A stretch of DNA of 64,000 nt from an uncultured Ruficoccus sp. (GCA_965140785.1 OZ223481.1:96001-160000), one strand, 5' to 3'. Counted from the stretch's first letter, positions 1 to 64,000 are shown. The notes: generated by a model from the letters alone, not told the origin. Numbers and translations are program-made.

Positions 1-1
1 T

Positions 2-2041
2 ATTGGCCTGCATACCTCCATCTGAGCCCAGGTCAATCGTGTTGGGCAGGCTCGGCGGAGTCTGGGGAATGTCATTCTGTCCGGTAATCGTAATCGCGCT
101 GGACTGCGAGCTGATGCTAAAGGCAGTGCTCAGAGAACGGTTGTTAGTGTTGATCGAGGTACCGGGAACGGTCAGCGGCGGAGTGCTCGTGCCGGAAATC
201 GAACGGGCGGTCGTGGAGGACACGTTCCAGTTGATCTGCATTTCGTCGAGTACGCCCTGGTTGACTTCGAGGAACTTGGCTTCGATTTCAACCTGCTTGG
301 GCTGGTCGTAGCGGCGCAGGATGTTGCGCATCTTTTCCAGGTTCTTCGGAGTCTGGGTCACAATCAGCTGGGTGCCGTCAAAGGCGAGGCTGGAGCCGCT
401 GGTGCTTTCGAAAGGCACACCGGCCTTCTGGAAGAACTGAAGCAAGGCCTGCTCGGTGTCGGAGGTGCTGTTACCACCGCCGCCGCCACCGCCGCCAGCC
501 GGGGCGAAGGGATCAGCCGGGGCGCTGGAGCCGGAAGACTCGCCCACTCCACCGGTCAGGCGAATAACCACCCCACGGGAGATCGGGAAGAACTCGGTTT
601 CGAGGTAGCCGCCGACCTCACCGGGGCGCACGACAACGGCGTCGTTTTGCACGTCCCAGGTGTAGTCCACCGACTGGGTGACGAAGTCGAGAATCTTGTC
701 GAGGCTCAGGTTACGCAGGGTGATGCTGACCATCGGGTCGTTGCCGCCCCAGTTGGCCGGGACGATGTTGACGCCCTTGTTTTTGGCCTCTTTGGTGGTA
801 TCGTCAAACTCGACGGAAAGCTCCGAGAGGGTTTCCACCACGCGGGAGAGCGGAACCTGGGCGAAACTAACACGGGGGATTTCGATCCGGGCCAGCTTAT
901 CCAACAGGGTTTCATCCTTCGGGCCGCCGCCATCCACCGGCTCAACTTCGAAGATCTGGGGGCGCTGCCAGGAGCGGGCGACCTCCTGCAACATTTCGTC
1001 GCGGGTCTTGGAGTGGTCGAGATAATTGGTATCCTTGAGCTGGCGCATGATTTCCACCTGCAGGGCTTTGGCGGCGGGGTTGGTGGGGTCGCGGGCTTCG
1101 ATTTCGCGCAGGGTGCCGGAGGCGCCTTCGTAGTCGCCGTAGAGCATCTGGGCGCGGGCCTTGACCATGAGCTGGTCAACCACCCCCTGGTTCTGCATGA
1201 ACTCCGGGCTCAATTCTTCGGGGTTCTGATACCAGGGGTTGTCCTGCAGATCCTTGATCTTGGCTTCAAAGGCACGGGCGCGTTTGTCGTCACCCAGCTT
1301 TTCGCGGTATTGGGCGAGGTAGGTGGCCGCATCGGCGGCATTGTGGTTGTCCAGCGCTTCCTGCGCCTGATCAAGAATGATGTCTCCGCGCAGTTGGCGG
1401 ATTTTCTCAATGGTGGGAGCTGTGGCGGTATTGAGAGTCAGGGAATTCTGAGCGTCAGCCAGAAGAGCGTCAGCATCAGCGTAGCGCTCGGACTTGATCA
1501 GCTTCTTGGCATCGTCAATGGCTTCATCTGCCATGTCGAGGGCCATGTCCTGGGAGGCGGCCTCAGCCTCCAGCACGGCGTCGAGCTCAGAAGTGGATTC
1601 ACCCGTCGGTGTCGGCGACGTATAGGAGCCGGCATCAACGATCTGCTCGCCATTGGGGTTCTCAGAAACGGCCACAACCGTAGTCGACTGAACGCCAGTC
1701 GAACTCGTGGACGCCGGATTGAATTCTTTGACTCCGGCGGCCTGGCCATAGACCGTCTGTTCTCCCTTTTGCTGGCGTTCGATGTCCTTATTGACGGCGA
1801 GCAGCAGTCGTTGAACATTCACGTCGTCGGGAGCCATGCGGAGCAATTCTTCCAAGTCGGCTTTGGCCTCTTGAAGGTCACCGGCGTCGCGGGCGCGAAT
1901 GGCTGAGGACATCAGGCGAATCTTTTCCTGTGTGTCGCTGCTTTGGCCCATCGAGGGGGTGGCAAGGAAAACCTGTCCCGTCAGCACAAGCGCCAAGCAG
2001 GCAATAGTCGTCAGGCGAGGGAGTTTTAGGATGTTTGTCAT
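2..2041 (-). CDS. Secretin-like outer membrane protein (Amuc_1098 family, T2SS/T4P GspD/PilQ-like); 3' end runs off the window
   Basis: Not in the ORF track. ATG at 2041 gives MTNILKLPRLTTIACLALVLTGQ (signal peptide), then an alpha-helical TPR-like region, then the secretin-domain entry DQPKQVEIEAKFLEVNQG. The start and the window-edge sequence are in the same frame. Confidence 0.85.
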   Translation of the reverse strand, partial: MTNILKLPRLTTIACLALVLTGQVFLATPSMGQSSDTQEKIRLMSSAIRARDAGDLQEAKADLEELLRMAPDDVNVQRLLLAVNKDIERQQKGEQTVYGQAAGVKEFNPASTSSTGVQSTTVVAVSENPNGEQIVDAGSYTSPTPTGESTSELDAVLEAEAASQDMALDMADEAIDDAKKLIKSERYADADALLADAQNSLTLNTATAPTIEKIRQLRGDIILDQAQEALDNHNAADAATYLAQYREKLGDDKRARAFEAKIKDLQDNPWYQNPEELSPEFMQNQGVVDQLMVKARAQMLYGDYEGASGTLREIEARDPTNPAAKALQVEIMRQLKDTNYLDHSKTRDEMLQEVARSWQRPQIFEVEPVDGGGPKDETLLDKLARIEIPRVSFAQVPLSRVVETLSELSVEFDDTTKEAKNKGVNIVPANWGGNDPMVSITLRNLSLDKILDFVTQSVDYTWDVQNDAVVVRPGEVGGYLETEFFPISRGVVIRLTGGVGESSGSSAPADPFAPAGGGGGGGGNSTSDTEQALLQFFQKAGVPFESTSGSSLAFDGTQLIVTQTPKNLEKMRNILRRYDQPKQVEIEAKFLEVNQGVLDEMQINWNVSSTTARSISGTSTPPLTVPGTSINTNNRSLSTAFSISSQSSAITITGQNDIPQTPPSLPNTIDLGSDGGMQAN

Positions 2042-2086
2042 GTGTGAGGCAACGTAGATCAGCAATACTAACGCTGAGGTGACTGA

Positions 2087-3034
2087 TTAATTAAAAAAGC
2101 TTTCGAATCCTTCCGGCAAATCACTATCACTTTCTGAGCCGGTTGGCTCATTTTTTTCTTCAGGTTTGGGCTCGGGGTTAACTTTTATGGGGTAAAGCGT
2201 CTTGATTTCAGGCTCCGGCTCGGTGCCGTCGTCCGAAGCAAAGGGAGTTTTTTCGACGGTTGCGGACTGGTTGTCAAAGTTAAACTCTGTTAAAGTGAAC
2301 GCGGCATCGTCAAAGGTTTTCTTATCGCCAATCTTCGTCCAGACGAAGCTTTCCGGCGGGTACGGCGCGGTCGTGGCCATGTGGATTTCAAACTGATCGG
2401 GCACATAACGACGCTCGGCTGTGGTCAGTGTCAGCTGCTCTCCACTGCGGGTATCGTTGATGACGACGGTCGGGTAACGGAAGATTTCCGTAGAGCCTTC
2501 ACGTTCAATCACCTTGCGCTCAACGTTGAACGACACGATTTCGAAATCCTGCGCGGGGAACTTGTCGCCCACACTGCCGCGAATGGTCTCGTGGTTCTCA
2601 TGGTTGTAGAACTGAACAATGGAGTGGTCGAAATCACCGTCGTCAGACTCGAAATAGGCCTCGAACTGAATGCGGAAGAGCTCGCGCTTGACGCTTTCAA
2701 GCACCACGCCGAAAGGTTTTTCCGGCTCCGGGGGCCGATAGGGGGACTGCCAAGTGAGCATGCCTGCCACCGGGTCCCAGTAAATCTTCGGTGGCGTGAA
2801 AACCTCGTAGCGGCGGGCGGGATTGTCGGCAACCGACTGAACATCCGGCCACTCCGTGCTGCCACGTTCGGCCTGCTCGGGCACGGTGACGGGCTCAAAG
2901 GTAGAGCCGGTAGGCTTCCCAGCCTGGGCCTGGCTAGCTGGACCGGCATCCGAGCCCAGAAAATAGAAAGCCAGAGAGCCGGCCAACAGCAGCAAAGCAA
3001 CAGCGAAAAAGATCTTATCGTAAAACTTGTTCAT
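2087..3034 (-). CDS. Amuc_1099-family pilus-system protein
   Basis: 315 aa with an N-terminal TM segment (KIFFAVALLLLAGSLAFYF) and a VFTPPKIY motif; lies between the Amuc_1100-like gene and the secretin. Confidence 0.65.
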   Translation of the reverse strand: MNKFYDKIFFAVALLLLAGSLAFYFLGSDAGPASQAQAGKPTGSTFEPVTVPEQAERGSTEWPDVQSVADNPARRYEVFTPPKIYWDPVAGMLTWQSPYRPPEPEKPFGVVLESVKRELFRIQFEAYFESDDGDFDHSIVQFYNHENHETIRGSVGDKFPAQDFEIVSFNVERKVIEREGSTEIFRYPTVVINDTRSGEQLTLTTAERRYVPDQFEIHMATTAPYPPESFVWTKIGDKKTFDDAAFTLTEFNFDNQSATVEKTPFASDDGTEPEPEIKTLYPIKVNPEPKPEEKNEPTGSESDSDLPEGFESFFN

Positions 3035-3049
3035 GCGGCAGTCCGATGA

Positions 3050-4126
3050 TTACATGGGGTTTTTCGAAGAGGTGGTGTCTTCCAGGGTGGCGACATCGGA
3101 TGGTGCCTTCACCAGGACCTTGATGTATTCGACCACGACGGTGAACTGCGAAAGATTTTCCTCAACCACCGGCTCACGAGAGGCCTCACGCGCGGCTTCA
3201 TTGGGAGCGGCATCGGCGTCGCCGCCCATATCAAAAAGGCTGAAGGGGTTGTCGGCACGATTCGAGGACGACGAACGCGCCGTGCTCTTTTGTTGGAAAG
3301 GCTGGACCTCAACGCTGCGCACGACCAGGGGCAACTCGAACTCCTCCAATTGCTTGAGGAACGTCCGCAGGCTGGGCGTATAGCCGGTGAAAACAAAACG
3401 GAACGCCACGGTCTCAACCGCTCCCGGGACGCGGGCGCTGATAGAGCCGACTTCGAACTCGTCCTTGGGGCCATTTGCGTTGCCGGCATTAGAGCGGCGG
3501 GCGTTGCTACCCGAGGCCGTGTCGGACTTCTCGGTCTCCACGTCCTGGATCTGCACCTCGCGCTGGATCGACTCGATCGAGAAGGGCTCGCTGTCGTAGA
3601 GCTTGCGCAGCAGGTAGGCGAGGATCTCCTTTTGCTCGTATATGGCCGGTATGAACTTGGCCGGGGGCGGAGTCCCGCTGTCGAGAAAACGGGAGAAACT
3701 GAAGGCGAAATCGTCGGGAAGCTTGATGCCGGTAGTACCCTCCGGGGCGCCCAGCGGCACAACCTCGGCGGCGTCTTTCGTGAACTGCTCCTTAAAGGCC
3801 TCCAACTGGAAAAGCATGTCGGTCTCGGTCTGGGGCGGTTTCTTCGAGATAAAGGTCGGCACGCGGCCCTTGGTCGCCTCGATCTGTGCCTGCAGGGCCG
3901 TGGCGAGCTCCTGCACGTTCTTCTCGGAGACTTCGGCGTTCTCAGAGGTCGGCGCCGGACTCAGTCCGAGGGCGGACCGGTAGCTGCGCTCGGTCTGATC
4001 GAAACGTTTCTCAGCCTTCGTCAGACCGGTATAAGAGAGGTAAATGAAGACGAGCCCGGCCACAAAGAGCAGGCAGAACACGGCGACAAGGCTGGTAAAA
4101 ACAGGGTATTTTTTAAAGAAGCCCAT
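3050..4126 (-). CDS. Amuc_1100-family pilus-like protein (PilO-like position)
   Basis: 358 aa: N-terminal TM, coiled coil, FAFSFSRF and FTGYTPSLRTFL...LVVRSVEV segments; directly downstream of pilM. Confidence 0.75.
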   Translation of the reverse strand: MGFFKKYPVFTSLVAVFCLLFVAGLVFIYLSYTGLTKAEKRFDQTERSYRSALGLSPAPTSENAEVSEKNVQELATALQAQIEATKGRVPTFISKKPPQTETDMLFQLEAFKEQFTKDAAEVVPLGAPEGTTGIKLPDDFAFSFSRFLDSGTPPPAKFIPAIYEQKEILAYLLRKLYDSEPFSIESIQREVQIQDVETEKSDTASGSNARRSNAGNANGPKDEFEVGSISARVPGAVETVAFRFVFTGYTPSLRTFLKQLEEFELPLVVRSVEVQPFQQKSTARSSSSNRADNPFSLFDMGGDADAAPNEAAREASREPVVEENLSQFTVVVEYIKVLVKAPSDVATLEDTTSSKNPM

Positions 4127-4135
4127 GCTCGGAAA

Positions 4136-5776
4136 TCAAAGGGGTTTCTCCGGATTGGTGATGAGATTAAACTCGAACTTGAGGATGCGCGGATTGCTGT
4201 TGTCGAACCGGATGTTGGCCACCTTGTCGATAAAGTCGGACTCGGTGAAGCTGTTCAACAAGCTGTTCACACGATCGGCAGCCTCCTGGTTGCTCGCGGC
4301 GGGATTTTCCGGATCGTAGTTGGTGATCAGGATGCGGCCCGTCATCTTCAGGCGGTCGCCGGAAGCGCGGTCGAGCTGGAGGTTTTCCAGCCAGACGTCC
4401 TGAACGTCCTGCAGGCGCTGCTGCAAGTCGGTGAAGAAAATTATCCAGTTCGAGCGCGAGTTGACCAGCTCCTCCAAATCGCCGACATCCTTGCTCAGTT
4501 CGGCCGCCTCGTCGCGATTGGAAACGATTTGGCTGTGGAGGGCATTGAGCGGAGCGACTCTGCTCTGCACCTGGCGGGCGGCCTCGTCGTACTTGGCTGT
4601 CGCGCCCTTGAAGGCCAGGATCGGCGGCACGGTGGCCAGCGCCAGAAGAATGGCGGCGATGGCGATAAAGGGGCGCTGCTTGGCGAAACGCATCTCGTCG
4701 GCCAGGCCGGGAGGCAGCAGGTTGATATCCACCGGCTCGGGAAGGACGAGGCGGGAAGCTTCCCCGATCACTTCACCCAGCGAATAGGCATCCACTTCCA
4801 GCTCTTCCTTACTGAGGGAGCCACCGAGGTGAACATTCTGAAGCGGGTCGAAGTAATCAACCGGCACCTTCTGCTGTTCGCTGAGGAACTCGGGCAGGCC
4901 CGGCAGGAGCGAGCCGCGGCCGGTCAGCAGGATGCGGGTCGGGGCCTTGGCCCCGTGCTGGCGGCGGAAATTGACGATCGAACGGGTAATATCCTGGCTG
5001 ATCCGGCGCTGGAAAATCTGCGCGTTATTCTGGAGAATCTGGACCGAGGGGTGATCCGCTTCATAGCTGGTCTGGCCGGAGAAAAAGGCCACCTTGACCT
5101 TTTCAGCCTCATTGAACTTCTTGCCCAGATTGTCGGCCAGGTTCTGCGTCAGGGAATTGCCGCCGAGGGCGATATTGCGAATAAAGAAGCCGTCCTCGTT
5201 AATAAAGACAAGATTCGAGGAACGTGCCCCGATATTGACCAGCAGGGTGTCCTGGTCGTCCTCCTGATAGTTGAGCTTGTAGGCGTTGTAATCGAGGATG
5301 GAGGCCGCCGGAATGCGCTCGGGCGAGATACCGTAGGCGCCGACCTGCTGGCAGAACTCGTTGATCGTGTCGGACTTGATCGCAATCAGGATGACCTCGG
5401 TCTCGACGCCGTCGTCGGCGATCACCTGGTAGTCCCAAACCACGTCGCTCAACGGATAAGGGATGTTCTGCTGAGCCTCGAAGGCGATGATCTGCGCCTG
5501 CTTAGCGGCCTCGACATGGGGAACCTTGATCGTCTTGGTCAGCAGCTGGTAGCCGGGGGCGATCAGGGTGGCGGGGCCGTGGAACTTATTCTGGCGAAGG
5601 ATGTCACCTAGTTTAAGCGTCAATGCGCCCAGCCATTCCTCATCGATGGAGTAATCGTAATCCAACTCCTCGACGATAAAGTCCTCCAACATCAAGTCTC
5701 CGCTATTCACGGAGAAGGTCGAAACGGACACGTGGCTGGCACCACAATTGATAATCAGGGTCTTGGAAGCACTCAT
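4136..5776 (-). CDS. pilM: Type IV pilus assembly PilM (actin-like ATPase) fused to a PilN-like domain (Amuc_1101 family)
   Basis: Motifs FEAQQNIPYPL, LLVNIGARSSNL, IALGGNSLT, ILLTGRGSLL, followed by INLLP + TM + coiled coil as in PilN. Confidence 0.85.
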   Translation of the reverse strand: MSASKTLIINCGASHVSVSTFSVNSGDLMLEDFIVEELDYDYSIDEEWLGALTLKLGDILRQNKFHGPATLIAPGYQLLTKTIKVPHVEAAKQAQIIAFEAQQNIPYPLSDVVWDYQVIADDGVETEVILIAIKSDTINEFCQQVGAYGISPERIPAASILDYNAYKLNYQEDDQDTLLVNIGARSSNLVFINEDGFFIRNIALGGNSLTQNLADNLGKKFNEAEKVKVAFFSGQTSYEADHPSVQILQNNAQIFQRRISQDITRSIVNFRRQHGAKAPTRILLTGRGSLLPGLPEFLSEQQKVPVDYFDPLQNVHLGGSLSKEELEVDAYSLGEVIGEASRLVLPEPVDINLLPPGLADEMRFAKQRPFIAIAAILLALATVPPILAFKGATAKYDEAARQVQSRVAPLNALHSQIVSNRDEAAELSKDVGDLEELVNSRSNWIIFFTDLQQRLQDVQDVWLENLQLDRASGDRLKMTGRILITNYDPENPAASNQEAADRVNSLLNSFTESDFIDKVANIRFDNSNPRILKFEFNLITNPEKPL

Positions 5777-5861
5777 GCGGGGAGACAGGGGTTTTCCAGG
5801 CGTTCGGGCAACAGGGCAAGTAAAATCTTCACGGCGATACGCTTATATCACCTCTTCGCGA

Positions 5862-6455
5862 TTACTTCGGCTCTTTGCGAATAAATGCCGGGGGAGAACG
5901 GTCAATGGGACCGTAAGGTGACAAATAATAAGGCACCAGAATGCCTTCGGTCTGGCTGAGCTGCCCGGAGGCGTTGCTCATAAAGGTGGAGAGCATGGTG
6001 GCATTGTTAACCGTGCGAGAGGTGTTCTTTTCCCGCATCGGCACTTCCTTGCCGTCCACGGTCAGTTCGATCACCCAGTAGTCCGGCTCCTTCGGCAGAT
6101 TGTTGCGATCGATGATGTCTTCGGGAATCCAAAATGCGAACAGCTTATCCTGCAGGGTTTCCATCGTGGCGATGGTCACCTCACTCTGCATGAAGAGAAA
6201 AATCTTCTTTTTCTTGTCGATCTCGTAGCCGACCGTCAGGCGCACACCGATGTTGTCGAGGTACTTGGGGTCGAGCGCCTTGGGGTCGGGATTGTCGTTC
6301 GCGCGCAGCTTGATCGCAATATTGCTCCAGTTGTACTGGCCGACGTTGTTATTGAAATCCACGTCGGTCACCTCGACCGGATCGGTCTGGGCTTGGAGGT
6401 GAAGGAGGCTGGCAACTAGAATCAGGAGGGGTAGGCAACAACGAAACATAGTCAT
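5862..6455 (-). CDS. Amuc_1102-family secreted pilus-like protein
   Basis: Signal peptide (MFRCCLPLLILVASLLHLQA), beta-rich body, GILVPYYLSPY C-terminus; upstream of pilM; start at 6455 or 6449. Confidence 0.65.
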   Translation of the reverse strand: MTMFRCCLPLLILVASLLHLQAQTDPVEVTDVDFNNNVGQYNWSNIAIKLRANDNPDPKALDPKYLDNIGVRLTVGYEIDKKKKIFLFMQSEVTIATMETLQDKLFAFWIPEDIIDRNNLPKEPDYWVIELTVDGKEVPMREKNTSRTVNNATMLSTFMSNASGQLSQTEGILVPYYLSPYGPIDRSPPAFIRKEPK

Positions 6456-6583
6456 CGGGGGAGTAAAAAGCACTCGGGCTGGACAGTTCAATCACAAATC
6501 TTGGGCGAAAAAAAAATAAGCGGAGCCGGGGTGGTGTATAACCCACAGTTGACCCGGTTGTTTATCTTTCTATCACTTCGGGG

Positions 6584-7081
6584 ATGGATTCTGTGCTGCC
6601 TTTTCGCATCAGCGTGCTGCTTTTTATCCGGGACGAGACCGGCCGACTGCTGCTCATCGAACGCCGCAAGGCCCCCAATCTGGGCTGTTGGAGCCCCATT
6701 GGCGGCAAGCTGGAGATGACCGAGGGCGAGTCTCCCTACGAGTGCGCCATCCGCGAAACCCGCGAGGAAACCGGCCTGGAAGTGACCGAAAAGGACCTGC
6801 ACCTGTTCTCTATGATCGCCGAAAAGGGCTATGAAGGCTCCGGCCACTGGCTCATGTTCCTCTTCGACTGCCACAAGCCGCTGGCTGCTCTGCCCCCGGA
6901 AATCGACGAGGGCCCGATGGGTTTCTTTACCCGCGAGGAGGTGGACACGCTCAAGGTTCCGCCCTCCGACCGCCACCTGATCTGGCCCAACTACGATCGG
7001 CACAGAACCGGCTTCATCGCCCTGCGGGCCGATTGCCAGCCAGAAACCGATTTACAAATTGTTGTTGAAGAAACGCATTAG
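6584..7081 (+). CDS. NUDIX hydrolase (MutT-like)
   Basis: Nudix box GGKLE..EGESPYECAIRETREETGL. Confidence 0.9.
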   Translation: MDSVLPFRISVLLFIRDETGRLLLIERRKAPNLGCWSPIGGKLEMTEGESPYECAIRETREETGLEVTEKDLHLFSMIAEKGYEGSGHWLMFLFDCHKPLAALPPEIDEGPMGFFTREEVDTLKVPPSDRHLIWPNYDRHRTGFIALRADCQPETDLQIVVEETH

Positions 7082-7144
7082 CGGGTTCACATTCGTCAGC
7101 CCTGAACGCCGGGCCTCCACTGCCCGCTCAACCTCTTCTATGCC

Positions 7145-8251
7145 GTGAGCAGCGATACCGATATCTATAAAAAGCCTGAATATGTCAGCGTAATACCCGA
7201 CACGGATTACTCCGATGCCGAGGTCAACAAGGTCCTCACCCCGGAGCAGAAAATCCAGCTCTACCGGGACATGGTCCGCATCCGCCGCTTCGAGGAGCGC
7301 AGCATCCGGGTCTATCAACAGGGCAAGATTGGAGGCTTCCTTCACCTTTACATCGGCCAGGAAGCCGTCGCCGTGGGTACGGTCTCCCTCCTGGGCGCCG
7401 ACGACCACGTCATCACCGCCTACCGTGATCACGGGCACGCTCTGGCCGTAGGCATGAACATGAACGAGTGCATGGCCGAGCTTTGCGGCAAGCACACCGG
7501 CTGCTCCAAGGGCAAGGGCGGGTCGATGCACTTTTTCGCCCCGGACAAGAACTACTGGGGCGGCCACGGTATCGTCGGCGGGCAGACGCCGCTCGGGGCC
7601 GGTCTGGCCTACGCCCTCAAGTACCGCGGCCTGAAGGGCTGCGCCCTGTGCTTCATGGGCGACGGCGCCGTCAACCAGGGTGCCGTGCACGAAGCCTTCA
7701 ACCTCGCCCAACTCTGGGAGCTGCCGGTGATCTACATCATTGAGAACAACGGCTACTCCATGGGCACCAGCCAGGTGCGCTCCTCGGCCTTCAACGAGTA
7801 CCTGGCCAAGCGCGCCGAGGGCTACGCCATGGCCTGGGACGTCGTCAACGGCAACAACCTCTACAGCGTCCGCGCCGCTACCGCCGAGGCCATCAAGCGC
7901 GCTCACGAGGAGTCCATGCCCACCCTGCTGGAGATCATCACCTACCGCTACCGCGGCCACTCCATGTCCGACCCGGACAAGACCTACCGCGAAAAGAAGG
8001 AAGTCCAGGAGTACAAGGAAAAGAAGGACCCGATCACCGTTTTCCAGAAAATCCTGCTGGAGGAAAAAGTCCTCACCGACGAGCTCATCCAGTCCATTGA
8101 CAAGGAGGCCAAACAGGAGGCCGAAGACGCCGCCAGCTTCGCCGACCAGAGCCCGTTCCCGCCCGTGGAATCCATCACGGAGGACATTTACTGGGAGGAA
8201 GACAACCGCAGCGAGAAGACCAACTCCCAGGGAACCATCATCTTTGAATAA
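7145..8251 (+). CDS. pdhA: Pyruvate dehydrogenase E1 alpha subunit
   Basis: GFLHLYIGQEA, TPP-binding GDGAVNQG...ENNGYSMGT, YRYRGHSMSD. Confidence 0.95.
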   Translation: MSSDTDIYKKPEYVSVIPDTDYSDAEVNKVLTPEQKIQLYRDMVRIRRFEERSIRVYQQGKIGGFLHLYIGQEAVAVGTVSLLGADDHVITAYRDHGHALAVGMNMNECMAELCGKHTGCSKGKGGSMHFFAPDKNYWGGHGIVGGQTPLGAGLAYALKYRGLKGCALCFMGDGAVNQGAVHEAFNLAQLWELPVIYIIENNGYSMGTSQVRSSAFNEYLAKRAEGYAMAWDVVNGNNLYSVRAATAEAIKRAHEESMPTLLEIITYRYRGHSMSDPDKTYREKKEVQEYKEKKDPITVFQKILLEEKVLTDELIQSIDKEAKQEAEDAASFADQSPFPPVESITEDIYWEEDNRSEKTNSQGTIIFE

Positions 8252-8290
8252 GCGGGTCGCACCCGCGGGCAATTGAGGGGCTCCACCGCT
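8252..8290 (+). repeat. REP-like hairpin repeat, family R3 (partial copy)
   Basis: GCGGGTCGCACCCGCGGGCAATTGAGGGGCTCC starts directly after the pdhA stop and resembles the reverse complement of 42991-43028. Confidence 0.65.
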
Positions 8291-8354
8291 GCGCTTACCT
8301 CGCCCGCGACCCCGCCCCCTAAATTTTCTATCTTCTTAACGTCCAAGTTTCGTC

Positions 8355-9329
8355 ATGGCTCAGATCACTTACCGCCAAGCAATTAACGACGCCCTCGCCG
8401 AAGAGGTCGAACGCGACGAAAACGTCGTCGTCATGGGTGAGGAAGTCGCCCAGTTCGACGGCGCCTACAAAGTCACCGAGGGCTTGCTCAAGCGCTTCGG
8501 CCCCAAACGCATCGTGGACACGCCCATCTCCGAGGCCGGTTTTCTCGGCATGGGCATCGGCGCCTCCATGATGGGCATCCGTCCAGTCATGGAGCTGATG
8601 TTCTGGAGTTTCTCCTACGTGGCCTTTGACCAGCTCTGCAACAACGCCGCCGCCGTGCGCTACATGTCCGGCGGGCTCATTAACTGCCCGATCGTTGTGC
8701 GCGGCCCGGCCAACGGCGGCACCAACGTCGGCGCCACCCACTCCCACACGCCGGAGAACCTCGTGGCCAACCACCCCGGCATCAAGGTCGTGTGCCCCTC
8801 CAACGCCTACGACGTCAAGGGCCTGATGAAGACCGCCATCCGCGACAACGACCCGGTCTTCGTGATGGAGAACACCATTCTTTATAATGACAAGTGGGAG
8901 GTGCCCGAAGAGGAGTACCTCATCCCGCTGGGCAAGGCCAATATCCTGCGCGAGGGCAAGGACCTCTCCATCATCGCCCACGGGCGCGCCGCCATCACTT
9001 CCCTCAAAGCCGCCGAGGAGCTCAAGTCCAAGCACGACATCGACGTGGAAGTGCTCGACCTGCGCTCCATCCGCCCGCTGGACGAGGAAGCCATCATTGA
9101 GACGGTAAAGAAGACCAACAACGTCCTGCTGGTGGAGGAAAACAAGCCCTTCTGCGGCGTCGGCGCCCAGATCTCCTTCCTCATCCAGGAAAAGGCCTTC
9201 GACTACCTCGACGCGCCGATCAAGCGCATCAGCGCCATCGACTCCCCGCAGATTTACTGCAAAAAGCTCGAAGACATCCAGATCCCCAACGTCGAACGCG
9301 TCGTCAACAAGGTGCTGGAGATGGCGTAG
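8355..9329 (+). CDS. pdhB: Pyruvate dehydrogenase E1 beta subunit
   Basis: MGEEVAQFDGAYKVT, DTPISEAGF, GPANGG...GATHS, DLRSIRPLD. Confidence 0.95.
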   Translation: MAQITYRQAINDALAEEVERDENVVVMGEEVAQFDGAYKVTEGLLKRFGPKRIVDTPISEAGFLGMGIGASMMGIRPVMELMFWSFSYVAFDQLCNNAAAVRYMSGGLINCPIVVRGPANGGTNVGATHSHTPENLVANHPGIKVVCPSNAYDVKGLMKTAIRDNDPVFVMENTILYNDKWEVPEEEYLIPLGKANILREGKDLSIIAHGRAAITSLKAAEELKSKHDIDVEVLDLRSIRPLDEEAIIETVKKTNNVLLVEENKPFCGVGAQISFLIQEKAFDYLDAPIKRISAIDSPQIYCKKLEDIQIPNVERVVNKVLEMA

Positions 9330-9349
9330 AGGGACAGGGGATTTATTTA

Positions 9350-9459
9350 GCCACAAAAAGGCACAGAAGGCACAAAAATGGAGAAGGAGCGTATCCTGGC
9401 TGAGATCCGGCGTACCGCTCTGGAAAACAATGGAGTGCCTTTTGCGCCTTTTTTGCGGC
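9350..9459. repeat. Inverted-repeat element, family R1 (GCCACAAAAAGGCACAAAA arms), copy 1
   Basis: Left arm 9350-9377 GCCACAAAAAGGCACAGAAGGCACAAAA; right arm 9435-9459 GTGCCTTTTGCGCCTTTTTTGCGGC. Confidence 0.85.
9378..9440 (+). pseudogene. 21-codon 5' gene fragment enclosed by R1 arms; resembles the N-terminus of GIY-YIG/HNH-associated nuclease proteins
   Basis: The ATG immediately after the left arm gives MEKERILAEIRRTALENNGVP, which then runs into the right arm at GTGCCT. The family resemblance is from memory, not a search. Confidence 0.45.
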
Positions 9460-9486
9460 CAATAAATATTCTCCTTCCATTCGACC

Positions 9487-9867
9487 ATGTCTTGGCAAAA
9501 CATCAATGAGCTTTGCGACATCGTCAGGGAGACCTCGTTTGCCATCCACCGCTACCTGCGCAACGGCCACCTCGAAAAAGTTTACGAAAACGCTCTCGCC
9601 CACCGTCTCCTAAAGCAGGGGCTCAAAGCGATTCAACAACACCCGCTAACCGTTTATGACGAAGACGGCACCATACTAGGTGAATATTTTGCGGACCTTT
9701 ACGTTGAAAATCTGCTTTTCATTGAACTCAAAGCTGGCAAAGCCCTTGCCGATGAACACACAGCACAGCTTCTGGGGTACTTACGGGCGGCTAGAATCGA
9801 ACATGGACTGCTGATTAATTTTGGAGCCCCAAAATTGGAAATCAAAAAATACATCGTATCTCTATAA
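9487..9867 (+). CDS. GxxExxY protein (PD-(D/E)XK nuclease-like)
   Basis: GHLEKVY motif, ADLYVE..LFIELKA, AQLLGYL, GLLINFG; 126 aa. Confidence 0.92.
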   Translation: MSWQNINELCDIVRETSFAIHRYLRNGHLEKVYENALAHRLLKQGLKAIQQHPLTVYDEDGTILGEYFADLYVENLLFIELKAGKALADEHTAQLLGYLRAARIEHGLLINFGAPKLEIKKYIVSL

Positions 9868-9885
9868 TGAGCTTAATTTTTCATT

Positions 9886-9958
9886 GCCGCAAAAAGGCAC
9901 AAAAAACACAAAAATTGTCCATATAGGCGCTTTTGTGTTTTTTGTGCCTTTTTGTGGC
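9886..9958. repeat. Inverted-repeat element, family R1, copy 2
   Basis: 28-bp arms at 9886-9913 and 9931-9958 are complementary with one mismatch; 17-nt spacer. Confidence 0.9.
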
Positions 9959-9982
9959 CAAATTCTTTCTTCCACCCTGGCG

Positions 9983-10010
9983 TTGACGCCGCCATTCTGC
10001 ACGCTACCTT
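9983..10010 (+). promoter_or_regulatory. Possible sigma70-type promoter for pdhC
   Basis: TTGACG-N16-TACCTT ending 10 nt before the pdhC ATG. Confidence 0.3.
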
Positions 10011-10020
10011 ACAAGACACC

Positions 10021-11430
10021 ATGGCCGAAATTATCGAAATGCCCAAACTGAGCGACACCATGACGGTGGGCACGCTCGTGAGCTGGTTGAAAAAGGAGGG
10101 CGACGAAGTCGCTTCCGGCGACATGATCTGCGAAGTGGAGACCGACAAGGCCACCATGGAGGTCGAGTGCTTCGCCGACGGCGTCCTGCTCAAGCACTAT
10201 GTTGCCGAGGGCGGGGAGATTCCCGTCGGCTCGCCCATGTGCGCCGTCGGTGAAAAGGGCGAAGAGCCCCCCTCCGTCGATACCGACGCCATCGCCGAAA
10301 AGGCCGAGGAGCTCAAAACGGAAGAATCCGACGAGAACGAGGGCGAAGACAAGTCGAAGGAAGAACCGGCCGAAAAGCCCGAGGAAGCCCCGACCCAATC
10401 CGCCCCGGCCCAGCCCTCCGGCGGCGCCAAGCCCGAGCCCGAAGGTCGCAAGCAGGAGTACATCCCCGACGAGGATGAAGCCCCCGCGCCGAAAAAATCC
10501 GACGGTGGCCGCATCAAAGTTTCCCCCCTGGCCCGCAATCTGGCCGAGGAAAAAGGCATCCCGCTCGAAGCCATTACTGGCTCCGGTCCGAATGGGCGTA
10601 TTGTGAAAAAGGACGTGCTCAAGGCCGAGAAGGAAGGCGTCAAGGCCCCCGCTCCCCAGGCCGACTCCAAGCCGTCCGCTCCCGCCGCCCCGGCTCAGTA
10701 CCAACCGGTGGGTGCGCCCATCGCCGAGGACGGCAAGATCAAGGTCTCCAACATGCGCAAGGCTATCGCCACGCGCCTGGTCGAGTCCAAGACCACCATC
10801 CCGCATTTTTACCTCGAAGCCGAGGTGGACGCCGCCGCCCTGCTGGCGCTGCGTGCCGAGATCAATTACCATCTCGCCAACCGCGCGCCCGAAGAAGGCG
10901 GTATCAAGCTGACCGTCAACGACTTCATCCTCAAAGCCTCGGCCGAGGCCCTGCGCCGCGTGCCGGGCGTCAACTGCTCCTGGATGGGCGACCATATCCA
11001 GCAGCACGGAGCCGTTCACCTGGCCTTCGGTGTCGCCGTGCCCGAGGGGTTGGTCACGCCGGTCATCCGTGACGCCCATGCCAAGAGCGTGCGCCAGATC
11101 AGCATCGAGGCCAAGGAGCTCATCCAGAAGGCCCGCAACAAGAAGCTGACCCCGAACGACATGAGCGGCTCGACCTTTACCGTGACGAACCTCGGCATGT
11201 ACGGCACGACCGGCTTCTACGGCATCATCAATCCGCCCAACGCCGCCATCCTTTCGGTCGGTGCCACCCTGAAGAAGCCCGTGGTGGACAAGGACGGCAA
11301 CATTGTGGTCGGCCAGCGCATGGCGATCGGCCTCTCCGGCGACCACCGCGTGATCGACGGGGCCACCGGCGCGGAGTTCCTCCAGGCGCTTCAGGCCGTG
11401 CTCGAGACCCCGGCCCTGATGCTCGTCTAG
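10021..11430 (+). CDS. pdhC: Pyruvate dehydrogenase E2 dihydrolipoamide acetyltransferase
   Basis: Lipoyl motif EVETDKATME, E3-binding SPLARNLA...GSGPNGRI, catalytic DHRVIDG; start moved to ATG 10021. Confidence 0.95.
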   Translation: MAEIIEMPKLSDTMTVGTLVSWLKKEGDEVASGDMICEVETDKATMEVECFADGVLLKHYVAEGGEIPVGSPMCAVGEKGEEPPSVDTDAIAEKAEELKTEESDENEGEDKSKEEPAEKPEEAPTQSAPAQPSGGAKPEPEGRKQEYIPDEDEAPAPKKSDGGRIKVSPLARNLAEEKGIPLEAITGSGPNGRIVKKDVLKAEKEGVKAPAPQADSKPSAPAAPAQYQPVGAPIAEDGKIKVSNMRKAIATRLVESKTTIPHFYLEAEVDAAALLALRAEINYHLANRAPEEGGIKLTVNDFILKASAEALRRVPGVNCSWMGDHIQQHGAVHLAFGVAVPEGLVTPVIRDAHAKSVRQISIEAKELIQKARNKKLTPNDMSGSTFTVTNLGMYGTTGFYGIINPPNAAILSVGATLKKPVVDKDGNIVVGQRMAIGLSGDHRVIDGATGAEFLQALQAVLETPALMLV

Positions 11431-11458
11431 GTACGGATAGCCCGTTTTTCCTCAGAAA

Positions 11459-11491
11459 GAACGCCCCTGTTTGTCGCAGGGGCGTTTTTTT
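11459..11491 (+). terminator. Rho-independent terminator after pdhC
   Basis: ACGCCCCTG/CAGGGGCGT stem followed by a T7 tract. Confidence 0.85.
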
Positions 11492-11646
11492 ATCAAGAAA
11501 ATGGGGTAAGCGTCCGACAATAACCGCATCTCATACTTGCAATAAGGAAAAAGTGAGGGCAACTGTCTCTATACCCGGGAGTTAAGCGCCCTGCCCCATT
11601 GCTGGCCTGGAGCCACTTGACACCCCACCCCCAAACGCGGCCGACT

Positions 11647-13494
11647 ATGCGCGAAAAATCGGACAAGACCCACTCCTACCCCGGTCGCTATGTCGATTCC
11701 AACCGTATCGTAATGATTATCGCCATCATGGCGCTGATGGCCTACGGCATCGCCGGGCTCGCCATCTGGGTCATCTACGAAGCCCGCCTCAAGCAGTACA
11801 GCCAAAACCTCCTGGGCGCCGCCCAGAACAAGGTCGCCCTGCTCAACTATATCACGCGAGAGCACATCGCCCGGGAGCACACGACTTCTTCCCCTCACTC
11901 CGCCGACGGTCACATCCACTACGAGGATATAGACAGCCAGGACCGGGCGAAGATTTTAGAGCATTTCGCGGAGGCCGTGACCGGCAGCGGGAGCTTCCGG
12001 GCCACCGGAGAGAACGTTCTCGGCTACACGCTGAACGGAAAGCTGTATATCCACACCAGTCGGCAGGAGCCGGGCAGCGAGCCTTATGTCGTAAATACGG
12101 GCGCACCCGTCGCCGAACCTCTGAAGCGGGCACTGGCGGGCGAAAGCGGCAGCTTAATGGCCCGGGATTACCGGAATGAAAAGGTGATAGCCGCCATGGT
12201 CCCGCTGCCCGAAATTGACGCCGCCATGGTGGTAAAGATGGATATGTCGGAATTCAGTGCCCCCTACCGGCGGGCGATTTTCATCACCTTGGCTGGCGGC
12301 ACGGTTCTGATTATTCTCAGCAGTCTGTTCTGCTGGCGCGAGGGCCACCGGATCATCAGCAAGCTCGCCTTCAGTGAGAACCGCTACCGCACGCTGATGG
12401 ACAACGTCCCCCTGTGCGTCTTTCTCAAAGACGGCAACGGCATTTATCTGACCGCGAACCGGTATTTCTACATGCGCTACGGGGTGAACAAAAAGAGCAT
12501 TCCCAAGCTGACCGACCACACGATTTTTCCTCCGGAGAGCGTACGCAAGCATATGGATGACGACCATCGCGTGCTTAAGGAGGGGATCACCCTCACCGGC
12601 TACGAAAACCAGATGGTCAAAGGTGAGGAGCGCATCATCCGCTACCTCAAGTGCCCCCTGAAGGACGACGATGGCGAGCCGCTGGGTATTGTGGGCATCC
12701 ACCAGGACGTGACTCAGGACCGCCGTAATTCGGAGGCCCTCAAAAAGCTCAATGCCGAACTGGAGATCCAAGTGCGCAAACGCACTGCCCAGTTGGAGCT
12801 GGCCAACCGGGAGCTGGAAAGCTTCGCCTACGCGGTGTCCCACGACCTGCGTGCCCCGCTACGGGCCATGGCGGGCTTCAGTGAGGCGCTCAAGGAGGAG
12901 TACGGCGAGCGTTTCGACGAGACCGCGGCCGACTACATTCAGCGTATCCTGCGAGCCACTAACAACATGGCCGAACTGATCGACAGCCTTCTGAGCCTGT
13001 CGCGCTCCACCCTCGGCGAACTCAACATCGTGCCGCTGGATCTTTCCCAGATGGCCCGGGACGTGTTTGAAGACCTCCGGAGCTCGGACCCGAGTCACCG
13101 CCCGCAAATCGTCATCGCCCCCGACCTGAAGGCAGACGGAGACAAGCGCCTCATCCGCAATGTCCTCGAAAATCTCATCGGCAACGCCTGGAAATACTCC
13201 ACCAAGGCCACCGAACCCCGCATCGAAGTCGGCAGCGAGAGGCTGCGCCCTCCCGGCGAAGAATCCGAAGAGATGGAGACGTTTTTCGTCCGCGACAATG
13301 GAGCGGGCTTTGATATGGCCTACGCGAACAAGCTTTTCCGCCCTTTCCAGCGCCTGCATCATGAAAAAGAATATCAGGGTTCGGGAATCGGACTGGCCAC
13401 GGTGGAGAGAATTGTTCATCGTCACAACGGTCGGATCTGGGCGGAAAGTGAGCCCGGACGAGGAGCCACGTTTTACTTCACGCTGGATCAATAA
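11647..13494 (+). CDS. Membrane sensor histidine kinase (periplasmic sensor, PAS, HisKA, HATPase)
   Basis: Two TM segments, a PAS domain, H-box SHDLRAPLR, NLIGNAWKY, DNGAGF, GSGIGLA; start uncertain. Confidence 0.92.
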   Translation: MREKSDKTHSYPGRYVDSNRIVMIIAIMALMAYGIAGLAIWVIYEARLKQYSQNLLGAAQNKVALLNYITREHIAREHTTSSPHSADGHIHYEDIDSQDRAKILEHFAEAVTGSGSFRATGENVLGYTLNGKLYIHTSRQEPGSEPYVVNTGAPVAEPLKRALAGESGSLMARDYRNEKVIAAMVPLPEIDAAMVVKMDMSEFSAPYRRAIFITLAGGTVLIILSSLFCWREGHRIISKLAFSENRYRTLMDNVPLCVFLKDGNGIYLTANRYFYMRYGVNKKSIPKLTDHTIFPPESVRKHMDDDHRVLKEGITLTGYENQMVKGEERIIRYLKCPLKDDDGEPLGIVGIHQDVTQDRRNSEALKKLNAELEIQVRKRTAQLELANRELESFAYAVSHDLRAPLRAMAGFSEALKEEYGERFDETAADYIQRILRATNNMAELIDSLLSLSRSTLGELNIVPLDLSQMARDVFEDLRSSDPSHRPQIVIAPDLKADGDKRLIRNVLENLIGNAWKYSTKATEPRIEVGSERLRPPGEESEEMETFFVRDNGAGFDMAYANKLFRPFQRLHHEKEYQGSGIGLATVERIVHRHNGRIWAESEPGRGATFYFTLDQ

Positions 13495-13498
13495 GCCC

Positions 13499-13951
13499 AT
13501 GGCCTTCATGAAAGCCCAAAAAATTCTGCTGGTCGAAGACAACCCCGATGACGAAGCCCTGACCTTGCGGGCCTTGAAGAAGTGCGGGGTGGCGAACCAC
13601 GTCGATGTCGTCCGCAACGGGCAAGACGCGGTTGATTACCTGCTTGCCCACGGGAAATTTGAAGGCCGTGATGCCCGGGACCTGCCTCAACTGGTGCTGC
13701 TGGATCTCAAGCTGCCCATGCTCGACGGGTTGGAAGTGCTCGAGATCATCCGCCGGGAGGAAACCACCCGTACCCTGCCAGTCGTCATCTTCACCTCCTC
13801 CAAGGAAAAGTCCGACCTGACACAAGGCTACAAGCTCGGGGTTAACAGCTTCGTGTGCAAGCCGATAAACTTTGCAGAGTTCAGCGAATCCATCCGCCAA
13901 CTGGGGCTGTACTGGCTGCTCATCAACGAACCGCCGCCCCCGGTCTATTGA
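13499..13951 (+). CDS. Single-domain response regulator (Rcp-like)
   Basis: ILLVEDNPDD, LLDLKLP, FTSS, NSFVCKP, YWLLINEPP. Confidence 0.92.
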   Translation: MAFMKAQKILLVEDNPDDEALTLRALKKCGVANHVDVVRNGQDAVDYLLAHGKFEGRDARDLPQLVLLDLKLPMLDGLEVLEIIRREETTRTLPVVIFTSSKEKSDLTQGYKLGVNSFVCKPINFAEFSESIRQLGLYWLLINEPPPPVY

Positions 13952-13974
13952 AGCCCTTCCACCCCCATCGTCAC

Positions 13975-17442
<3,468 letters not shown>

Positions 17443-17564
17443 GGCCGCCCCCGCTCATTCTTCAGACGGGCAACGAGCCGGAGACACATCTCACCCGCTC
17501 GCTTTATCAAAGGAAAAATACCCCGGACACGCCCGGAAAAAATCGGACCGTCGCCCCGGCAAGC

Positions 17565-17834
17565 TTATTGGTAGCGCTGCGAGGGATCGTAAACCGGCGA
17601 ATCAAAAGCCGACCCGGAAGAGTGACCCTCCTTGAGCATCGGGTTCTCGGCGGCTTCGGCGGTGCGCTTCTCGTTGGCCGCCTTTACGCGGTCGGCGTAG
17701 GTCCCCACCTCATCCGTGTTCCCGGTGATGGTCGAGCGGATCGGGTCCCGGCCCACGTCGTCCGGGTAGGAATCACAACCGGCCGTTCCAAGCAGGCAGG
17801 CCGCCAACAGACTGAGGAGAATAACCGGCTTCAT
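17565..17834 (-). CDS. Small hypothetical lipoprotein
   Basis: Signal peptide with lipobox LLGTAGC; 89 aa. Confidence 0.7.
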   Translation of the reverse strand: MKPVILLSLLAACLLGTAGCDSYPDDVGRDPIRSTITGNTDEVGTYADRVKAANEKRTAEAAENPMLKEGHSSGSAFDSPVYDPSQRYQ

Positions 17835-18050
17835 AACAGGATAAATAGCCGAGCCTTTCGCCCAAAGTCAAGCAGGCGAATGACTTATTATGCCTCTGCC
17901 ACCCCACGCAGGCAGGGGTTCTGGCACCACCGGAGGAGAGGGCAAAGGCCGTAAAAGCCCTCACCGGGCTAGCTATTCGTCCTTTTCCGTCTTCCTCGTA
18001 AGCCTCTCAATGAGAGCGGGCGGAGAGCCGCCTGGCGGCTTTCGCCGGCG

Positions 18051-20015
18051 CTAGCCTTCGGCGCGCTGACGGGCGTCGGCTTCGAGGGCTTTTTTCATGG
18101 CCTCGACCTTCTCCATCGTGGCGGCCTTGACCGAGTCCAGCGCTTCGGTCGAGTCCACCGGCTCGTGGGCGAAGCAGTAGAACTTGATCTTCGGCTCGGT
18201 GCCGGACCCGCGCACCGCGTAGCGGTAGCCGTTGTCCAGCTCGACGAAGTAAAAGTCCTCCTTCGGGATCGGCTTGGCGTCGGCGTCGGAGATTTCATCC
18301 CGGCCAAAGTCGATCAGCTTGACCACCTTGGCCCCGGCAATTTCCTTTGGCGGATTGCTGCGGTAGCTGTCGATGATGTTGCGGATCTTCTGCGAGCCGG
18401 CCGCGCCCTCGAAGTAGAGGTTGAGCAGCGTCTCGGCGTAATAGCCGTACTTGAGGTAAAGTCCGTCCAGGTACTCGCCCAGCGTCAGGTTCTGCCCCTT
18501 GAGGTAGGCCATCAGCTCGCTGAACATGAGGATCGCGCCGGTGGCGTCCTTGTCGCGCACCCGGTCGCTGGCGAGGTAGCCGTAGCTCTCCTCGCCGCCG
18601 AAAACGTAATACGTGCTGTAGTCAAGCAGCAGGCCGACGCGAGTCGAGAGGTCGGTCTCGTCGTAGTCGATGGCGAGCCCTTCCTCTTCGAAAAGCCGGT
18701 CCTCGAGATCCTCCTCGTAGTGCTTGAGCTTTTCGCCGATCCACTTGAAGCCGGTCAGCGTGTTGATGCACTTGAGGCCGTGTGCCTGGGCGATGGCTTC
18801 CTGCATCGGGGTGGTGACGAAGGTCTTGATCAAGGCGGCGTTTTCGCTGCCCTCCAGCGGGACGATGCCGATTTCCTTGAGCTTGGCCACGCGGTACTCG
18901 GCCAGGCAGGAGCCGAGCTGGTTGCCGGTGTAGAGCACCATCTTGCCGTCCTTGTCGCGGGCGCCCACGCCGAGGCGGTCGGCGTCCGGGTCGGTCGCGA
19001 TAACGGCGTCGGCCTGGCACTCCTCGGCCTTTTTCAGGGCCAGATCGAAGGCGCTCTTGACCTCGGGATTGGGCGACTCGACGGTCGGGAAACGCCCGTC
19101 CTGCACCATCTGCTCCTCCACCGGGTGCACCTCGACGCCGAAGACCTCCATCATCGGCAGGGCGCTGATGGCGCCGGTGCCGTGGTTGGGGGTGAAGACG
19201 AATTTCGGGGTGGCCTTTTCAAAGACTTCCGGGTCGAGCACGTTGTCCTCCAGCGCCTCGTAGTAAGCCTCGTCCACCGAAACCGGCAGCGTGACTACGG
19301 CGGAGAGATCCTTCTCAAGGAACGGCGGCAGCTCGCTCAGTTCGACGCTCTGGAACTCCTTGATAATCGCTTCGGCGTGCGGGCTAACGACCTGGGCTCC
19401 GTCGCAGAAGTAGGCCTTGAAGCCGTTGTCGTGCGGGGGGTTGTGGCTGGCGGTGATGACCACTCCGGCGGTGCACTTGAGGTGGCGCACGGCGAAGCTC
19501 AGGTGCGGGGTGGCCCGCGGCCCGTCAAAAATCATGGCCAGCCCACCTAGCTTGGTCCAGGTGGAGGCGGCCAGCTCGCAGAAGTGCCGCGAGTAGTGGC
19601 GCACGTCGTGGCCGATGACCAGCTTGGGCGTGTCGAACTGCTCGACCTCCTCCAGGTACTCCTGACAGTGGCGGTAGAGCCCGATGGTGGCCCGGATGAG
19701 GTTGAAGTCGTTGAGCATGTTCGTGCCCACGGCGGGGTGCTCGGGGGCGCCCTGGTCAGTCGGCGTGCCCTGCTCGCTGGGGGCGGTGACCTCGCCGATG
19801 GTGCGCGTGCGCATGCCACCGGTGCCGAACTTGATCAGTTGGTAAAAGCGGTTGTTGAGCTCGTCCCAGGCCTCCTGGGCGACCAGTTCATCGATGGCCG
19901 AGACGGCCCAGTCCGGAAGGAAGCCACCCTCCAGCCAGGCGGTGATGTTCTCGACGCTTGAGGGCAACAGTTTACCGGCTTCCCCGGCTTGTTTGACGGT
20001 TTCCAAGGTGGTCAT
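18051..20015 (-). CDS. Phosphoglucomutase/phosphomannomutase (alpha-D-phosphohexomutase)
   Basis: FGTGGMR, TASHNP, DPDADR, GGEESYG, RGSGTEPKIKFY. Confidence 0.93.
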   Translation of the reverse strand: MTTLETVKQAGEAGKLLPSSVENITAWLEGGFLPDWAVSAIDELVAQEAWDELNNRFYQLIKFGTGGMRTRTIGEVTAPSEQGTPTDQGAPEHPAVGTNMLNDFNLIRATIGLYRHCQEYLEEVEQFDTPKLVIGHDVRHYSRHFCELAASTWTKLGGLAMIFDGPRATPHLSFAVRHLKCTAGVVITASHNPPHDNGFKAYFCDGAQVVSPHAEAIIKEFQSVELSELPPFLEKDLSAVVTLPVSVDEAYYEALEDNVLDPEVFEKATPKFVFTPNHGTGAISALPMMEVFGVEVHPVEEQMVQDGRFPTVESPNPEVKSAFDLALKKAEECQADAVIATDPDADRLGVGARDKDGKMVLYTGNQLGSCLAEYRVAKLKEIGIVPLEGSENAALIKTFVTTPMQEAIAQAHGLKCINTLTGFKWIGEKLKHYEEDLEDRLFEEEGLAIDYDETDLSTRVGLLLDYSTYYVFGGEESYGYLASDRVRDKDATGAILMFSELMAYLKGQNLTLGEYLDGLYLKYGYYAETLLNLYFEGAAGSQKIRNIIDSYRSNPPKEIAGAKVVKLIDFGRDEISDADAKPIPKEDFYFVELDNGYRYAVRGSGTEPKIKFYCFAHEPVDSTEALDSVKAATMEKVEAMKKALEADARQRAEG

Positions 20016-20022
20016 GGGATGT

Positions 20023-20170
20023 AATGGGTTAAATGGCTAAATGGTTATAATGGTTGAATGGTCAGAATGGCTGAGGGCGGGATGGTCAGGGGACGAGTAA
20101 CGGACAGCCGGTAAAAACAACCGGCTCCACCGTCCCATAACTATATAACCCATTAGCCATTTAACCATTT
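20023..20170. repeat. Inverted arms built from tandem ~8-nt AAATGG(T/C)T units, family R4
   Basis: Left arm AATGGGTTAAATGGCTAAATGGTTATAATGGTTGAATGGTC; right arm TAACTATATAACCCATTAGCCATTTAACCATTT; inner hairpin AGCCGGT/ACCGGCT at 20106-20126. Confidence 0.8.
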
Positions 20171-20171
20171 T

Positions 20172-21599
20172 CTATTCGATGACGAGCCCCTCGACGATGG
20201 CGGGCGGGTTGTCCAGCTTGCCCCAAGCCTCGACAAAGGTGTCCTGGCTGTCGGCAAAAAGCGGGCTGATCTCGAAGGTGATGGCGGGCAGGCCGGAGCC
20301 GTCCTTTTCCACCGCCACACCGGCGGCCTCCAGCCAGCGGGCGTACTCGCGCAGTTGGTCCTCGCGGCTGGTCTGCGGGGAGTCGTCGCCCTCGGCGTTC
20401 TTGACCGGGCTGAAATCATCCGCCCGCGCCGTCTCGATGATGACCGGGTTCTCGGCGAAGGGCAGCGCGTCGAAAACGAACATCTCGAACTTCACGCCGT
20501 TGGGAGCATCGGGCTTGTGGGTGTGCCCCTCGGAGGAAACGACGGGGATCTTCTTGTCCGCCCGGTGGAAGGGAAGGCTGGCCTCGGGGTTGTCCCCGCC
20601 CATGCGCCCGATGAACTCGCGCCCAAGGATGTGGATGGCGATGCTGCCGCCGAGGAAGCGGAGCTGATCCTTGTCGTCGCGGGCCTCGGCCAGCTCGTCG
20701 GGCATGTCGCTGTACTCGACCACCACCGTCTTGCCACGCTGCACGCAGAAGTGGCCGACTTTTTCCTTGGCGTGGGCCTTGGGCAGCATTTTTGAGGACA
20801 TCTCAGACTCACCCTTGATATGGAAGCCGATAAAGGCCGGGTCGATGATCTTGATCAGCGGGTTGTCCACCTGGAAGTAGCTGACCACATCGACGCCCAG
20901 CTCCTCCATCTTGGCCAGCGCGCCGGAGCGCACCAGCGCCCGCAGCGAGCCGCCGTGCCCGTCCGGGCTCATGGCGACCTTGGCGGGCTCTTCGAGAAGG
21001 ATCTTGCCGTCGTAATCGACCGCCGGCATCAGCCCCTGCTGGAAGAAGTGCACGTGCTCCTCGTCCAAGCCGAAAAAGGCGTGCTGCTCGAAAAACTTCA
21101 CCGTGGCCGCGTGGTTGATGTGGCTGGTCATGATGAACCAGGGGATCGGCTTGCCGAAGCGGCGGCTGGCGGCGAGGATCTTTTCGGCGAAAACCTGGAA
21201 GAGCGAGTGCTTGCGCACCGGGGTCACGGGGAAAGTGCCCTTCGGGCCGTCGTAGCCCAGGCGCGTGCCCTGCCCGCCGGCCACCACAAAGGCGGCCACG
21301 CGTCCGGCCTTGAGCGCCTTTTCGCCCAGCGCCTTGGCCTCGGCCCACTCGGCCTCGTCCCCGCCGTTGACGGGCAGCGGGATATACGGGGCCGGTTCGA
21401 GGTCGCTCAGGTCGATCCCCTGGGCACCCTTGCCGAAGACCAGGTCGGCCACCAGCCGGTCAATTTCCTTCAGATCGATTTGCTTGGCCTGGGCACAGAG
21501 CGCCTCGCGCTCCTCCCCCGAGAGCTGGTCCCAAAAACGGAACACCTGCTCCTGCCCGGCGGCTTTAAATGATTCCCGTAACGCAGCATGATCAGACAT
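20172..21599 (-). CDS. UDP-N-acetylglucosamine pyrophosphorylase, eukaryote-type (UDPGP type 1 family)
   Basis: AGGQGTRLG..GPKG, SPDGHGG, QVDNPL, VVEYSD, KFEMFVFD, FSPVKNA. Confidence 0.88.
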   Translation of the reverse strand: MSDHAALRESFKAAGQEQVFRFWDQLSGEEREALCAQAKQIDLKEIDRLVADLVFGKGAQGIDLSDLEPAPYIPLPVNGGDEAEWAEAKALGEKALKAGRVAAFVVAGGQGTRLGYDGPKGTFPVTPVRKHSLFQVFAEKILAASRRFGKPIPWFIMTSHINHAATVKFFEQHAFFGLDEEHVHFFQQGLMPAVDYDGKILLEEPAKVAMSPDGHGGSLRALVRSGALAKMEELGVDVVSYFQVDNPLIKIIDPAFIGFHIKGESEMSSKMLPKAHAKEKVGHFCVQRGKTVVVEYSDMPDELAEARDDKDQLRFLGGSIAIHILGREFIGRMGGDNPEASLPFHRADKKIPVVSSEGHTHKPDAPNGVKFEMFVFDALPFAENPVIIETARADDFSPVKNAEGDDSPQTSREDQLREYARWLEAAGVAVEKDGSGLPAITFEISPLFADSQDTFVEAWGKLDNPPAIVEGLVIE

Positions 21600-21642
21600 G
21601 CCGCCGTGTGTAAGCGCCCCCCGCCCTCAGGGCAACGAAAAA

Positions 21643-21730
21643 GCAGGGCATGCCCTGCACCCTCGGTGCTCACGCACTGGAATGGGGCTGCGCCCCATCG
21701 CGGCCAGAAAGGCCGCTGCCCCGGAAGCGT
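21643..21730 (+). repeat. REP-like hairpin repeat, family R3
   Basis: GCAGGGCATGCCCTGC palindrome, GGGGCTGCGCCCC, GCGGCC-AGAAA-GGCCGC; homologous to the reverse complement of 42959-43013. Confidence 0.7.
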
Positions 21731-21807
21731 CGTAGGGCCTGGTTAAGGAATCTCGTCCACCTACCGGTCTTTTCCGGTCTTCCTGATCTTTCTGTTAAAA
21801 AAAAGCC

Positions 21808-22197
21808 TCAGGCCTTTTTGTTGGCGCTGGGCTGCTGCTCGAGGACGTTCTCTATCCAGTTGAGGGCCGCCGTCAGGTCGAAGAAGAAGCCGATCGGCAT
21901 CTTCGGCATGAAGCCGCGCTCGATTTGCAGGGCCTGCCAGCTCGCCGTGCGATAGGTCACGATGGCCAGCGCACTCAGAAGGGGTACCTGGTCCAGCTGC
22001 TTGTAGATGCGTGGATCGATCGAGTAGCTGTGCACGCGGTTGGCGACGTAGCCGAAAGGCCGGGTGAAGTGCTCCTGCGCCAGCGAGCCAAGCGTATCCA
22101 GCATCGGCACGTCAAAATTGACGCCCTCGGCAAACTCGCCCACCATATAGTTTGCGTGGAAGGTGAACTGGCCAAAAGATAGCTTGTGGGTAATCAT
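21808..22197 (-). CDS. Hypothetical protein, STAS/SEC14 (SpoIIAA-like) type
   Basis: 129 aa from MITHKLSFG; FGYVANRVHSYSIDP and FFDLTAALNWI segments. Confidence 0.6.
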   Translation of the reverse strand: MITHKLSFGQFTFHANYMVGEFAEGVNFDVPMLDTLGSLAQEHFTRPFGYVANRVHSYSIDPRIYKQLDQVPLLSALAIVTYRTASWQALQIERGFMPKMPIGFFFDLTAALNWIENVLEQQPSANKKA

Positions 22198-22368
22198 GAC
22201 AACGATCGAATGGATGTGCCAGATGGGGGGAGGGCATGCGCTATCACGCTGAGGCAGGTTACACGCAAAACCGCCCTTTTTCAAGGACAGCAACCCGCCT
22301 GGCCCGTCATATTCCTCCGGTTTCCCCTACTGGTGTGATGTCAAAGTCTGGGTCCAGTCTCTGCTGTT

Positions 22369-22668
22369 TTATTCCTCCTCAAAACGGATGATGATCTCGT
22401 CTTCACGCGAATAACCCAGTCGATCCCGGGCCACCCGCTCGAAAAATGCGGAGTCAGTGAGCAGCTTGTTGAGATAAGCCTGTTTGTAGGCACGTTCACC
22501 CTGAGCCCGGTCAATACGCTGCTGCAAGGCGGCTTCGCGGGTCTCGTGCACCGAGTATTCGCGCCAGGTGCGCAGGAGCAGCAGGGAAAAGACCGCTACG
22601 ACCACGACAAGGCCGACCGCCAACGAGCCGGCCATGAATTGATGCAAGAACTTGGGTGACAATCGCAT
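22369..22668 (-). CDS. Septum formation initiator (FtsB/DivIC family)
   Basis: TM + coiled coil + FERVARDRLGYSREDEIII. Confidence 0.8.
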   Translation of the reverse strand: MRLSPKFLHQFMAGSLAVGLVVVVAVFSLLLLRTWREYSVHETREAALQQRIDRAQGERAYKQAYLNKLLTDSAFFERVARDRLGYSREDEIIIRFEEE

Positions 22669-22854
22669 TCCTTATTCACAGGAGTAGTAACACAGATGAT
22701 TTGTTCGGTAAAGACCAAACCTTATTCTTAGAACTTTTACAAGTCGCTTACCCGTTCCGTCACTGAAAATACTGGCCATCAGCGTGCTCAGCACGTATGC
22801 TGCCCCGCTCAAATCGTTTATCACGCGTGTTTTGCCGCGCGGCTTGTCCGATCC

Positions 22855-23673
22855 ATGTACCAGCACTTCTATGGTTTTCAGGCGATGCCTTTCAATGTGA
22901 CGCCGGACCCGAAGTTTCTTTTTCTCAGTCCGACGCACCAGGAGGCGCTTTCTCATCTCCGCTACGGCATTGCCGAGCGGAAGGGCTTCATCGTCCTCAC
23001 CGGCGAGGTCGGCTGCGGCAAGTCCACCCTGTGCCGCACGCTGCTCAATGAGCTCGACGACGAGCGCTACGAGTCCGTCCTCATCCTCAACCCGCGCATT
23101 GACGAGGAGCAACTGGTGTTGGCCATCCTGCGCGAGCTGGGAGAACCGGTGGACGAACATGCCCACGCCGACCGCACGGGCCGCCTCAACGAGGCCCTCC
23201 TGCGCCGCATCCACGCCGGCAAGGAGATCGTCATGATCATCGACGAGGCGCAGAACCTGTCCTTCGAAGTAATGGAGCAGATCCGCCTCCTGTCCAACCT
23301 CGAGACCGACGAGCAGAAGCTGCTCCAGATTATCCTCATGGGCCAGCCCGAACTGAAGGTCAAGCTGCGCGAGAAGCGCCTGCGGCAGCTGCGCCAGCGC
23401 GTCCTGGTCTACTACGACCTGCACCCGCTGGATCGCCCGCAGACCGAGGCCTACGTCCAGCACCGCCTCTCCCTGGCCGGGGCCAACGGACGCCCGCGCT
23501 TCACCCCGCGCGCCCTGCGCAAAATCTATCGCACCACCCGCGGCACCCCGCGGCTGATCAACAACCTTTGCGACAAGGCCCTGCTCTCGGCCTACACCCG
23601 CAATGCCGACGACGTCAACTGGTGGGACGTTCGCCGGGCTCTCAAGGAACTCAAACGCCTCGAACACGCATGA
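22855..23673 (+). CDS. ExeA/GspA-family AAA ATPase
   Basis: MY..FYGF...PFNVTPDP, Walker A GEVGCGKST, Walker B IIDEAQNL, GQPEL, GTPRLINNLCD. Confidence 0.92.
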   Translation: MYQHFYGFQAMPFNVTPDPKFLFLSPTHQEALSHLRYGIAERKGFIVLTGEVGCGKSTLCRTLLNELDDERYESVLILNPRIDEEQLVLAILRELGEPVDEHAHADRTGRLNEALLRRIHAGKEIVMIIDEAQNLSFEVMEQIRLLSNLETDEQKLLQIILMGQPELKVKLREKRLRQLRQRVLVYYDLHPLDRPQTEAYVQHRLSLAGANGRPRFTPRALRKIYRTTRGTPRLINNLCDKALLSAYTRNADDVNWWDVRRALKELKRLEHA

Positions 23674-24692
23674 GCCTGATTAACGACGCCTTGAAAAAGG
23701 CCCAACGCGACCGCGAAACCGCTGCCAACGGAGACCCCGCCCCGCCGACACCGGAGGGCCCCGCCCCGCAACCTCCGGCCCCCCGCGTCGGCCCGCGCCC
23801 GGGTAACCCGGCCGCCACCCGCACCTTTCGCTGGACGCGCCGGATCATCGGCGTCACCCTCGCCGCCGCCGGGACGACCGCCGCCGTGCTCTTCCTGCTC
23901 GTGCTGATCCGACCCACGCCGGAGCCCGAGTTCGTGCCGCCCCGCGAAATGGCTGTCCACATCAAGATCCCCCAGCCAGCCGCCACTGCCCCCCCCGCCA
24001 ACGACCCGGCGGCATCCACGTCTCCCACCGGGTCCAACGCTGCGGCGGCGGCTATACCCAGCCCGACAGCTCCGGCAGATACGCAGACCGCTCCTACCCA
24101 GCCCGCCACGAGCCCCGCCCCGGCGCAGGAGCCGGGCATCGCCTTCAAGATTCAAGCGGACGAGGGCGAGACACCGACCGCCGACGCCCAGCCTCCGGCA
24201 GGCACCACGACTGAGCCCACCCCCGCCCCGGCGAATACCGTTGCCTCAGCTCCTGCTCCGACGAAGGACGCCACCCCCCCCACCCCCCCGGATACTGCCC
24301 CATCGGTAGCCACTTCCGAACCGGGCCCGTCAACACCCGCCGACGCAAATGCACCGGCTCAGGAGGGTCCGCTTCCCATCGCCTTTGCCATGCCCGAGCA
24401 GCCCGTCACGGTGGCCGCGACTGAAACCGCCAACCCGGACGAGGCACCGGCCGAGATGTCTTCGCCCGGCGCCGAGGGCGATCCGGCGGTGCTCGCGTTC
24501 CTGAATGCCTCCCGTATCGCAGGGGTCAAAGTCGCGGGTAAACAAAGCCGCGTGCTCATGAACAACCAGGTCTTTTTTGTCGGTTCGGTGGTTGACCCAA
24601 ACACCCGGTTGCGCATCAAGGCTATAGAGAACAGCGAAATAGAATTTATTGATGAGTCAGGACTCGAATACAGAAAGCGATTCCAGCGCTAA
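23670..24692 (+). CDS. ExeB/GspB-like membrane protein with Pro/Ala-rich linker
   Basis: MSLINDALKKAQ N-terminus, one TM, low-complexity linker, C-terminal beta domain; ATGA overlap with exeA. Confidence 0.7.
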   Translation: MSLINDALKKAQRDRETAANGDPAPPTPEGPAPQPPAPRVGPRPGNPAATRTFRWTRRIIGVTLAAAGTTAAVLFLLVLIRPTPEPEFVPPREMAVHIKIPQPAATAPPANDPAASTSPTGSNAAAAAIPSPTAPADTQTAPTQPATSPAPAQEPGIAFKIQADEGETPTADAQPPAGTTTEPTPAPANTVASAPAPTKDATPPTPPDTAPSVATSEPGPSTPADANAPAQEGPLPIAFAMPEQPVTVAATETANPDEAPAEMSSPGAEGDPAVLAFLNASRIAGVKVAGKQSRVLMNNQVFFVGSVVDPNTRLRIKAIENSEIEFIDESGLEYRKRFQR

Positions 24693-25746
24693 GAAAAAGC
24701 TCACGCTCAGGCGCAAGGGCGCCCCACGTAACGATGCCCCGCCTGCGGCCAGCGGAAGCGACCTGACGTCGCCGACACGGATGAAATTCAGCCCCAAAGG
24801 CAAATCCGAGGAAGCCCCGGCCAAGCCATCGCCCCCGCCGGAGGAACCCCTCGTTCCCCAAAAGCCGCTGGCCAGCCGCTCCCCTTCGGACACCCCCACC
24901 ATCAAACCCAAGCTGAAGTCCAGCCCCTCCGATACCCCGAAGCCCCCCTCAGAAAAAAAGAGCGACTCGGCGAACGTCCCACTGAGCTTCACGCCACCGC
25001 CCTCTGCCAGTTCGCCGGAGTCCTCGTCACCGCCTGCCGCGCCCAAAGTGCCGCCGGGTGTGAAAATCGTCAAAGACGAGCCCGCTGCGCCCGCGGGCCC
25101 TCCGCCTGTCCTGCCGCCAGTCATCAGCCAAACAGCCGGCTCGCACACGCCTCCGCCTCTTTCCGCTCCGGCCCTTTTACAGGACGACGACCCGGACGTC
25201 CGGCCGGTCCAGACCAAAGCCCGCAGCAACGTGCTGTCCGTGGTGTTGATCTTTGTGCTCATCCTCGCAGCCCTCGGCGGCATCGGTTATGCGCTTTTCA
25301 GCTTTTTAGGCAATTCGGACAGCGAAACCAGCGCGAGCCAATGGACACCCAAATCCTTCGATGAAGAAGGAACCGGCACGCCCCCGAAGCTTGACCGCCC
25401 CGAGGCGGAAGCGGAAACACCGGCTCCCGAGACCGATCCGTTGACACCCGAGTCCCCGGAAGCCACCGATTGGAGGCCCGACACCTTTGAGCCCATTCCG
25501 ACCAGCCCCACGCTGGTCGATACGGACGGTGAGGCCGGTCAGGCGAATCCGGATGTCGCCGCCTGGATCGAGCAAATGCGGCCCAACGCCCTGATGGGTA
25601 ACCGCATGAGCATCGACGGGACGACCTACCGCATCGGCGACAAAATCAGCACAAGCCCTTTGGTCATCTGGGTGGGACACGACCCGGACCTGGCCGTGCT
25701 GACCTTCCGCGACGCCAACGGCGTTCTCTACGAGAAGGATTATTAG
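24652..25746 (+). CDS. Second ExeB-like, Pro-rich single-pass membrane protein
   Basis: Pro/Ser-rich N-terminus and one TM; the C-terminal domain aligns by eye with that of 23670-24692. Confidence 0.6.
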   Translation: MSQDSNTESDSSAKKKLTLRRKGAPRNDAPPAASGSDLTSPTRMKFSPKGKSEEAPAKPSPPPEEPLVPQKPLASRSPSDTPTIKPKLKSSPSDTPKPPSEKKSDSANVPLSFTPPPSASSPESSSPPAAPKVPPGVKIVKDEPAAPAGPPPVLPPVISQTAGSHTPPPLSAPALLQDDDPDVRPVQTKARSNVLSVVLIFVLILAALGGIGYALFSFLGNSDSETSASQWTPKSFDEEGTGTPPKLDRPEAEAETPAPETDPLTPESPEATDWRPDTFEPIPTSPTLVDTDGEAGQANPDVAAWIEQMRPNALMGNRMSIDGTTYRIGDKISTSPLVIWVGHDPDLAVLTFRDANGVLYEKDY

Positions 25747-25912
25747 GGCCTGTTCAGATAAACGCTCAAAGTGGCAGAAAATGGGTCTTTTTGGCCCGAT
25801 GCCGACGTTTTTCGACTCGACGAATCTGGAGAATTGTCGAGCTGAGGAGACGAAATTCAGACCCAAACAGGCACGAGGATGTGACCTGAGCAGGTTTGCG
25901 GACAGTGCCTAG
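25743..25912. repeat. ~167-bp long-hairpin element, family R2, copy A
   Basis: Imperfect terminal inverted repeats TAGGGCCTGTTC/GGACAGTGCCTA; shares TTGTCGAGCTGAGGA with copies B and C; its ends overlap the stop codons of both convergent neighbours. Confidence 0.75.
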
Positions 25913-27762
25913 TCCAGATACGGGGAGTACTCCGGAACCATGTGCTGGAGCATCTGCTTGATCTGGTTGCGGTCGAGCCGCTCGAGATTCTGGACCAGGT
26001 CCTGGAGTTGCCCATCCAGGACGGCCAGATCGCAGGGGGTGGAGATGTACCGCTGCACGCGGGGGTGGGAGGTGGCCACATACTCCTCGCCCTTATGCTT
26101 GAGCTCTTCGAATAACTTCTCGCCGGGACGCAGACCGACAAAGCGGATTTCGATGTCGATATCCGGCTTGAATCCGCTCAGCTCGATCAACTGGCGGGCC
26201 ACATCGACGACCTTGATCGGCTGCCCCATATCCAGTACGAAGATATCGCCCCCCGCTCCCAGGATGGCTGTTTGCAGGACCAGCCCGACCGCCTCGGGGA
26301 TAGACATGAAGTAGCGGGTCACGTCCGGATGGGTCACCGTGACCGGCCCGCCCTCGCGGATCTGTTTCTTAAAAATCGGTACCACGCTGCCGGAGGAGCC
26401 AAGCACGTTACCGAAACGCACTGCCAGGAAGATTGTTTCGTTGTTGGGATCACCTTGCAGAGCTTGCAGGTAGAGCTCAGCCAGGCGCTTGGAGGCACCC
26501 ATTGCGCTGGTGGGGTTGATCGCCTTGTCTGAGGAAATGAAAACAAAACGCTGGCAGTGGTACTTGCTGGCCAGCCGGGCGAACTTCGCCGTGGCCATGG
26601 TGTTGTTCTTGATCGCCTCACCGGGCTGAAGCTCGATCATCGGCACGTGCTTGTGCGCCGCCGAGTGGAAGATGACCGTCGGTCGGTAGCGGTCGAGTAT
26701 GAACTCCATCCGATCCTGGTCGTTTACGTCGGCCAGCAGCGGCAGCACGATCGAGCTAAAGCCCTCCGAGCGCAGTTCCTGCTCGATCACGAACAGAGCC
26801 GCCTCCGACTGCTCAACCAGCAGGATGCGGGAGGGGTTCTTGGCCGCGATCTGGCGGCAGAGTTCGCCCCCGATGCTGCCACCGGCCCCCGTCACCATGA
26901 CCACATTCTGGCACAGCAACTGGTGAATTTCGACCGCGTTCGTCTCCAGACTGGAGCGGCCGAGAAAATCCTCCAACTCCACCGAGCGCAATTGCTCCGC
27001 CCGGATCTGCCCGTAGAGCAATTCCTGGGGCGAGGGCACAATCAGCGTATCCAGCCGCTCACGGCGGGTGCGCAGGAGCACTTCACGGATGGCCGCCGGG
27101 GAGATATTCGGCTGAGCGATGATGACCCGGTCCAGGTCATAACGGGCCACCGCGCGACTGAGCGTTTCAATCCCGCCAAAAACACGCAACCCCTGGTACT
27201 TGTGCCCGATAACCGCCGGGTTGTCGTCGAGAATCGTGATCGGCTGCATACCGAATCCGCGCTTGGAAAGCAGATCCTGAATCAGCGCGTCGCAGACAAA
27301 ACCCGCCCCATAAATGGCCACCCGATAGTTGCGAAAACCCGAGCGTTCATCGATGCCGAGCGCATCGCCTCGGAAGTACTGCAATACGCCGCGGAAAAGC
27401 GTCAGCGCCAGCAGCGTCGTCATAAAATTGATCAGGATCACCCCGCGGGACGGACAGTCCCGCCCGTCGAAGACGTACCACAGGTAGAGCAGAAACATGG
27501 ACGTGACCCCCAGCGCCATCGCCAACTGGAAAAAGTCATAGCTGCGGAAACGAGCCGCTGTCACCTCGAACTGGCCAAAAGCGTAGAGCACCACCACCTC
27601 CAGCGGGATGAGCCAGAGCATGATCTCCACCCGCTGGCGCTGGTATTTATCCGGCACTTGAAATTCCCACCGGATCTCATTGGCGAAGTAAAAGCCGGCC
27701 ACGCATAAAAATATGATGAGGCCAGCATAGACCAAGCCTTCGCGGTTAACTTTTCTAGCCAT
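25909..27762 (-). CDS. Membrane-bound nucleotide-sugar 4,6-dehydratase (CapD/PglF/EpsC family)
   Basis: N-terminal TMs, TGAGGSIG, AAHKHVP, SSDKAINP, RFGNVLGSSGSV, GLRPGEKL. Confidence 0.92.
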   Translation of the reverse strand: MARKVNREGLVYAGLIIFLCVAGFYFANEIRWEFQVPDKYQRQRVEIMLWLIPLEVVVLYAFGQFEVTAARFRSYDFFQLAMALGVTSMFLLYLWYVFDGRDCPSRGVILINFMTTLLALTLFRGVLQYFRGDALGIDERSGFRNYRVAIYGAGFVCDALIQDLLSKRGFGMQPITILDDNPAVIGHKYQGLRVFGGIETLSRAVARYDLDRVIIAQPNISPAAIREVLLRTRRERLDTLIVPSPQELLYGQIRAEQLRSVELEDFLGRSSLETNAVEIHQLLCQNVVMVTGAGGSIGGELCRQIAAKNPSRILLVEQSEAALFVIEQELRSEGFSSIVLPLLADVNDQDRMEFILDRYRPTVIFHSAAHKHVPMIELQPGEAIKNNTMATAKFARLASKYHCQRFVFISSDKAINPTSAMGASKRLAELYLQALQGDPNNETIFLAVRFGNVLGSSGSVVPIFKKQIREGGPVTVTHPDVTRYFMSIPEAVGLVLQTAILGAGGDIFVLDMGQPIKVVDVARQLIELSGFKPDIDIEIRFVGLRPGEKLFEELKHKGEEYVATSHPRVQRYISTPCDLAVLDGQLQDLVQNLERLDRNQIKQMLQHMVPEYSPYLD

Positions 27763-27932
27763 GAAGTGAGAGCGTAAAGGGTGCTTTTGTCCGTATTTGC
27801 CGGGGTGTAAAAAACTAAATCCTTAGCTGAAGCCCCCAGCCGAAACAAGCCCAAAGGCATGTCCGGTAGCTGGAGTATCCAGCTTGACCGGGATTGGAGA
27901 TGGCCATAGCGTTCCTCCCCTCTGTGTCGATC

Positions 27933-29069
27933 ATGGATAGTGAATTTTTCGGAATCCTGCTGCTTCTGGGCGGACTGGGCGTGGCCTTCGTCCTTACCCT
28001 GGTGACGACCTCTATTCTCAGCCGCCATGCAGAACGGCTGGGCCTTATCGACAAACCCGACCACCGCAAAATCCACAGCACCCCCATTCCGCGTATCGGC
28101 GGGCTGGGGATCTTTGCGGGACTGATGGGCAGTCTGCTGTATTTCTCTTATGTTCGCCAACTCTTCCCTGCCGAGATCGGAGCCCTGGCCATGCCCAATA
28201 TTTACTTTATGACCGGCGGGATTGTGATCGCCGTCACCGGGCTGGTGGACGACTTCAAGGGCATCAGTTTCCGGCAAAAGCTGGTCGCCCAGTGCCTGAT
28301 CGCGGTTTACATCATCCTGGCGGGCTACCGTCTGGAGTTCGATTTCGGTATTTTCCCGGGCTACGCACACATGGCCTCCATTCCGGTCACCTTTCTGTGG
28401 ATCATCGGCGTCATTAACGCGGTCAACCTTATCGACGGCATGGACGGGCTGGCAGGCGGCACCTTCATGATCTCGCTCATCACGCTGACGGTCTGTTATT
28501 GGCTGCTGGGGAGCACGCTGGAGCTGGTCTTCATTTTCTGCCTGGCCGGAGCCGTGCTGGGCTTCCTCGCGCTCAACACGTACCCGGCGAAAGTGTTCAT
28601 GGGCGATACCGGCAGCCTGTTCCTGGGCTATGTCATTGCCTGCTACTCCCTTAAATCCAGCACCCTGGGGTACAACTATTTAATGTTTATGGTTCCCATC
28701 CTGGCGGTGGGGCTGCCGGTCTTTGACACGCTGTTGTCCATGATACGCCGCTACCTGAGAGGCCGACCGGTCTTTTACCCGGACAAGGATCACATCCACC
28801 ACCGGGTACGCAAGGTATTCGGAGGAACCCAGCGCATTGCCGTCATGCGGCTGTACTACATCAACGTCGTACTCGGAGCCATGGCCATCCTCCTGAGCTT
28901 GTCCAACGACTGGCTGGCCATACTGATCCTGTTCCTGACGACAGTTTACCTCTTCGTGGTCGTCTGGCGCCTCAAGTATATAAACCCGCGGGAATTACTG
29001 AAAAAACGCCGCAAGCCCAAACACCGCGGGCTCCTGTCCACCGGCGGGGCATTCCCCTATCGTTTCTGA
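27933..29069 (+). CDS. wecA: Undecaprenyl-phosphate GlcNAc-1-phosphate transferase (WecA/TagO, MraY family)
   Basis: DKPDHRKIH, GLVDDF, NAVNLIDGMDGL, FMGDTGS, DKDHIHHR. Confidence 0.85.
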   Translation: MDSEFFGILLLLGGLGVAFVLTLVTTSILSRHAERLGLIDKPDHRKIHSTPIPRIGGLGIFAGLMGSLLYFSYVRQLFPAEIGALAMPNIYFMTGGIVIAVTGLVDDFKGISFRQKLVAQCLIAVYIILAGYRLEFDFGIFPGYAHMASIPVTFLWIIGVINAVNLIDGMDGLAGGTFMISLITLTVCYWLLGSTLELVFIFCLAGAVLGFLALNTYPAKVFMGDTGSLFLGYVIACYSLKSSTLGYNYLMFMVPILAVGLPVFDTLLSMIRRYLRGRPVFYPDKDHIHHRVRKVFGGTQRIAVMRLYYINVVLGAMAILLSLSNDWLAILILFLTTVYLFVVVWRLKYINPRELLKKRRKPKHRGLLSTGGAFPYRF

Positions 29070-30190
29070 GCGAAGGCCGTTTCGACGCACCGGCAGACCC
29101 GCTCCTGCTGTTCCGGCGTCAATTGACTGGGCAGACACAGGCCGGTCGCCGCCAACTCCTCGGCCACCTCACCGCCATAGGATCGGCAATGCGCGAAACA
29201 CGGCTGGGTGTGCAAAGGCCGCCAAAGCGGGCGCGCCTCGATATTTTCCGCCTCCAGGGCGTCCAGCAACTGCCCACTCGTGAGCCCGGCGGCGGCGTTA
29301 TCGATCAGCAGGGTGCTCAACCAGCGGGTGCAAGTCCCTCCCTCGATTTCGGGCATAAATGTCACCCCGGGCAGCACTCCCAGGCGTTCCCGGTAGCGTT
29401 CAAAGACTTGGCGGCGGCGCTCGATCTTGGCCGGGAGGCTTTTCAGTTGCGACAGGCCGAGGGCGGCCAGCAGGTTGCTCAGCCGGTAGTTGTAGCCGAC
29501 CTCCCGGTGGACGTATTCCCGGCCCGGCTCGCGCGCCTGGGTGGCCAGCATGCGCACCCGTGCGGCCAGCTCCGGCTCGTCGGTCAGCAGCATCCCCCCG
29601 CCCGAGCAGGTAATGATCTTATTGCCGTTAAAGGATAAAACCCCCGCCCGGCCAAAGCTCCCCGCCGCTCGATTTCGGTAACGCGCCCCGAGCGCCTCGG
29701 CGGCATCCTCGACCAGCGGCACCCCATACTGCGCACACAAGCGGCCGATGGCCTCCATGTCGGCGCATTGGCCGTAGGCCTGCACGACCTCGACCACCGC
29801 GGGCATTTCTCCCGAGTCGGCGGCCTCGCGCAAGGCTTCCTCCAGCCGCTGGGGGTCCATGTTCCAGCCCGCGCGCTCCGAATCGATAAAAACCGGCTCG
29901 GCCCCGCAGTACACCACGGCATTGGCCGAGGCGGCAAAGCTCATGGTCGAGCAAAACACCCGGTCGCCGGGCCCCACGCCCACCTCTTTCAGGGCCAGGT
30001 GCAGGGCGGCGGTGCCGGAGGCCAGGGCCACTGCGTGTGCCACCCCGGTCTGGCGGCACATTTCCGACTCGAAGGCGGCCAGGGCGGGCCCCACCGGGGC
30101 GATCCAGTTGCTGTGGAAAGCCTCCGTGAGGGCGGCCAGGTCGGCTGCGGACATATCGGGCGGAGAGAGATAAATGCGCTCGGCGCTCAT
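29057..30190 (-). CDS. DegT/DnrJ/EryC1/StrS sugar aminotransferase (PglE/EpsN-like)
   Basis: IYLSPP, SGTAALHL, EDAAEALG, SFNGNKIIT, GYNYRLSN. Confidence 0.92.
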   Translation of the reverse strand: MSAERIYLSPPDMSAADLAALTEAFHSNWIAPVGPALAAFESEMCRQTGVAHAVALASGTAALHLALKEVGVGPGDRVFCSTMSFAASANAVVYCGAEPVFIDSERAGWNMDPQRLEEALREAADSGEMPAVVEVVQAYGQCADMEAIGRLCAQYGVPLVEDAAEALGARYRNRAAGSFGRAGVLSFNGNKIITCSGGGMLLTDEPELAARVRMLATQAREPGREYVHREVGYNYRLSNLLAALGLSQLKSLPAKIERRRQVFERYRERLGVLPGVTFMPEIEGGTCTRWLSTLLIDNAAAGLTSGQLLDALEAENIEARPLWRPLHTQPCFAHCRSYGGEVAEELAATGLCLPSQLTPEQQERVCRCVETAFAQKR

Positions 30191-30284
30191 GGGCGGGACA
30201 CGGCCTGGGGTTTAACTTGAAAAAAAGGCAATGAACTTTAGAATATTTTTCCTGTCGCCTTATTCAAACCCTTTCCTCTCCCCC

Positions 30285-31010
30285 ATGAAAATTCTCCTGC
30301 TCTCCCTCGGCGGCCTGATCTGCGCCGCCCTTATCGGCATCTTCATCCGCCAGGAATATTTCTATAATCCGGAGGTGACGCTGACCGAGCCCCTGGACGA
30401 GCTGATTTCTCCGGACCTGCCAGGCTGGACGAGCGAAGATCTCGAACTGGCCGACTCCCCGGAAATGCAGGAAAGGACGGAGCAGATTCTCAACTTCACG
30501 CAAGCGCTTTACCGTAAATACACGCAGGGCGATCGTGAAGTCGGCGTCTATGTCGCCTACTGGAAGCCCAAAAAGATGCCCGTGCGCCTAGTCCAGGCCC
30601 ACACCCCGGATATCTGCTGGGTCCGCAATGGCTGGAACCCCCAGGACCGCGAAGAAAGCGTCGAGATGGCTGCCGGGGAGACGGAGCTCTTCCCCGCCGA
30701 ATATCGCAGCTACAACCGGCAGGAGGGGGGCAATCTCACCTACGTCTATTACTGGCACACCGTCGGCGACACCCTCTATGTCAACCGCGTCGTGGGCACC
30801 TGGGACCGCCTGGACCCGATCAAGACCATCTTCAAGTACGGTCTGGACCAGATGCAGGAACAATTCTTTGTCCGCATTTCCAGCAACAAGCCCTTTGGCG
30901 ACCTCTTTCAGGCCGATCCGGGCATGCGGGAGCTGATGGAAGAACTGGCCGACCTGACCCTGGCTCCGCCGCCCCCGCTTGAGCCCATTGCCCAGCCGAG
31001 CGCCTCCTGA
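30285..31010 (+). CDS. EpsI-family (exosortase-associated) periplasmic protein
   Basis: N-terminal TM, VYVAYW, HTPDICW..NGW, VYYW. Confidence 0.75.
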   Translation: MKILLLSLGGLICAALIGIFIRQEYFYNPEVTLTEPLDELISPDLPGWTSEDLELADSPEMQERTEQILNFTQALYRKYTQGDREVGVYVAYWKPKKMPVRLVQAHTPDICWVRNGWNPQDREESVEMAAGETELFPAEYRSYNRQEGGNLTYVYYWHTVGDTLYVNRVVGTWDRLDPIKTIFKYGLDQMQEQFFVRISSNKPFGDLFQADPGMRELMEELADLTLAPPPPLEPIAQPSAS

Positions 31011-31062
31011 GTACCTCGCGGTGCTGGCCCGCGTTTCGCCCGCGGCTCCTGTTTAACCCCTA

Positions 31063-31644
31063 TCAACGCAGGGACGCGCACTTGTCGTAACAGTGGCACG
31101 ACACCAGGTGATCGTTGACCATGCCCACCGCCTGCATGAAGGCGTAGAGCGTGGTCGAGCCCACAAATTTAAACCCGAGCTTCTTCAAGTCCCGGCTGAT
31201 CGTATCCGAGAGCGGCGTGTGGGCGGGGAGCTGCTCCAGCTTGGTCCAGGCGTTCACTATCGGTCGGTGATCGACATAGCGCCACAGAAACGCATCCAGC
31301 GACCCGTACGCCTTCACGATGTCGAAGTAAACGTTCGCGTTGTGAATGGCGGCTTCGATCTTTAGGCGGTGCCGGATGATCCCAGGGTTCTTCACCATCG
31401 CCTCCACCTCGCGTGGGCCGAAGCCCGCCAGCTCGTGCGGATTGAAGTCGGCGTAGGCTTCGCACAGGCCGTCCCACTTGGCCAGGATGGTGGACCAGCT
31501 CAGGCCCGCCTGCTGCCCCTCCAGAATCAGCATCTTGAACAGGTGCAAATCGTCGTGACTGGGGATACCCCACTCCTCGTCGTGGTAAGCTCGCTCCAGC
31601 TCGCCGTGAGTGGCCCAGCCGCATCGAATGATTTCGTCCGCCAT
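31063..31644 (-). CDS. tag: DNA-3-methyladenine glycosylase I
   Basis: RCGWA, YHDEEWG, LEGQQAGLSW, GFKFVGST..AFMQAVGMVNDH..C. Confidence 0.93.
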   Translation of the reverse strand: MADEIIRCGWATHGELERAYHDEEWGIPSHDDLHLFKMLILEGQQAGLSWSTILAKWDGLCEAYADFNPHELAGFGPREVEAMVKNPGIIRHRLKIEAAIHNANVYFDIVKAYGSLDAFLWRYVDHRPIVNAWTKLEQLPAHTPLSDTISRDLKKLGFKFVGSTTLYAFMQAVGMVNDHLVSCHCYDKCASLR

Positions 31645-31700
31645 GAAACTGAGTTATTCCCCAACTGACAAGCGGGGGCAACTCCAACTATCAGCAAAAA

Positions 31701-32315
31701 TCACCGCTGCTCAGACCGCCCCTCGCCACTGCCCCTGAACTCCGCCATCGTCGCCTCCCCTTCGGCGGAAATGCCTTCCCGGCACAGGACCGCCCGCACG
31801 GTCAGGAAAAGGATCTTCAGGTCGAGCCAGCAACTGCGGTGATCCACATACCAGACATCCAGCTTGAAACGCTCCTCCCAACTGAGCGCGTTGCGCCCCT
31901 TGATCTGCGCCCAGCCGGTGATACCGGGGCGAACCTCATGCCGCCGCGCCTGCTCCGGCGAATAGCGGTCCAGATAACGCACCAGCAGCGGTCGCGGCCC
32001 GACCAGACTCATGTCGCCCCTGAGCACGTTGATCAGCTCCGGCAGTTCATCGAGGCTGGTCGAGCGCAGAAAGCGGCCATACGCCCCCAACCGCTCAGCG
32101 TCGGGCAACGGCTCCCCGTCCGGGCCGCAGGCATTGCTCATCGTGCGCAGCTTGATCAGGGGGAAAACCTTCCCGTTCAGGCCGGGGCGGGGCTGGACAA
32201 AAAACACCGGCCACCCCAGCTTCGCCCACGACACCAGGCACAGGACCAGCAAGACCGGGCTGAAAGCCAAGAGCGCCAGCGCGGAAACAAAGAGGTCGAA
32301 GAGTCGCTTGGCCAT
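31701..32315 (-). CDS. Monotopic phosphoglycosyl transferase (PglC/EpsL-like sugar transferase)
   Basis: KRLFD, KLRTM, SLDELPEL, MSLVGPRP, RPGITGWAQ, LDVWYV. Confidence 0.92.
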   Translation of the reverse strand: MAKRLFDLFVSALALLAFSPVLLVLCLVSWAKLGWPVFFVQPRPGLNGKVFPLIKLRTMSNACGPDGEPLPDAERLGAYGRFLRSTSLDELPELINVLRGDMSLVGPRPLLVRYLDRYSPEQARRHEVRPGITGWAQIKGRNALSWEERFKLDVWYVDHRSCWLDLKILFLTVRAVLCREGISAEGEATMAEFRGSGEGRSEQR

Positions 32316-32446
32316 GATTCGATGAGCAGGGGGATAACCTGTATCTTTCAGGATTTATCCCTCGCAACAAGCAGAAGATGCCATCCCCGGCGACTGCTCA
32401 TTCGGAACATTCCCTCCATGCCCGATGAGAGCGCCATCGCCGGGGA

Positions 32447-32496
32447 GAAATAAAAAGCCACTGCACCTCACGGAAAGTTCCGCAACACGCAGTGGC
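32447..32496 (-). terminator. Probable intrinsic terminator after the epimerase gene
   Basis: GCCACTGC/GCAGTGGC stem with an inner stem, followed on the minus strand by TTTTTATTTC. Confidence 0.5.
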
Positions 32497-32556
32497 CAGA
32501 AAAGCTTGGGCAATGGGCCGGGCATTCTCCCGACCGTCAAGCCCATTAGGAATCGT

Positions 32557-33552
32557 TTACAGCGAGGAACGACCGGCTTCGATTTCGCCCTTGATCCAGT
32601 CGTAGGTCTTTTTCATGCCCTCACGCAGGGAGATGGAGGGCGCCCAGCCCATCAGTTCCTTGATGCGGGTGTTGTCGCTGCTGCGGCCACGCACGCCCTT
32701 GGGCGCGTCGAGGTTGTAGTTGCGCTCCAGCTTGACCCCGGCGATTTCCTCGGTGATGTCCACCAGTTCGTTGATGGAGACCATCTCGTCGCTGCCGAGA
32801 TTGATCGGCTCGATGATATCGCTGTCCATGATCCGGTTGATACCCTCGATGCAATCGTCGATGTACATGAACGAGCGGGTCTGCAGACCGTCGCCCCAGA
32901 TTTCGATGTTCAGATCACCGCTGCTAGCCGCGTGGATGACCTTGCGGCAGATGGCGGCAGGGGCCTTTTCACGGCCACCGTCGTAGGTGCCATACGGGCC
33001 ATAGACATTGTGAAAACGGTACACGCGGGTTTCGATGCCGAAGTCCTCGCGGAAATGACGGCACATGCGCTCGCTGAAAAGCTTTTCCCAGCCGTAGCCG
33101 TCCTCGGGGTCGGCCGGATAGGCGTCGGCTTCCTTCAGACCGGGGTTGGTGGTCTCGCGCTGCTTGTAGCCGGCATAGACGCAGGCCGAAGAGGCGTAGA
33201 AGAAACGGCTCGTGCCGGTATCGCGGGCGGCGATCAACAGGTGGGTGTTGATCAGGACACTGAGCATGCACAGAGCCTTGTTGTTCTCGATAAAGCCCAT
33301 GCCTCCCATATCCGCGGCGAGGTTGTAAACACGGTCGCAACCGTTGACCGCCTCGTGACAGGCATCCAGGTATTGAAGGTCGAGCACGCGATTATCCACA
33401 TCATTGAAGCGCTGATACCACTGCGTGAACGGCTTGCGGTCCACTGCGCGGATATTGGTAAAGCCGCGCGAGCGGAGATTGGCAACCAAATGACCGCCAA
33501 TGAAGCCACCGGCACCGGCGACCAGGATTTTTTGAGTTTTATCTATGTTCAT
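32557..33552 (-). CDS. GDP-mannose 3,5-epimerase-like extended SDR
   Basis: NLAADMGGMGFI, YASSACVY, YGWEK, GGREKAPAAICRK, WGDGLQTRSF, GVRGRSSDN. Confidence 0.85.
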   Translation of the reverse strand: MNIDKTQKILVAGAGGFIGGHLVANLRSRGFTNIRAVDRKPFTQWYQRFNDVDNRVLDLQYLDACHEAVNGCDRVYNLAADMGGMGFIENNKALCMLSVLINTHLLIAARDTGTSRFFYASSACVYAGYKQRETTNPGLKEADAYPADPEDGYGWEKLFSERMCRHFREDFGIETRVYRFHNVYGPYGTYDGGREKAPAAICRKVIHAASSGDLNIEIWGDGLQTRSFMYIDDCIEGINRIMDSDIIEPINLGSDEMVSINELVDITEEIAGVKLERNYNLDAPKGVRGRSSDNTRIKELMGWAPSISLREGMKKTYDWIKGEIEAGRSSL

Positions 33553-33596
33553 GATGGATAGTGTTCAGATATAAAGGGGACAAAATCTAGGGGATA

Positions 33597-33932
33597 TTAC
33601 TCTTCGACGGCGATGACCAGTATTTTCAGCAACTCTTTGCCCGGGTTGGCGACCGTGTGTGTCTCGCCCGGTTCGACCAGCACGGTAGAGTTTGCCCCCA
33701 CCCTTAATTCACGCTCATCCACCGTAAAGGACGCCTCGCCCTCGAGCACATAGTAGAACTCGTACATGTCGGGATGGGCATGAGCCTGAGTCCGCTGGCC
33801 GGGCTGAAACTCGGTTTGTGAAATTTGCGTAACCTTGGGCAATTGCCCTTTGCGCACGAACACGCGCTTGAGGATATCGGGGTCGTGGGAAACGCCCTCC
33901 GCTGCCAAATCATCTGCTCGCTGGTAGATCAT
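33597..33932 (-). CDS. Cupin-domain protein
   Basis: HAHPDMYEFYYV...EPGETH; TGATG coupling to the upstream glycosyltransferase. Confidence 0.85.
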   Translation of the reverse strand: MIYQRADDLAAEGVSHDPDILKRVFVRKGQLPKVTQISQTEFQPGQRTQAHAHPDMYEFYYVLEGEASFTVDERELRVGANSTVLVEPGETHTVANPGKELLKILVIAVEE

Positions 33933-35224
33933 CACGCTTGGGCGGGCTTGGAGGTGCCTTCAAGCACATCGCCGAATTTGCGGCAGAGGATGGCCTTGCT
34001 CAGTTCCTGTTCGACCGCCGCCCGGCCCCGGGCACCCAGCTTTTGGAATTCCTCGGGCGGCAGCTCACTCAGGCGGGTGAGCTGCTCCACCGCGCCATCC
34101 ACATCCCCGTGCTCGACCTGCCAGCCGCAGTGGTGCTTGTCGATCACGTCGGAAATCGCGCACGGACTGGCCCCCAGCAGGATGATGGGCCGGGACAGTG
34201 CCATGGCCCCATAAAACTTGCACGGGTGGATGATGCCGACCATCTCGTCGCCCATGGAGATCAGATGCACGTCCGCCGCCGACAGGGAGTACTTGATCTG
34301 ATCCAGCGGCTGATAGGGCAGCGAAACGATGTTGCAGGGCGCATGCTCGCGGATTACGGCCTCCACGCTCTGCTTGCCCAGGCCGCCACCGACAAAGAGA
34401 AAGACCAGCTTCGGGTTGTCCTGAAGCCGCAGCGCGGCCTGCAGGATCGTATCTAGCGGGTGCGCCGGGGAGTGGTTCCCGCTGTACATGATGACAAGCT
34501 TGTCCTCCAGGTTATGCGCCTTGCGGAACGGATTGTCGGCGTGCGCGACCTGTTCGAGATAGCCCTCCATCGGCCAGGGGGGCATGATGTGAAACTTGCG
34601 TTCGGCCTCCGGCAGTTTCCGCTTCATCGTCTCCGCCATGAACCGGTCCAACACGACGATGTCCGAAGCCCGCTTCAGGATCAGGCGATTGAACCATTCG
34701 AAGACCCGCACCGCGAGGCTCCCCTGCGCGGCCTTGCCCATGGCCACCGCCTGGTCGGGATTGATGTCCATCACCCAGTAGCAGATCCGCACCCGGCGAA
34801 AAAAACTGAGCATGACGGCGATGGCCCCGCCCATGGGCGGCGAGGTCGTCACGAGCAGGCAGTCCGGCTTTTTGGAAAAAAGCCCGCGCAGAAACGCCTG
34901 GGCGCAAAACGACAGCTGCCCGCCCAGGCGGTGCAGGATCGTGCGCTTGCCCAGCGAGGAGAACGGCAGGCGGCGGATATTAACCCCGTTGCGCTGCTCG
35001 CGGGAAGGAAACTTCTCCTTCGGGTTGTCGTACCCGCGGTCCGAAGTCAGGACGGTCACCTCCCAGCCACGGGCGGCCATTTCCTCGGCCGCGTCGGCCA
35101 TGTGCTGCCCGACACTGGCCGGGTCGGGAACATAAACTTGAGAAATGAGCAGCATACGCCCAGGCGCAGGCTTCTCCGAGAGCGAGTGAGAGGCTCTGGA
35201 GGAAAAATCGGAAGCAGCAGACAT
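33932..35224 (-). CDS. Glycosyltransferase family 4 (WcaI/WbuB-like)
   Basis: ISQVYVPD, TTSPP, WVMDINPD, MYSGN, PCKFYGAMA. Confidence 0.9.
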   Translation of the reverse strand: MSAASDFSSRASHSLSEKPAPGRMLLISQVYVPDPASVGQHMADAAEEMAARGWEVTVLTSDRGYDNPKEKFPSREQRNGVNIRRLPFSSLGKRTILHRLGGQLSFCAQAFLRGLFSKKPDCLLVTTSPPMGGAIAVMLSFFRRVRICYWVMDINPDQAVAMGKAAQGSLAVRVFEWFNRLILKRASDIVVLDRFMAETMKRKLPEAERKFHIMPPWPMEGYLEQVAHADNPFRKAHNLEDKLVIMYSGNHSPAHPLDTILQAALRLQDNPKLVFLFVGGGLGKQSVEAVIREHAPCNIVSLPYQPLDQIKYSLSAADVHLISMGDEMVGIIHPCKFYGAMALSRPIILLGASPCAISDVIDKHHCGWQVEHGDVDGAVEQLTRLSELPPEEFQKLGARGRAAVEQELSKAILCRKFGDVLEGTSKPAQA

Positions 35225-35424
35225 AGGAAATCGCGAGCTGGCGGTTAAAGCAAGCAGGCCGCCGTCTGCAGCCTGAAGGTTTTGTTTAGAACTGAGCCGC
35301 GATCAATGTCGAGTCAATGTTTCCCCACTTTGAACTGAGGAGAACGCCCGGGGGACTAATGGGCATCGTGTAACGATGGACGTCACTGAGTTACGCCTGT
35401 GAAACATCCCCGGCGACAGCGCGG

Positions 35425-37815
35425 CTAACGAGGCCCCGGGGCGATGTACAGTTCGATATCGTCCCAGTCGATCCAGTCTCCGGCCCCCTGATTGCGCACG
35501 ACCAACTCCAGCCGAGCCTTCGCGGCCCCGGTCATCGCCTCGCCTACCGCCGTCAACGGCAGCCAGTCATGCTCGCCCGGTGGGAGGCCGTCCATGTGCC
35601 ACGAGCCCAGGCTCTTGCCGTCGGCGTCCAGCAGGCGCATATTGACATAGACCTGAGCGTCCCCGCTGAGCCGCCCCCTGCACCATGCCCGCAGGTACAG
35701 TTGCTGGCCCGGCTGGACCGCCACCGTCCGGATCAGCCCGAAATAGTCGTTGCCTTCGATCCGCAGTCCGTTGCCCGTCCCGCGGGCCGCCCGCGGGGAC
35801 TGCTCCAGTCGCATCTTCTCGGTGTGTTGCGCATCCAACTCCCATCCGCCTTCGCCGACGGCCTCCAGTGTCAGCCCTGGCTGCGCCGGAGCCGCGGCCA
35901 GCCCGCCGGAAAAAAGCGGCTCAGTAAATGTCTCGCTCACCATGACTTTCGAGCCCTCCGGCAACGGCTCTCCCCGGTGGGTCGGATCGCTGCGCAGCAG
36001 AAAAAACAGGGCCAGGCTCCGACGCCAGTTTCCGGTCAGGGCACGGCTCAACTCCGGCTCAGTAGCCAGCAGTTCCTCCGCATCGGCGGAGCTCGCCCGC
36101 GGCTGAGCAGCCAGACGTCGCCAGGTCCAGTAGTGCTCCACCGCCAGCTCGGTCATGCGAAAGCTGTCCGAAACGCGCCCGATACGCCGCCGGACGAGCT
36201 CGTCCGGCGCCAGCGAGCGAGCTTCCTCCAGGCAGGCCCGCAGGCGCGCGCACAACTCCAGAGGAAACAACTCCGCCTGCGAGGGTGAGGTAAAGTACTT
36301 GATCCAGCGTCCCGGCGGCGGCTGCTTCATCCACGCCTCCTCGCACAGGGCGTAAAAGCGCCGCATCGGCGCGGCGGACTCCCGGTAGCAGCGGCGAAAA
36401 TACTCCTCCAACAGGACATCGGGGTCCTTCTCGATATCCCATAACAGTTGAGCGGCCAGCCAGAGCTTTGGGTCGTCGATACCGGGATTACGCACGCCTT
36501 CAGCGAAGAACGAGCGCACCCCGTGCGCATACAGGTAGGGCAGCGATTCGCCAATGATGGTCGGGTAATGACGCGGGATGAAATAAGGAATCCCCTCGTA
36601 GTAGTCCCAAGAGCCCAGCTTGTTCACGCCAGTCCTTTCCCAGCGGCGGATGAGCGCCTCGTCCCCGGCCCGGTAGCCGTGGTCGAACCACTGCGCCCGA
36701 TCCGAAGTCAGCCAAGGCATAATCTGCGGGTGCAGTTCGAGCTCGGGCACTTCCTCGGCATAATAATAAGCGAGCTGGGTCAAGACCTTGTCCGCGTACT
36801 TGTCGCCCGTCGCCTCATCTTCAAAAAGCTGAACCGCCACGGCATTGGTGAAGCCGAAAACCGCCTCCGAATAGTTGGGGAGCCCGCGGAAATAGGTAAA
36901 CGGCTCCACCGCGGCCCGTGTGTGCGCGCTCTGGTCAAAGCTCAGGCTGTCGGTGATACCGAGAGAAACGCTCTGCTCGTCGGGGTGTTCGTCAAAATAA
37001 CGGGCGGCCTGCTCCGCGATATGGGCCTGGTAGCCAGGGTCGAGCAGGTTGGGCTGCGGCCCGTTGCTGGTGACACGCTCCGTCTTGCGCCCCCAGAGCG
37101 TGGACTGCCAGGCCGGATGGTCCTTGAACGCTTCGGCGTCGGTCAGCCGGTGCAGATTGTGATTGTAATAAAAGCGGCTTCCCAGGCCGTTGCGTAGGGT
37201 CCACTCTTTTTGCTCCGGCGTCTTACGCGCCTGACTGAGGCTGCGCTCCTCGAAGGACGGCTCGACCCGCCCGCCGACGCGCGGCAGCAGCGAGGGCGTC
37301 TCTTCCGGCAAGCTCACTCCGTCCTCACCCGGGAAAAGCCACAGTACCCCGTAGTGCTCACGCAGCAACCAGGCCGCCCCGTAGTAGGTGCCGCGGGGAC
37401 TGGCTCCGGCGATGGCCAGCCACGCGGCGGCTTCGCCGGGACGATGACGCAGAGGCCGGTACGGATAACGTCGGGGCCCCACCCTGGACCGCCAAGGACG
37501 GTACCGGATCAGCAGGAAACCATCTGGGTCCAGTTCGTCTCCGTCACAGATCTGCTCTCCGTCGGGACCTGTTGTCCCGACAAAGAGTCTCGCCCCCGCC
37601 TCCGGAGTCTCGCCGACGCTCACCGTTTCAATCCGCCCCGGATAAAGCTGCTCCAGGGTTTGCACCAGCAGTTCCACCGCCTGTGTTTCCTCCGGTTGCG
37701 GGTTCGCGGGTGAGACAATGACGAGCCCCTCCGCCCCGTCGTCCACACCGGCTGAGGACGCCGACAGGCATCCCGCCAGAACAGTCAGGGCGAGAGCGGG
37801 AATTCGGATCAGCAT
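35425..37815 (-). CDS. Secreted DUF4838-type protein (glycoside-hydrolase-like) with a C-terminal CBM-like domain
   Basis: Signal peptide, AIAGASPRGTYYG..WL...GVLWLFPG, WLAAQLLWD, AAPMRRFY, beta-sandwich tail ending WDDIELY. Confidence 0.65.
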   Translation of the reverse strand: MLIRIPALALTVLAGCLSASSAGVDDGAEGLVIVSPANPQPEETQAVELLVQTLEQLYPGRIETVSVGETPEAGARLFVGTTGPDGEQICDGDELDPDGFLLIRYRPWRSRVGPRRYPYRPLRHRPGEAAAWLAIAGASPRGTYYGAAWLLREHYGVLWLFPGEDGVSLPEETPSLLPRVGGRVEPSFEERSLSQARKTPEQKEWTLRNGLGSRFYYNHNLHRLTDAEAFKDHPAWQSTLWGRKTERVTSNGPQPNLLDPGYQAHIAEQAARYFDEHPDEQSVSLGITDSLSFDQSAHTRAAVEPFTYFRGLPNYSEAVFGFTNAVAVQLFEDEATGDKYADKVLTQLAYYYAEEVPELELHPQIMPWLTSDRAQWFDHGYRAGDEALIRRWERTGVNKLGSWDYYEGIPYFIPRHYPTIIGESLPYLYAHGVRSFFAEGVRNPGIDDPKLWLAAQLLWDIEKDPDVLLEEYFRRCYRESAAPMRRFYALCEEAWMKQPPPGRWIKYFTSPSQAELFPLELCARLRACLEEARSLAPDELVRRRIGRVSDSFRMTELAVEHYWTWRRLAAQPRASSADAEELLATEPELSRALTGNWRRSLALFFLLRSDPTHRGEPLPEGSKVMVSETFTEPLFSGGLAAAPAQPGLTLEAVGEGGWELDAQHTEKMRLEQSPRAARGTGNGLRIEGNDYFGLIRTVAVQPGQQLYLRAWCRGRLSGDAQVYVNMRLLDADGKSLGSWHMDGLPPGEHDWLPLTAVGEAMTGAAKARLELVVRNQGAGDWIDWDDIELYIAPGPR

Positions 37816-37884
37816 CAGGAGGTGACTACTATGTCTCGTAAACAAAATAAAGGTTCCCGGGCCCTGCCCGTTGTTAACTCGGGC

Positions 37885-38841
37885 CTAGCCAAGAATGTCG
37901 TGCATGCGGAGAATACCCGCCACACGGCCCTTACCATCGACCACGGGCACGACGTAAATCTCGTGCTGCTCCATCAGGTCCATGATTTCGCCCGCTGCGG
38001 CCTGCAGGTGAACGGACTTGGGGCGAGCGGTCATGAGCTTGGCGGCTTCAGCCGCGCCGGGGCCACCCGGGAGCATGGCGCGTCGGATGTCCCCGTCGGT
38101 GATAATGCCCAGAAGGCGTTCCTCCTCGTCCACCACCAGAACCGCCCCCAGGTTCGGCCGGCTCATCTCGCCGATGATCTGTTCAAAGTTTGCCTGCGCC
38201 TTAACCACGGGCAGGTGGTCGCCGGTCTGCATGACATCGGCTGCCGTCAGCAGCAGACGGCGGCCCAGCGTGCCGCCGGGGTGAAAAATCGCGAACTGCT
38301 CGGGCTTGAAATCGCACGCGTTCATCATGGCCACGGCCAGGGCGTCCCCGATAGCCAGCGCGATCATGGAACTCGTCATGGGCGCGAGGTTGAGGGGGCA
38401 GGCCTCGCGTTCGATGGAGGCGTCCAGCACCAGGTCGCACCGCTCGGCCAACCGGGTGTTCGTCTTGCCGAAGATGCCCAGTACCTTGGCACCGATGTGC
38501 TTGATCGAGGGCAGCATCTTGGCCATTTCCACTGTTTCGGCACTGTTGGAGACCATAAGGACAACGTCCCCGGCACTAACCACGCCCAGGTCCCCGTGCA
38601 GGGCCTCGGCCGCGTTGATGTAAACGGCGGGCGTGCCCGTGCTGGCGAAAGTCGCGGCGATCTTGTGGGCGACGATGCCAGACTTGCCGATGCCGGTCAG
38701 GACGACCTTTCCCTGAACCGCCAGCAGCGTTTCAACAAATGCGTCGAAGTTGGGCCGGAGCCGCTCCAGCGTCTGGGACAGGGCAGCCCGGTCGCGTTCG
38801 AAGACGTCGCGGGCGGAGGAAAAATGGTCGGGAGCGGTCAT
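37885..38841 (-). CDS. kdsD: D-arabinose-5-phosphate isomerase (KpsF/GutQ, SIS + 2 CBS)
   Basis: GIGKSG, ASTGTP, EALHGDLG, EACPLNLAP, FHPGGTLG. Confidence 0.9.
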   Translation of the reverse strand: MTAPDHFSSARDVFERDRAALSQTLERLRPNFDAFVETLLAVQGKVVLTGIGKSGIVAHKIAATFASTGTPAVYINAAEALHGDLGVVSAGDVVLMVSNSAETVEMAKMLPSIKHIGAKVLGIFGKTNTRLAERCDLVLDASIEREACPLNLAPMTSSMIALAIGDALAVAMMNACDFKPEQFAIFHPGGTLGRRLLLTAADVMQTGDHLPVVKAQANFEQIIGEMSRPNLGAVLVVDEEERLLGIITDGDIRRAMLPGGPGAAEAAKLMTARPKSVHLQAAAGEIMDLMEQHEIYVVPVVDGKGRVAGILRMHDILG

Positions 38842-39641
38842 CAGGCTAAGTTTCTCACGGTGGCCCAGAGCTTCAGGCACGATTCCACCAGGGCCGGGAA
38901 CTGCTCCAGCGGAATTTGGTTGGGACCGTCGGAGATGGCCTGGTCCGGGTCCGGGTGGGTTTCAAAAAACAGGCCGTCGGCCCCGGCGGCCAAGGCCGCG
39001 CGGGCCAAGGCGGGTACGAACTCGCGCTGGCCGGTGGTTTTGCCGCCCCCGGCACCGGGAAGCTGCACGCTGTGGGTGGCATCGAAAACCGTCGGATGCC
39101 CGTAGCCCTTCATGATCGAGAACGAGCGCATGTCCACCACGAGATTCTGGTAGCCGAAGGTCGAGCCGCGCTCGGTCTGCCACAGTTCGGCCGCATCCGC
39201 ACCCTCCAGCTTGTCCACGACGAAGCGCATCTCCGTGGGCGAGAGGAACTGCCCCTTCTTGACATTGACCACGCGCCCGGTCTTCGCGGCGGCAACCAGC
39301 AGGTCCGTCTGGCGGCAGAGGAAGGCCGGCACCTGGAGCACCTCGCAAACCTCGCCCACCGGGCCGGCCTGCTCGGGCAGGTGGAAATCCGTCGTCACCG
39401 GCAGGCCGGTCTCGGCCTTGACCTTCTGGAGCAGGGCCAGCCCCTCGTCCATTCCCGGCCCTCGGTCGCTGCCGAGCGAGGTGCGGTTGGCCTTGTCGAA
39501 CGAGCCCTTGAAAACGAGGTTCAGCTCCGGGTGGGCGGCAGCCAGGGCGGCGAGTTTCTCCGCCACCGTCAGCGTGAGCCGCTCGGTTTCCAACGAGCAG
39601 GGACCGGCGATAAGCAACAGGCGCTTGGGATCGTAGAGCAT
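38841..39641 (-). CDS. kdsA: KDO-8-phosphate synthase
   Basis: [46 protein letters not shown]. Confidence 0.96.
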
Positions 39642-39648
39642 GATGTTT

Positions 39649-41220
39649 CTATGTATTTTCCTCCGCCTGCTGGAAGCGCGGGTTCTGGCGCATCCAGATC
39701 ACCGTCAAAGCCGTTGTCAGAGTGACCAGGAGCAACACGGAAGGGTTACTGAGATTAAATTCAAAGCTCGCATGGACCAGCGCCAGCAGGCAACCGGAAA
39801 GGATCATGACATGCTCGCAGGAGAGGGCCCGGATGTAGTAGCAAAGCATCCCCGCCAAATACAACACGATCAGAACAAGGAACCCGCCCCCGACCGCTCC
39901 CAGTTCCGCCGCGAACTGGAGTAGATCGCAATGGGCATGCGTGATACGCAAACGGACTTCCCGCCAACCGTACTCGCTTCTATGCCACCTCAAGCGCCAG
40001 ATGGGCTCGTACTCTTTTTTGAACTGATACGTACGAAACGCCCACTGGAAGGAACCGGCGCCCCACCCGTACACCGGACGGTCCAGGTACATCTCCGCCG
40101 TCGCCTTGGCCATCATTAGCCGCATCTGAACCGAGGAATCCGACAACGCGCCCCCCTCGCTGGAGGACCAGGATTTAAAACGCTCTTCGAACCTTTCGAT
40201 ATCTCCGAACTTCATCACGCCGTAAATCGTGGCGGCCAGCGCCACCAGCAGAAGAATGCTCCCGGCGATAAAGATCCCGAAGCTTCTGCTCTGCACCAGC
40301 CGGAAAAAATAGAGGCAAAGGAACATCACAAGCACTGCCAGGGCCATGATAACTGTGCCGCGGGACAAAGCCGCCGTCAACGCCACGGCAATAACCGCCC
40401 CCAGTAATAGAAACACGATACCGGGATGCGACTTCTGCATGCGCCGGCGGGCACGCTGCGAATAGTAAAAGAACATCCCCAGGCAAAGCGCCAAAATCGG
40501 GTACATAAAGGCACCCGCATGATTGCGATAGGGGAACGGCCCAAAAAATAAGGGGTTCGAGCTGTCGAAATTCCACAGCAGCAGGTCCGTGCCGGTCATT
40601 TGCTGGGCCAGCCCCACCAGGGAGATGGCCGCACCGTTCAGGCAGATGAGCCAGAACAAGATAACGACGGAGCGACGTCGGGTCAGTCCCACCCAGGCCG
40701 TCCATAGGGCCAGCAGTGGCGTTGCCCAGTTCATCAGCGCACGCCAGGCATTACTATACGCGAAGGGAGCCTTCACGCCCGAGGGCAACCAATCCACGTG
40801 CTTAATGGGGTAGGTCCACCAGGTCGAACTGAATCCGATCCAGTTCTCGACATCCTTATGCCCAACCCCAATGGCCGGATTCAGGGCCTGGATCAGAATG
40901 TAAATCATCAGCAGCAGCCCCAGCCAGAAGATCGGAAAGCACAGCAGCTTCCGAAGGTTCCGGCGGGGAGTCTCATCCCGGCCGTGCGCCGGGATAAACA
41001 ACTGGACGAACGTGATCAGGCTGATCGCAAACAAGGCAATCTGGGGCCACATCCCCATGCTCCCCAACAGCCATGGGCCCAAGCACACCAAAAGCCCCAG
41101 CCCGCAAATCGTGAACCACTCTCTCCGTGAAAGAGAAGCCCGCGGGCTGCGTTCTCGTCCCTGCGAATGGCGGCGAAACGCCTCCACCGGGTCTTGGTAT
41201 CTGTTTTTTGGCTGACTCAC
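39649..41220 (-). CDS. O-antigen ligase family membrane protein
   Basis: About 12 TMs, [32 protein letters not shown]. Confidence 0.85.
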
Positions 41221-41260
41221 CGTCGGATTCCATTAAGCGGCCATAGGCGCATTCTCTGAC

Positions 41261-41827
41261 TTACGTCCAGTCTTCGCCCTCGACCATTTCGAGCCATTGA
41301 TGAAGAATAAAGGTGTGAATTTCCTGAATCCGGGCCGAGACTCGGGACGGCACGAGGATCTCGTAATCGGTGCCGCCGTGGGCCTTGCCGCCATCGCCTC
41401 CGGCCAACAAGATACTGGTCAGGCCACGGGCACGCGCGGTTTCAAAGGCCCTGAGCAGGTTGGTGGAGTTGCCGCTGGTGGTGAAGCCGACGAAGATATC
41501 GCCGGGCCGCCCCAAGCTCTCCAATTGACGGGAAAACACCGCCTCGAAGCCGAAATCGTTGCCAATGCAGGTCAGGGCCGTCGTATCCGCGCACAGGCAG
41601 ATCGCTGGCAGAGAGGGACGATTGCCCTTGTAGCGGCCAACAAATTCCTCGGCTAGGTGGAGAGCGTCAGCCGCGCTCCCGCCGTTGCCCGCCGAGAGGA
41701 TTTTTCCGCCCTTGCGCAGGCGCTCGATGATAGCCCGGCCCGTCTGCTCGACGAGTGGGAGTTGCCCCGCGAAGGCGGTCAGCACTTCGATCAATTCATG
41801 GTGAGCGTCTTCAGCACGGTATTTCAT
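41261..41827 (-). CDS. gmhA: Phosphoheptose isomerase
   Basis: GNGGSAADA.H.A.E, CIGNDFG, TTSGNS, RIQEIH. Confidence 0.92.
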   Translation of the reverse strand: MKYRAEDAHHELIEVLTAFAGQLPLVEQTGRAIIERLRKGGKILSAGNGGSAADALHLAEEFVGRYKGNRPSLPAICLCADTTALTCIGNDFGFEAVFSRQLESLGRPGDIFVGFTTSGNSTNLLRAFETARARGLTSILLAGGDGGKAHGGTDYEILVPSRVSARIQEIHTFILHQWLEMVEGEDWT

Positions 41828-42788
41828 AATCGAGAATCTCCTGCGGGCTGACGGTGGCCGTTCCCAGCTTGCCGATGGCGATGCCGGCGGCCCGGTTGGC
41901 CAGGTGCGCGGCCTCCTCGATGGTGGCACCGGCGGCCATAGCCAGAGTGAGGGTGGCGATGACCGTGTCGCCCGCGCCGGAAACGTCGAAAACCTCCCGC
42001 GCCACAGTCGGGATCCGGTGGGCGACCTTACCCTCGTCGCAGACCAGCATGCCGTCCGCTCCGAGCGTGACGACCAGGTGGTGCGGGGCGTAATGCTCGG
42101 CGATGCCCCGGACGACCTCCTCCTCCGGGAACGGATCCTGCGGGTCGATGCTGATCCCGGCCATCTGGAGCGACTCGTCGCGGTTGGGCGTGATCAGGTC
42201 CATGCCCTTGACGTTGAGCTTGCGCTTGGGCTTGGGATCGACCGCGATCAGGCAGTCGGCGTCGCCGCGCAGCTCGATCAGGCGCGAAAGTAACTTCTCG
42301 GTCACCACACCCTTGGCGTAGTCCGAGACGATGACCGCCTTAGCCGCGGCCATCTTCTTCTCCAGGACCGCTAGGCACTCCGCGCTGTCAAAGGCGTAAG
42401 CGCTGCGGTGCGCCTCCCGGTCAATCCGGCAAAGCTGCTGCTGCCGGACCATGACGCGGGTCTTCTCGATCGTGGGGCGCTCGGGGGAGCGCCATTGTTG
42501 GGAAAAAACGATGCCGTTATCGGCCACCACCTTGGCGAGAATGTCGCCGGGCGTGTCCTTCCCCATCCAGCCAAACAGCTCCACCGGCGCGCCGAGCGCC
42601 GCCAAGTTCATGGCGACATTGGCCGCGCCGCCGGCGGTGTACGTGTCGCGCACCTGCGCCACGACCGGTACCGGCGCCTCGGGGGAAATTCGCGTGGCAT
42701 CGCCCCATAAGTAATGGTCGAGCATCAGATCGCCCACCACGAGGACCGGGGTTTCCTTAAAATGGTCTATAAGCTCCTGGCTGGTCAT
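41811..42788 (-). CDS. rfaE1: D-glycero-beta-D-manno-heptose-7-phosphate kinase (stand-alone RfaE/HldE domain I)
   Basis: VGDLMLD, RISPEAPVPV, GGAANVA, SDYAKG, VFDVSGAGDTV; no adenylyltransferase domain. Confidence 0.9.
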   Translation of the reverse strand: MTSQELIDHFKETPVLVVGDLMLDHYLWGDATRISPEAPVPVVAQVRDTYTAGGAANVAMNLAALGAPVELFGWMGKDTPGDILAKVVADNGIVFSQQWRSPERPTIEKTRVMVRQQQLCRIDREAHRSAYAFDSAECLAVLEKKMAAAKAVIVSDYAKGVVTEKLLSRLIELRGDADCLIAVDPKPKRKLNVKGMDLITPNRDESLQMAGISIDPQDPFPEEEVVRGIAEHYAPHHLVVTLGADGMLVCDEGKVAHRIPTVAREVFDVSGAGDTVIATLTLAMAAGATIEEAAHLANRAAGIAIGKLGTATVSPQEILDYEIPC

Positions 42789-42958
42789 AGGCGTCGATCG
42801 TCGCTTCCCCGGCTGGCCGGGCATGGGCATAAAACGGTCAGCATGGCCATCAAGGCCACAGATTCAAGTCTTTAGAGACGGCCAGATGGACACCAACGGT
42901 TCGTTATGGGTGTAGGCCCCCGCTTACGGAAGCAACGGAGACTAACGGTGCTTGGAAC

Positions 42959-43028
42959 ACGCATCGGGGTAGCCGCCTTTCTGGCGGCGCAGGGGCGCAG
43001 CCCCTCATTGCCAGCGGGTGCAACCCGC
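42959..43028 (-). repeat. REP-like hairpin repeat, family R3 (full copy)
   Basis: Minus strand reads GCGGGTTGCACCCGC-TGGCAATGA-GGGGCTGCGCCCC-TGC-GCCGCC-AGAAA-GGCGGC, directly after the ugd stop. Confidence 0.75.
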
Positions 43029-44396
43029 CTAGCGTTCGCCGCCCTGGCCGATGCCGTAGGCCTCGAAGCCGATTTCACGCAGCTGAGACAGTGCGAGGAT
43101 ATTGCGGCCGTCGAAGACGAAGGCGGGCTTGAGCATTTCCTGGTAAATCCGCCCCCAGTCCAGCCCCTTGAAGCTGTCCCACTCGGTCAGGATGGCCACG
43201 GCGTGCGCGCCACGGATGGCTGCGTACGGATCGGTGCAGATATCCACGCGCTCATCGTCCTCGCCTAGTCCCAAATCGCGCTGAATCGTGGCCGGATCGA
43301 CCTTGGGGTCGTAAATGGCGAGGTTCGCCTGCTCTTCCAAGAGGTCGCGGCAGACGCTGATGGCAGGCGATTCGCGGGTGTCGTTGGTGTCCTTCTTGAA
43401 GGCAAAGCCGAGGATGGCGATTTTCTTGCCCGAGACGGTATTGAACAGCGTGCTCACCATGCGGTCCACGAAGCGGCGCTTCTGGTGGTCGTTCATGGTT
43501 ACGACCTGCTCCCAGTACTTGGCCACTTCCGGCAGGCCGAAGTGTTCACACAGGTACACCAGGTTCAAAATATCCTTCTGGAAGCACGAGCCGCCGAAAC
43601 CGACCGAGCTGCGCAGGAATTTTGGGCCGATGCGCGAATCCCGCCCGATGGCGTGGGCGACCTCGTCCACGTTGGCGCCAGTGGCCTCGCAGAGGGCCGA
43701 AATGGCGTTGATGGAGGAAATGCGCTGGGCCAGAAAGGCGTTGGCGGTCAGCTTGGACAGCTCCGAGGACCAGACATTCGTCGTGAGAATGCGCTCGCGC
43801 GGCACCCAGCGGGCGTAAACCTCCACCAGCGCCTGCACGGCCTTGTCCCCCTCGGCGGACTCCTCACCGCCGATCAGCACACGGTCGGGCGCGGTCAGGT
43901 CCTCGACGGCGGTCCCTTCGGCCAGAAACTCGGGATTGGAGATGACCTGGAAGTTCAGGTCCTTGCCCGAACCGGCCAGGATACGCCGGATGGACTCGGC
44001 GGTGCGCACCGGCAGGGTCGATTTCTCCACCACAATCTTGTCCGACTCGGCCACCTCGGCGATGCGCCGGGCGCACAGCTCGATGTATTTCAGGTCGGCG
44101 GCGCGGCCCGCGCCCACCCCGTAGGTCTTGGTCGGCGTGTTGACCGACATGAAAATCATATCCGCCTCGCGGATAGCCTGATCCACCTCGGTGCTGAAAA
44201 ACAGGTTCCGCCCGCGGGCCTCCTTGACCACCTCGTCCAGGCCCGGCTCGAACACCGGCAGCTTGTCCGAGTTCCAGGCGTCGATACGCGCCTGGTTAAT
44301 GTCAACAACCGTGACCGGAATGTCCGGGCACTGCTTGGCAATCATGGCCATGGTGGGTCCGCCCACATAACCGGCTCCGATGCAGCAAATCTTCAT
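43029..44396 (-). CDS. ugd: UDP-glucose 6-dehydrogenase
   Basis: [42 protein letters not shown]; start moved to ATG 44396. Confidence 0.95.
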
Positions 44397-44538
44397 AACA
44401 CTTGGGTTTTTCGCAATTGGGGGAAAAGTGCGATGCTCCCCATATCGCCCAAATTGACAATCCTTTAATCCGCCCGGACGGGTGACACCTCCGTTACGAT
44501 GCCCGTCGTCGATAAGTAGGCCCTCGTGTCGTGTTAGC

Positions 44539-44705
44539 CTAGGCCGCGTGGACAAAATACGGAACGAGCAACCGAAGGCGATTTTTGGTCCGAAATTCAG
44601 GCTTCGAAGCGAGGCAATTTGCCGAATTGTCGAGCTGAGGACATGGATTTGGGGCCTAAAAGCGCCAAAGGGGGCGACATGAGCTATTTTGTCCACGTGG
44701 CCTAG
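44539..44705. repeat. ~167-bp long-hairpin element, family R2, copy B
   Basis: 21-bp terminal inverted repeat CTAGGCCGCGTGGACAAAATA with one mismatch; internal motifs shared with copy C. Confidence 0.85.
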
Positions 44706-44725
44706 TTCCTGATAAAATGCGAATG

Positions 44726-44810
44726 GCCACAAAAGGCACAAATCCGGAACTGGCCTCTCTAGATTCGCGCCTTATCCTGATTTTTTGTGAGTTTTGTGCC
44801 TTTTTGTGGC
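44726..44810. repeat. Inverted-repeat element, family R1, copy 3
   Basis: GCCACAAAAGGCACAAA ... TTTTGTGAGTTTTGTGCCTTTTTGTGGC. Confidence 0.85.
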
Positions 44811-44884
44811 TCAAATACATCTTCAATGAACTCAGCTAGCACCACCCCAGTTCAAGATTGCCCCGACCGGGCCGATAACTTCTG

Positions 44885-45718
44885 ATGCCACCCGTGCCGG
44901 ACACGCCCGACATCTCCGTCATCATCCTCACGCTCAACGAGGAGCGCGACCTGCCCGGCTGTCTGGAATCCCTGACCTGGTGCGACGATGTCCATGTGCT
45001 CGACTCGGGTAGCACTGACCGCACCGCGGAGCTGGCCACCGCCGCCGGGGCCACCGTCGCCGTCAACCCTTTCCAGTCCTTCGGCCAGCAGCGCAACTGG
45101 GCGCTCGACCACTGCCCGCTTAAACACGGCTGGGTGCTCTTTCTCGACGCCGACGAGCGCGTCACTCCGGCCATGCTGGCGGAACTGACCGAGAAGACCG
45201 CCCATGCTCCCGACACCATCGCCGGGTATTACTGCTGCTGGGCTCTCATGCTGGGTGAACGCTGGCTCAAGCGCGCCGACAATTTCCCCAAATGGCAATT
45301 CCGCCTGCTGCGGCGGGGCCGGGCGCGCTTCACGGACTTCGGCCACGGCCAGAAGGAGGACCAGGTGGAGGGCGAGATCGGCTATATCAAAGAGCCCTAC
45401 CTGCACTACGCTTTCGGCGGCGGCTGGGAGGTCTGGCAAAAGCGCCACCGCAAATACGCCAAACAGGAAGCCGCCGCCCGGCTGGCCTCCGATGTGCCGC
45501 TCTCCCGCATCTTTTCCCGCCACGCCTCGCAGCGTAACCCCGCCATCAAGCGACTCGTCAGCCGCCTGCCCGGCTGGCCGCTGTTCCGTTTTTCCTACAC
45601 CTATGTCCTGCGCGGCGGCTTCCTCGAAGGCCGCGAAGCCTGGGAGTATTGCCGCCGCTTGGCCTGGTACGAAGCCCTCATCCAACATGAGATGCGGCAA
45701 GTCAGGCACCATTCTTGA
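44885..45718 (+). CDS. Glycosyltransferase family 2 (beta-1,4-glucosyltransferase-like)
   Basis: SVIILTLNEE, LDSGSTD, QRNWAL, FLDADE, GFLEG. Confidence 0.9.
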   Translation: MPPVPDTPDISVIILTLNEERDLPGCLESLTWCDDVHVLDSGSTDRTAELATAAGATVAVNPFQSFGQQRNWALDHCPLKHGWVLFLDADERVTPAMLAELTEKTAHAPDTIAGYYCCWALMLGERWLKRADNFPKWQFRLLRRGRARFTDFGHGQKEDQVEGEIGYIKEPYLHYAFGGGWEVWQKRHRKYAKQEAAARLASDVPLSRIFSRHASQRNPAIKRLVSRLPGWPLFRFSYTYVLRGGFLEGREAWEYCRRLAWYEALIQHEMRQVRHHS

Positions 45719-45756
45719 ACCTGCTTTTTCCAACCCACCGCATGCAATCTGATAAT

Positions 45757-45791
45757 TTTCTTTATTTCAGAAAAAAATGAATATATAGAAA
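45757..45791. promoter_or_regulatory. Candidate operator of the MarR/GbsR regulator
   Basis: AT-rich imperfect palindrome TTTCTTTATTTCA-GAAAAAAA-TGAATATATAGAAA (core TTCA-N8-TGAA) just before the regulator ATG. Confidence 0.45.
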
Positions 45792-45799
45792 TATTAAAA

Positions 45800-46276
45800 A
45801 TGCCCAAAGAAGCGACCGCAATTCTGGAGGAGTGGGAAATCGAGCTGTTGAATATTTTTGTCGGCTTGTTCGACTCGTTTGGTGTGCCCAAATCGGTGGC
45901 GCAGATTTACGGCGTGCTCTTTTGCGCCGAACAACCGCTGACCCAGGAGGAGATTGGCCAGAAGCTCCAGATCAGCGCCGGATCGGCCTCGCAAGGGCTG
46001 CGTTTCCTGGTGGACATCGGAGCCGCGCACAAGCAGTCCACCCCCGGCCAGCGCGGCAGTCAGTTCACCCCCGAACGCTCCATGCGCCGGTTGCTGGGTT
46101 ATTTCATCGATGTAAAAATGCGTCCCCGTATGCGCACCGGCAAGGAACGCCTGGAAACCCTGCGCGACCGGCTGCCCGAAAACGATAAACTCGCTCAAAA
46201 GCGGTTGGAAACGCTTCTTCAGTGGCAGAGCAAGGCCAACAAGCTGCTGCCTGTCATTTCCAAGTTTCTCGGCTAA
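45800..46276 (+). CDS. GbsR/MarR-family transcriptional regulator
   Basis: FGVPKSVAQIYGVL....PLT.EEI...L.IS.GSAS.GLR.L winged-helix pattern. Confidence 0.85.
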   Translation: MPKEATAILEEWEIELLNIFVGLFDSFGVPKSVAQIYGVLFCAEQPLTQEEIGQKLQISAGSASQGLRFLVDIGAAHKQSTPGQRGSQFTPERSMRRLLGYFIDVKMRPRMRTGKERLETLRDRLPENDKLAQKRLETLLQWQSKANKLLPVISKFLG

Positions 46277-46302
46277 GCCCCCAATTCTTTTCCGCTCATT
46301 TC

Positions 46303-47283
46303 ATGGACAAGTCCCAGCCTATCCTCGTCACCGGCGCCGCCGGATTCATCGGCAGCAAAACCGCCGAACTCCTGCTTGAAGCCGGACACACCGTCGTTGG
46401 CATCGACAATCTCAATGACTACTATGATGTGCGCGTCAAGCAGCACCGGCTCGACCAACTCAAGGGGCGGGAAGGCTTTACCTTTGAGCCGACCGATATC
46501 GAGGACCTGCCCGCCCTGGAGAAACTCTTTGCAGTACACCGCTTCGTCGCCGTCATCAACCTGGCAGCCCGCGCCGGGGTTCGGTACAGCATGGAGAACC
46601 CGCACGTCTACATGACGACCAACGCCCACGGCACCCTCAACCTGCTGGAGTGCATGAAGGACCACGGGGTGAAAAAATTCGTCCTGGCCTCGACCTCCTC
46701 ACTCTACGCGGGCCAGCCCATGCCCTTTGTCGAGACGCTACCGGTCAATACGCCGATCTCCCCCTACGCCGCCTCTAAAAAAGCCGCCGAAACCATGGCC
46801 TACACCTACCATCACCTCTATGGTATCGACGTGACCGTGCTTCGCTATTTCACGGTCTTCGGTCCGGCGGGCCGCCCGGACATGTCCATCCTGCGCTTTA
46901 TCAAGTGGATCGACGAAGGCACCCCGATCGAGCTTTTTGGTGACGGCTCCCAAAGCCGCGACTTCACCTACGTGGACGATATCGCCCGCGGCACCATCGC
47001 CGCGCTCAAGCCCCTCGGCTACGAGATTATTAACCTCGGCGGCGGCAACAACCCCATCTCGATCAACGCCATGATCGAATGTTTCGAGCAGCACCTGGGC
47101 AAAAAAGCCACCATCGACCACAAGCCCTTCCACAAGGCCGACATGAAGGAAACCTGGGCCAATATCGACAAAGCCAAATCCCTCCTCGGCTGGACCCCCA
47201 AAATCGACCCCTTCGAAGGCTTCCGCCGCAGCGTCGAGTGGCACCGTGAGAACCGCGAGTGGGTAAGCGATATTCAGCTATGA
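46303..47283 (+). CDS. NAD-dependent epimerase (UDP-glucuronate 4-epimerase-like)
   Basis: TGAAGFIG, LAARAGVRYS, YAASK, FTVFGPAGRPDM, RDFTYVDD. Confidence 0.88.
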   Translation: MDKSQPILVTGAAGFIGSKTAELLLEAGHTVVGIDNLNDYYDVRVKQHRLDQLKGREGFTFEPTDIEDLPALEKLFAVHRFVAVINLAARAGVRYSMENPHVYMTTNAHGTLNLLECMKDHGVKKFVLASTSSLYAGQPMPFVETLPVNTPISPYAASKKAAETMAYTYHHLYGIDVTVLRYFTVFGPAGRPDMSILRFIKWIDEGTPIELFGDGSQSRDFTYVDDIARGTIAALKPLGYEIINLGGGNNPISINAMIECFEQHLGKKATIDHKPFHKADMKETWANIDKAKSLLGWTPKIDPFEGFRRSVEWHRENREWVSDIQL

Positions 47284-48086
47284 GTGAGCGAAGCAACATT
47301 TTCAGTCTGCCGAAGCGGGCTCTGAATCGCCTGACACGCGATAGCCAACTTCTATTCGCACGACTTGAACATAAAATCCGGCCTGAAAAGGCTTGCCACA
47401 TTGCCATCTGTGGCTTTCCCCGCGCCGGCACCTCCGTGCTCTTCAACATGCTCGCCTCGACCATGAAGGGTTTCAATAACCTGGGCCGGGAGACTGGCGC
47501 ACTTGCTGTGTTGAACCGTAGGGGTAACTGGATCACCAAGCAGCCCAACGATATATTTCATATCGGCAAAATCGCGGCCCAAAATTTCAGGGCTAAGAAA
47601 GTTCTGGTCATCGCCCTGTACCGGGATCCTAGCGACTCCATTACCTCCGTACACAGACTGCTGCCCGACGATTACTACATGGGCTACGATAAGAGAGGAT
47701 TCGACCAGTGCGGACTGGGGGAAATCTACAATGCCTACAAAAAGGCGATCGACCATCCCCCCGCCGGAGTCGACTTCCTCACTTTCTCTTACGAAGAACT
47801 CTGTGGAGCCCCGTCACGCCTGCAGGCGGAAATAACCCGTCGACTACAGGCCGAGTTCAGCGCCGACATGAAGGATTTCTATAAGTCTGGCGGTCAGATG
47901 GCCTATAAGTCCGGCGAAAGAGCCGAAAAGATCGCCGCCGGTCCCCTCGTCAAAGAACGACTCGGGAAATGGAAAAAGCCCGAGCGCATCCGCTCTCAGT
48001 TCACCCAGTTCCCCGAACTCTTCGCCATGGTAGAGGAGCTGGGCTACGAAAAAGACAGGGACTGGTTCGACACCTACCGTACCTGA
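47280..48086 (+). CDS. Sulfotransferase-family protein
   Basis: 5'-PSB-like GFPRAGTS, 3'-PB-like YRDPSDSITS, SYEEL, LGKWK, LGY. Confidence 0.72.
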   Translation: MSERSNIFSLPKRALNRLTRDSQLLFARLEHKIRPEKACHIAICGFPRAGTSVLFNMLASTMKGFNNLGRETGALAVLNRRGNWITKQPNDIFHIGKIAAQNFRAKKVLVIALYRDPSDSITSVHRLLPDDYYMGYDKRGFDQCGLGEIYNAYKKAIDHPPAGVDFLTFSYEELCGAPSRLQAEITRRLQAEFSADMKDFYKSGGQMAYKSGERAEKIAAGPLVKERLGKWKKPERIRSQFTQFPELFAMVEELGYEKDRDWFDTYRT

Positions 48087-48123
48087 TCCTCTCCAGTATT
48101 TTTCGCCTAAAACTATACGACGT

Positions 48124-48539
48124 ATGTTACTTAAAAAAAATTCCCGCCGACTCAAGCGGTTGCTCTTCCCCCGGAAACGTAACGGTGAAGGCCCTCCCGC
48201 CTCCTACCGATCCGTCCAACTGACAACTGAAGGCATTAACGCCGGTGATTATAAAAAGTATCTCGGCGGGGGAGCCGGGCAGTGGGATCAGCGCGGGCAA
48301 TTTCAGTTGGACCTGCTGCGCTCCATAGGTCTCACCCCCACCTCGAAGCTGGCAGACATCGGCTGCGGGCCGCTGCGCGCCGGCCGTTTCTTCATCGAAT
48401 ACCTGGAAGCGGACGGTTACTTCGGCTTCGACTACAACGTCAGCTTCATTGAGGCAGGCAGGGCGATCATCGACGAGCAGGGACTGGTTAACAAGCGGCC
48501 AACCCGCTGCCCATCCTCCTTTTGAAAAAGAACAGCTGA
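48124..48539 (+). pseudogene. Truncated class I SAM-dependent methyltransferase
   Basis: Motif I LADIGCGPLR and YFGFD are present, but the ORF stops at 133 aa (48525) and there is no room for the rest of the fold before murA. Confidence 0.65.
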
Positions 48540-48567
48540 GGCAGCGACACCTAAAAATCTCCGCACC

Positions 48568-49866
48568 ATGAAAAACAAAATCGATCTCTCTGTCATAGGC
48601 GGGCAAGTGCCCTCAGGGGCTGTACCAGTCAGTGGAGCCAAAAATGCGGCAACCCGTCTCATGGCGGCAGGGCTTTTGACCAATGAGCCCGTTATCCTGT
48701 CGAATTTTCCCACCGAGTTGGTAGACGTCGCCCAGAAGGCCCGTTTCATGCGCGCCATCGGCGCCGAATTGGACTTCGACCGCCAGCGCAGTGTACTCAC
48801 CGTCAACGCCCGGGGGACGCAGGACGCTCCCCCCGCAGACTTCGACTTTCCCATCCGTACCACGTACCTTCTGCCTGTCGGTCAATTGGTCCGCTATGGC
48901 CATGCACATATTCCTTACCCCGGTGGATGCAAGCTGGGTGAGCGTAAATACGACCTGCATCTGGAAGTGTGGCGCCAGCTCGGCTGCGATGTCGTCGAGC
49001 GTGAAGATCACATTGAAATAACCGCACGCTCGGGCTCACTGGTCGGCAACGAAATCAACTTCCCCATTACAACGGTCGGGGGCACCGAGAATGCCTTGCT
49101 GTGCGGAGCTGTGGCCCAGGGGACCACAGTCGTCCACAACGCCTATGTGACCCCGGAAGTTTATAACCTGATCGAGCTCCTGCGGCTGATGGGAGCCCAG
49201 ATCCAAATTCAGGGCAGCAGCATGATCACCATCGAAGGTGCCGGTGGGTGCCTGCACGGAGCGACCATTGACGTGATCCCCGACCGCATCGAAGCCCTCA
49301 CCTGGATTATCTACGCCGCCCTGTCCAAAGGCGATATCCTGATCGAGAATGTCCCCTTCGACCTGATGGAAATTCCCCTTCAGCACTTGCGGGCCGCAGG
49401 GCTCGATTACTTCAGCAACAGCCGTTCCGTTTACATCTCCCCGAACTGCTTCAGCACGCACTTCGTGCAGCCGTTCGAGCTGGCTTGCGGCACCCACCCG
49501 GGCATCATTTCGGACATGCAGCCGTTCTACGTGCTGCTGGCCATGTTTGGCGCCGGTAAGAGCCTGATCGTGGACTATCGCTACCCCAAGCGGGTCGCTT
49601 TCCTCGACGAGTTGCTCAAGTTCGCCCCGGGCTCGCTGGAGTGGAAGAGTGAAGATGCCGCCATGATCCGCGTCAACGGACCCGTCCCACTGCGCGGTGC
49701 ACAGGTCAAGTCCACCGACCTGCGCGGCAGCATGACGCTCGTCATGGCCGGACTTCTGGCCCAGGGCAAGAGCATCATCCACGACGTCGGGATGGCCCTG
49801 CGTGGCTACAATCTGATGGAACAGAAGCTCCGATCCCTCGGCATCGAATTCGAGATCTCGGAATAA
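48568..49866 (+). CDS. murA: UDP-GlcNAc 1-carboxyvinyltransferase (MurA) homolog inside a polysaccharide operon
   Basis: GAKNAA, PGGCKLGER (active-site Cys loop), PDRIEA, SDMQP, TDLRG, RGY. Confidence 0.88.
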   Translation: MKNKIDLSVIGGQVPSGAVPVSGAKNAATRLMAAGLLTNEPVILSNFPTELVDVAQKARFMRAIGAELDFDRQRSVLTVNARGTQDAPPADFDFPIRTTYLLPVGQLVRYGHAHIPYPGGCKLGERKYDLHLEVWRQLGCDVVEREDHIEITARSGSLVGNEINFPITTVGGTENALLCGAVAQGTTVVHNAYVTPEVYNLIELLRLMGAQIQIQGSSMITIEGAGGCLHGATIDVIPDRIEALTWIIYAALSKGDILIENVPFDLMEIPLQHLRAAGLDYFSNSRSVYISPNCFSTHFVQPFELACGTHPGIISDMQPFYVLLAMFGAGKSLIVDYRYPKRVAFLDELLKFAPGSLEWKSEDAAMIRVNGPVPLRGAQVKSTDLRGSMTLVMAGLLAQGKSIIHDVGMALRGYNLMEQKLRSLGIEFEISE

Positions 49867-49876
49867 AAACGCGTCC

Positions 49877-50806
49877 ATGCTCGTTCTCCAACAGCAGTTT
49901 CCGAATGCGGTACGGTTTGACGAACCGCTTGCCCCCTACTCCTGGTGGCGTATCGGAGGCAAGGCCGACGCCCTGATCGAGATTCAAAGCGAGGAGCAAC
50001 TGGCCCATGTGCTCAAGAGCCTCCAATCACACAAGCTCGCCTGGTGCCTCATTGGACGAGGCACCAACCTGCTTTTTGACGATGCGGGCTTCCGGGGTTG
50101 CGTGCTGCGGCTGGGCAATGGTTTATCCGACATGAGCTTCGAGGACGACCGACTCACCGCCCAGGCCGGCTGCTGGACGCCCGGCGTGGCCTTGACCTGC
50201 GCCCGCCGCGGGCTTTCCGGAATCGAGCACACCATCGGCATTCCCGCCTCCTTCGGGGGTCTGATCTGCATGAATGGCGGCAGCCAGCGCAAAGGAATCG
50301 GCGACATCACCGAAAGCGTGACCACCCTTGATCCGGAGGGAAACCGCCACACCTACAGCCGAGAGGACTGCGCGTTTTCATACCGTCACAGCCGTTTTCA
50401 AGACAGCGGCGAGATCGTCGTCAGCGCAACCCTCCGGTTCCCAGCCCATCGCCCCTACACGGAACAACGTCCGGAACTGCTCTCCATCCTGCGCGAGCGC
50501 AATCGCAAATTCCCCCGCAAACTCCCAAGCTGCGGCTCGGTTTTCAAGAGCTCCCCGGAACTTTTTTCCGCCTACGGCCCTCCCGGAAAAATCATTGAGG
50601 ACATGGGCTTTAAGGGGAAAACCTGTGGAAACATACAAGTCTCTCCCCGCCATGCCAATTTCATCGTCAACAAGGGCGGCGGCTCTTCCGCTGACGTCCT
50701 GGCACTGGTCAATGAAATCCGTGCAAGCGTCAGGGACAAAACCGGGCTGACCATGCACCCGGAATTCCGCTACGTCCACCCGACGCACGGCATCATCGAA
50801 ATCTGA
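49877..50806 (+). CDS. murB: UDP-N-acetylenolpyruvylglucosamine reductase (MurB) homolog
   Basis: IGGKAD, GRGTNLL, GIPASFGG..MNGG, YRHS, PSCGSVFK, HANFIVN, PEF. Confidence 0.88.
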   Translation: MLVLQQQFPNAVRFDEPLAPYSWWRIGGKADALIEIQSEEQLAHVLKSLQSHKLAWCLIGRGTNLLFDDAGFRGCVLRLGNGLSDMSFEDDRLTAQAGCWTPGVALTCARRGLSGIEHTIGIPASFGGLICMNGGSQRKGIGDITESVTTLDPEGNRHTYSREDCAFSYRHSRFQDSGEIVVSATLRFPAHRPYTEQRPELLSILRERNRKFPRKLPSCGSVFKSSPELFSAYGPPGKIIEDMGFKGKTCGNIQVSPRHANFIVNKGGGSSADVLALVNEIRASVRDKTGLTMHPEFRYVHPTHGIIEI

Positions 50807-50810
50807 TCGC

Positions 50811-52250
50811 ATGAAACGTCTGATTCACAGACTTTGGCACTCGCCGACCTTTACCTCATGGTCCAACCGGGCCGCGCAATCGGTTCGCCTGATCGTGCTG
50901 CTGCCCCTCATCCTGAAGGATTTCGACGACACTCAGGTGGCCTGCTGGTTTCTATTCAGCTCCATTCTCTTTTTCGGGCAAGTCATCAGCCAGCAAACCG
51001 CCCTGACGATGGCCCGCATGACAGCAATGGCCAACGGCGGCCTGAGTGACCTCTCCCCACACACCGGGAAAGCCCGCGACACAACCGGCCAGCCCAATTG
51101 GCCCCTGATCGAGCGCCTCTACGGCACACTGCAATCCCTCAATGCTATTCTCGCTGTCACCGGCCTGCTGCTGGCTATTGCCATGGGATATTATTCGCTT
51201 GAGCCCATGCTTAGCGATTACTCGGGAGCGAGCGACATCTGGTGCGCCTTCGCGATCCTCATGGGCGGGTATTTCATCAACGAGCTTTTTCGCAAGTTCG
51301 AAGTTACCCTCAAAGGGCTAAACCAGGTCGCCCTCACCAATCGCTGGAACGCCCTCTTCTCCGTACTCTCCTCGTGCAGTGGTGCTCTCGTCCTGCTGGC
51401 GGGCGGCTCCATCGTCGAGCTCGCCATCGCCATGCAGGCATTCATCCTGTTGAGTATCCTGCGCCAATGGGGGCTGCTCATGTTTCTGGTCCAGCCACGC
51501 TTCCGCGCCTTTAAAGTCTGGGCCTGGCATCAAGAAATTGTCAAATGGGCGTGGACTCCTTTATGGCGCGGCACGGTCCAGGCCCTGGCCAACCGCGGCG
51601 GCGCCCGGGTCGGAGCCGTTGTCCTCGCCCGCCATTGCGAGCCGGTCACCCTGGCCAGCATCCTTCTGGCCATACGCATCCTCGATGCGCTCGAAGACGT
51701 CAGCACCACCCCCATCGCCAGCCATTCACCGCGCTTTGGCCGGCTGTTGGGGGAAGGCAAAATCGACAAATTCCGCAAAGGCATGGATCGGGCGTTTCGC
51801 CTGTCATGCTCTGTCCATGTCACTGGGGTGGTCATGGTCGGATTTCTGGGCGGAATCGGGCTGCGGCTCCTTGGCTCCGATACAAAGTTCATCCCCATGA
51901 CCCTGTTCTTCAGCCTGGCAATCGCCCAGACACTCTTTTCCGTCGTTCGCAAGAGCCTGATGATATCAATGGTCGGCAACAACGTCGTCGTAGTCGAACG
52001 CTACTTGGCAGCTGCTCTGGCCAGTATCCTCCTCGCCTTCTGGCTCATCCCGCTGGACCCCTTCTGGGGCCTTCTTGCCAGCAGCTACCTCCCCGCCATC
52101 GTCATTGTAAACATCAAACCCCTCCAAATCGGCTGCCAGACGCTTCAGGAGCCCATATCGTTGTTCGTCAGGCGCACGATACTTGCCCCCCTGAGCGTGC
52201 TGCTGCTAGCCTCCGGGCTGGCGCTGGTGCTGAGTTATACGCGCCCTTGA
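50811..52250 (+). CDS. Wzx-like polysaccharide flippase
   Basis: 479 aa with about 12-14 hydrophobic segments; located among glycosyltransferases. Confidence 0.65.
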   Translation: MKRLIHRLWHSPTFTSWSNRAAQSVRLIVLLPLILKDFDDTQVACWFLFSSILFFGQVISQQTALTMARMTAMANGGLSDLSPHTGKARDTTGQPNWPLIERLYGTLQSLNAILAVTGLLLAIAMGYYSLEPMLSDYSGASDIWCAFAILMGGYFINELFRKFEVTLKGLNQVALTNRWNALFSVLSSCSGALVLLAGGSIVELAIAMQAFILLSILRQWGLLMFLVQPRFRAFKVWAWHQEIVKWAWTPLWRGTVQALANRGGARVGAVVLARHCEPVTLASILLAIRILDALEDVSTTPIASHSPRFGRLLGEGKIDKFRKGMDRAFRLSCSVHVTGVVMVGFLGGIGLRLLGSDTKFIPMTLFFSLAIAQTLFSVVRKSLMISMVGNNVVVVERYLAAALASILLAFWLIPLDPFWGLLASSYLPAIVIVNIKPLQIGCQTLQEPISLFVRRTILAPLSVLLLASGLALVLSYTRP

Positions 52251-52270
52251 GTACAACCCGAATCGATTCC

Positions 52271-53440
52271 ATGAAAATCCTGTACCTGATCAGCTGCCTG
52301 CGAGGAATGAACTCCGGCGTCGGCGGACATAACTACTCGCTCATTACTATCGCAACGGCAATGGCCCGTTCGAACACAGTGAAAGTCGTACTCAACCACG
52401 ACATGGAATGCCCCGCCTTCAACACCTACCAGGGAACGCTCCTACACATCAGCCACCAGAGCCTGCGCGACGACATCAAGTCCCTGGTCGCGATCATCAG
52501 AGAAGAAAAACCGGACGCACTGCATTCCTTTGACCGAATATCCCATTGCATAGCAAAGGCAGCCAGTGCCCAAACCCAAACCCCGCTTGTCATCACCAAG
52601 CCCGGAGACATTCTCCCTCGCTATACCTATCCTCACGCCTACGACGTGACCGTGTTTACCCAGGCAGATGTCGATTTCTTCAAAAACCACCCATACTTCC
52701 GAAACGCACGCATTTCGAATATTCCAAACCGAACGACAAAACCGATCGTGAACGAAAAGCGTCTTTTAGCCCTCCAACCGTATGTCAAAGAGGGAGCGTT
52801 CAAGATCATGTTCATTTCGACCTTCAACAATAGAAAATTCAATACACACACAAAGTGTATTGAATTGATCAAACGCTTGAACCTGGAGGGTTTCAAAGCC
52901 CAAGGCATTTTTATCGGTAACATTAACGAACAAAGCGTCTATGATAAACTGCTCGCCAGCGCCGGAGAAAACTGCACCCTGCTTACCTCTGAGGAGTTCT
53001 TTGATAACGCTTCGGAATTTCTGGCCGGTGCGGATGCTGCGGTCACGATGGGGCGAAGCACTCAAGAGGCAGCCGCCTATGGAAAACCCATTTTATGCTG
53101 TGCCCATAACCTCGACATCCCATATCTCCTTAACGATTCGAATTTCGAGCACACAGCCTCTCATAACTTTACAAACCGTACTACCGTCGACATGAGCGGA
53201 TATGACGCCCTTGCCTCTATTTCTTCTCTCATTACCTCTCCGCAAGCCTACACCCAAGCCTGCGAATTCTCCAAACGCCAATTCGCCAAGTACTGGGATG
53301 TTGAAATGGCAGTTCCGAAATACTGTAATCTTTACGCTTCAGCACGCCCCGCGTGCAACCTCCCTCTGGAAAAATACCTACAGGCAACAGTTAAGCTACT
53401 TTACGATAAAGGGCGTAAGCTCTTCTCTAAATCTAGCTGA
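52271..53440 (+). CDS. GT-B glycosyltransferase
   Basis: MKILYLIS...GGH, KPDALHSF, ADAAVTMGRSTQEAAAYGKP; real start is ATG 52271, inside ORF 51545..53440. Confidence 0.78.
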   Translation: MKILYLISCLRGMNSGVGGHNYSLITIATAMARSNTVKVVLNHDMECPAFNTYQGTLLHISHQSLRDDIKSLVAIIREEKPDALHSFDRISHCIAKAASAQTQTPLVITKPGDILPRYTYPHAYDVTVFTQADVDFFKNHPYFRNARISNIPNRTTKPIVNEKRLLALQPYVKEGAFKIMFISTFNNRKFNTHTKCIELIKRLNLEGFKAQGIFIGNINEQSVYDKLLASAGENCTLLTSEEFFDNASEFLAGADAAVTMGRSTQEAAAYGKPILCCAHNLDIPYLLNDSNFEHTASHNFTNRTTVDMSGYDALASISSLITSPQAYTQACEFSKRQFAKYWDVEMAVPKYCNLYASARPACNLPLEKYLQATVKLLYDKGRKLFSKSS

Positions 53441-53481
53441 CACAAACACATTCCTTCTCACTCCTTTCACCAAATACATCT

Positions 53482-54084
53482 ATGGCCAGCACTAATCTCA
53501 GGGAATCCATCAGAGCAGATTTGCTGCGCTACCGCAAAAACACCGGCTGGAAGGCTTTCGGGTATGCCTACATCGTCTACCCCGGCTTTCGTGTCACATT
53601 CTGGTATCGGCTTGTCCATTATTGCCATCGCTCTCCGAAATGGCGGATATTCTCCAAAATCGGCACACTCTGGCTACTGCACCAACAGCACCGCACTGGG
53701 ATAGAGCTCAGCCATCAAACAGAGATAGGCCCGGGCGTCTATATCCCCCATGCTGGAGCAATTGTGATTAACGGGAAGTGTAAGATCGGCAGCAATCTCT
53801 ACCTCTCCCACGATGTGCTGCTTGGCAAAGCCCATGCCGGCCCCCGGCAAGGGGTGCCCACCGTCGGGGATGACGTTTATCTTGGGCCGGGTGCACGGCT
53901 ACTGGGTAAACTCCATGTGGGAGACAATGCCGCCATCGGGGCAAATGCAGTCGTTTTAAACGACATTCCTTCCGACAGCTTCGCCGTGGGCGCTCCGGCC
54001 AAAGTCGTTAAAAATACCGGAGCCCGGGGGTTACTCGGAATCGCAGAAGAACAGGCCACAGTCCAAACACCGACCAAGGGCTAA
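53482..54084 (+). CDS. Hexapeptide-repeat O-acetyltransferase (CysE/WcaB-like)
   Basis: IGPGVYIPH, PTVGDDVYLGPGA, IGANAVV, VGAPAK. Confidence 0.88.
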   Translation: MASTNLRESIRADLLRYRKNTGWKAFGYAYIVYPGFRVTFWYRLVHYCHRSPKWRIFSKIGTLWLLHQQHRTGIELSHQTEIGPGVYIPHAGAIVINGKCKIGSNLYLSHDVLLGKAHAGPRQGVPTVGDDVYLGPGARLLGKLHVGDNAAIGANAVVLNDIPSDSFAVGAPAKVVKNTGARGLLGIAEEQATVQTPTKG

Positions 54085-54129
54085 TTGACCCCTGCGGTCC
54101 TCATCGCAACTTCACCTTTCAGCCCATTC

Positions 54130-55506
54130 ATGAAATTAATCCCCTTTCCCTCGGAAAATAACGGAAGACTGCTACAGAAAGTGGCCTACTGGGTCCTGGT
54201 CGGCATGGCTATCGTCTCGCCATTAGGCCAGCTTACCCGATTCGGCCAATTCACGGGCGAAGGTGATGGCCAGGCCATGGGCGCTGTTACCATCCTGACC
54301 ATTTTGTACATCGGGCTTTCTATTATTAACGGCAGCATTATGGCTGCCATAAAAAAAACACCCCGCCGCCCTGCTCCTCTTCTGCTTCGCAGGATGGAGT
54401 TGCCTGGCAACCCTGGTGCAGGGGCTTCCGGTCATGTACGGGGTATACCCGGCCGCCCGCATGGTCAGTTATTATCTGGTCATGCTTGCCGTCTTCGGAA
54501 GCTTTTACTCCGAGCGTCAATTGCGATCGTCGCCCTGACGTTTTGTTTCTTCATGTCGATATGCTGTGTCATCAGTCTGGCCGACTATTTTGAATACATA
54601 AATCTAGAGCAGGTTAATGTCGTCGAGAATGCCTTCAAGACGGATGACATGAGAAACCTGAGAGTGGACAGCCTAACGGGGCCATTCTCCAGTCGGACAA
54701 TCTTCGCCAACCACATGGCCATAACCGTTACGATTGCAGTCTGGTATGTGCTGTTGAAAGGGAAGTCGATCATAGGCCTGAGTGCAGGCGTTGAGATGCT
54801 CGGCATTTTTGCGATCAGTGCCGTCATGTCCCAATCTCGAGGCCTGTATATGGCGATTCCGGTCGCTGTTTTATATATGGTGTATAAGCAGCGCAGCTTC
54901 TTGAGACTCATGCCAAAATTGCTCCTCGCTTCAGTCATATTCATAGCCGCAGCTACAGTTGTATTGTTAAATCATCCTGATTTGATGTTCGCGTTCGTGG
55001 AGCGCTTAAAAGGCCTCCTGCCATCGGAGTTCGCCTATAGCTCCTCAGGGCGATTCTCCATTTGGTCCAACCTCTTTAAGGAGCTTATGTCAAATCCGCA
55101 GGGGATTGGTTTTAAAGACGTCTATGTTGCAAACTGGGGGGTGATCGACACGCACAATGTCTATCTCAAAAACCTCAAACAGGCAGGCATCATCGGCATC
55201 GTCATGCTGACGATAGCATTCATCCCCTTGTTCAAGGTGTTATTTCGCCGAGAAATGGCTCCAACCGAGTCCGCCATCCAATCGGCTATCGTATGCTTGG
55301 GCATTTATGGACTGACGCATACCGTGGACTCCACCCTCTTTCTGTGGGTTTTCATTGGATTCGCACTGAGCCATTATTTCCGGCCGGTCAATCCCATGCA
55401 GATGCAGCCTAATCCACAGCCCCAGTTTCATCCCCACCCCCACTGGCCCGCCCCGCCCCATCGTCCACAACGGGCTCCCTTCCCCCCCACCGGACCTGCA
55501 CGGTAA
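54130..55506 (+). CDS. Wzy-like polysaccharide polymerase with an internal out-of-frame segment
   Basis: Multiple TMs, SQSRG, RFSIW, HNVYL...GIIG; 54359-54520 reads as TM helices only in the +1 frame. Confidence 0.75.
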   Translation: MKLIPFPSENNGRLLQKVAYWVLVGMAIVSPLGQLTRFGQFTGEGDGQAMGAVTILTILYIGLSIINGSIMAAIKKTPRRPAPLLLRRMELPGNPGAGASGHVRGIPGRPHGQLLSGHACRLRKLLLRASIAIVALTFCFFMSICCVISLADYFEYINLEQVNVVENAFKTDDMRNLRVDSLTGPFSSRTIFANHMAITVTIAVWYVLLKGKSIIGLSAGVEMLGIFAISAVMSQSRGLYMAIPVAVLYMVYKQRSFLRLMPKLLLASVIFIAAATVVLLNHPDLMFAFVERLKGLLPSEFAYSSSGRFSIWSNLFKELMSNPQGIGFKDVYVANWGVIDTHNVYLKNLKQAGIIGIVMLTIAFIPLFKVLFRREMAPTESAIQSAIVCLGIYGLTHTVDSTLFLWVFIGFALSHYFRPVNPMQMQPNPQPQFHPHPHWPAPPHRPQRAPFPPTGPAR

Positions 55507-55585
55507 AACTTCAATCATCATCCCACCCGGCTTTACGGCCCAGCCAGCTCCGGTGTGTCCCGTTTACAAACCAATATAAGCATCC

Positions 55586-56755
55586 ATGAAAAGACTGGCA
55601 AAGATTGTGGTAGTCGGTTTCGGCTCCATCGAAAAAGATAACGATGGCAACTGGCAGACGAAACAACCTATTGCCGAGTATATTAACGGCTTGGCCGAGG
55701 GAGCCGAAGAGGTCGTTTGGTTCATTAACCACAATCGGCTTAAAAACCAAAACCAACAGGCTACGATCAATTCTGACAAAATTCGCGTCAGGGCATATAA
55801 ATACAGCACCTGGAGCTGGTTCCGCATGATGCCTGGCGTGCTAAAAGAGAGCAAAGGTGCCGGTGTGATCCTGCACATGCCAACATCGACACACCTCTAT
55901 CCGTTATACAAGCTCATCAAAAGACGTTCGGTCGCGCTGGCAGTCTACATCGGGGACGACTATGAGGCGTACTGCAAAACCGGGACCGGCCTCACAGCCC
56001 TCAAGCGGCGGATGATACTGATGGCCCACCGCACATTGGTCAGTATCGCTGATCTGGTTGTGGCCAGAGGTAAGCACCTGGCATCGGTCGCGATGGAGCG
56101 CAACCGTAATGTCATTGAGACTGTGCCGCTCGCGCACATGCCGACTGAAGTCCAAACCAAGCCGCTTCCCACGGCGGGTGAACCTTTCAATATCCTCTGC
56201 GTAAGCAAGCTCGCCTGGTGCAAAGGCTTTAAAGAGTTCATCGACGCCTACGACCAGCTCGTACAGGAGGGACGGCACAAGCTTGGCAAACTGTACATCG
56301 TCGGAGACGACCTCGGAGGCAACAATATCGAGGGGGACGCCATCAGGGAATATGCCCGCACTAAAGCATGCTGTGATCACATCGTCTTTACCGGTTATTT
56401 GTACCTCGCGAGCGAACTGGAAAAGTACTGGCAGGCGTGCCCCCTGCTGGTGATGCCGACCTCCTCCCACAATGAAGGTGTCCCGCGCGTGATCGACGAA
56501 GCCCTAAGCCGCGGCCTGGGGATTGTCTCGACAACCATCGGTGGGGTGGGAGCCGAGTTCGCATCCAGCCCCGTCGTACTGGTGAAACCCGCCGATACCG
56601 GAGCGCTCCGCACCGGCATCGAACAGGTGCTCGATCACCCGGAAACGCTGGCCGACATTTCCGCCTATGCGAAAAGTCGCTTCGAGTTTTTCCAGCAGCA
56701 AGGCTCGCCCGGCAAGCAGCACTACCAAGCCCTTTCACAATGTATCAGAAAATAA
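55586..56755 (+). CDS. Glycosyltransferase family 4
   Basis: KGF, FTGY, EGVPRVIDEA, TTIGG. Confidence 0.85.
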   Translation: MKRLAKIVVVGFGSIEKDNDGNWQTKQPIAEYINGLAEGAEEVVWFINHNRLKNQNQQATINSDKIRVRAYKYSTWSWFRMMPGVLKESKGAGVILHMPTSTHLYPLYKLIKRRSVALAVYIGDDYEAYCKTGTGLTALKRRMILMAHRTLVSIADLVVARGKHLASVAMERNRNVIETVPLAHMPTEVQTKPLPTAGEPFNILCVSKLAWCKGFKEFIDAYDQLVQEGRHKLGKLYIVGDDLGGNNIEGDAIREYARTKACCDHIVFTGYLYLASELEKYWQACPLLVMPTSSHNEGVPRVIDEALSRGLGIVSTTIGGVGAEFASSPVVLVKPADTGALRTGIEQVLDHPETLADISAYAKSRFEFFQQQGSPGKQHYQALSQCIRK

Positions 56756-56863
56756 ACTTCACCTATTTACCAAGGAGGGGAGACAACCCCCAGGCCATCG
56801 ACTTCTAAACGAACTGTCGAGGCTCTATCCTGCCTCTCGCAGACCCCACGAAGCCACAATCTA

Positions 56864-57658
56864 ATGAAGACTGTCCAGAAATTGATCCAACATCCGGCAT
56901 GGACAGCCAAGAAGCTTTATCTCCATGGTCGATCCTTTTTGAACCTGAACAAAGATGACATCATACTGGCCGTTTTCCCGAAAACGGGCAGTACCTGGGT
57001 TCGGTTCTTCCTCTTCAATCTACTCTCGAGCGTCGAACAGCGCCAGGGCGAGATCAGCATCGACGAGATGAACCGTTTGATGCCCGAGATGGGGCACCCC
57101 TCCTTGTTTCGCGACTGGCCCTTTCGCTCGTGTCCACGCATCGTCAAAAACCACCATGCGGCCAATTTTATGACGCGCGGTCATCGTGTGATACTGATCC
57201 TGCGCGACCCCCGCGACGTCGTCGTGTCTTATTACCACTATGTCAATGGCGGCAAAAATGCTCCCGCTCAGGCCCAGACAATCAAGGACATCATCTACGA
57301 TCCGGAAAAAGGATTCGAAGGCTTTTTCAGGCAGTACTATTCCTGGCCGGAACAAGACCGTTTCTTACTGCGGTACGAAGACCTCAAAGCCGACCCTTTT
57401 GCCGAGTTCAGTCGCCTGGTGCATCACCTGAATATTCCGGCCAGCGAGGGGCAAATCCGGCAAGCTATCGCCAGTGCGGATTTTTCAGCCATGCGCAAAG
57501 CTCAGCAGCAAAGTAAATCCATGCGGGAGAGCTTCTCCGAGGGTTTCAATTTTGTCCGGTCCGGCGGCAGCGGTGAATGGAAAAACCTTTTCGAGGCCAA
57601 GGACATCGCCTATTGGGAGTCACTGAAAAATAAATACAATTTCAAGCTATATCCATGA
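56864..57658 (+). CDS. Sulfotransferase (Sulfotransfer_1-like)
   Basis: FPKTGSTW, LRDPRDVVVSYY, RYEDL, FVRSGGSGEWK. Confidence 0.9.
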   Translation: MKTVQKLIQHPAWTAKKLYLHGRSFLNLNKDDIILAVFPKTGSTWVRFFLFNLLSSVEQRQGEISIDEMNRLMPEMGHPSLFRDWPFRSCPRIVKNHHAANFMTRGHRVILILRDPRDVVVSYYHYVNGGKNAPAQAQTIKDIIYDPEKGFEGFFRQYYSWPEQDRFLLRYEDLKADPFAEFSRLVHHLNIPASEGQIRQAIASADFSAMRKAQQQSKSMRESFSEGFNFVRSGGSGEWKNLFEAKDIAYWESLKNKYNFKLYP

Positions 57659-57754
57659 TGCCACCCCTCCTCCCCCGTCAACGACAAGGCATCGATAACC
57701 CGTGCTTCCTTTAAGGCAGACAACCATCCCACCAACCCAGTCAGCACATCAGCC

Positions 57755-58894
57755 ATGGCCAAGACGCTCATTGCCATTTATACCCGAGGAAAAGGCATCA
57801 CTGGGCAATTGGTAGCCACACGCCTATTAGTAGACGCCTTGAAGAAAGAGGGCTGGAGCGTCCACGATTATCCCCTGCCGGCTCTTGACCGCGACTCCCC
57901 CCACCCCTGGTTCGCTTACTTCATTTATTTCCTCAAGCTTCTCCTGGCTTGGATGCGTCTGCCTTATTTCCTGCTCCTCCGACCGGACTTCATTCACTTG
58001 AATGCCGGTCAGTCACTGGTCGCCCTGATACGCGACTGGGTGCCGTTCCAGTCACTGGTCCGACTGACACGAGCTCGCGGCTACATTTCCATGCACGGAA
58101 GCATCGCCATGTCATGGCGTAAACAGGACCGCTGCACCCAGCTTCTCAACCGCCTCACCAGATCGGCCGAAGCGGTCACGGTGCTGGGCACCCAACTGCA
58201 ACAGCAATTGATCCACCTTGGGGTGCCCGAAGGCAAGATCGTCATCTTGCCCAATACCTGTGACATCCCCCCTCTGAGCGAAAATAGTATCCGCGCTAAA
58301 CAAAGCGTGCCGGACACGCACCGGATTCTTTTTATCAGCAACCTCATCGACGCCAAGGGCTACCCGGAGTTTCTGGAGGGCATGGAGCTACTCGCCCGGC
58401 AGACCACCCTTCCTCTTGAGATCAACCTTTGCGGACAGCTTTACCAGACCGAATACTCTGACCGATTTAAAACGGTGAATGACGCGCGCCAATGGATAGA
58501 ACAAAAGCTGCAGACCCTCAACAGCCTGCCGCACGCCTCAGCCCGTTGGCTCGAGGGAGTCGCCGGAGAGGAGAAAGAACATCTGCTGCACGCGGCCCAT
58601 TTGTTCGTTTTTCCCAGCCGCTACCCTGTCGAGGCCCAACCCATCGTCCTGCTGGAAGCGATGGCCAGCGGAGCCGCCATCATAACAAGCTCCATTGGAG
58701 AAATCCCTGAAACGGTCGGTAAATGCGCCCTGCTCCTGCAGGAAGTATCCGGGCAGACGGTTTACCATGCAACTCGCCGTCTGCTGGAAAACGGACAAGT
58801 GCGCCTAGATTACGCGCAGCGGGGAGCCGAACTTTTCCACCAGTTGTACAGTCAGAAACAGTACAAACAAAACTGGCTGCATCTTCTGTCCTAA
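57755..58894 (+). CDS. Glycosyltransferase family 4
   Basis: ILFISNLIDAKG, FVFPSRYPVEAQPIVLLEAMASG. Confidence 0.9.
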   Translation: MAKTLIAIYTRGKGITGQLVATRLLVDALKKEGWSVHDYPLPALDRDSPHPWFAYFIYFLKLLLAWMRLPYFLLLRPDFIHLNAGQSLVALIRDWVPFQSLVRLTRARGYISMHGSIAMSWRKQDRCTQLLNRLTRSAEAVTVLGTQLQQQLIHLGVPEGKIVILPNTCDIPPLSENSIRAKQSVPDTHRILFISNLIDAKGYPEFLEGMELLARQTTLPLEINLCGQLYQTEYSDRFKTVNDARQWIEQKLQTLNSLPHASARWLEGVAGEEKEHLLHAAHLFVFPSRYPVEAQPIVLLEAMASGAAIITSSIGEIPETVGKCALLLQEVSGQTVYHATRRLLENGQVRLDYAQRGAELFHQLYSQKQYKQNWLHLLS

Positions 58895-59088
58895 GCGGCG
58901 TTAAAAATGAAAAATGTATCCAAATTTTAATGACTGCCAGACTTTCACCTGGAGAAATACCGGCAAGAACACTGAAACGTAACATGTGGAGCCGCTTTTA
59001 GCTTTTCAGTCATCCGCCCCCAGCTACTATCAACGCCCGAATCATTTCCTAATTGCTGTCCGAGAGGGTCAGCCCGTCAGAGATCACA

Positions 59089-60261
59089 ATGGCCTCAGAT
59101 GTAAATAGTCATAACTCATCCGGCAACACCCTACGTATCTTGCTACATGGTCATTTAGGGCAAGGCAACCTCGGCGACGAAGCCATGTTGGCCGGTGTTT
59201 ACCAACTGCTTATAAAGAATATACCCGATATTCGCGTAAGCGTCATCGCCGGGCCCCATTCCCGGCTGGATTTCCTGCCCCCGGAGACAGTTTCCGTCCT
59301 TCCACGCACGCAGCGAGAACTTATGCGTGGAATTGCCTCAACGGACATCCTCATGATTGTCGGCGGCACGCATCTGGCCTCCTTCAAAAGCGATTTTCGT
59401 CACACCAAAGCCATCCTTCGCCAAGGTATGATTTTGGCCTACGCCCGGCTGCTTGGCAAAAAAGTCTTCATGGCCGGGGTTGGCATAGGCCCCTTTGAAA
59501 CCCGCTCCGGGGAAATGATGGCCGCCTGCGTGGCTCGCCTGTGCAACGCCATCACCGTCCGGGATGAGCGCTCCCTCTCCTGGCTGGCCTCCAGGAAAGC
59601 GCTCCACGCACGGGCCAGTAAATGCGTCGATCCGGCTTTCGCGCTAAACATCCCGTCCGCCTCGAAAACGGGTGACGCCCTGGGCATTTCGCTGATGCCC
59701 TACTTCGCCAACTATCACCCCGGCAGTGGCAAGGACCGGGAAATCGTCAGCCGCATGGTTGAACTCGCCTCCGCATGGTGGAAGCAAAAGCCCGCCGCGC
59801 CCGTCGTTCTTTTTCCGTTCCTGGAACAGCGCAGCATCTACTCCGACAGCGAAGTCATCACGCCTCTTTACGAGCAGTTGGCCCCACTCGGCCCGGTCCG
59901 CATTCACGACGCCAGCCAGAGGCTGGAAGAGCGCATTCGGGGCATCGGTGCCTGCACACATTTTATTTCTTTTCGCTATCATGCCATGCTCTTCGCCTTC
60001 ATGGCGGGCGTACCGCAGTTGGCCGTCGCCTACCATGATAAAAACCGCACCCTTGCCGGCGAATCGGGGCTGCCCGCCAAGGCGGTTTTTTCCGTCGATG
60101 ATTTACTAGCGGGAAAATTATCCGGCCCGGCAGAGGATTTCTTCTCCTCCCCCACGCAATGGGCGAGCACGGTTGATCCGTCGTTTTTTCAGGATCAGGC
60201 AGAAAATATCATCACCGGGCAGATGTACCAGACGATGCGCGGAAAGGCCCAACCAAAATGA
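59089..60261 (+). CDS. Polysaccharide pyruvyl transferase family protein (CsaB/WcaK-like)
   Basis: GHLGQGNLGDEAM, VGGT, GVGIGP, ITVRDERS, DPAF, RYHA, YHDK. Confidence 0.88.
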   Translation: MASDVNSHNSSGNTLRILLHGHLGQGNLGDEAMLAGVYQLLIKNIPDIRVSVIAGPHSRLDFLPPETVSVLPRTQRELMRGIASTDILMIVGGTHLASFKSDFRHTKAILRQGMILAYARLLGKKVFMAGVGIGPFETRSGEMMAACVARLCNAITVRDERSLSWLASRKALHARASKCVDPAFALNIPSASKTGDALGISLMPYFANYHPGSGKDREIVSRMVELASAWWKQKPAAPVVLFPFLEQRSIYSDSEVITPLYEQLAPLGPVRIHDASQRLEERIRGIGACTHFISFRYHAMLFAFMAGVPQLAVAYHDKNRTLAGESGLPAKAVFSVDDLLAGKLSGPAEDFFSSPTQWASTVDPSFFQDQAENIITGQMYQTMRGKAQPK

Positions 60262-61418
60262 AACTTCTCCACGTCATCCATGACAACCGTATCAGCGGAG
60301 TCGCCATGCGGGCCCTGACCGTAGCACCGCAGTTGCGGGCACAGGGCATCGAACCGATCTTCGTCGTGCCGGACGAGGCCGGCTCTGTCGATGAGAAGTG
60401 CCGCGAACTGGGGCTGCCAGTGCACCGTGCCTACATGCCACGTCCGACATTGAAGGCCCGTCACCTGCTGCGGGTGTTGGTGTGGCTGGTCGGGCTGCCC
60501 CGTACCGCGCTACAGTTGCGTCGCCTCATTCACCGCGAGCGTGCGGACTGCCTCCATGTCAACGGTCTGGTCAACGTCGGCCCCTGGCTGGCCGCCTGGC
60601 TCACCCGCAAGCCCATCGTCTGGCACCTGTGCGGGACCGACTACCCAAAGGCCCTGGTGCGGATATTGATTCCGCTCATCCGCCGCCGCAGCGAGATCAT
60701 TTACATTTCTCCCCAGGTCGGAAATTACTTCCTGGGAACAGGTGGCCGAAACTCTAACGAACACCTGCTCTTTGAGCCGGTGGACCTGGCGGTACTGGAG
60801 CGGCGAATGCGTCAGTCCGCCCCAGAAAGCCTGCGCGAGATTATTGGCGACAATGACAACGCCCCGGTCTGCCTCACCGTCGGCAACCTTTCACCCCGCA
60901 AGGGAGCCCACTACCTGATCGAGGCCATCGCGCTCATGAAGGATGCGGGACTGCGAATGAAGCTCGCCGTGGTGGGCGAGTCCCTGAGCGTCCATCTGGA
61001 CTACGAGCGCCAATTGCACCAGCGTATTCAGGAGCTCGGATTGACCGAACAGGTGTTTTTCCTCGGCCGACGGGACGATGTTCCTGCGCTCATGCAGCAA
61101 GCCGATGTCTTTGCCCTCGCCTCGAACTCGGAGGGCACTCCGCTGGTCATCATGGAGGCAATGGCCTTGTATCTTCCCGTTGTCGCCACCGCCGTCGGGG
61201 GCGTCCCAGATATGATTACTGACAATGAAAATGGTCTTCTGGTGGACAAGGGGAGTCCGACCCAGCTTCAGGCTGCGCTGAGTCGTCTGGTACAAGAATC
61301 CGGCTTGCGCGAACGCCTGACCCAAAAGGCCCGGCGCACCACAGAGGAGAAGTTCTCGCTCTCCACCCATGTCAAAGGCTTTGCAGCCATCATAAAAAGG
61401 GCAGCGACCGAAACCTGA
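60258..61418 (+). CDS. Glycosyltransferase family 4
   Basis: VGNLSPRKG, FLGRRDDV, EGTPLVIMEAMA, TAVGG. Confidence 0.92.
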   Translation: MKLLHVIHDNRISGVAMRALTVAPQLRAQGIEPIFVVPDEAGSVDEKCRELGLPVHRAYMPRPTLKARHLLRVLVWLVGLPRTALQLRRLIHRERADCLHVNGLVNVGPWLAAWLTRKPIVWHLCGTDYPKALVRILIPLIRRRSEIIYISPQVGNYFLGTGGRNSNEHLLFEPVDLAVLERRMRQSAPESLREIIGDNDNAPVCLTVGNLSPRKGAHYLIEAIALMKDAGLRMKLAVVGESLSVHLDYERQLHQRIQELGLTEQVFFLGRRDDVPALMQQADVFALASNSEGTPLVIMEAMALYLPVVATAVGGVPDMITDNENGLLVDKGSPTQLQAALSRLVQESGLRERLTQKARRTTEEKFSLSTHVKGFAAIIKRAATET

Positions 61419-61479
61419 AAAGATACCGTTAGCACGGCCTGCACGCTTAAGCCATGAGTAGTGGCTACCCGTAACCGCC

Positions 61480-62616
61480 CTACAATTCCTCGAACAGGCC
61501 GACCCAGCGCCGCATCAACGGGGCACTGGAGTACTTCTCCCTTCCGCATGCCTGGGCGCGTTGCTGGCAGGCACGAAGTTCCTCGGGATGTGTCAAGATG
61601 TGCTCCAGGGTTGTGCGCAGGCCGTCCACATCACCCGGTTCGACGAGCCAGCCGCATTTTTCGGTTTCTACAATTCGGGCCAGATCGCTGCCCTTGGGGG
61701 CCACGGCCAGCACGGCCTGCCCAGCCACCAGGGCACTGTAAGTCCGCCCTGGCATGAGAATGTGCTCGGCCCCATGGCCGACGTTGATCAGCGCGATGTC
61801 GGCGCGGCGCATGGCGTCCGTCCACTGCTCGTTGTTGAGGTAGCCGCCGAGCGTGACCCACTCCGGGGGCGGGCCCACCGCCTGGCGCAGGTCGGCGTAA
61901 CCCTTGCCGCTGGCGTGGATATTTAAAAGACAACGCGAAGCAATGATCTCCCCTGGCTCTTTAATCAGCCCGATAAAGCTGGAGGGGTCGTGCATATAAC
62001 CCATGTTGCCGCAGTAGAGGATTTCTATTCTTTTCTCGGCCGAAGACTCCTCCGTGCGATCCGGAAAAGGTACTTCGCTCGCTCCCACATCGATGATGAC
62101 CGGGTGGGCCACCTCAGGGTTCTTTGCCATGACGTAATCCTGAAGCGTCTGGCCGAGGAAGACGTTCGCGTCGCTCTTTCGCAGGGTCCAGCCTTGCAGC
62201 CGGTCGAGCACCCGTGTGAAGAAGCTGTCTTTCCTCAGCATACCGGCATGCACCAGAGACTCGGGGAAGAGGTCGTAAACCAGATGCACGATCCGGTGCC
62301 GGCGGCCCCGCAGGAGAATCGCCAGCGCGGGCACGTAGAACGTATTGGTCGAGAAAACCATGATGCACGGCTCGCGGTCAAAAAGCATCCGTGCCGCCAC
62401 GTACAGGGGATAGACCACGTACATTTTCAGGCGCAACCACAGGTGAGCGAGACGACCGCCGCCCTTGAGGCGCCCGTATTCGAGATTGGACATGAGGTAA
62501 CGCTGCCGGGCTTCCCACCCTTCGGCATTCATCAGCTCAAGAATGCGTGGCGTACAGCCGACGAATTGACAATTCGTCCAGAACTCAACGCGGGGCGGTG
62601 CAGTTTTCTTTCTCAT
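61480..62616 (-). CDS. Glycosyltransferase family 4 (WcaI/WbuB-like)
   Basis: VYDLFPE, LYCGNMG, MPGRTYSAL, GWLVEPGD. Confidence 0.85.
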   Translation of the reverse strand: MRKKTAPPRVEFWTNCQFVGCTPRILELMNAEGWEARQRYLMSNLEYGRLKGGGRLAHLWLRLKMYVVYPLYVAARMLFDREPCIMVFSTNTFYVPALAILLRGRRHRIVHLVYDLFPESLVHAGMLRKDSFFTRVLDRLQGWTLRKSDANVFLGQTLQDYVMAKNPEVAHPVIIDVGASEVPFPDRTEESSAEKRIEILYCGNMGYMHDPSSFIGLIKEPGEIIASRCLLNIHASGKGYADLRQAVGPPPEWVTLGGYLNNEQWTDAMRRADIALINVGHGAEHILMPGRTYSALVAGQAVLAVAPKGSDLARIVETEKCGWLVEPGDVDGLRTTLEHILTHPEELRACQQRAQACGREKYSSAPLMRRWVGLFEEL

Positions 62617-62757
62617 GAGGGAGGCGGGAAATGGTGGACGATATCTCGAATCGGACAGAGCCGGAGGCAGAAATTCAAATAAGCGTATAACCTTACGGAT
62701 AAAATCGAATCAAACTAAAACCGGTGGTCGGAGTCCGGCCATTAGCCCGAAAGTGCC

Positions 62758-62923
62758 CCAAGCTCTGTCTTCAAATTACGGAACGAGCAGGAGAGCTGAT
62801 TTTTGAAGACAAAATTCAGGCTTCAAACCGAGGCGAATCAAGATTTGTCGAGGTGAGGACATGAACTTTGAAACAAAAAGCGGCGCAAAATGCGACATGA
62901 GATAATTTGAAGGCAGAGCCTAG
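62758..62923. repeat. ~167-bp long-hairpin element, family R2, copy C
   Basis: Terminal inverted repeat GCTCTGTCTTCAAATTA/TAATTTGAAGGCAGAGC; shares CGGAACGAGCA, AAATTCAGGCTTC, TGAGGACATG and GCGACATGAG with copy B. Confidence 0.85.
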
Positions 62924-62960
62924 CCTGCGAATTGGGCTGCCAGGCGAGGCATGGCACTCC

Positions 62961-63731
62961 TCAAGAGACAACCTGGCGGCGGCGATAGGCCGCCGGGGTC
63001 AGGCCGGTGTGCCGGCGGAACTGCACGCACAGCGCCGAGGCGTTGGAAAAACCGCAGTCGGCGGCCACCTGCTTGATGGGGTCGTTGGTCCCGGCGAGCT
63101 GGACGCGGGCCGCCTCGATCCGCCGCTCGATCAGGTGCTGGTGCGGGCTCTGCCCGAGCGCCTCCCGGAAGCACGCATGCAGGTGGGGGACCGACCATTG
63201 CGCGACTTCGGCCAGCGCCTCCATTCGCAGCGACTCGGCGTAGTGGTTTTCCAAATACGCCAGCACCCGCTGCAGTTCCGCCGCTAAGGCCTGCCGGGGC
63301 GCCTCGTGCAGGTATAGCTCCGCCTGAAGGCGCAAGCGCGACACGATGTAGTCACGCAAGACCGACCGCTCCAGCCGGTCGCTGGCGAAGAGCTGCACCG
63401 CCTCGTCCGCGAAGCGGCGGGCCGCGTCGAGATTCTGCCACCAGGTCAGGCGCGGCACCGGCCGGGGAGAGCCGTCCAAGACGCGGACCCGCAGAGACAG
63501 GCAGCGGTAGGGGTCCTCGAAGTCGCTGCGCCCGATCGTAGAGTCGCCGGGCTGATGCCAGAGAATCGCCCCGACCCGCACCTCGGTCCATTGCCCCTCG
63601 ATCTCCACCCATCCGCGACCACCGGTCACCAGTTCCAAGCAGTAGGTCCGAGGCAGGATTGGCTGGGACTTGGGGTGACGGCCAGGCGGTTGGTAGTAAT
63701 GCCCGACCCGGATAAGTTCACCCAGGCGCAT
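62961..63731 (-). CDS. AraC-family transcriptional regulator
   Basis: Cupin-like N-terminal domain; double HTH (LAEVAQWSVPHL...IKQVAADCGFSNAS...FRRHTGLTP..YR). Confidence 0.92.
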   Translation of the reverse strand: MRLGELIRVGHYYQPPGRHPKSQPILPRTYCLELVTGGRGWVEIEGQWTEVRVGAILWHQPGDSTIGRSDFEDPYRCLSLRVRVLDGSPRPVPRLTWWQNLDAARRFADEAVQLFASDRLERSVLRDYIVSRLRLQAELYLHEAPRQALAAELQRVLAYLENHYAESLRMEALAEVAQWSVPHLHACFREALGQSPHQHLIERRIEAARVQLAGTNDPIKQVAADCGFSNASALCVQFRRHTGLTPAAYRRRQVVS

Positions 63732-63843
63732 GACAGGCAGTACCGAGTTTTAAAAAACAAATCATAGTTTTTAATTATTATATATCGTTGAGTCTCGATG
63801 TTTAAAGGGGAAAATGCAGATTCAAGCTAATTTTTAAATACCC

Positions 63844-64000
63844 ATGAAAAACTCAGACAAAATTCGTTTCGGCTTCGTTGGCACCGGCCAGATCACTGCG
63901 TCGGCGGCCGGCCAGATCAATGCCCACCCCCACGGCGAAGTCGTCGCCGCCTTCGACACCAGCGAGGTGCGGGTCAAGGCGTTCTGCGAGAAGCACGCCA
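63844..64000 (+). CDS. Gfo/Idh/MocA oxidoreductase, 5' part only
   Basis: MKNSDKIRFGFVGTGQIT...EVVAAFD Rossmann start; divergent from araC; runs off the window. Confidence 0.78.
   Translation, partial: MKNSDKIRFGFVGTGQITASAAGQINAHPHGEVVAAFDTSEVRVKAFCEKHA

Follow-up and report, generated by a model that had tools for sequence, protein, structure and literature searches.

In the window (the whole stretch of 64,000 nucleotides, from an uncultured Ruficoccus sp., that was analysed), a MurA-like and a MurB-like gene stand side by side within a cluster of polysaccharide genes. This pair probably makes a lactyl-ether (1-carboxyethyl) UDP-sugar, probably other than ordinary UDP-MurNAc, which would serve as donor in building a sulfated, pyruvylated and acetylated Wzx/Wzy polysaccharide (O-antigen or EPS). 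From sequence comparisons we infer the reaction itself, a UDP-sugar as acceptor and a sugar, position or stereochemistry unlike the 3-OH of UDP-GlcNAc that is used for peptidoglycan.

As proposed here, an accessory and mobile enzyme pair would serve polysaccharide synthesis, not peptidoglycan, in the following steps: (i) the MurA paralog would move the enolpyruvyl group from PEP onto a hydroxyl of the UDP-sugar; (ii) the MurB paralog, using FAD and NAD(P)H, would reduce the enol ether so formed, yielding a lactyl (1-carboxyethyl) ether; (iii) an adjacent glycosyltransferase would add the lactylated UDP-sugar to the undecaprenyl-linked repeat unit; and (iv) the repeat unit would be flipped by the adjacent Wzx and then polymerised by Wzy. 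Sulfate, ketal-pyruvate and O-acetyl groups would be added as well, either to the repeat unit or to the polymer, so that the surface polysaccharide (O-antigen or EPS) would end up strongly anionic.

The co-directional polysaccharide cluster spans positions 44885-61418. Its genes, together with three genes located upstream, are the following:

27894-29069, WecA/MraY-family gene (Glycos_transf_4, 135 bits), initiating sugar-phosphate transferase
39649-41220, second gene of the Wzy_C/WaaL type, adjoining Kdo and heptose genes, upstream of the cluster
43029-44741, - strand, UDP-glucose/GDP-mannose dehydrogenase (Ugd-type) with all three UDPG_MGDP_dh domains, divergent from the cluster
44885-45718, + strand, GT2 glycosyltransferase (Glycos_transf_2, 51.8 bits), first gene of the co-directional block
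46222-47283, + strand, NAD-dependent sugar-nucleotide 4-epimerase (Epimerase, 209.7 bits)
47259-48086, + strand, sulfotransferase-like (Sulfotransfer_3, 32.1 bits)
48124-48525, + strand, short ORF (133 aa, no Pfam match), apparently a truncated methyltransferase-like gene
48568-49866, + strand, MurA-like enolpyruvyl (1-carboxyvinyl) transferase paralog (432 aa, PF00275)
49877-50806, + strand, MurB-like FAD-dependent enolpyruvyl-ether reductase paralog (309 aa, FAD_binding_4 and MurB_C)
50811-52250, + strand, Wzx-like O-unit flippase candidate (479 aa; NF041503, 93.4 bits, below the cut-off of 300)
52271-53440, + strand, GT4-type glycosyltransferase (weak Glyco_transf_4, C-terminal part of ORF 51545-53440)
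53482-54084, + strand, hexapeptide-repeat O-acetyltransferase, EpsC/CysE-like (PF00132; NF041874, 129 bits, below the cut-off of 150)
54085-55506, + strand, Wzy-type polymerase candidate (Wzy_C, 38.7 bits against a cut-off of 31.7; 7 hydrophobic segments)
55586-56755, + strand, GT4 glycosyltransferase (Glycos_transf_1 / Glyco_trans_1_4)
56864-57658, + strand, sulfotransferase (Sulfotransfer_1, 102.9 bits)
57755-58894, + strand, GT4 glycosyltransferase
59053-60261, + strand, ketal-type polysaccharide pyruvyl transferase of the CsaB/WcaK family (PS_pyruv_trans, 96.2 bits; TIGR03609, 110.7 bits, below its cut-off)
60258-61418, + strand, GT4 glycosyltransferase (Glycos_transf_1, 147 bits)

The two genes of the pair are separated by 10 nt, and the second ends 4 nt before the Wzx-like ORF, exactly as claimed in the earlier note, which had spoken of a flippase; the latter is here a Wzx-like candidate with 10 hydrophobic segments in a crude hydropathy scan, no Pfam match and homologs at the same position in loci L016 (46%), L018 (37%) and L021 (32%). 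The claim that no murC-F, ddl or dcw genes lie nearby also held, since a Pfam scan of 50 window ORFs matched none of them. Poly_export, Wzz and GNVR had no match among the window ORFs scanned.

The cluster carries one GT2 and four or five GT4 glycosyltransferases; the start of the GT4 gene placed at 52271-53440 is uncertain (TTG 52247, ATG 52271 or ATG 52307). The epimerase is probably of the UDP-glucuronate 4-epimerase type, its best PDB matches being 5u4q, 6zl6 and MoeE5 6kv9, which we take to be UDP-GlcA 4-epimerases. The domains of the divergent Ugd-type ORF match from residue 116 on, and its true start is probably internal. In Cerasicoccus maritimus the corresponding position holds a 237-aa ORF, whose first 130 residues share 61% identity with the short ORF upstream of the pair, and L016 has a Methyltransf_11 gene there. 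The WecA/MraY-family gene lies outside the block, about 16 kb upstream. An O-antigen is possible as the product, because WaaL-type and Kdo/heptose genes are found just upstream of the cluster.

Regarding the first enzyme, the ORF matched PF00275 with an E-value of 2.2e-46 (Pfam profile search), and its best PDB MurA match was full-length (E 1e-61; 212 bits, 30-32% identity). An AF2 model (pLDDT 91.4, pTM 0.90) predicts the two-domain EPSP-synthase/MurA fold, and the top 40 or so Foldseek matches of that model were MurA structures (TM 0.85-0.90). The protein passed the NCBIfam MurA "subfamily" model NF006873 (338.1 bits against a cut-off of 297) but fell below the cut-off of the MurA equivalog TIGR01072 (332.9 against 392.7 bits), on which the housekeeping MurA of the same genome scored 537.3 bits. 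Chance ORFs and shadow frames were ruled out by the strong full-length homologies to MurA and MurB.

The catalytic residues K25, C121, R126, D316 and R412 (numbering of the window protein) are all conserved, and the motifs GAKN, PGGC, GER, DMQ, DLR and RGY noticed at the outset were all present in the alignments. When 80 paralogs were compared with 33 housekeeping MurAs, K22, N23, R91, R120, D305, R371 and R397 were found in 80/80 paralogs and C115 in 79/80; a fosfomycin-resistance paralog was ruled out, as the target Cys is kept. The UDP contacts D123, L124, S/T162, V163 and G164 are likewise retained throughout the clade (80/80). By comparison, 32 positions around the MurA acceptor pocket show clade-specific switches. 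A186, present in 33/33 housekeeping MurAs, is Tyr in 80/80 paralogs, V327 is Arg in 80/80, and further clade-wide changes are T326 to Y, V122 to Y, S93 to T, I94 to Y and P303 to I; invariant positions switched near the contacts are A186, 92-94, 122, 303-304 and 325-326. The motif differences first read from the window (RKYDLH for RPVDLH, TVGGT for SVGAT, YVTPE for AREPE and RYPKR for VFENR) are present, and these substrate-side differences turned out to be clade-wide switches. Their position in the sequence suggests an acceptor-side role.

These residues bear directly on a different proposal, in which UDP-GlcNAc is converted by the pair into a dedicated pool of ordinary UDP-MurNAc, from which one of the cluster's glycosyltransferases puts MurNAc into the polysaccharide. 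On the list of UDP-GlcNAc contacts in 1UAE (PMC13750019, Table 1), 9 of the 11 are kept (N23, R91, R120, D123, L124, S/T162, V163, G164 and D305) and two are changed (V327 to R, K160 to I); because most of the listed contact residues are unchanged, UDP-GlcNAc is a possible acceptor. According to the excerpted text of PMC7685785, moreover, lactyl groups are carried on GlcNAc in E. coli O69 and O150. Nevertheless, a mere second pool would need no remodelling of both enzymes, and the housekeeping-invariant MurA A186 and MurB N233 (27/27) are replaced clade-wide along with 31 further MurA positions; the score of the MurA paralog below the MurA equivalog cut-off also argues against this proposal, which is considered unlikely.

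The second enzyme matched both PF01565 (FAD_binding_4) and PF02873 (MurB_C), and its best PDB MurB match was full-length (E 3e-44). It passes the MurB equivalogs NF010480 (272.6 against 259 bits) and TIGR00179 (171.7 against 144.5 bits), which counts against a lactyl-ether donor other than UDP-MurNAc and in favour of the dedicated UDP-MurNAc pool. The motifs noted earlier are present as GRGTN, YRHS, GSVFK and HANF. R170, S221 and E296 align with E. coli R159, S229 and E325, which we take to be the catalytic residues of MurB; among 66 cluster-linked MurBs these are kept in 66/66, 66/66 and 65/66, respectively. Asn233, in the GSxFKN motif, is found in 27/27 housekeeping MurBs and in 0/66 cluster-linked ones, where it is replaced by Ser, Ala or Arg (66/66) over three separately supported MurB lineages; its equivalent in the window protein is Ser225. 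In the P. aeruginosa structure, the equivalent of Asn233 lines the channel shared by NADP(H) and the sugar nucleotide and contacts NADP+ (PMC3689657), and because of this contact the loss of Asn233 could reflect cofactor preference instead of sugar. The acceptor pocket is apparently remodelled in both paralogs, with the catalytic and UDP-contact residues retained.

The window pair is an extra pair beside the housekeeping set, because its genome also encodes a standard MurA (32% identical to the window copy) and a MurC-MurB fusion beside ddl (34% identical to the window MurB). Among 60 relatives, a close copy (70-71%) was found in only two and a 40% copy in one more, and 57/60 had a MurA match with roughly 30-37% identity. 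All the carrier genomes examined (26/26) had at least two MurA-family matches and exactly two MurB_C matches, of which one adjoined the paralog.

In the MurA tree (117 rows: 33 housekeeping-type and 84 comprising 80 paralogs, 3 duplicate rows and one sister), the paralogs are monophyletic and apart from the housekeeping MurAs, on a branch with an SH-aLRT of 100 and a length of 0.73. The MurB tree places the window protein inside a 50-row clade of cluster-linked MurBs (SH-aLRT 100), the deeper nodes reaching only 79-81. Both trees come from a quick search under LG+G4, with long-branch joins flagged by the tree program. The MurA paralog clade spans at least seven phyla, and these are intermixed in it, among them Verrucomicrobiota, Cyanobacteria, Proteobacteria, Bacteroidota and Actinomycetota. 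From this patchy distribution, the enzyme pair looks horizontally mobile and widely transferred. Cultured carriers include Cerasicoccus maritimus NBRC 105382, Vibrio furnissii CIP 102972, Marinobacter daqiaonensis and Mucilaginibacter gynuensis. The earlier note had taken the pair for repurposed paralogs, and this is supported on the two counts that could have spoken against it: a separate housekeeping set exists in the genome, and the window MurA does not group with the vertically inherited housekeeping orthologs.

The clade also stays linked to MurB-like and polysaccharide genes, a check that the earlier note had suggested. In 63/80 MurA-paralog loci the same strand carries a MurB-like gene no more than 500 bp away; such a gene is found within 2.1 kb in 7 further loci and about 9 kb away in one (71/80 with a partner in total). 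Annotated neighbourhoods were polysaccharide clusters with glycosyltransferases in 12/12 cases, with a Wzx-type gene in 9/12 and an ABC transporter in 2/12. This linkage, kept across phyla (63/80, 12/12), does not fit the idea of redundant or conditional peptidoglycan paralogs, similar to the Gram-positive MurA1/MurA2, that sit in the cluster by happenstance. Second MurA copies do exist in Firmicutes (PDB entries MurA1 and MURA2-MURA1) and the catalytic residues are intact here; against this stand the joint duplication of both steps, the patchy, transfer-like distribution, the absence of murC-F and ddl nearby and the remodelled pocket, so that happenstance is the least credible account.

In 9/80 loci no MurB-like gene is found nearby (two of these nine lack upstream sequence), which counts against the proposed lactyl-ether pathway. 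Within this group, a nitroreductase-family gene sits immediately downstream in L061, and two loci carry a 406-aa protein of no assigned family. Such loci would fit a different acceptor for the MurA paralog, namely a lipid-linked repeat unit, another nucleotide (as in NikO) or a non-sugar, in which case the product might not be a simple lactyl ether and might be a lasting enolpyruvyl ether where MurB is missing; NikO shows that the MurA fold is able to use UMP. But the contacts to the UDP diphosphate and uridine are kept in 80/80 paralogs, NikO is far more distant than MurA (123 against 212 bits) and a MurB-like partner is present in 71/80 loci, all of which makes such an acceptor very unlikely.

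With a lactyl-ether UDP-sugar as the favoured product, the neighbouring genes give a weak hint to the acceptor sugar. A census of the 80 loci, in which neighbours were counted in MurA-paralog loci alone, found Ugd in 27/80, UGlcAE-like genes in 16/80, WecG in 16/80 and ManC in 6/80, and no universal neighbour gene. A Ugd or UDP-GlcA-epimerase-like gene lies within 10 kb in 31/80 loci, and both types occur in this window; because of this, a uronic acid is entertained as acceptor. It is conceivable, as a broader and decidedly tentative proposal, that the clade is a general, previously unassigned module for ether-linked lactyl sugars other than MurNAc across phyla, in which the clade-invariant Arg (R338, replacing V327) and Tyr residues would fit the pocket to another UDP-sugar, possibly a uronic acid (nosturonic-acid-type residues). 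In that case the pair could act as a genomic marker, predicting lactylated glycans from sequence alone.

The defining feature of muramic acid is its ether-linked lactic acid, and in many bacteria lactyl ethers are also borne by glucose, mannose, rhamnose, GlcNAc and uronic acids of O-antigens, capsules, EPS and LOS cores. Excerpts of two papers document lactyl-ether sugars in polysaccharides of Cyanobacteria, Mycobacterium, halophilic Gammaproteobacteria, Bacteroidota and E. coli (PMC12679510, PMC7685785), and clade members occur in the same groups. In Odoribacter, with its proven Man4Lac, there was no clade member among the 120 matches listed of 1190. No match was found when 20,395 E. coli records were searched by blastn with the pair of Vibrio furnissii, a result that carries no information at a protein identity of about 50%. 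The 2025 structural paper on a lactyl-ether sugar leaves the biosynthesis open in its excerpted part (PMC12679510). Within the open literature, no work was found linking MurA/MurB paralogs to lactyl-ether polysaccharides; O-antigen work beyond it may already assign such genes.

If the proposed pathway is true, (i) lactyl-ether chemistry would gain a gene basis; (ii) genomes could be used to predict lactylated glycans; (iii) enzymes would be at hand for preparing lactyl-ether sugar nucleotides; and (iv) the blanket peptidoglycan MurA/MurB annotation of the clade proteins would be corrected, the source names of the database matches listed being all "UDP-N-acetylglucosamine 1-carboxyvinyltransferase". 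Surveys of essential genes or drug targets in which murA/murB copies are counted would be concerned as well; the fosfomycin-target Cys is found in 79/80 paralogs.

Several known systems can be compared with the window pair. Housekeeping MurA (EC 2.5.1.7) and MurB (EC 1.3.1.98) share with it the folds, domains, catalytic and PEP-site residues, UDP contacts and the order of steps (enolpyruvyl transfer, then flavin-dependent reduction). They differ from it in sequence (32-34% identity for the enzymes of this genome), in the separate MurA clade, in the 32 switched MurA positions and in MurB Asn233; and while housekeeping murA and murB lie in dcw or scattered loci, the window genes are adjacent and inside a polysaccharide cluster. 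The second MurA copies of Gram-positive bacteria (MurA1/MurA2, MurAA/MurAB, MurZ) are alike in that more than one MurA-family gene is present per genome. They act on UDP-GlcNAc for peptidoglycan and have, to our knowledge, neither a second MurB nor wzx/wzy as partners, whereas in the window set both steps are duplicated and tied to polysaccharide genes.

NikO (nikkomycin enolpyruvyl-UMP transferase, PDB 4fqd) is a MurA fold employed outside peptidoglycan with a changed acceptor, but it is less similar to the window protein than MurA is (26% identity and 123 bits, against 30-32% and 212 bits) and ranked 43 among the Foldseek matches; we know of no MurB partner or polysaccharide context for it. 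Ketal pyruvyl transferases (PS_pyruv_trans: CsaB, WcaK, GumL), one of which is encoded here at 59053-60261, also place a PEP-derived three-carbon acid on surface glycans, but they have an unrelated fold and yield a cyclic ketal instead of a lactyl ether, leaving the MurA/MurB pair unexplained. Finally, in the excerpted text of PMC7685785, WfeP of E. coli O124 and Shigella dysenteriae type 3 is called a "pyruvyltransferase" and ascribed the synthesis of UDP-glucolactilic acid, and a frameshift of wfeP in O164 removes the lactyl group; there may also be another route to lactyl ethers. As with the window pair and its Wzx-like neighbour, wfeP stands beside wzx, in its case within a Wzx/Wzy O-antigen cluster, and is credited there with a lactyl-ether UDP-sugar (PMC7685785, same excerpt).

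Within the window, the polysaccharide cluster at 44885-61418 has every gene on the + strand, separated by short gaps, and contains a pair of genes for a MurA and a MurB paralog (MurA' and MurB'). The features located by coordinates are the following:

27894-29069, WecA-family initiating transferase, farther upstream of the cluster
39649-41220, second Wzy_C/WaaL-type gene, upstream of the cluster
43029-44741, - strand, UDP-glucose dehydrogenase, divergent, upstream of the cluster
48568-49866, + strand, MurA', 432 aa, matching PF00275
49877-50806, + strand, MurB', 309 aa, with FAD_binding_4 and MurB_C domains
50811-52250, + strand, Wzx-like gene (NF041503, 93 bits, below cut-off; 10 hydrophobic segments in a crude hydropathy scan)

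The earlier note on this DNA had described murA and murB homologs lying 10 nt apart, with murB ending 4 nt before a flippase-like ORF, and both spacings are borne out. The motifs it cited were all found in MurA' and MurB' by alignment and residue mapping, and its claim that murC-F, ddl and dcw genes are missing nearby agrees with the scan of 50 window ORFs, none of which matched a Mur ligase, ddl or another dcw gene. MurA' scores above the threshold of the NCBIfam MurA "subfamily" model NF006873 (338.1 bits vs. a cut-off of 297) and below that of the MurA equivalog TIGR01072 (332.9 vs. 392.7); MurB' passes both MurB equivalogs (NF010480 and TIGR00179). Both proteins align full length with solved structures (MurA' with MurA, E 1e-61; MurB' with MurB, E 3e-44). 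With an AlphaFold2 model of MurA' (25-sequence alignment; pLDDT 91.4), the approximately 40 best Foldseek matches were MurA structures (TM 0.85-0.90), NikO ranking 43 and AroA below it.

The cluster encodes, in order, a GT2, a NAD-dependent 4-epimerase, a sulfotransferase-like protein, a 133-aa remnant, MurA', MurB', the Wzx-like protein, a GT4, a hexapeptide acetyltransferase, Wzy (its Wzy_C score exceeds the cut-off), a GT4, a sulfotransferase, a GT4, a ketal pyruvyl transferase and a GT4. The closest solved structures of the epimerase are 5u4q, 6zl6 and MoeE5, the last two being UDP-glucuronate 4-epimerases. Upstream of the cluster are heptose genes (PfkB kinase, SIS_2) and Kdo genes (KdsA and KdsD types) and, farther upstream, genes for a PglF-type dehydratase, a DegT aminotransferase, UDP-glucose pyrophosphorylase and phosphoglucomutase. 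From the gene content of the cluster, the predicted polymer is a heteropolysaccharide decorated with sulfate, pyruvate ketal and acetyl groups, for which O-antigen and EPS/capsule are both possible.

Several features of the window stand on their own. The two sulfotransferase genes in one cluster (47259-48086 and 56864-57658) predict a sulfated polysaccharide in a Verrucomicrobiota genome; of 80 other loci searched with both window sequences, only 3 have a homolog close to the pair. The 133-aa ORF directly upstream of murA' (48124-48525, + strand) shares 61% identity with residues 1-130 of a Cerasicoccus maritimus ORF of 237 aa in the corresponding position and contains a DIGCG stretch that resembles the SAM-binding motif of class I methyltransferases; in the closest relative, this position holds a Methyltransf_11 gene. 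Since the C-terminal half is missing from the window ORF, it is probably a gene remnant. The G+C content is 0.59-0.60 in murA' and murB' (window overall, 0.597) and dips to 0.52-0.55 across 52000-58000 (0.531 for 52271-58894); low G+C is common in the cores of exchanged polysaccharide clusters. At 647-9545, seven consecutive ORFs (171-773 aa) had no Pfam match at E 1e-5.

The pair is additional to the housekeeping genes. The genome search proposed in the earlier note found, in this 90.85% complete genome, (i) a standard MurA on contig 12 (537 bits to TIGR01072; 32% identity to MurA'); and (ii) a 725-aa MurC-MurB fusion on contig 48 (locus L004, 202-2379), with ddl immediately downstream and 34% identity to MurB'. 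In four other Verrucomicrobiota carriers, the housekeeping MurB lies in open frames of 729-838 aa, which suggest the same fusion. Sixty relatives from the same order were compared: a MurA match at about 30-37% identity is present in 57, a close copy of MurA' (70-71%) in only two, and a copy at 40% in one. Each of 26 carrier genomes examined, drawn from many phyla, has two or more MurA-family matches and exactly two for MurB_C; of the latter, one adjoins the MurA paralog and the other is elsewhere.

The paralogs are widespread. More than 120 proteins, 54-70% identical and belonging to Verrucomicrobiota, Cyanobacteria, Planctomycetota and Proteobacteria, came up in a protein search, and a one-genome-per-species scan gave 107 relatives; the 80 kept also cover Bacteroidota, Actinomycetota, Campylobacterota and one Sumerlaeota MAG. 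A further search found clade members in Providencia alcalifaciens, P. manganoxydans, Moellerella wisconsensis, Aeromonas caviae and several Vibrio species. Providencia is a genus whose O-antigens are rich in lactyl ethers.

In a MurA tree of 117 rows (quick IQ-TREE search, LG+G4; L095 left out as short, L099 and L116 for stops inside the HSP), a branch with SH-aLRT 100 divides 33 housekeeping-type rows, which track taxonomy, from 84 rows comprising the 80 paralogs, three duplicates of paralogs (L122, L124 and L125) and the 40% copy as sister. MurA' thus falls outside the housekeeping orthologs, in a separate clade. Within this clade phyla are intermixed: a Verrucomicrobiota MAG stands beside a cyanobacterial one, Polaribacter inside Alteromonadaceae, and Actinomycetota with Alphaproteobacteria. 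Treekit flagged long-branch joins, and deep placement is provisional. On this tree, the clade appears distinct and mobile. The sister row, from another genome of the window's genus (L007), represents a third MurA-like type, 40% identical to the paralog, with Y122 and R327 and without Y186.

The MurB tree has 92 rows, 16 having been left out (nine without a match, seven with short or interrupted HSPs). Cluster-linked MurBs form one lone long-branch row and three supported groups: (i) 50 rows including MurB' (SH-aLRT 100); (ii) five rows from Cerasicoccus maritimus, another Verrucomicrobiota genome and cyanobacteria (SH-aLRT 99); and (iii) 10 Bacteroidota rows (SH-aLRT 99). None of the three groups nests inside its own taxon's housekeeping MurBs in this tree, whose deeper nodes are poorly supported (79-81).

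The linkage to polysaccharide genes, which the earlier note had proposed to check, also holds across loci. A MurB-like gene lies within 500 bp on the same strand in 63/80 loci, within 2.1 kb in seven more (with an intervening gene in five Bacteroidota loci, the flippase in one of these five, L041) and about 9 kb away in one; none was found near the MurA paralog in nine, two of which lack upstream sequence. In three MurB-less loci, the gene directly downstream may be a non-orthologous replacement of the reductase: a nitroreductase-family flavoprotein in L061 (11286-12317) and, in L077 and L085, a 406-aa ORF of unassigned kind without a Pfam match (11253-12473). Twelve loci picked to span phyla were annotated with Pfam: all contain glycosyltransferases, nine have a Wzx-type gene, mostly directly adjoining the pair, and the two cyanobacterial loci have an ABC transporter in its place. 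One Flavobacteriaceae locus among the 12 looks like an LPS-core cluster. Across L020, L023 and L071, which comprise both cyanobacterial loci and one from Saprospiraceae, the gene beside the pair encodes an ABC transporter (ABC_membrane + ABC_tran) and not a Wzx-type flippase.

The active sites combine conservation and change (E. coli numbering; 80 MurA paralogs vs. 33 housekeeping MurAs). K22, N23, R91, R120, D305, R371 and R397 are kept in 80/80 paralogs, and C115 in 79/80. Asp instead of this fosfomycin-target Cys occurs in one of the 80 paralogs and six of the 33 housekeeping MurAs. The UDP-GlcNAc contacts in 1UAE listed in Table 1 of PMC13750019 are retained, except K160, which varies in housekeeping MurAs too, and V327, which is Arg in all 80 paralogs. 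In total, the paralog clade has 32 positions with a residue that is at least 95% fixed there and seldom seen in housekeeping MurAs; many of the switches adjoin contacts (A92T, S93T, I94Y, V122Y, A186Y, P303I, T304S, E325D, T326Y and V327R). Position 186 is Ala in 33/33 housekeeping MurAs and Tyr in the paralogs, and E188 is Thr/Ser in 25/25 of a smaller set.

In the cluster-linked MurBs, the catalytic residues R159 and S229 (66/66) and E325 (65/66) are kept. Over the whole alignment, N233 and L268 are the only columns at least 90% fixed in housekeeping MurBs whose residue is almost absent from the cluster-linked ones. Position 233 is Asn in 27/27 housekeeping MurBs; in the cluster-linked groups it is Ser (50/50, large group), Ser/Ala (group of five), Arg (10/10, Bacteroidota) and Ser (single row). 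Asn-243 of Pseudomonas aeruginosa MurB, taken as the equivalent through the Ser-239/Ser229 offset, is described as hydrogen-bonding the NADP+ adenosine phosphoribose in a channel common to NADP(H) and the sugar nucleotide (PMC3689657). Given this shared channel, the change would affect the substrate or cofactor channel, either ligand being possible. The catalytic residues and the UDP grip are thus kept, and the acceptor-site surroundings appear re-tuned in both enzymes, in every lineage.

Such retained chemistry with re-tuned acceptor surroundings is always found within polysaccharide clusters. The simplest reading is that the pair provides a dedicated route to a lactyl-ether UDP-sugar, which the cluster would use as glycosyl donor. 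The acceptor probably differs from the UDP-GlcNAc 3-OH in sugar, position or stereochemistry. A uronic acid is an attractive possibility: the pair is flanked here by Ugd and a UDP-GlcA-epimerase-like gene, and the invariant new Arg in the predicted MurA' pocket was counted toward it. The hint is weak, because the neighbour census, in which either gene lies within 10 kb of the pair in 31/80 loci, had no control set.

A search of the open literature found no paper on MurA/MurB paralogs as a polysaccharide module. Lactyl-ether sugars have been described from E. coli O58, O69, O124, O146 and O150 (PMC7685785) and in Cyanospira, Mycobacterium lacticolum, Salinivibrio, Odoribacter and Nostoc (PMC12679510); groups with such sugars also contain members of the MurA paralog clade. 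The supplement of PMC7685785 calls wfeP, the E. coli O124/Shigella dysenteriae type 3 gene ascribed to UDP-glucolactilic acid synthesis, a pyruvyltransferase gene, so the idea that a PEP-dependent enzyme encoded in the cluster carries out lactylation at the level of the sugar nucleotide already exists. In Salinimicrobium sp. (L033, 5851-15937), the pair lies among a GT9 heptosyltransferase, a Kdo/WaaP-type kinase, a Stealth protein and a pyruvyl transferase, a neighbourhood that looks like an LPS-core context and recalls the lactyl-mannose reported for the Odoribacter LOS core (PMC12679510).
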